The notes under the pieces are model-generated. The model searched no databases. It was not told the DNA's origin and worked only from the letters and a program-made list of their open reading frames with translations. Both the position numbers and the translations under genes were made by a program. A stretch of 21,128 nt of DNA from Octopus sinensis (Eukaryota): NCBI RefSeq assembly GCF_006345805.1, contig NW_021823804.1, positions 1-21,128 of the forward strand. The letters run 5' to 3'. Below, in pieces: positions 1-21,128 of the stretch. Every line of letters begins with the position of its first letter. Positions within the stretch are counted from its first letter, which is position 1.

Positions 1-94
1 CATTCTGCTGGAATGCTAATGTCGGGGAAGAAAGAGGGTATACTGAGTAAGTGAAGGGAATTAAAATGTATCAATCTCACCAAATCCTTAGTAC

Positions 95-330
95 ATGGTT
101 ATGTAGCTAATAGCATCACACAAACACCACACACACACACACACACAACACACACACAACACAAAACCTCTTTTTCTTCTTTCTCCCTCCCTCTCTCTCC
201 TCTTTCTATCACTTTCTTTCCCTCTCTCATTTACACTCTTCCACTATCAACGCCCATCTTTGACTGCTGACGCAAACTTTTCATATCGGATTCATATAAT
301 GAGAAATAAAGACGCCAATCTATATTTACA
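95..330 (+). repeat. Unclassified short module A: GGTTATGTAxCTxATxGCATCACAC-(CA)n-CT-rich-ACTCTTCCACT...ACTGCTGA...AAACTTTTCA
   Basis: Visible homology to 5265-5575 along its length, and to 6696-6860 and 7505-7620 in the 5' part. Confidence 0.65.
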
Positions 331-679
331 CACACACACACCACATTATATATATATATTGCATAATTGTGTGCTACTTCAATGAAAAAATGTATGGTAA
401 ATAAACAAATGACGCAATATATATATATGCGCACATATATATATATAGATATATATAAACATTCACTACCTCTTACGAACAGAGACTAACAGCACTTTAT
501 TGGTAAGTTACGATTTTCATTATATTATATCGGCCTCTATTGGCCATTGTCCAGTCTCCTCAGCGGCATTAGGATGGGATGGATAAAAAGGTTCACCACC
601 CTTAAGACCTCATAAATTTGGGTCCCAAATTACCTAAAATGTTTTTTTATGCTTTTATTTTTACTTCAGTAATTTTCAG

Positions 680-893
680 TTAACCCATTAGCATTGGCAC
701 TGGCCACGTCGGGCCCAAATATTCTTCCTGTTTTCTGTGGAAACTGAACACATTAGCCCTTTCACAACAACCATGCAAAGTTATTCTAAATGTAAGCAAT
801 CACATAATCAAAATCTCAAAGCTAGAAGATAACGTATGTTTAATTTTAAACGATGTGAATAAATAAGTAATTCATCTGAATGTTGAAGGAGTA
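680..893. mobile_element. Non-autonomous MITE with TTAA end (piggyBac-like), degraded
   Basis: Begins TTAA-CCCATTAGCATT and ends CTGAATGTTGAAGGAGTA, a decayed inverted repeat of CCCTTTAGCATT/AATGCTAAAGGG. Length ~215 bp. Resembles an abundant octopus MITE from recall, not from a search. Confidence 0.7.
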
Positions 894-946
894 TCCCTTC
901 TAGCTGGTACAATAATGAAACAGCAATTCCATCTCAAATTACGTGG

Positions 947-1206
947 GGTATTTTTAAGGACACTTTTCAGGTACGAAGGAAGTGGTTAAGAATGTTAGTA
1001 GTACAAAAAATCGGGTCGGTATTTTTCTTAGTATTTGACTTTTGTTAATTATTGTTTGAAGCCGAGAAGGGTCAAATGAGAGTAGAGACGGTTGAAAAGC
1101 AAAAATTTGAAGAAATTTGTTTTGTGTGTTGGTGAGATTTGGGAGGCTGAGAGGGGGAGGAAAAATCAATTGATCATAATACTTGGAATAAATTTGGGAT
1201 GCGTGT
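947..1206 (-). mobile_element. Probable Penelope-like element fragment (RT-EN linker region)
   Basis: The minus strand reads ...PNLFQVL*... at one end and ...EKCP*K at the other, similar to the linker and CPL motif preceding Penelope GIY-YIG domains. Same strand and C/A-rich composition as the fragment at 1720-2400. Highly degraded. Confidence 0.45.
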
Positions 1207-1424
1207 TATATATATTTATATTTCTGTGGGTATCTATATATATATGCTGACTACTTTATGTTTTTATTACTGTGTATTAATGTAGGAGTTTATATGTATA
1301 TATATTGTGCGTATATGTGTGTGTTGCATGTATATATGTAAGAGCGTGTATGTAATATTATGTATTTGCAAATGTGATTATATATATAATGTAAATGCAA
1401 GTTGGATAATTCAGATTTATTGCA

Positions 1425-1466
1425 TATGCTTATATATATATATAAATAAATAAATAAATATATATA

Positions 1467-1509
<43 letters not shown>

Positions 1510-1630
1510 ATATACATATATATTTATTTATATATATAATAAATTATATATATATATATAATATATATATTAACATACATAGATATATGCGTACATAGGC
1601 ACACACACACACACACACACACATATATAA
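1425..1630. repeat. (AT)n and (CA)n microsatellite block
   Basis: Direct reading. Homologous blocks at ~10660-10812 and ~20045-20160 differ in length. Confidence 0.95.
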
Positions 1631-1719
1631 TCTATTTGGAATGTGTCCACTTGTCGATTGTCAGGTTGACTCTTGTTTACATTACAGCTTTGATGGGCCC
1701 CGGGGCTTGCTATATGATT

Positions 1720-2400
1720 ATTTAGAATTAGGGAAGTGCATGAATGTCGGGCAGTATTTATGCTTACGATAAAAAATAACGTCAGAGATTTTAACAGTGA
1801 GGAGTTGTGGAGGCGAAGAATAGTTAATGACCCTTTTATACATAACATACATTTACCTATATTTGTGTTGTAGAGGGGAGCTTCACATCCTCTGGAACAC
1901 GATAGAGCGTATTGGACATTGTTTTGAGTTAAGGTTGTATATGTGTGTCGCTAAAGATTGAAGTAGTTTAGATTTGGGATTAATGAAAAAATACATATGA
2001 GCACGACAACGGCATTCGAAATCCTCAGTGCCATAAATATACACCCTTGCTTGGTGGGTGCATGGGGTAATCACGTGGCACTTATAGATTACGTTTTTGA
2101 GGAGACAGGTGTCTGCATACCGTATATTTCAGAAGCGCGACAGTTGCAAGTGGTTGTGGTTTACTATTAGTAATGTTGATGTTGGTTGGTTTGTTGTTAG
2201 TGGGGAGAATCTAAATTAGGATTTATATTAGTATCGGATTGGGAGTTTGTAATGGAACTAATATCTATCGTCTAGTAGATAGGGTTGTAGAATGTTGGCT
2301 TAAGTTTAGTATTATACAATTGAAGTGGCTTATTAAGGTTTGTATTATTGTATTGTGATGGTTAGCTTGGGATTTTGGGGACAATTTTGGTTTTTATCCA
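1720..2400 (-). mobile_element. Penelope-like retroelement 3' part: GIY-YIG endonuclease pseudogene
   Basis: Minus-strand translation across frameshifts: TCNCRASE / DTCLLKNVIYKCHVITPCTHQARVYIYGTEDFECRCRAH...SLATHIYNL / GKCMLCIK. This has the Cys motif, VIY...YIxG core, RxxxH and CxLC pattern of Penelope endonucleases. It overlaps the ORFs at 1883-2074 and 1570-1848. Confidence 0.85.
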
Positions 2401-2778
2401 CACATAAACCCACCGGTGTTTTATAAAGACTTATGGAACCACGTGACCGCTGCTAGCTTTGGTGTTGTTGATGTGTATGTATTTTCAAAATGTTTTATTC
2501 TTCAACTTTGAGATGTATTGTTGATTTTTTTTATTTTATCTTACTATAATCAGCAACAAACACCTTCCGTCAATATTAAATTCTTTATTGGATAAAAAAA
2601 AAACATTATCAAAACATGAAGTTAAAACAAAACAAATGTGCTTTGTTTTCTTCCAGGCACAAATGTCCTGTAGCAATAGTCTTTCATCGACCGACCTTTC
2701 CTCCAAAAAAATCAGTGGAATCATTCGATCTCCATACACAAATTATTTTCCTCCTGGAACTATAAAAAAAGTTACACA

Positions 2779-2858
2779 CATTAGGCGCACCTTTCTCTAA
2801 GCGGCACACTAAATTTCCCAGGTAAAAAATAGCGGCTTATACACCGGAAAATACGGTG
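2779..2858. mobile_element. Terminal fragment of a Tc2/pogo-like (TcMar) DNA transposon or MITE
   Basis: CATTAGGCGCACC...TAAGCGGCAC...GCGGCTTATACACCGGAAAATACGG-TG matches the typical ...TTATAxxCCGGAAAATACGG-TA end with a subterminal repeat. No clear partner TIR; the element may extend left to ~2400. Confidence 0.6.
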
Positions 2859-3696
2859 TTTCTTTTTTTGTCATATTCATATCGACTTTCACTCCATAAA
2901 CGTTACACAAACACTTGACTGCGATGCCTGAATGTCTACATTAAAGCATTTTAAGCTAAATTCTCTGCCTGATCTACAGGCTCATTAGGCCCCCAGAATA
3001 TCTCGGTATCGAACGTATTCAACACCCAAGGATACAACACACAGGATACCAGTCTGTCGCAATGTTAACCCCTGGTTAATGCTGGTACTTTCAGATGAGA
3101 GCACTGGAAGTGTCTTTCTCGTGGACACAACTTACCGAACAATAATCCATACGCCTATGTGTGTGTGTGTGCGCTTATGTACATATCCGTGCGTATGTGG
3201 GTGTATTTTTGTATGCATGTACACACACACACATAATCTTTTATTCTTTTAATCTTTTGCTATTTAAGGTGAATTTCAAAGTCGTTATGCCAATCACATA
3301 ATCCCCTTCCGACATAGGACAAAAGTAAAGCTACGAAACTGGCTAAGTTTGGAGAAAACGAAACACCACATGTGACTGGATGGGAAGTAATTGAGAATCC
3401 ATAACTTATGTGAATGGATCGAATAAATATAAACATTATTTAGCTGAAAGAGTGCATATCCTGTTCAGATCTAAGATGCTTAATTCTCTATTGGACTCTA
3501 GGTCGGGAATTTTCAGTCGTTGTCAAGTATAAATATATTTTGAAGATCTGGAAAATTCCGTCTATTCTTGATTAGATTTTTGATATTTTATTAGCCTTAT
3601 AATTCAAGGTCTAACAAGGAGAACACTTAAATGCTGTTTTTACTTTTCCCTTTCCCATTTTCGTTTTTGTGCTTTCGCTTTCCGATTTCCGGAACA

Positions 3697-4776
3697 CTGG
3701 GCATGCTGTGGAAGACATGAACTGGGGCTGCGGCATCTCCAAACATTCTGCGTAAATGGTGAACAGGTGTGGTCATCGTTTGTCAACAGGCTTTTCCACA
3801 ACTCATCTCCTTGAGTAAGCTGCAGTCCTGGGTCAAGAAGAGACCAAGGAAGAGTTACTGGCATCTGGAATGTTGCTAGGCACTCACTGTCCTCTAGCAG
3901 GTGGGCAATGCGATCAGTAGAAAATCCACTCTGAAGTTCTATGGAGGGTTAGTGGAGGGATAGTGCGATGAAGCACTTGGAGAGACGTTAGGCGTGGACA
4001 AAATTGAACTAATCAGTCTGTTGAGAAGGACTTTCAAGACGGGGATGATGGATAACTTCTAGAATTCCCTTGTTTTGCAGTGTTATCGGGGGGCACTGCC
4101 GGTTCGAGATAAACTCTACAAGGACGGAAGTGCTGTCTGACCGACCTACCCGACATGTGCGCAGAGCTATGAAATCATTCTGCACGCACTCGTCCAGTGT
4201 CCTTGCATTACTGACATGGAGTTATGTTGAACAGCTGTTATCACGTGTAGGGGTTCTATCTATCGGCCGAGTCCGTAGTGAAGATCGCTCAGCCGCTTTC
4301 CATTAGTCCGGAAGGTCAGGCAATTTACTTATGTCTAATAGCAGTAGCGAAAGAGGCTGTATTGTGGATCAGGTTAAAAGGACTAAAGGCAGAGACTTTT
4401 CTCTACGGCCAATCACTCGTCAACTTTTTCAAATTTCCTTGGAAAGGAAGATGAGGGTGCAGAGTGAAGTGCTGCCTCCCAGAACTTTGCCAAAAGGTGG
4501 ATGAACAGAGAAAATGGTACGTGTGAGTGGACCACTCTAATAACACGCCTTTGTGCTAGTGAATTTTTAAAGTGAGGAGAGTGCTCTTCCCAGATGCTCT
4601 CGAAGCGTCGAGTGGTTCAGGATTGGGGTGTGGGGTACCTGAGCCAACTCCAGGGGATTCCCTGCACCTATTACGAACTTTCATTGTTATATTCTTTTGT
4701 CGGATATCATTGTTATTCTTTTAACTTTGTACTCGTTGTCTCTGTGTTAAATCCCCACTGTCCATGTCTACTGTGT
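3697..4776 (+). mobile_element. Tx1/L1-clade LINE 3' fragment (post-RT region, zf-RVT-type C terminus and 3' UTR), pseudogenised
   Basis: Reads QAFPQLISLSKLQSWVKKRP...QCYRGALPVRDKLYKDGSAV* / PTCAQSYEIILHALVQCP, the CCHC-type C-terminal motif of L1/Tx1 ORF2. Several stops and frameshifts. GC content is above the flanks. Confidence 0.85.
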
Positions 4777-5008
4777 CCTGTTTCTTTACTACCCCAAGGG
4801 GGCTAAACACAGAGAGGACAAACAAGACAGACAAACGGATTAATTCGATTATATCGATCACAGTGCGTAACTGGTACTTCTTTAATCGACCCGAAAGGAT
4901 GAAAGGCAAAGTCGAACTCGGGGGAATTTGAACTCAGAAGGTAACGGCAGAGAAATACCGCTTAGCATTCGCCGACGACTACTGAAGATTCTGCCAGCTC
5001 TCACCGCA
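4777..5008 (-). mobile_element. tRNA-derived SINE, family 1
   Basis: Minus strand has an A-box-like AGCTGGCAGAA (4989-4999), a B box GAGTTCAAATTCC (4923-4935) and a central GCCTTTCATCCTTTCGGGTCGAT...AAGTACCAG domain. Resembles a known octopus SINE from recall. Confidence 0.85.
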
Positions 5009-5046
5009 TTTTCTACTGTATCTTTCTCCCATATGCCGGCCCTATG

Positions 5047-5194
5047 GCAATAATAATAATACTAATAATAATTATTATTATTATTATATTATTATTATTA
5101 ATTAGTATTATTATCATTATCATTATTATATTAATATATTATTATTTTCATTATTATTATTAATTATTATTATTATTATTATTTACTATTATTA

Positions 5195-5233
<39 letters not shown>
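5047..5233. repeat. (AAT)n/(ATT)n trinucleotide microsatellite
   Basis: Direct reading. Expanded to ~14176-14478 in copy 2. Confidence 0.95.
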
Positions 5234-5234
<1 letters not shown>

Positions 5235-5264
5235 GGAATTTTTTTCAGGCTAAACTTTTCACTC

Positions 5265-5571
5265 ACTTCTCAGTAAAATTGTCATTTAATGCAATCGTTA
5301 ATGTGATATTCCCTCCAGTTTCATATTAAAGAAAAGATTAGGCAGGGTTGTGTATCTAATTGCATCACACACACAGACACACACACACACACAGACCACA
5401 CACCACACTCACAATTGTACACATCAACTCTCCTCCTCTTCTTTCCCCTCTCTCTCTTTTATCACTCCCTCTCCCCACTCTCTCATTTTAACTCTTCCAC
5501 TTCCCCGCCAATCGTCATAAACTGCTGATTGAAACTTTTCAAATCGAAATATATAATTAGAAATACAGATG

Positions 5572-5575
<4 letters not shown>
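5265..5575 (+). repeat. Unclassified short module B
   Basis: AAATT(AT)GTCATTTAAT...CAGTTTxATATTAAAGAAA...GTGTATCTAATTGCATCACAC-(CA)n, followed by a CT-rich tail homologous to module A. Confidence 0.65.
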
Positions 5576-5613
<38 letters not shown>

Positions 5614-5617
5614 CTTA

Positions 5618-6702
5618 GAATGTGGAATGTTCGTATCAACTAACACAGACTACGGCATCATAATACAGGCCACGAAGCGATGATAGGAGCAAAGCTTATC
5701 CAAGTGAAGTCGGTGGGCCTGCAAATCGGCAGGTGGAGAGGCAGACCAATACCAACCGACATTTTGTAGGGCCCTAGACGGAATGACAGGTTAAACTGCT
5801 TGGATTCTGGTTTGCTCTTGACCTCGGGGTGGACAACAACGGCTGGGAGGTGACGAACAGGATAGTCGATCTCACCCAGAAGTTGGCAGAGAGGAAGCTG
5901 TTCGTGAAGGGTCGAGTCGAAGTGGCGAATGCGTACATCCCTTCCGTCATCTATGACTTTCTGAATGTAGTCCCATGCCCGATAAAGTTAGAGCGTTTGT
6001 TATTCCGCTTTCTAAAGAAGGGATGTGTTCCGCGCATCAGACGGTCCATCTGCTGTCAACAACCTCTCAGTAGAGTACTGGACATGTCGTTGCTAATGAT
6101 TCGCAGACTTACGCTTAGACTGCGACATCTCCTTCGTTTCTTTAGTGGTGAGAATAGGGGATAGACTGTTTGTGAAGCGGGCACTTTCCGCAGCTCGTCT
6201 CACTGATGAAGCTACAGTACTGAGTCAAGCGTTGGCCAAGAAAGGGCGCTTGGCACCTGGAGTCTCGGCAAGCTTTCACAGCTTTCTGCCAGTCGGCAAC
6301 GCGGGCGTTGATAGTTCCAACATGGATTTCTATAGGGAATTAGGAGAGGGGAAAGAACAACGAAGAAATCGAGGTAAATTCTGGGCGTAGGTTGAGGGAA
6401 TCAACTAACTGGTCTTTAACTTCCAGGAATCCCTGGCCTGGCGGTGCTACCGGGGAGCTCTGCCGATTCAAGACAAGCTCTACAGATACGAAAGTGTTGT
6501 CGGACGGATATGTTTGGGTTGTGCGCAGGGCGATGAAGTAGTCCTGCATGCACTCATCCGTCCAGTTTACGAGCCGAGTTCATTGTAAAGATCGCCCCGC
6601 CACCTTCTTTAGGCCGGGAAGGAAAAGCAGTTTCTTCTGCCCGGTGGCTAAACAAGTAGTGTGGTGGACGAGACTGAAAACATTGAAGACTAAACCTTCT
6701 TC
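5618..6702 (+). mobile_element. Second Tx1/L1-clade LINE fragment (end of RT domain to zf-RVT), pseudogenised
   Basis: Reads IGAKLIQVKSVGLQIGRWRG...NRIVDLTQKLAERKLFVKGRVEVANAYIPSVIY...KLERLLFRFLKKG...RLRHL...FQESLAWRCYRGALPIQDKL...CLGCAQGDEVVLHAL. Covers the ORFs at 5829-6164 and 6145-6390. Contains frameshifts and internal deletions. Confidence 0.88.
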
Positions 6703-6860
6703 ACAATGAAATTATGTCATTTAATATTATCATTTCATATTATCATAAATATTCACTTCAGTTTTATATTAAAGAAACTCATAGGTATGGTTATGTATCT
6801 CATTGCATCACACACAAACACACACAGACACACAGACACACGCACACAGACACACACACA
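6696..6860 (+). repeat. Unclassified short module C
   Basis: CTTCTTCACAATGAAATTATGTCATTTAAT...CTTCAGTTTTATATTAAAGAAACTCATAGGTATGGTTATGTATCTCATTGCATCACAC, near-match to module B, especially the copy 2 version at ~14505-14625. Confidence 0.7.
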
Positions 6861-7077
6861 GATACTGGAAGACAATTAGTTTTTTTTCAATTTCCTTTTT
6901 TATCTTTCACTTTTTGCAGAAGGCATCAAGAATACTGGAGACTTTCTCAAATACAAATACGTTAAACAGTTTAGTGGCCCCTGCATGTTTTCCTCTCCCT
7001 CTTCCCCTCACTCCTATGAAAATAGGACATCAAACTATTGAATGTTTGGGTAGAGATGAGCTCTCACTCTCTCTTTT

Positions 7078-7490
7078 TTACTCTTTTACTTGTTTCAGCG
7101 ATTTTAATGTGGCCGTGATGGAGCACCGCCTTTTGTCGAGTAAATCGACCCAAGGACTTATTCATGTAAGCCTAGTACTTCTTCTATCGGTCTCTTTTGC
7201 CGAACCGCTAACTTACAGGGACATAAACACACCAGCATCGGTTGTCAAGCGATGTTGGGGGGAAGGCGGGACTAACACTGACACACAAACACACACATAG
7301 AAATATATATATATGCATATATACAACGGGCTTCTTTCAGTTTCCGTCTACTAAATCCACTCACAAGGCTTTAGTCGGCCCGAGGCTATAGTAGAAGACG
7401 CTCGCCCAAAGTGCCACGCAGTGGGATTGAACCCGGAACAATGTGGTTGGTAAGCAAGCTACTTACCACACAGCCACTCCCGCGCCTATA
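7078..7490 (-). mobile_element. tRNA-derived SINE, family 2 (CORE-like central motif)
   Basis: Minus strand has an A box GTGGCTGTGTGGTAA (7463-7477) and a B box GGGTTCAATCCC (7423-7434), then GCACTTTGGGCGAGCG (CCTTGGGCAAG-like), an internal (AT)/(GT) tract and an A-rich GTAAAAGAGTAAAAAA tail. Resembles a very abundant octopus SINE from recall. Confidence 0.9.
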
Positions 7491-8260
7491 GAAGTTTGGA
7501 ATATAATTGTGTCAATTATTATAATCGTTATATATCTCAGTGCATCACACACACACAGCACAAACACAACACACACACACACACACACCACACACCACAC
7601 ACACATACACACACACACACCAGGACGTATACATTTGAAGACCCTTCACACCACACAAAATCCTCGCCTGTCATCCTCTTTCGTATAAAATATTGCTACT
7701 TTGATAACGAAAATTCTTTTCCCATAACTTTAAAGCTGCTAAAACCTATAATTCCTCTTCAGAATTGTTATAATTTCTCTATCATATACTTTATTTCACA
7801 AACGTAATTTTCAGAAACGAACTATTGTTAAATGAATTTGTATCGTTTTTTCCATGTCAATCATTATATATACCATTTAAATTATTATCGTTATTGATAA
7901 CTTGATTTTCTGAAGTGACACTAACGTTAAATGAATCTATCGTCTGCTCAGAGGAAATATTTGGCTGCTATTTCTAGCACATCCAGCTTAAGCTTCAGAG
8001 ATTCTTCAGGAAGAGAATGGTGGATGACAATGTGAACACTGGAGGGTCTAACAAAGAATTTAGAAATGTACTTCATTTTAATGTTGGCTTTTGACATTGT
8101 ATTTGGGAAGAGATCGATGATCAATAGTTATCGAGCAAAAGTGAGATGATTCTACCAGATGAAAAATCTATCGTCTGATCGTATAACAATATTTTAATCA
8201 TTTCCGGTAATGTCGCCTTTAAACGATTTTATGTTCCATAGCTACTAAATTTCTTTGACG

Positions 8261-8301
<41 letters not shown>

Positions 8302-8650
8302 CTCTATAACACGCACGATCAAACACACAGACACAAATTTCACACCTTACTACTAAGTGTATTTGACGTTTGTCTACCTCACACACACAATAACACATAC
8401 ACACACAGACACAAATGCAGTTATATACACACTCATACACATACACAATCACTCGCAATCATTAACACAAGCACACACCCGCACATCATCATACATACAG
8501 CATACATATTGTCCCCTACCTATTTTTACTACTCCCTCCTTCTACCCATTTCTGAAGTCATTGCTTATAACGGATTATTTTAAAAAAACACTCATTGTCA
8601 CTGTGGTCACCATGTAGGCAATCTTCAAAAATTTTGTTCGTCTTGTGGCT

Positions 8651-8763
8651 GAAAGAGGCTCTTAATCTTTCCTGATGAGAAGATGGCATAATGCACCATT
8701 TATTCCTTCGGAATTAAAATTATGCCGTCTTCGAAACATGTGTCGAGAGTAAAAACCTCGTTC
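8651..8763 (+). ncRNA. Type I hammerhead ribozyme
   Basis: Core CTGATGA at 8672-8678. Stem II is GAAGATGGCATAAT (8679-8692) with ATTATGCCGTCTTC (8719-8732): 14 bp, one U-G, first pair G10.1-C11.1. GAAA at 8733-8736. Stem III is AC-atgt-GT. Cleavage triplet GTC at 8742-8744. Stem I proximal is CTTTC (8667-8671)/GAGAG (8745-8749); distal is GAAAGAGG (8651-8658)/CCTCGTTC (8756-8763) with one mismatch. Confidence 0.9.
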
Positions 8764-8927
8764 GACTCCATTCTTTCATTTATTCATATAAATAACACAA
8801 ATTTGCACACAAGAACCCGGAGTTTCTACCCTTGACAGGTCACTTCAACTGTGTTTTCCGACGTGAATTTGCTACCCAGGTATCGGTTAAACGAATTTTC
8901 CATGCTAGAATAATTCATTCACCTACT

Positions 8928-8930
<3 letters not shown>

Positions 8931-8987
<57 letters not shown>
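8931..8987. repeat. (AT)n microsatellite
   Basis: Direct reading. Bounds the ribozyme-containing segment on its 3' side. Confidence 0.95.
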
Positions 8988-8988
<1 letters not shown>

Positions 8989-9356
8989 AATACATGAATA
9001 TATACGTTTATATAATTCTGATAACTGTGTGTGCGTGTTTTTAATATAAAATTATACATATACACACACACAACACACACACACACAGATATCACAATTT
9101 GTAAAATAGTACTTAGATTATTTCAAGTTAATTTCAGTTACGCGGATGTAAACAGTCTCATGCAGTTACGCATATACACACACACACATACATACACACA
9201 TGCAACACCAGACAGTGACATAATTTTCATTTCTCCATTTCTGCTGGAATGCTAATGTCGCGAAAGAAGTAGGGTATGCTGAGGAAGTGAAGGGAATTAA
9301 AATGTATCAATCTCACCAAATCCTTAGTACATGGTTATGTAGCTAATAACATCACA

Positions 9357-9391
<35 letters not shown>

Positions 9392-9555
9392 CCCTCTTTT
9401 TCTTCTTTCTCCCTCCCTCTCTCTCTCTCTTTCTATCACTTTCTTTCCCCTCTCTCATTTACACTCTTCCACTATCAACGCCCATCTTTGACTGCTGACG
9501 CAAACTTTTCATATCGGATTCATATAATGAGAAATAAAGACGCCAATCTATATTT

Positions 9556-9603
<48 letters not shown>

Positions 9604-9925
9604 GCATAATTGTGTGCTACTTCAATGAAAAAATGTATGGTAAATAAACAAATGACGCAATATATATATATGCGCACATATATATATATATATAGATATA
9701 TATAAACATTCACTACCTCTTACGAACAGAGACTAACAGCACTTTATTGGTAAGTTACGATTTTCATTATATTATATCGGCCTTCTATTGGCCATTGTCC
9801 AGTCTCCTCAACGGCATTAAGGATGGGATAAAAAGGTTCTCCACCCTTAAGACTTCATAAATTTGTGTCCCCAAATTACCTAAAATGTTTTTTTATGCTT
9901 TTATTTTTACTTCAGTAATTTTCAG

Positions 9926-10139
9926 TTAACCCATTAGCATTGGCACTGGCCACGTCGGGCCCAAATATTCTTCCTGTTTTCTGTGGAAACTGAACAGATC
10001 AGCCTTTTCACAACCACCATGCAAAGTTATTCTAAAAGTAAGCAATCACATAATCAAAATCTCAAAGCTAGAAGATAACGTATGTTTAATTTTAAACGAT
10101 GTGAATAAATAAGTAATTCATCTGAATGTTGAAGGAGTA
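9926..10139. mobile_element. TTAA MITE, copy 2
   Basis: Paralog of 680-893. Confidence 0.7.
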
Positions 10140-10193
10140 TCCCCTTCTAGCTGGTACAATAATGAAACAGCAATTCCATCTCAAATTACGTGG

Positions 10194-10452
10194 GGTATTT
10201 TTTAAGAACACATTTCAGGTACGAGGGAGTGGTTAAGAAGGTTAGTAGTACAAAAAATCGGGTCGGTATTTTTCTTAGTATTTGACTTTTGTTAATTATT
10301 GTTTGAAGCCGAGAAGGGTCAAATGAGAGTAGAGACGGTTGAAAAGCAAAAATTTGAAGAAATTTGTGATGTGTGTTGGAGAGATTTAGGAGGCTGAGAG
10401 GAGGATGAAAAATAGATTGATCATAATACTTGGAATAAATTTGGGATGCGTG
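10194..10452 (-). mobile_element. Probable Penelope-like linker fragment, copy 2
   Basis: Paralog of 947-1206. Confidence 0.45.
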
Positions 10453-10689
10453 TTATATATATTTATATTTCTGTAGGTATCTATATATATATGCTGACTA
10501 CTTAATGTTTTTAATACTGTGTATTAATGTAGGAGTTTATATGTATATATATTGTGCGTATATGTGTGTGTGTTTGCATGTATGTATGTAAGAGCTTGTA
10601 TGTATATATTATGTATTTGTAAATGCAATTTTGGATATTTCATATGTATTGCATATGCTCATATATATATATATATATCTGTATATATA

Positions 10690-10763
<74 letters not shown>

Positions 10764-10889
10764 TGTATATATGTTATACATACATATATGTATACATAGA
10801 CACACACACACATATTTGCTATTTGGAATGTGTTCACTTGTCGATTGTCAGGTTGACACTTGTTTTACATTACAGCTTTTTTTATTTGG

Positions 10890-11563
10890 AATTAGGGAAG
10901 TGCATGAATGTCGGGCAGTATTTATGATTACGATAAAAAATAACGTCAGAGAATTTAATAGTGAGGAGTTGTGGAGGCGAATAATAGTTAATCACCATTT
11001 TATACATAACATACATTCACCTATATTTGTGTTTTAGAGGGGAGCTTCACATACCATGGACCACGATAGAGCGTGTTGGACATTGTTTTGAATTGAGGTT
11101 GTATATGTGTGTTGCTAAAGATTGAAGTAGTTTAGATTCGGGATTAGTGAAAGAATACATATGAGCACGACAACGACATTGAAAATCCTCAGTGCCATTA
11201 ATATACACCCTTGCCTGGTGGGTGCATGGGGTAATGACGTGGCACTTAAAGATTACGCTTTTGAGGAGACAGGTGTCTGCATACCATATATTTCAGAAGC
11301 GCGACAGTTGCAAGTGGTTGGGGTTTACTAGTAGTAATGTTGATGTTGGTTGGTTTGTTGTTAGTGGGGAGAATCTAAATTAGGATTTATATTAGTATCG
11401 GATTGAGAGGTTGTAATGGAACTAATATTTGTCGTCTCGTAGACAGGGTTGTAGAATGTTGGCTTAAGATTAGTATTATACAATTGAGGTGGCTTATTAA
11501 TGTTTGTATTATTGTATTGTGAAGTTTAGCTTGGGATTTTGGGGAAAATTTTGGTTTTTATCC
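10890..11563 (-). mobile_element. Penelope-like GIY-YIG fragment, copy 2
   Basis: Paralog of 1720-2400 with the same motifs. Confidence 0.85.
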
Positions 11564-11941
11564 ACACATAAAGCCTACCGGTGTTTTATAAAGACTTATG
11601 GAACCACGTGACCGCTGCTAGCTTTGTTGTTGTTGATGTGTATGTATTTTCAAAATGTTTTATTCTTCAACTTTGAGATGTATTGTTGATTTTTTTTATT
11701 TTATCTTACTATAATCAGCAACAAACACCTTCCGTCAATATTAAGATTTTTATTGGATAAAAAAAACATTATCAAAACATGAAGTTAAAACAAAACAAAT
11801 GTGCTTTGTTTTCTTCCAGGCACCAATGTTTTGTAGCAATAGTCTTTCATCGACCGACCTTTCCTCCAAAAAAATCAGTGGAATCATTCGATCTCCATAC
11901 ACAAATTATTTTCCTCCTGGAACTATAAAAAAAGTTACACA

Positions 11942-12021
11942 CATTAGGCGCACCTTTCTCTAAGCGGCACACTAAATTTACCAGGTAAAATATAGCGGCT
12001 TATACACCGGAAAATACGGTG
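11942..12021. mobile_element. Tc2/pogo-like terminal fragment, copy 2
   Basis: Paralog of 2779-2858; ends TTATACACCGGAAAATACGG-TG. Confidence 0.6.
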
Positions 12022-12856
12022 TTTATTTTTTTGTCATATTCATATCGACTTTTCCTCCATAAACGTTACACAAACACTTGACTGCGCATGCCTGAATGTC
12101 TACATTAAAGCATTTTCTAAGCTAAATTCTCTGCCTGATCTACAGGCTCATTAGGCCCCCAGTATATCTCGGTATCGAACGTATTTCAACACACCGGATA
12201 CCAGTCTGTCGCAATGTTAACCCCTGGTTAATGCTGGTACTTTTCAGATGAGAGTACTGGAAGTGTCTTTCTCGTGGACACAACTTACCGAAACAATAAT
12301 CCATACGCCTATATGTGTGTGTGTGCGCGCTTATGTACATATCCGTGCGTATGTGGGTGTATTTTTGTATGCATGTACACGCACACACACACAATCTTTT
12401 ATTCTTTTATTCTTTTGCTTATTTAAAGGTGAATTTTAAAGTCGTTATGCCAATCACATAATCCCCTTCCGACATAGGCCAACAGTAAAGCTACGAAACT
12501 GGCTAAGTTTGGAAGAAAACGAAACACCACATGTGACTGGATGGGAAGTAATTGAGAATCCATAACTTATGTGAATGGATCGAATAAATATAAACATTGT
12601 TTAGCTGAAAGAGTGCATATCCTGTTCAGATCTAAGATGCTTAATCCTCTATTGGACTCTAGGTCGGGAATTTTCAGTCGTTGTCAAGTATAAATATATT
12701 TGAAGAACTGAAAAATTCCGTCTATTCTTGATTAGATTTTTGATATTTTATTAGCCTATAATTCAAGGTCTAACAACGAGAACTGTTAAATGCTGTTTTT
12801 ACTTTTCCCTTTTCAAATTTTCGTTTTTGTGCTTTCGCTTTCCGATTTCCGGAACA

Positions 12857-13899
12857 CTGGGCATGCCGTGGAAGACATGCACTGGGGCTGCGGCACCTCC
12901 AAACATTCTGCGTAAATGGTGAACAGGTGTGGTCATCGTTTGTCAAACAGGCTTTTCCACATCTCATCTCCTTGAGTAAGCTGCAGTCGTGGGTCGAGAA
13001 GAGACCGAGGATGGGTTACTGGCATCTGGAATGTTGCTAGGCACTCACTGTCCTCTAGCAGGTGGGCAATGCGATCAGTAGAAAATCCACTCTGAAGTTC
13101 TATGGAGGGTTAGTGGAGGGAAAGTGCGAGGAAGCACTTGGAGAGACGCTAGGCGTTGACAAAATTGAACTAACCAGTCTGTTGAGGAGGACTTTCAAGA
13201 CGGGGACGATGGATAACTTCTAGAAGTCCCTTGTTATGCAGTGCTGTCGGGGGGCACTGACGGTTCGAATAAACTCTACAAGCACGGAAGTTCTGTCTGA
13301 CCGACCTACCCGACATGTGCGCAGAGCTATGAAATCATTCTGCACGCACTCGTCCAGTGTCCTGCATTACTGAAATGTGGAGTTATGTTGAACAGCTGTT
13401 ATCACGTGTACGGTGGTTCTATCTATCGGCCGAGTCCGTAGTGAAGATCGATCATCCACTTTCAATCAGTCCGGAGGGCAGGCAATTTACTTATGTCTAA
13501 TAGCAAGAAGCGAAAGAGGCTGTGTTGTGGACCAGGTTAAAAGGACTAAAGGCTGAGACTTTTCTCTACGGCCAATCACTCGTCAACTTTTTCAAATTTT
13601 CTTTGGAAAGGAAGATGAGGGTGGATGAATAGCGAAAATGGTACGTGTGAGTGGACTTACTCTAATAACACGCCTTTGAGCTAGTGAATTTGAAAGAAAG
13701 GAGAGTGTTCTTCCCAGATGCTCTCGAAGCGTCGAGTGGTTCAGGATTGGGGTGGGGGTACCTGAGCCAACTCCAGGGGATTACCTGCACCTATTACGAA
13801 CTTTCATTGTTATATTCTTTTGTCGGATATCATTGTTATTCTTTTAACTGTGTACTCATTTTCTCTGCGTTAAATCCCCACTGTCCATGTCTACTGTGT
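12857..13899 (+). mobile_element. Tx1/L1-clade LINE 3' fragment, copy 2
   Basis: Paralog of 3697-4776 with a 40-bp deletion near 13624. Confidence 0.85.
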
Positions 13900-14135
13900 C
13901 CTGTTTCTTTACTACCCACAAGGGGCTAAACACAGAAAAGACAAACAAGGACAGACAAACGGATTAAGTCAATTATATCGACCACAGTGCGTAGCTGGTA
14001 CTTCTTTAATCGACCCCGAAAGGATGAAAGGAAATGTCGACCTCGGATGAATTTGAACTCAGAACGTAACGGCAGAAGAAACACCGCTTAGCATTTCGCC
14101 CTACGTACTGAAGATTCTGCCAGCTCACACCGCAT
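13900..14135 (-). mobile_element. tRNA-derived SINE family 1, copy 2
   Basis: Paralog of 4777-5008; B box retained. Confidence 0.85.
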
Positions 14136-14175
14136 TTTCTACTGTATCTTCTCCCATATGGCGGCGCTATTGGCA

Positions 14176-14245
14176 AATAATAATAATAATAATAATGATA
14201 ATAATAGTAACAACACTAGTAAAGAATAATTATAATAATAATAAT

Positions 14246-14288
<43 letters not shown>

Positions 14289-14388
14289 TAACAATAATTA
14301 CTATTATTATTATTATTATTATTATTATATTATTATCATTATTATTTTTATTATTATTATCATTATTATTATAATAATAATAATAATA

Positions 14389-14427
<39 letters not shown>

Positions 14428-14478
14428 CATTATTATTATTATTATTGTTATTATTATTATTATTATAATTATTATTAT
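14176..14478. repeat. (AAT)n/(ATT)n microsatellite, copy 2
   Basis: Direct reading. Source of the poly-N/poly-I/poly-L ORF at 14230-14430. Confidence 0.95.
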
Positions 14479-14809
14479 TGGAATTTTTTTCGGGCTAAAC
14501 TTTTCACTTCTTTACAATAAAATTATGTCATTTAATGCAATAGTTAATTTGATTGATTTCCCTTCAGTTTTATATTAAAGAAAGCATAGGCAGGGCTGTG
14601 TATCCAATTGCATCACACACACAGACACACACACCACACTCACATCGTACGCATCAACTCTCCTACTCTTCTTTCGCCTCTCTCTCTTCTATCACTCCCT
14701 CTCCCCACTCTCTCATTTTAACTCTTCCACTTCCACCGCCAATCATCATAAACTGCTGACTGAAACTTTTCAAATCGAATAGTATAATTAGAAACACAGA
14801 TGCCATATA

Positions 14810-14858
<49 letters not shown>

Positions 14859-14900
14859 CATATACATATATATATATATATTTATATATATGTGTTTTAG

Positions 14901-15981
14901 GATGTGGAATATTCGTATCAGTAACACGGACTGTGTCATCATAATACTGTCCACGAAGCGTTGATAGGAGCAAAGCTACCAAGAGAAGTCGGTGGGCCTG
15001 CAAATTGGCAGTTGGAGAGGCAGACCCATACAAACCGACAGTTTGTAGGGCGCTAGAGGGAAAGGCAGGTTAAAACTGCTTGGGTCTGGTTGCTCTTGAC
15101 CTCGGGGTGGACAACAACGTGTGGAAGGTGACGAACAGGATAGTCGATCTCACCCAGAAGTTGGCAGAGAGGAAGCTGTTCGTGAAGGGTCGAGTCGAAG
15201 TGGCGAATGCGTACATCCCTTCCGTCATCTATGACTTTCTGAATGATGTAGCCATGCCCGATAAAGTTAGAGCGTTTGTTATTCCGCTTTCTAAAGAAGG
15301 GACGTGTTCCGCTCAACAGACGGTCCATCTGCTGTAAGCTACCTCTCAGTGGAGTACTGGACATGTCGTTGCTAATGATTCGCAGACATACGCTGAGACT
15401 GCGACATCTCCTGCGTTTCTTTAACGGTGAGCATGGGGGATTGACTGTTTGTGAAGCGGGTCTTTCCGCAGCTCGTCTCACTGAAGAAGCTACAGTACTG
15501 AGTCAAGCGTTGGCCAAGAAAGGGCGCTTGGCACCTGGAGTCTCGGCAAGCTTTCACAGCTTTCTGCCAGTCGGGCAACGCGGGCGTTGATAGTTCCACT
15601 ATAGATTTCTATAGGGAATTAGGAGAGGGGAAAGAACAACGAAGAAATCGAGGTAAATTCTGGGCGTATGTTGAGGGAATCAACTAACTGGTCTTTAACT
15701 TCCAGGAATCCCTGGCCTGGTGGTGCTACCGGGGAGCTCTGCCGATTCAAGACAAGCTCTACAGATACGAAAGTGTTGTCGGACGGATATGTTTGGGTTG
15801 TGCGCAGGGCGATGAAGTAGTCCTGCATGCACTCATCTGTCCAGTTTACGAGCCGAGTTCATTGTAAAGATCGCCCCGCCACCTTCTTTAGGCCGGGAAG
15901 GAAAAGCAGTTTCTTCTGCCCGGTGGCTAAAGAAGTAGAGTGGTGGACGAGACTGAAAACATTGAAGACTAAACCTTCTTC
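14901..15981 (+). mobile_element. Second Tx1/L1-clade LINE fragment, copy 2
   Basis: Paralog of 5618-6702. Covers the ORFs at 15080-15337 and 15276-15590. Confidence 0.88.
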
Positions 15982-16359
15982 ACAATGAAATTATGTCATT
16001 TAATATTATCATTTCATATTATCATAAATATTCACTTCAGTTTTATATTAAAGAAACTCATAGATATGGTTAAGTATCTCATTGCATCACACACAAACAC
16101 ACACAGACACACACACACACGCACACAGACACACACACAGATACTGGAAGACAATTAGTTTTTTTTCAATTTCCTTTTTTATCTTTCACTTTTTGCAGAA
16201 GGCATCAAGAATACTGGAGACTTTCTCAGATACAAATACGTTAAATAGTTTAGTGGCCCCTGCATGTTTTCCTCTCCCTCTTCCCCTCACTCCTATGAAA
16301 ATAGGACATCAAACTATTGAATGTTTGGGTACAGATGAGCTCTCTCTCTCTCTCTCTTT

Positions 16360-16768
16360 TACTCTTTTACTTGTTCAGTGATTTTAATGTGGCCGTGAGA
16401 GCACCGCCGCTTTGTCGAGTAAATCGACCCAAGGACTTATTCATGTAGCCTAGTACTTCTTCTATCGGTCTCTTTTGCCGAACCGCTAACTTACAGGGAC
16501 ATAAACACACCAGCATCGGTTGTCAAGCGATGTTGGGGGGAAGGCGGGACTAACACTGACACACAAACACACACATAGAAATATATATATATGCATATAT
16601 ACAACGGGCTTCTTTCAGTTTCCGTCTACTAAATCCACTCACAAGAATTTAGTCGGCCCGAGGCTATAGTAGAAGACGCTCGCCCAAAGTGCCACGCAGT
16701 GGGATTGAACCCGGAACAATGTGGTTGGTAAGCAAGCTGCTTACCACACAGCCACTCCCGCGCCTATA
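16360..16768 (-). mobile_element. tRNA-derived SINE family 2, copy 2
   Basis: Paralog of 7078-7490; A and B boxes intact. Confidence 0.9.
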
Positions 16769-16839
16769 GAAGTTTGGAATATAATTGTGTCCATTATTAT
16801 AATCGTTATATATCTCAGTGCATCACACACACACAGGCA

Positions 16840-16880
<41 letters not shown>

Positions 16881-17532
16881 ACACACACACCAGGACATAT
16901 ACAATTGAAGACCCTTCACACCACAAAATCCTCGCCTGTCATCCTTCTTTCGTATAAAATATTGCTACTTTGATAACGAAAATCTTTTCCCATAAACTTT
17001 TAAAGCTGCTAAACCTTTAATTCCTCTTCAGAATTGTTATAATTTCTCTATCATATACTTATTTCACAAACATATTTTCTGAAACGAACTATTGTTAATG
17101 AATTTGTATCGTTTGCTTCCATGTCAATCATTATATATACCATTTAAATCATTATCGTTATTGATAACTTGATTTTCTGAAGTGACACTATCGTTAATGA
17201 ATCTATCGTCTGCTCAGAGGAAATATTTGGCTGCTATTTCTAGCACACATCCAGCTTAAGCTTCAGAGATTCTTCAGGAAGAGAATGGTGGAAGACAATG
17301 TGAACACTGGAGGGTCTAACAAAGAATTTAGAAATGTACTTCATTTTAATGTTGGCTTTTGACATTGTATTTGGGAAGAGATCGATGATCAATAGTTATC
17401 GAGCAAAAGTGAGATGATTCTACCAGATGAAAAATCTATCGTCTGATCGTATAACAATATTTTATCATTTCCGGTTAATGTCGCCTTTAAACGATTTTAT
17501 GTTCCATAGCTACTAAATTTCTTTGACGTATG

Positions 17533-17568
<36 letters not shown>

Positions 17569-17915
17569 CTCTATAACACGCACGATCAACACACAGACAC
17601 AAATTTCACACCTACTACTAAGTGTATTTTCACGTTTGTCTACCTCACACACACAATAACACATACACACACAGACACAAATGCAGTTATATACACACTC
17701 ATACACATACACAATCACTCGCAATCATAAACACAGCACACACCCGCACATCATCATACATACAGCATACATATTGTCCCCTACCTATTTTTACTACTCC
17801 CTCCTTCTACCCATTTCTGAAGTCATTGCTTATAACGGATTATTTTAAAAAAACACTCATTGTCACTGTGGTCACCATGTAGGCAATCATCAAAAATTTT
17901 GTTCGTCTTGTGGCT

Positions 17916-18029
17916 GAAAGAGGCTCTTAATCTTTCCTGATGAGAAGATGGCATAATGCCACCATTTATACCTTCGGAATTAAAATTATGCCGTCTTCGA
18001 AACATGTGTCGAGAGTAAAAACCTCGTTC
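17916..18029 (+). ncRNA. Type I hammerhead ribozyme, copy 2
   Basis: CTGATGA at 17937-17943, GAAA at 17999-18002, GTC at 18008-18010. Core and all stems are identical to copy 1; the only differences (one insertion, one substitution) fall in loop II. Confidence 0.9.
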
Positions 18030-18199
18030 GACTCCATTCTTCATTTATTCATATAAATAACACAAATTTGCACACAAGAAGAACCCGGAGTTTCTACCCT
18101 TGACAGGTCACTTCAACTGTGGTTTTCCGACGTGAATTGCTACCCAGGTATCGGTTAAACGAATTTTCCATGCTAGAATAATTTCATTCACCTACTAAT

Positions 18200-18240
<41 letters not shown>

Positions 18241-18435
18241 TATATATATATATATAATATATTATATATAATACAAATACATTTATATAATTCTGATAAC
18301 TGTGTGTGCGTGTTTATATATATATTATATATATATATACATATACACACACACACAACACAGATATCACAATTTGTAAAATATACGTTTATATAATTCT
18401 GATAACTGTGTGTGCGTGTTTATATATATAATATA

Positions 18436-18473
<38 letters not shown>

Positions 18474-18969
18474 CACACACACACACACACAGATATCACA
18501 ATTTGTAAAATAGTACTTAGATTATTTCAAGTTAATTTCAGTTACGCGGATGTAAACAGTCTCATGCAGTTACGCATACACACACACACACATACATACA
18601 CACATGCAACACCAGACAGTGACATAATTTTCATTTCTCCATTTCTGCTGGAATGCTAATGTCGGGGAAGAAGGAGGGTATAGTGAGTAAGTGAAGGAAT
18701 TAAAATGTATCAATCTCACCAAATCCTTAGTACATGGTTATGTAGCTAATAGCATCACACAAACCCACACACACACACACACAACACACAAAACCCTCTT
18801 TTTTTCTTCTCCCTCCCTTCTTCTCTCTCTTTCTATCACTTTCTTTCCCCTCTCTTTTACACTCTTCCACTATCAACGCCCATCTTTGACTGCTGACGCA
18901 AACTTTTCGTATCGGATTCATATAATGAGAAATAAAGACGCCAATCTATATTTACACACACACACACAC

Positions 18970-19000
<31 letters not shown>

Positions 19001-19317
19001 GCATAATTGTGTGCTACTTCAATGAAAAAATGTATGGTACATAACAAATGACGCAATATATATATTGCGCACATATATATATATATAGATATATATAAAA
19101 CATTCACTACCTCTTACGAACAGAGACTAACAGCACTTTATTGGTAAGTTACGATTTTCATTATATTATATCGGCCTTCTATTGGCATTGTCCAGTCTCC
19201 TCAACGGCATTAAGGATGGGATAAAAAGGTTCTCCACCTTAAGACATCATAAATTTGGGTCCCCAAATTACCTAAAATGTTTTTTATGCTTTTACTTTTT
19301 ACTTCAGTAATTTTCAG

Positions 19318-19526
19318 TTAACCCATTAGCATTGGCAGGCCACGTCGGGCCCAAATATTCTTCCTGTTTCTGTTGAAAACTGAACACATTAGCCCTTTCA
19401 CAACCACCATGCAAAGTTGTTCTAAAAGTAAGCAAACACATAATCAAATCTCAAAGCTAGAAGATAACGTATGTTTAATTTTAAACGATGTGAATAAATA
19501 AGTATCATCTGAATGTTGAAGGAGTA
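19318..19526. mobile_element. TTAA MITE, copy 3
   Basis: Paralog of 680-893 with several 1-2 nt indels. Confidence 0.68.
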
Positions 19527-19579
19527 TCCCCTTCTAGCTGGTACAAATATGAAACAGCAATTCCATCTCAAATTACGTG

Positions 19580-19836
19580 GGGTATTTTTAAGAACACATT
19601 TCAGGTAGAGGGAGAGTGGTTTAGAATGTTAGTACTACAAAAAATCGGGGTCGGTATTTTTCTTAGTATTTGACTTTTGTTAATTATTATTTGAAGCCGA
19701 GAAGGGTCAATGAGAGTAGAGGACGGTTGAAAAGCAAAAATTTGAAGAAATTTGTGGGTGTGTTGGAGAGATTTGGAGGCTGAGAAGAGGATGAAAATCG
19801 ATTGATCATAATACTTGGAATAAATTTGGGATGCGT
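19580..19836 (-). mobile_element. Probable Penelope-like linker fragment, copy 3
   Basis: Paralog of 947-1206. Confidence 0.42.
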
Positions 19837-20091
19837 GTTATATATATTTATATTCTGTAGGTATCTATATATATATGCTGACTACTTAATGTTTTTTAAT
19901 ACTGTGTATTAATGTAGGAGTTTATATGTATATATATTGTGCGTATATGTGTGTGTTTGCATGTATGTATGTAAGAGCTTGTATGTATATATTATGTATT
20001 TGTAAATGCAATTTTGGATATTTCATATGTATTGCATATGCTCATATATATATATATATATATACATTATATCTGTATTTATTATATATAT

Positions 20092-20134
<43 letters not shown>

Positions 20135-20237
20135 TATGTATACATAGACACACACACACATATTTGCTATTTGGAATGTGTTCACTTGTCGATTGTCAGG
20201 TTGACACTTGTTTTACATTACAGCTTTTAGTATTTGG

Positions 20238-20913
20238 AATTAGGGAAGTGCATGAATGTCGGGCAGTATTTATACTACGATAAAAATAACGTCAGAGAAT
20301 TTAACAGTGAGAGTTGTGGAGGCGAAAAGAATAGTTAATGACCCTTTTATACATAACATACATTTACCTATATTTGTGTGTAGAGGGGAGCTTCCACATA
20401 CTATGGACCACGATAGAGCGTGTTGGGCTTGTGGTTGTAATTGATGGTGGTGTATATGTGTGTTGCTAAAGATTGAAATAGTTTAGATTCGGGATTAGTG
20501 AAGGAATACAATATGAGCACGACACACGACATTGAAAATCCTCAGTGCCCCAAATATACACCCTTGCCTGGTGGGTGCATGGGGTCATCACGTGGCACTT
20601 ATTAGATTACGCTTTGTAGGAGACAGGTGTCTGCATACCATATATTTCAGAAGCGCGACAGTTGCAGTGGTTGGGGTTTACTATTAGTAAGTTGATGTGG
20701 TTGTTGGTTTGTTGTTAGTGGGGAGAATCTAAATTAGGATTAATTAGTATCGGATTGAGAGGTTGTAATGGAACTAATATTTGTCGTCTCGTAGACAGGG
20801 TTGTAGAATGTTGGCTTAAGATTAGTATTATACATTGAGGTGGCTTATTAATGTTGTATTATTGTATTGTGAAGTTTAGCTTGGGATTTTGGGGAAAATT
20901 TTGGTTTTTATCC
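20238..20913 (-). mobile_element. Penelope-like GIY-YIG fragment, copy 3
   Basis: Paralog of 1720-2400; indel-rich. Confidence 0.8.
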
Positions 20914-21128
20914 ACACATAAAGCCTACCGGTGTTTATAAAAGACTTATGGAACCACGTGACCGCTGCTAGCTTTGTTGTTGTTGATGTGTATGTATTTT
21001 CAAAATGTTTTATTCTTCCACTTTGAGATGTATTGTTGTGATTTTTTTTATTTTATCTTACTATAATCAGCAACAAACAGCTTCGTCAATATTAAGTTTT
21101 TTATTGGATAAAAAAAAAACATTATCAA

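What the first reader, a model, noticed from the sequence alone, without database searches (positions are those of the whole stretch)
8651..8763. Intact type I hammerhead ribozyme, one per repeat unit
Seen: every conserved core position is present (C3-U-G-A-U-G-A9, G12-A-A-A15.1, U16.1, C17), with the G10.1-C11.1 pair, a 14-bp stem II, and a stem I split by an internal loop. Loop II is large (26 nt) with its own sub-hairpin TTCC-TTC-GGAA. The two copies differ only in loop II. Established: type I hammerheads occur in metazoan Penelope-like elements, retrozymes and some satellite DNAs, and stem I/loop II contacts accelerate cleavage. The motif class is known; its placement as the sole intact element of a 9.3 kb macro-repeat is the unusual part. 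Predicted cuts are after 8744 and after 18010.
Basis: partly seen in the sequence, partly recalled or inferred. Interest (0 to 1): 0.85.

Follow-up and report, generated by a model that had tools for sequence, protein, structure and literature searches.

The report
Solo hammerhead ribozyme motif, duplicated passively
The window holds two near-identical copies of a well-formed type I hammerhead self-cleaving RNA motif of the kind animal retrotransposons scatter through genomes, and it occurs once per 9.3 kb unit only because the whole junk-rich block was recently duplicated, so it is real but ordinary.

Summary
At 8651-8763 and 17916-18029 (+ strand) every conserved hammerhead core base is present. 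Helix I has 5 bp, an internal loop and a distal stem. Helix II has 14 bp with a 26/27-nt loop. C17 lies at 8744/18010. A relaxed descriptor finds only these two sites in the window. In 300 Mb of composition-matched random sequence nothing had a helix II of 6 bp or more, so chance is excluded.

Rfam does not call it. Hammerhead_1 scores 18 bits against a gathering score of 34, and the hit appears only in a 201-nt search. Helix III has only 2 bp plus an AUGU loop, and the segment ACAUGUGU is self-complementary. That is the weak, dimer-type helix III of metazoan retroelement hammerheads. The monomer fold is 3 kcal/mol above the minimum free energy (MFE).

The 9.3 kb repeat is a tandem duplication, 88-95% identical, made of microsatellites and decayed LINE fragments. 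The two hammerheads are as similar as their flanks (98%), so their intactness shows no selection. I found no reverse transcriptase (RT) or GIY-YIG remnant, no short tandem retrozyme array and no relatives in the searchable collections.

Best reading: a solo relic of a Penelope-like-element or retrozyme hammerhead, copied passively. It is a new member of a known kind and of low interest.

The parts
8651..8763 (+). Hammerhead motif, copy A (whole type I motif, open at helix I)
   Evidence: Sequence; descriptor hit; Hammerhead_1 full-length alignment at 18.0 bits; centroid fold shows helices I and II
8651..8671 (+). Helix I 5' strand: distal 8651-8653 and 8655-8658, internal loop 8659-8666, proximal 8667-8671
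   Evidence: Proximal pair probability is only about 0.11 because a local hairpin, 8651-8656 with 8666-8671, competes.
8672..8678 (+). Core C3-U4-G5-A6-U7-G8-A9
8679..8732 (+). Helix II (14 bp: 8679-8692 with 8719-8732, including G10.1-C11.1) and 26-nt loop II (8693-8718) with sub-hairpin 8702-8706/8710-8714
   Evidence: The sub-hairpin is lost in copy B.
8733..8744 (+). G12-A13-A14-A15.1, minimal helix III (A8736-U8743, C8737-G8742, loop AUGU) and C17 at 8744; predicted cut between 8744 and 8745
   Evidence: ACAUGUGU is self-complementary with two G.U pairs, and the dimer cofold forms an extended helix III.
8745..8763 (+). Helix I 3' strand
17916..18029 (+). Hammerhead motif, copy B (core 17937-17943, C17 at 18010); differs from copy A by one inserted C and one T>A, both in loop II
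8480..8930 (+). About 450-nt island of complex sequence that carries copy A, bounded by CA-rich repeats upstream and (TA)n downstream. Its only other copy in the window is 17745-18199.
   Evidence: Local blastn; alignment; fold z-score -1.58, not rod-like
3..9238 (.). Macro-repeat unit 1 (arbitrary phase)
   Evidence: Self-blast offsets 9236-9279; 88-95% identity to unit 2; repeat families D7-D16
9239..18642 (.). Macro-repeat unit 2
   Evidence: 92.6% identity to partial unit 3
18643..21128 (.). Macro-repeat unit 3, partial; it ends before the position where a hammerhead would lie

Best explanation
This is a genuine, sequence-intact type I hammerhead ribozyme motif of the metazoan retroelement-associated kind: the hammerheads carried in the pseudo-LTRs of Penelope-like elements and in their non-autonomous derivatives, the non-LTR retrozymes.

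It survives as a single (solo) motif inside a ~450-nt island between microsatellites. It was then copied passively when a ~9.27 kb block of decayed LINE fragments and simple repeats was duplicated in tandem.

What is shown:
- The motif exists and is not a chance match.
- Helix III is weak and self-complementary.
- The duplication is young.
- No coding remnant and no short tandem array is nearby.

What is inferred:
- If the + strand is transcribed, the RNA can cleave itself after C17 (8744/18010) by the usual 2'-O-transesterification, leaving 2',3'-cyclic phosphate and 5'-OH ends.
- Cleavage should be poor as a monomer. Helix III has only 2 bp, a local hairpin competes with helix I, and the 14-bp helix II precludes the canonical loop 1-loop 2 contact.
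- Efficient cleavage would need pairing of two copies through ACAUGUGU (an 8-bp intermolecular helix III) or a protein helper, as reported for such hammerheads.
- It has no role in the macro-repeat or for the host.
For: Motif and non-randomness:
- The core and helices are read directly.
- The only two descriptor hits in 42 kb of both strands are the two copies.
- The random rate is 0.10 per Mb per strand for the relaxed motif, with none at helix II >=6 bp in 300 Mb.
- The pattern occurs twice against 0.01 expected.
- Hammerhead_1 aligns over all 45 model positions with every core base matched. The score is lowered by a 50-nt insert where the model expects 10.

Dimer-type helix III:
- The monomer hammerhead fold is -27.5 kcal/mol against an MFE of -30.4. 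Helix III contributes +0.6.
- The cofold of two copies is -71.0 against 2 x -30.4, with an extended helix III. The helix III duplex alone is -10 kcal/mol.

Literature match:
- Metazoan type I hammerheads have a helix III of 1-2 bp with a small palindromic loop and act as dimers.
- PLE hammerheads have an enlarged helix II, a conserved G10.1-C11.1 pair and low activity in vitro.
- Most of them occur as single motifs attributed to truncated PLEs (PMC4209133).
- A 2-bp helix III with a tetraloop is typical of invertebrates (PMC7229834).
- Retrozyme monomers are dispersed along chromosomes (bioRxiv 10.64898/2026.07.22.740005).
- PLEs are often 5'-truncated and insert in microsatellites (PMC8557442).

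Passive duplication:
- Units are 92.6%, 88% and 95.2% identical by segment.
- The 600 nt around the motif are 98% identical.
- The motif has 2 differences in 113 nt, where about 5 are expected at the unit-wide rate. That is not a significant deficit.
- One of the two changes breaks the loop II sub-hairpin.
Against: - No Rfam hit reaches the gathering score.
- No relatives were found, so there is no covariation support. The metagenome, virus and prokaryote-genome scans gave only chance matches. A protein-proxy search over the motif found nothing.
- The link to a PLE or retrozyme rests on resemblance only. There is no RT or GIY-YIG remnant in six frames of 7000-10500 and no ORF longer than 171 aa anywhere.
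- The unpaired base between A9 and G10.1 that is typical of PLE min-hammerheads is absent.
- A 14-bp helix II with a 26-nt loop is longer than the 6-8 bp described for PLE hammerheads.
- Both differences between the copies fall in loop II. By chance that has p about 0.05, which could hint at mild constraint on the stems.
- Transcription and cleavage are untested.
Confidence: 0.7

Rival explanations
1. The hammerhead is the working part of the macro-repeat. Read-through transcripts of the array are cut once per unit into ~9.27 kb RNAs with 5'-OH and 2',3'-cyclic phosphate ends. These could be circularised and reverse-transcribed, making a giant retrozyme-like or ribozyme-processed macrosatellite.
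For: There is exactly one motif per complete unit, in the same orientation, 9265 nt apart. The self-complementary helix III would let neighbouring copies in one long transcript pair. Tandem head-to-tail arrays are how retrozymes and PLEs are organised (PMC7229834, PMC4209133).
Against: One motif per unit is automatic for any tandem duplication. The unit is about 10-30 times longer than any retrozyme (51-972 bp in 10.64898/2026.07.22.740005; ~170-400 nt in PMC7229834). It consists of decayed LINE fragments and microsatellites with no ORF. Conservation of the motif is no better than that of its flanks. Two sites 9.3 kb apart are poorly placed to dimerise co-transcriptionally.
Confidence: 0.04
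2. It is a domesticated hammerhead with a host function, for example inside an intron or UTR where it controls an mRNA, like the conserved amniote intronic hammerheads.
For: The core is fully intact in both copies, and the only differences fall in loop II.
Against: No gene, exon-like ORF or conserved coding sequence lies anywhere in the 21 kb. The surroundings are microsatellites and transposon debris. The locus is duplicated as junk. No homologous locus was recovered.
Confidence: 0.05
3. It belongs to a currently active element: a live non-LTR retrozyme array, or an autonomous Penelope-like element whose body lies nearby.
For: The motif is intact. The helix III style matches active invertebrate retrozyme hammerheads (PMC7229834).
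Against: No short tandem repeat carries it. The island 8480-8930 has no other copy in the window except its macro-repeat twin. There is no RT or GIY-YIG signal within +/-1.7 kb and no long ORF in the window. The island does not fold into the highly self-paired form typical of retrozyme RNAs (z = -1.58).
Confidence: 0.05
4. It is a chance resemblance: an AT-rich inverted repeat that happens to be flanked by CUGAUGA and GAAA.
For: Hammerhead_1 scores only 18 bits against a gathering score of 34, and the hit disappears in a 1.8 kb search. Relaxed hammerhead descriptors give on the order of hundreds of random hits in a Gb-sized genome (0.10 per Mb per strand). The same core pattern gave chance matches in bacterial and metagenome contigs.
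Against: Those chance matches lack helix I or helix II. Here all eleven fixed core bases, G10.1-C11.1, a 5-bp helix I with a distal extension and a 14-bp helix II coincide. No random hit in 300 Mb had a helix II of 6 bp or more. Extrapolating about 0.35-fold per extra pair puts a 14-bp version far below one per Gb genome.
Confidence: 0.02

Closest known systems
Hammerheads in the pseudo-LTRs of Penelope-like elements ('min-HHRs'; Cervera & de la Pena 2014, PMC4209133)
   Same: Type I topology. Canonical CUGAUGA...GAAA core. G10.1-C11.1 pair. Enlarged helix II and a short helix I (5 bp proximal). Tiny helix III with palindromic sequence that allows a dimeric helix III. Mostly found as single dispersed motifs. 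Animal genome rich in microsatellites.
   Different: No unpaired base between A9 and G10.1. Helix II is 14 bp with a 26-nt loop, against 6-8 bp. A real 2-bp helix III with a tetraloop is present. No pseudo-LTR, RT or GIY-YIG sequence is detectable next to it.
Non-LTR retrozymes of metazoans (Cervera & de la Pena 2020, PMC7229834; Li et al. 2026 preprint, 10.64898/2026.07.22.740005)
   Same: [quoted passage not shown] Low GC content. Dispersed monomer derivatives are known.
   Different: Retrozymes are short tandem repeats (about 170-400 nt, up to 972 bp) with one hammerhead each, and they give highly self-paired circular RNAs. Here the hammerheads are 9265 nt apart, there is no short repeat, and the island is not notably self-paired. 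Canonical retrozyme hammerheads have a 4-bp helix II with loop 1-loop 2 contacts.
Satellite and SINE hammerheads of newts (satellite 2), Schistosoma (Sm-alpha) and cave crickets (pDo500). Named from established knowledge and as cited in PMC4209133 and PMC7229834.
   Same: Type I. Weak helix III that works through dimer formation between neighbouring copies. Located in repetitive DNA.
   Different: Those sit in ~150-350 bp tandem or SINE-like units with 4-bp helix II and conserved loop-loop contacts. No tRNA-like or pol III part is present here.
Rfam RF00163 Hammerhead_1
   Same: Full-length alignment to all 45 model positions, with every core base matched.
   Different: 18.0 bits against a gathering score of 34, so by Rfam's own rule it is not a called member. 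The 50-nt helix II/loop II insert is not modelled.

Membership tests
Hammerhead ribozyme, type I | Conserved catalytic core: C3 U4 G5 A6 N7 G8 A9, G12 A13 A14, A15.1-U16.1 pair, H17 at the cleavage site | tested here: met
   8672-8678, 8733-8736, 8743 and 8744, with identical bases in copy B
Hammerhead ribozyme, type I | Three helices around the core with helix I open-ended | tested here: met
   Helix I has 5 bp plus a distal 4+3 bp. Helix II has 14 bp. Helix III has 2 bp with an AUGU loop. Helix III is thermodynamically marginal as a monomer.
Hammerhead ribozyme, type I | Score at or above the Rfam Hammerhead_1 gathering threshold | tested here: not met
   No hit at gathering. 18.0 and 17.9 bits against 34 in 201-nt searches. 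Not listed in an 1801-nt search.
Hammerhead ribozyme, type I | Tertiary contact between loop 1 (or the helix I bulge) and loop 2, which gives fast cleavage at physiological Mg2+ | tested here: inconclusive
   Loop II lies 14 bp from the core and the helix I internal loop 5 bp from it, so the canonical side-by-side contact is not available. An AU-only 5-nt complementarity (8662-8666 with 8713-8717) exists but has no support.
Hammerhead ribozyme, type I | Helices supported by compensatory changes among relatives | not testable with these tools
   Only two copies exist, identical in all stems. No relatives were found in the metagenome, viral or prokaryote collections or by protein proxy. No eukaryotic genome collection is searchable by DNA.
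Hammerhead ribozyme, type I | Site-specific self-cleavage after position 17 | not testable with these tools
   Needs in vitro transcription or RNA end mapping.
Penelope-like element hammerhead (pseudo-LTR motif) | Lies in a direct repeat flanking an RT + GIY-YIG ORF, or in a recognisable truncated copy of one | tested here: not met
   No Pfam RT or GIY-YIG hit in six frames of 7000-10500. No ORF longer than 171 aa in the window. The island has no second copy other than its macro-repeat twin. Decayed remnants could escape detection.
Penelope-like element hammerhead (pseudo-LTR motif) | Minimal or short palindromic helix III that allows a dimeric active form | tested here: met
   ACAUGUGU (8736-8743) self-pairs with 6 Watson-Crick and 2 G.U pairs. 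The dimer cofold is 10 kcal/mol better than two monomers.
Penelope-like element hammerhead (pseudo-LTR motif) | Enlarged helix II with G10.1-C11.1 and an unpaired base between A9 and G10.1 | tested here: inconclusive
   Helix II is enlarged (14 bp) and G10.1-C11.1 is present, but there is no unpaired base after A9.
Non-LTR retrozyme | Short tandem repeats (about 170-1000 bp), each with one type I hammerhead | tested here: not met
   The hammerheads are 9265 nt apart and no short repeat contains them.
Non-LTR retrozyme | Monomer RNA highly self-paired | tested here: not met
   The island 8500-8926 has z = -1.58, and 6 of 100 shuffles fold as well.

The most novel reading that the evidence does not exclude
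The hammerhead is not a relic but defines the unit of a ribozyme-processed macrosatellite. Array transcripts would be cut once every ~9.27 kb, neighbouring or trans copies pairing through the self-complementary helix III, to give unit-length RNAs that could circularise. That would be a retrozyme-like system about 10-30 times larger than any described. It would use a hammerhead variant whose 14-bp helix II and 26-nt loop replace the canonical loop-loop contact.
Probability: 0.04. Interest if true: 0.6.

Novelty: new member of a known kind. Interest (0 to 1): 0.2.

Why it matters
It matters little for biology at large. Thousands of such motifs per genome are already documented in invertebrates, fishes, amphibians and reptiles, mostly as single copies left by Penelope-like elements or retrozymes.

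It has three modest uses:
- It shows that Rfam's Hammerhead_1 threshold misses a motif with a perfect core when helix II carries a long insert.
- It is a natural hammerhead with an unusually long helix II that could be assayed to see how much activity survives without the canonical loop-loop contact.
- It marks the source genome as one that has hosted hammerhead-bearing retroelements.

The macro-repeat is best seen as an ordinary tandem segmental duplication.

Tried and rejected
1. Rfam at gathering thresholds over the whole window gave nothing. Only permissive 201-nt searches show Hammerhead_1.
2. RAGATH-34 was the top permissive hit (25.6 bits against 60.7). I rejected it. In that model CUGAaGA sits in a hairpin loop of a different three-way junction, several aligned pairs are non-canonical, and E = 0.05 holds only for a 402-nt search space. 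No paper mentions the family.
3. Relatives by DNA pattern (CTGATGAG-N30-60-CGAAACATGTGTC). Metagenomes gave 2 hits, viral contigs 0 and prokaryote genomes 1. All lack helix I or helix II and are chance matches.
4. Relatives by protein proxy: the 73-aa ORF across copy B on the minus strand found no candidate.
5. Looking up two window ORFs to fetch more units of the array: neither is on record.
6. Organism identification. A LINE-like fragment hit one unnamed 217-aa protein at 61% identity, on a 722-nt contig of assembly GCA_024449705.1. Two literature searches for the accession found nothing useful. The organism remains unknown. The composition (about 36% GC, dense TA/CA/AAT microsatellites) and the hammerhead type point to an invertebrate animal. 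That is an inference only.
7. Pfam on LINE-like and other ORF fragments, and on all six frames of 7000-10500, gave no RT, GIY-YIG or other credible domain. My first attempt with DNA references failed because of stop codons.
8. tRNA or SINE-like parts: none. The bacterial-type promoter/terminator scan is uninformative for a eukaryote.
9. Rod-like retrozyme fold of the island: not supported.
10. Supplementary sequences of the 2014 PLE-hammerhead paper, to compare with shrimp hammerheads, are not held.

Full report
**What is there**

- The + strand carries CUGAUGA at 8672-8678 (C3-A9).
- G8679 (10.1) pairs with C8732 (11.1) at the base of an uninterrupted 14-bp helix II: 8679-8692 with 8719-8732, one pair being G.U.
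- Helix II is closed by a 26-nt loop (8693-8718).
- GAAA follows at 8733-8736, then C-A-U-G-U-G-U, with U16.1 at 8743 and C17 at 8744.
- Helix I is open-ended, which makes this type I. Five pairs sit next to the core (8667-8671 with 8745-8749). An 8 x 6 nt internal loop follows, and then a distal stem (8655-8658 with 8756-8759, and 8651-8653 with 8761-8763).
- The second copy, 17916-18029, is identical except for one extra C and one T>A, both in loop II.
- The predicted scissile bonds are after 8744 and after 18010.

**Is it more than chance?**

Yes.

- A core-only pattern occurs twice against 0.01 expected in shuffles.
- A hammerhead descriptor I wrote requires the fixed core, helix I >=4 bp, helix II >=4 bp and a U16.1-H17 placed 1-12 nt after A15.1. 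It finds only these two sites on either strand of the window.
- In 300 Mb of first-order Markov sequence with the window's dinucleotide content, it hits 0.10 times per Mb per strand.
- With helices I and II both >=5 bp the rate is 0.0067 per Mb. No random hit had a helix II of 6 bp or more.
- A relaxed hammerhead is therefore expected by chance hundreds of times in a Gb-sized genome. One with a 14-bp helix II is expected far less than once.
- The chance matches to the same core pattern in metagenome and bacterial contigs illustrate the difference. They lack helix I or helix II.

**Covariance models**

- No Rfam family reaches its gathering score in the window.
- When only 201 nt are searched, Hammerhead_1 aligns over its full 45 positions with every core base matched. 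It scores 18.0 bits for copy A and 17.9 for copy B, against a gathering score of 34 (E about 0.07). The model has to skip a 50-nt insert in helix II.
- In an 1801-nt search the hit is no longer listed at E<=5.
- The covariance model alone would therefore not establish the motif.
- The slightly better sub-threshold hit to RAGATH-34 (25.6 bits against 60.7) is a coincidence of a long hairpin plus CUGA.GA. In that model the heptamer lies in a hairpin loop of a different junction.

*Helix III.*
- It is minimal: A15.1-U16.1 and C15.2-G16.2 closed by AUGU.
- With ViennaRNA the full hammerhead fold is -27.5 kcal/mol against an MFE of -30.4.
- Helix III costs +0.6 kcal/mol and has a pair probability of about 0.01.
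- The proximal helix I has probability 0.11, because the two strands of helix I can each form a local hairpin.
- The eight bases between A14 and C17, ACAUGUGU, are self-complementary (six Watson-Crick and two G.U pairs).
- A cofold of two copies forms that extended helix III. It is 10 kcal/mol better than two monomers.

This is the architecture described for metazoan type I hammerheads. Cervera and de la Pena (PMC4209133) report a helix III of 1-2 bp with a small palindromic loop, and activity as dimers. For the Penelope-like-element variants they report an enlarged helix II, a conserved G10.1-C11.1 pair, low activity in vitro, and occurrence mostly as single motifs ascribed to truncated elements. 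A 2-bp helix III with a tetraloop is called typical of invertebrate hammerheads in PMC7229834. A Penelope-like-element hammerhead of Anolis cleaved only when the element's protein was added (PMC11167929).

*Helix II.* The canonical loop 1-loop 2 contact requires a helix II of about 4 bp. Here loop II is 14 bp from the core and the helix I internal loop is 5 bp from it.

*Loop II sub-hairpin.* The AUUCC/GGAAU sub-hairpin is disrupted by the T>A change in copy B and is no longer predicted there. It is unlikely to matter.

**The macro-repeat**

- Self-comparison shows a tandem array with a period of 9236-9384 nt and 2.3 units in the window.
- Units 1 and 2 are 92.6%, 88% and 95.2% identical by segment. 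Units 2 and 3 are 92.6% identical. Most length differences fall in microsatellites.
- The unit has no ORF longer than 171 aa.
- It contains dense TA, CA and AAT microsatellites and two LINE-like RT C-terminal fragments on the + strand. One of these is 61% identical to an unnamed 217-aa protein from assembly GCA_024449705.1.
- It also contains a ~90-nt dispersed repeat that ends in (CA)n.
- The hammerheads are 9265 nt apart. The 600 nt around them are 98% identical.
- At the unit-wide rate for that segment (103 mismatches and 59 gap openings in 3596 columns) about five differences are expected in 113 nt, and two are seen. That is not a significant deficit.
- The chance that 13 core bases escape change at this divergence is above one half.
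- 'One intact hammerhead per unit' is therefore what passive duplication predicts. It carries no evidence of selection.
- Both changes falling in loop II has p about 0.05. I treat that as a weak hint at most.

**What element did it come from?**

- The motif sits in a ~450-nt island of complex sequence (8480-8930) between CA-rich repeats and a (TA)n tract.
- The island has no other copy in the window except its macro-repeat twin.
- Six-frame Pfam scans of 7000-10500 show no reverse transcriptase or GIY-YIG endonuclease.
- There is no tRNA-like part.
- The island does not fold into a notably self-paired RNA (z = -1.58).
- There is no short tandem repeat of the retrozyme kind.
- Penelope-like elements are often heavily 5'-truncated and prefer microsatellite targets (PMC8557442). 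Retrozyme monomers are dispersed along chromosomes (10.64898/2026.07.22.740005).
- A truncated or solo copy is therefore the natural reading. It rests on resemblance, not on demonstrated homology.
- I could not reach the source genome or any eukaryotic DNA collection. Searches of metagenome, viral and prokaryote collections and a protein-proxy search gave no relatives. Covariation could not be tested.

**Mechanism, with its status**

Shown:
- a sequence-intact type I hammerhead core with helices I and II;
- a marginal, self-complementary helix III;
- recent passive duplication;
- no coding partner nearby.

Inferred:
- If the + strand is transcribed, the RNA cleaves after C17 by in-line attack of the 2'-OH, giving 2',3'-cyclic phosphate and 5'-OH ends.
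- Monomer cleavage should be slow. Efficient cleavage would need two copies paired through helix III, or a protein chaperone.
- With copies 9.3 kb apart this is unlikely to happen often, so the motif is most probably a silent or weakly active relic.

**Comparison and novelty**

- By function and form it works like the hammerheads of Penelope-like elements, retrozymes and amphibian, schistosome and cricket satellites.
- As to membership, the hammerhead core and helix criteria are met.
- Rfam's score criterion is not met.
- The criteria for a pseudo-LTR location or for a retrozyme array were tested and not met in this window.
- Cleavage and covariation could not be tested.
- The 14-bp helix II with a 26-nt loop and the lack of an unpaired base after A9 set it apart from the published consensus forms, but not from the kind.
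- I rate it a new member of a known kind and of low interest.
- The most novel reading not excluded is a ribozyme-processed 9.3 kb macrosatellite. I give it about 4%.

Noticed in passing
window 5306-5396, 6749-6839, 9293-9383, 14554-14644, 16028-16118: A ~90-nt dispersed repeat (62-82% identical) that runs into a (CA)n tract (family D17). It looks like the 3' end of a SINE or LINE with a microsatellite tail, and it occurs three times per macro-repeat unit.
   Followed up: no
window ~3584-4700, 5787-6600 (+), with unit-2 copies at ~12755-13550 and 15074-15860: Two decayed LINE-like RT C-terminal fragments per unit, about 65% identical to each other at the DNA level. The fragment 5787-6161 is 61% identical in protein to an unnamed 217-aa product on a 722-nt contig of GCA_024449705.1. 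No Pfam domain was detected.
   Followed up: partly
window 14176-14479 versus 5049-5235: An (AAT)n/(ATT)n palindromic microsatellite with ~150-nt arms (I1). It is expanded in unit 2 relative to unit 1 and accounts for part of the difference in unit length.
   Followed up: no
window 8639-8763 and 17904-18029: A sub-threshold full-length alignment to Rfam RAGATH-34 (25.6 and 25.2 bits, gathering score 60.7), which outscores Hammerhead_1. I judged it a coincidence of the long hairpin, CUGA.GA and the A-rich tail. No literature on that family was found.
   Followed up: partly
window 8255-9100, 9324-9600: Many sub-threshold microRNA-precursor hits (mir-297, mir-466, mir-4536 and others) fall on TA/CA microsatellites. 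These are low-complexity artefacts.
   Followed up: no
window 8662-8666 and 8713-8717: The helix I internal loop (UUAAU) is complementary to part of loop II (AUUAA). A kissing contact could in principle replace the canonical loop-loop interaction. It is AU-only and 5 nt long, in AT-rich sequence, and nothing supports it.
   Followed up: no
window 8552-8627: An imperfect ~15-bp inverted repeat lies just upstream of the hammerhead (UGAAG..AUUGCUUAUA paired with UGUAGGCAAUCUUCA). It is predicted as a hairpin in the fold of the island. Its significance is unknown.
   Followed up: no
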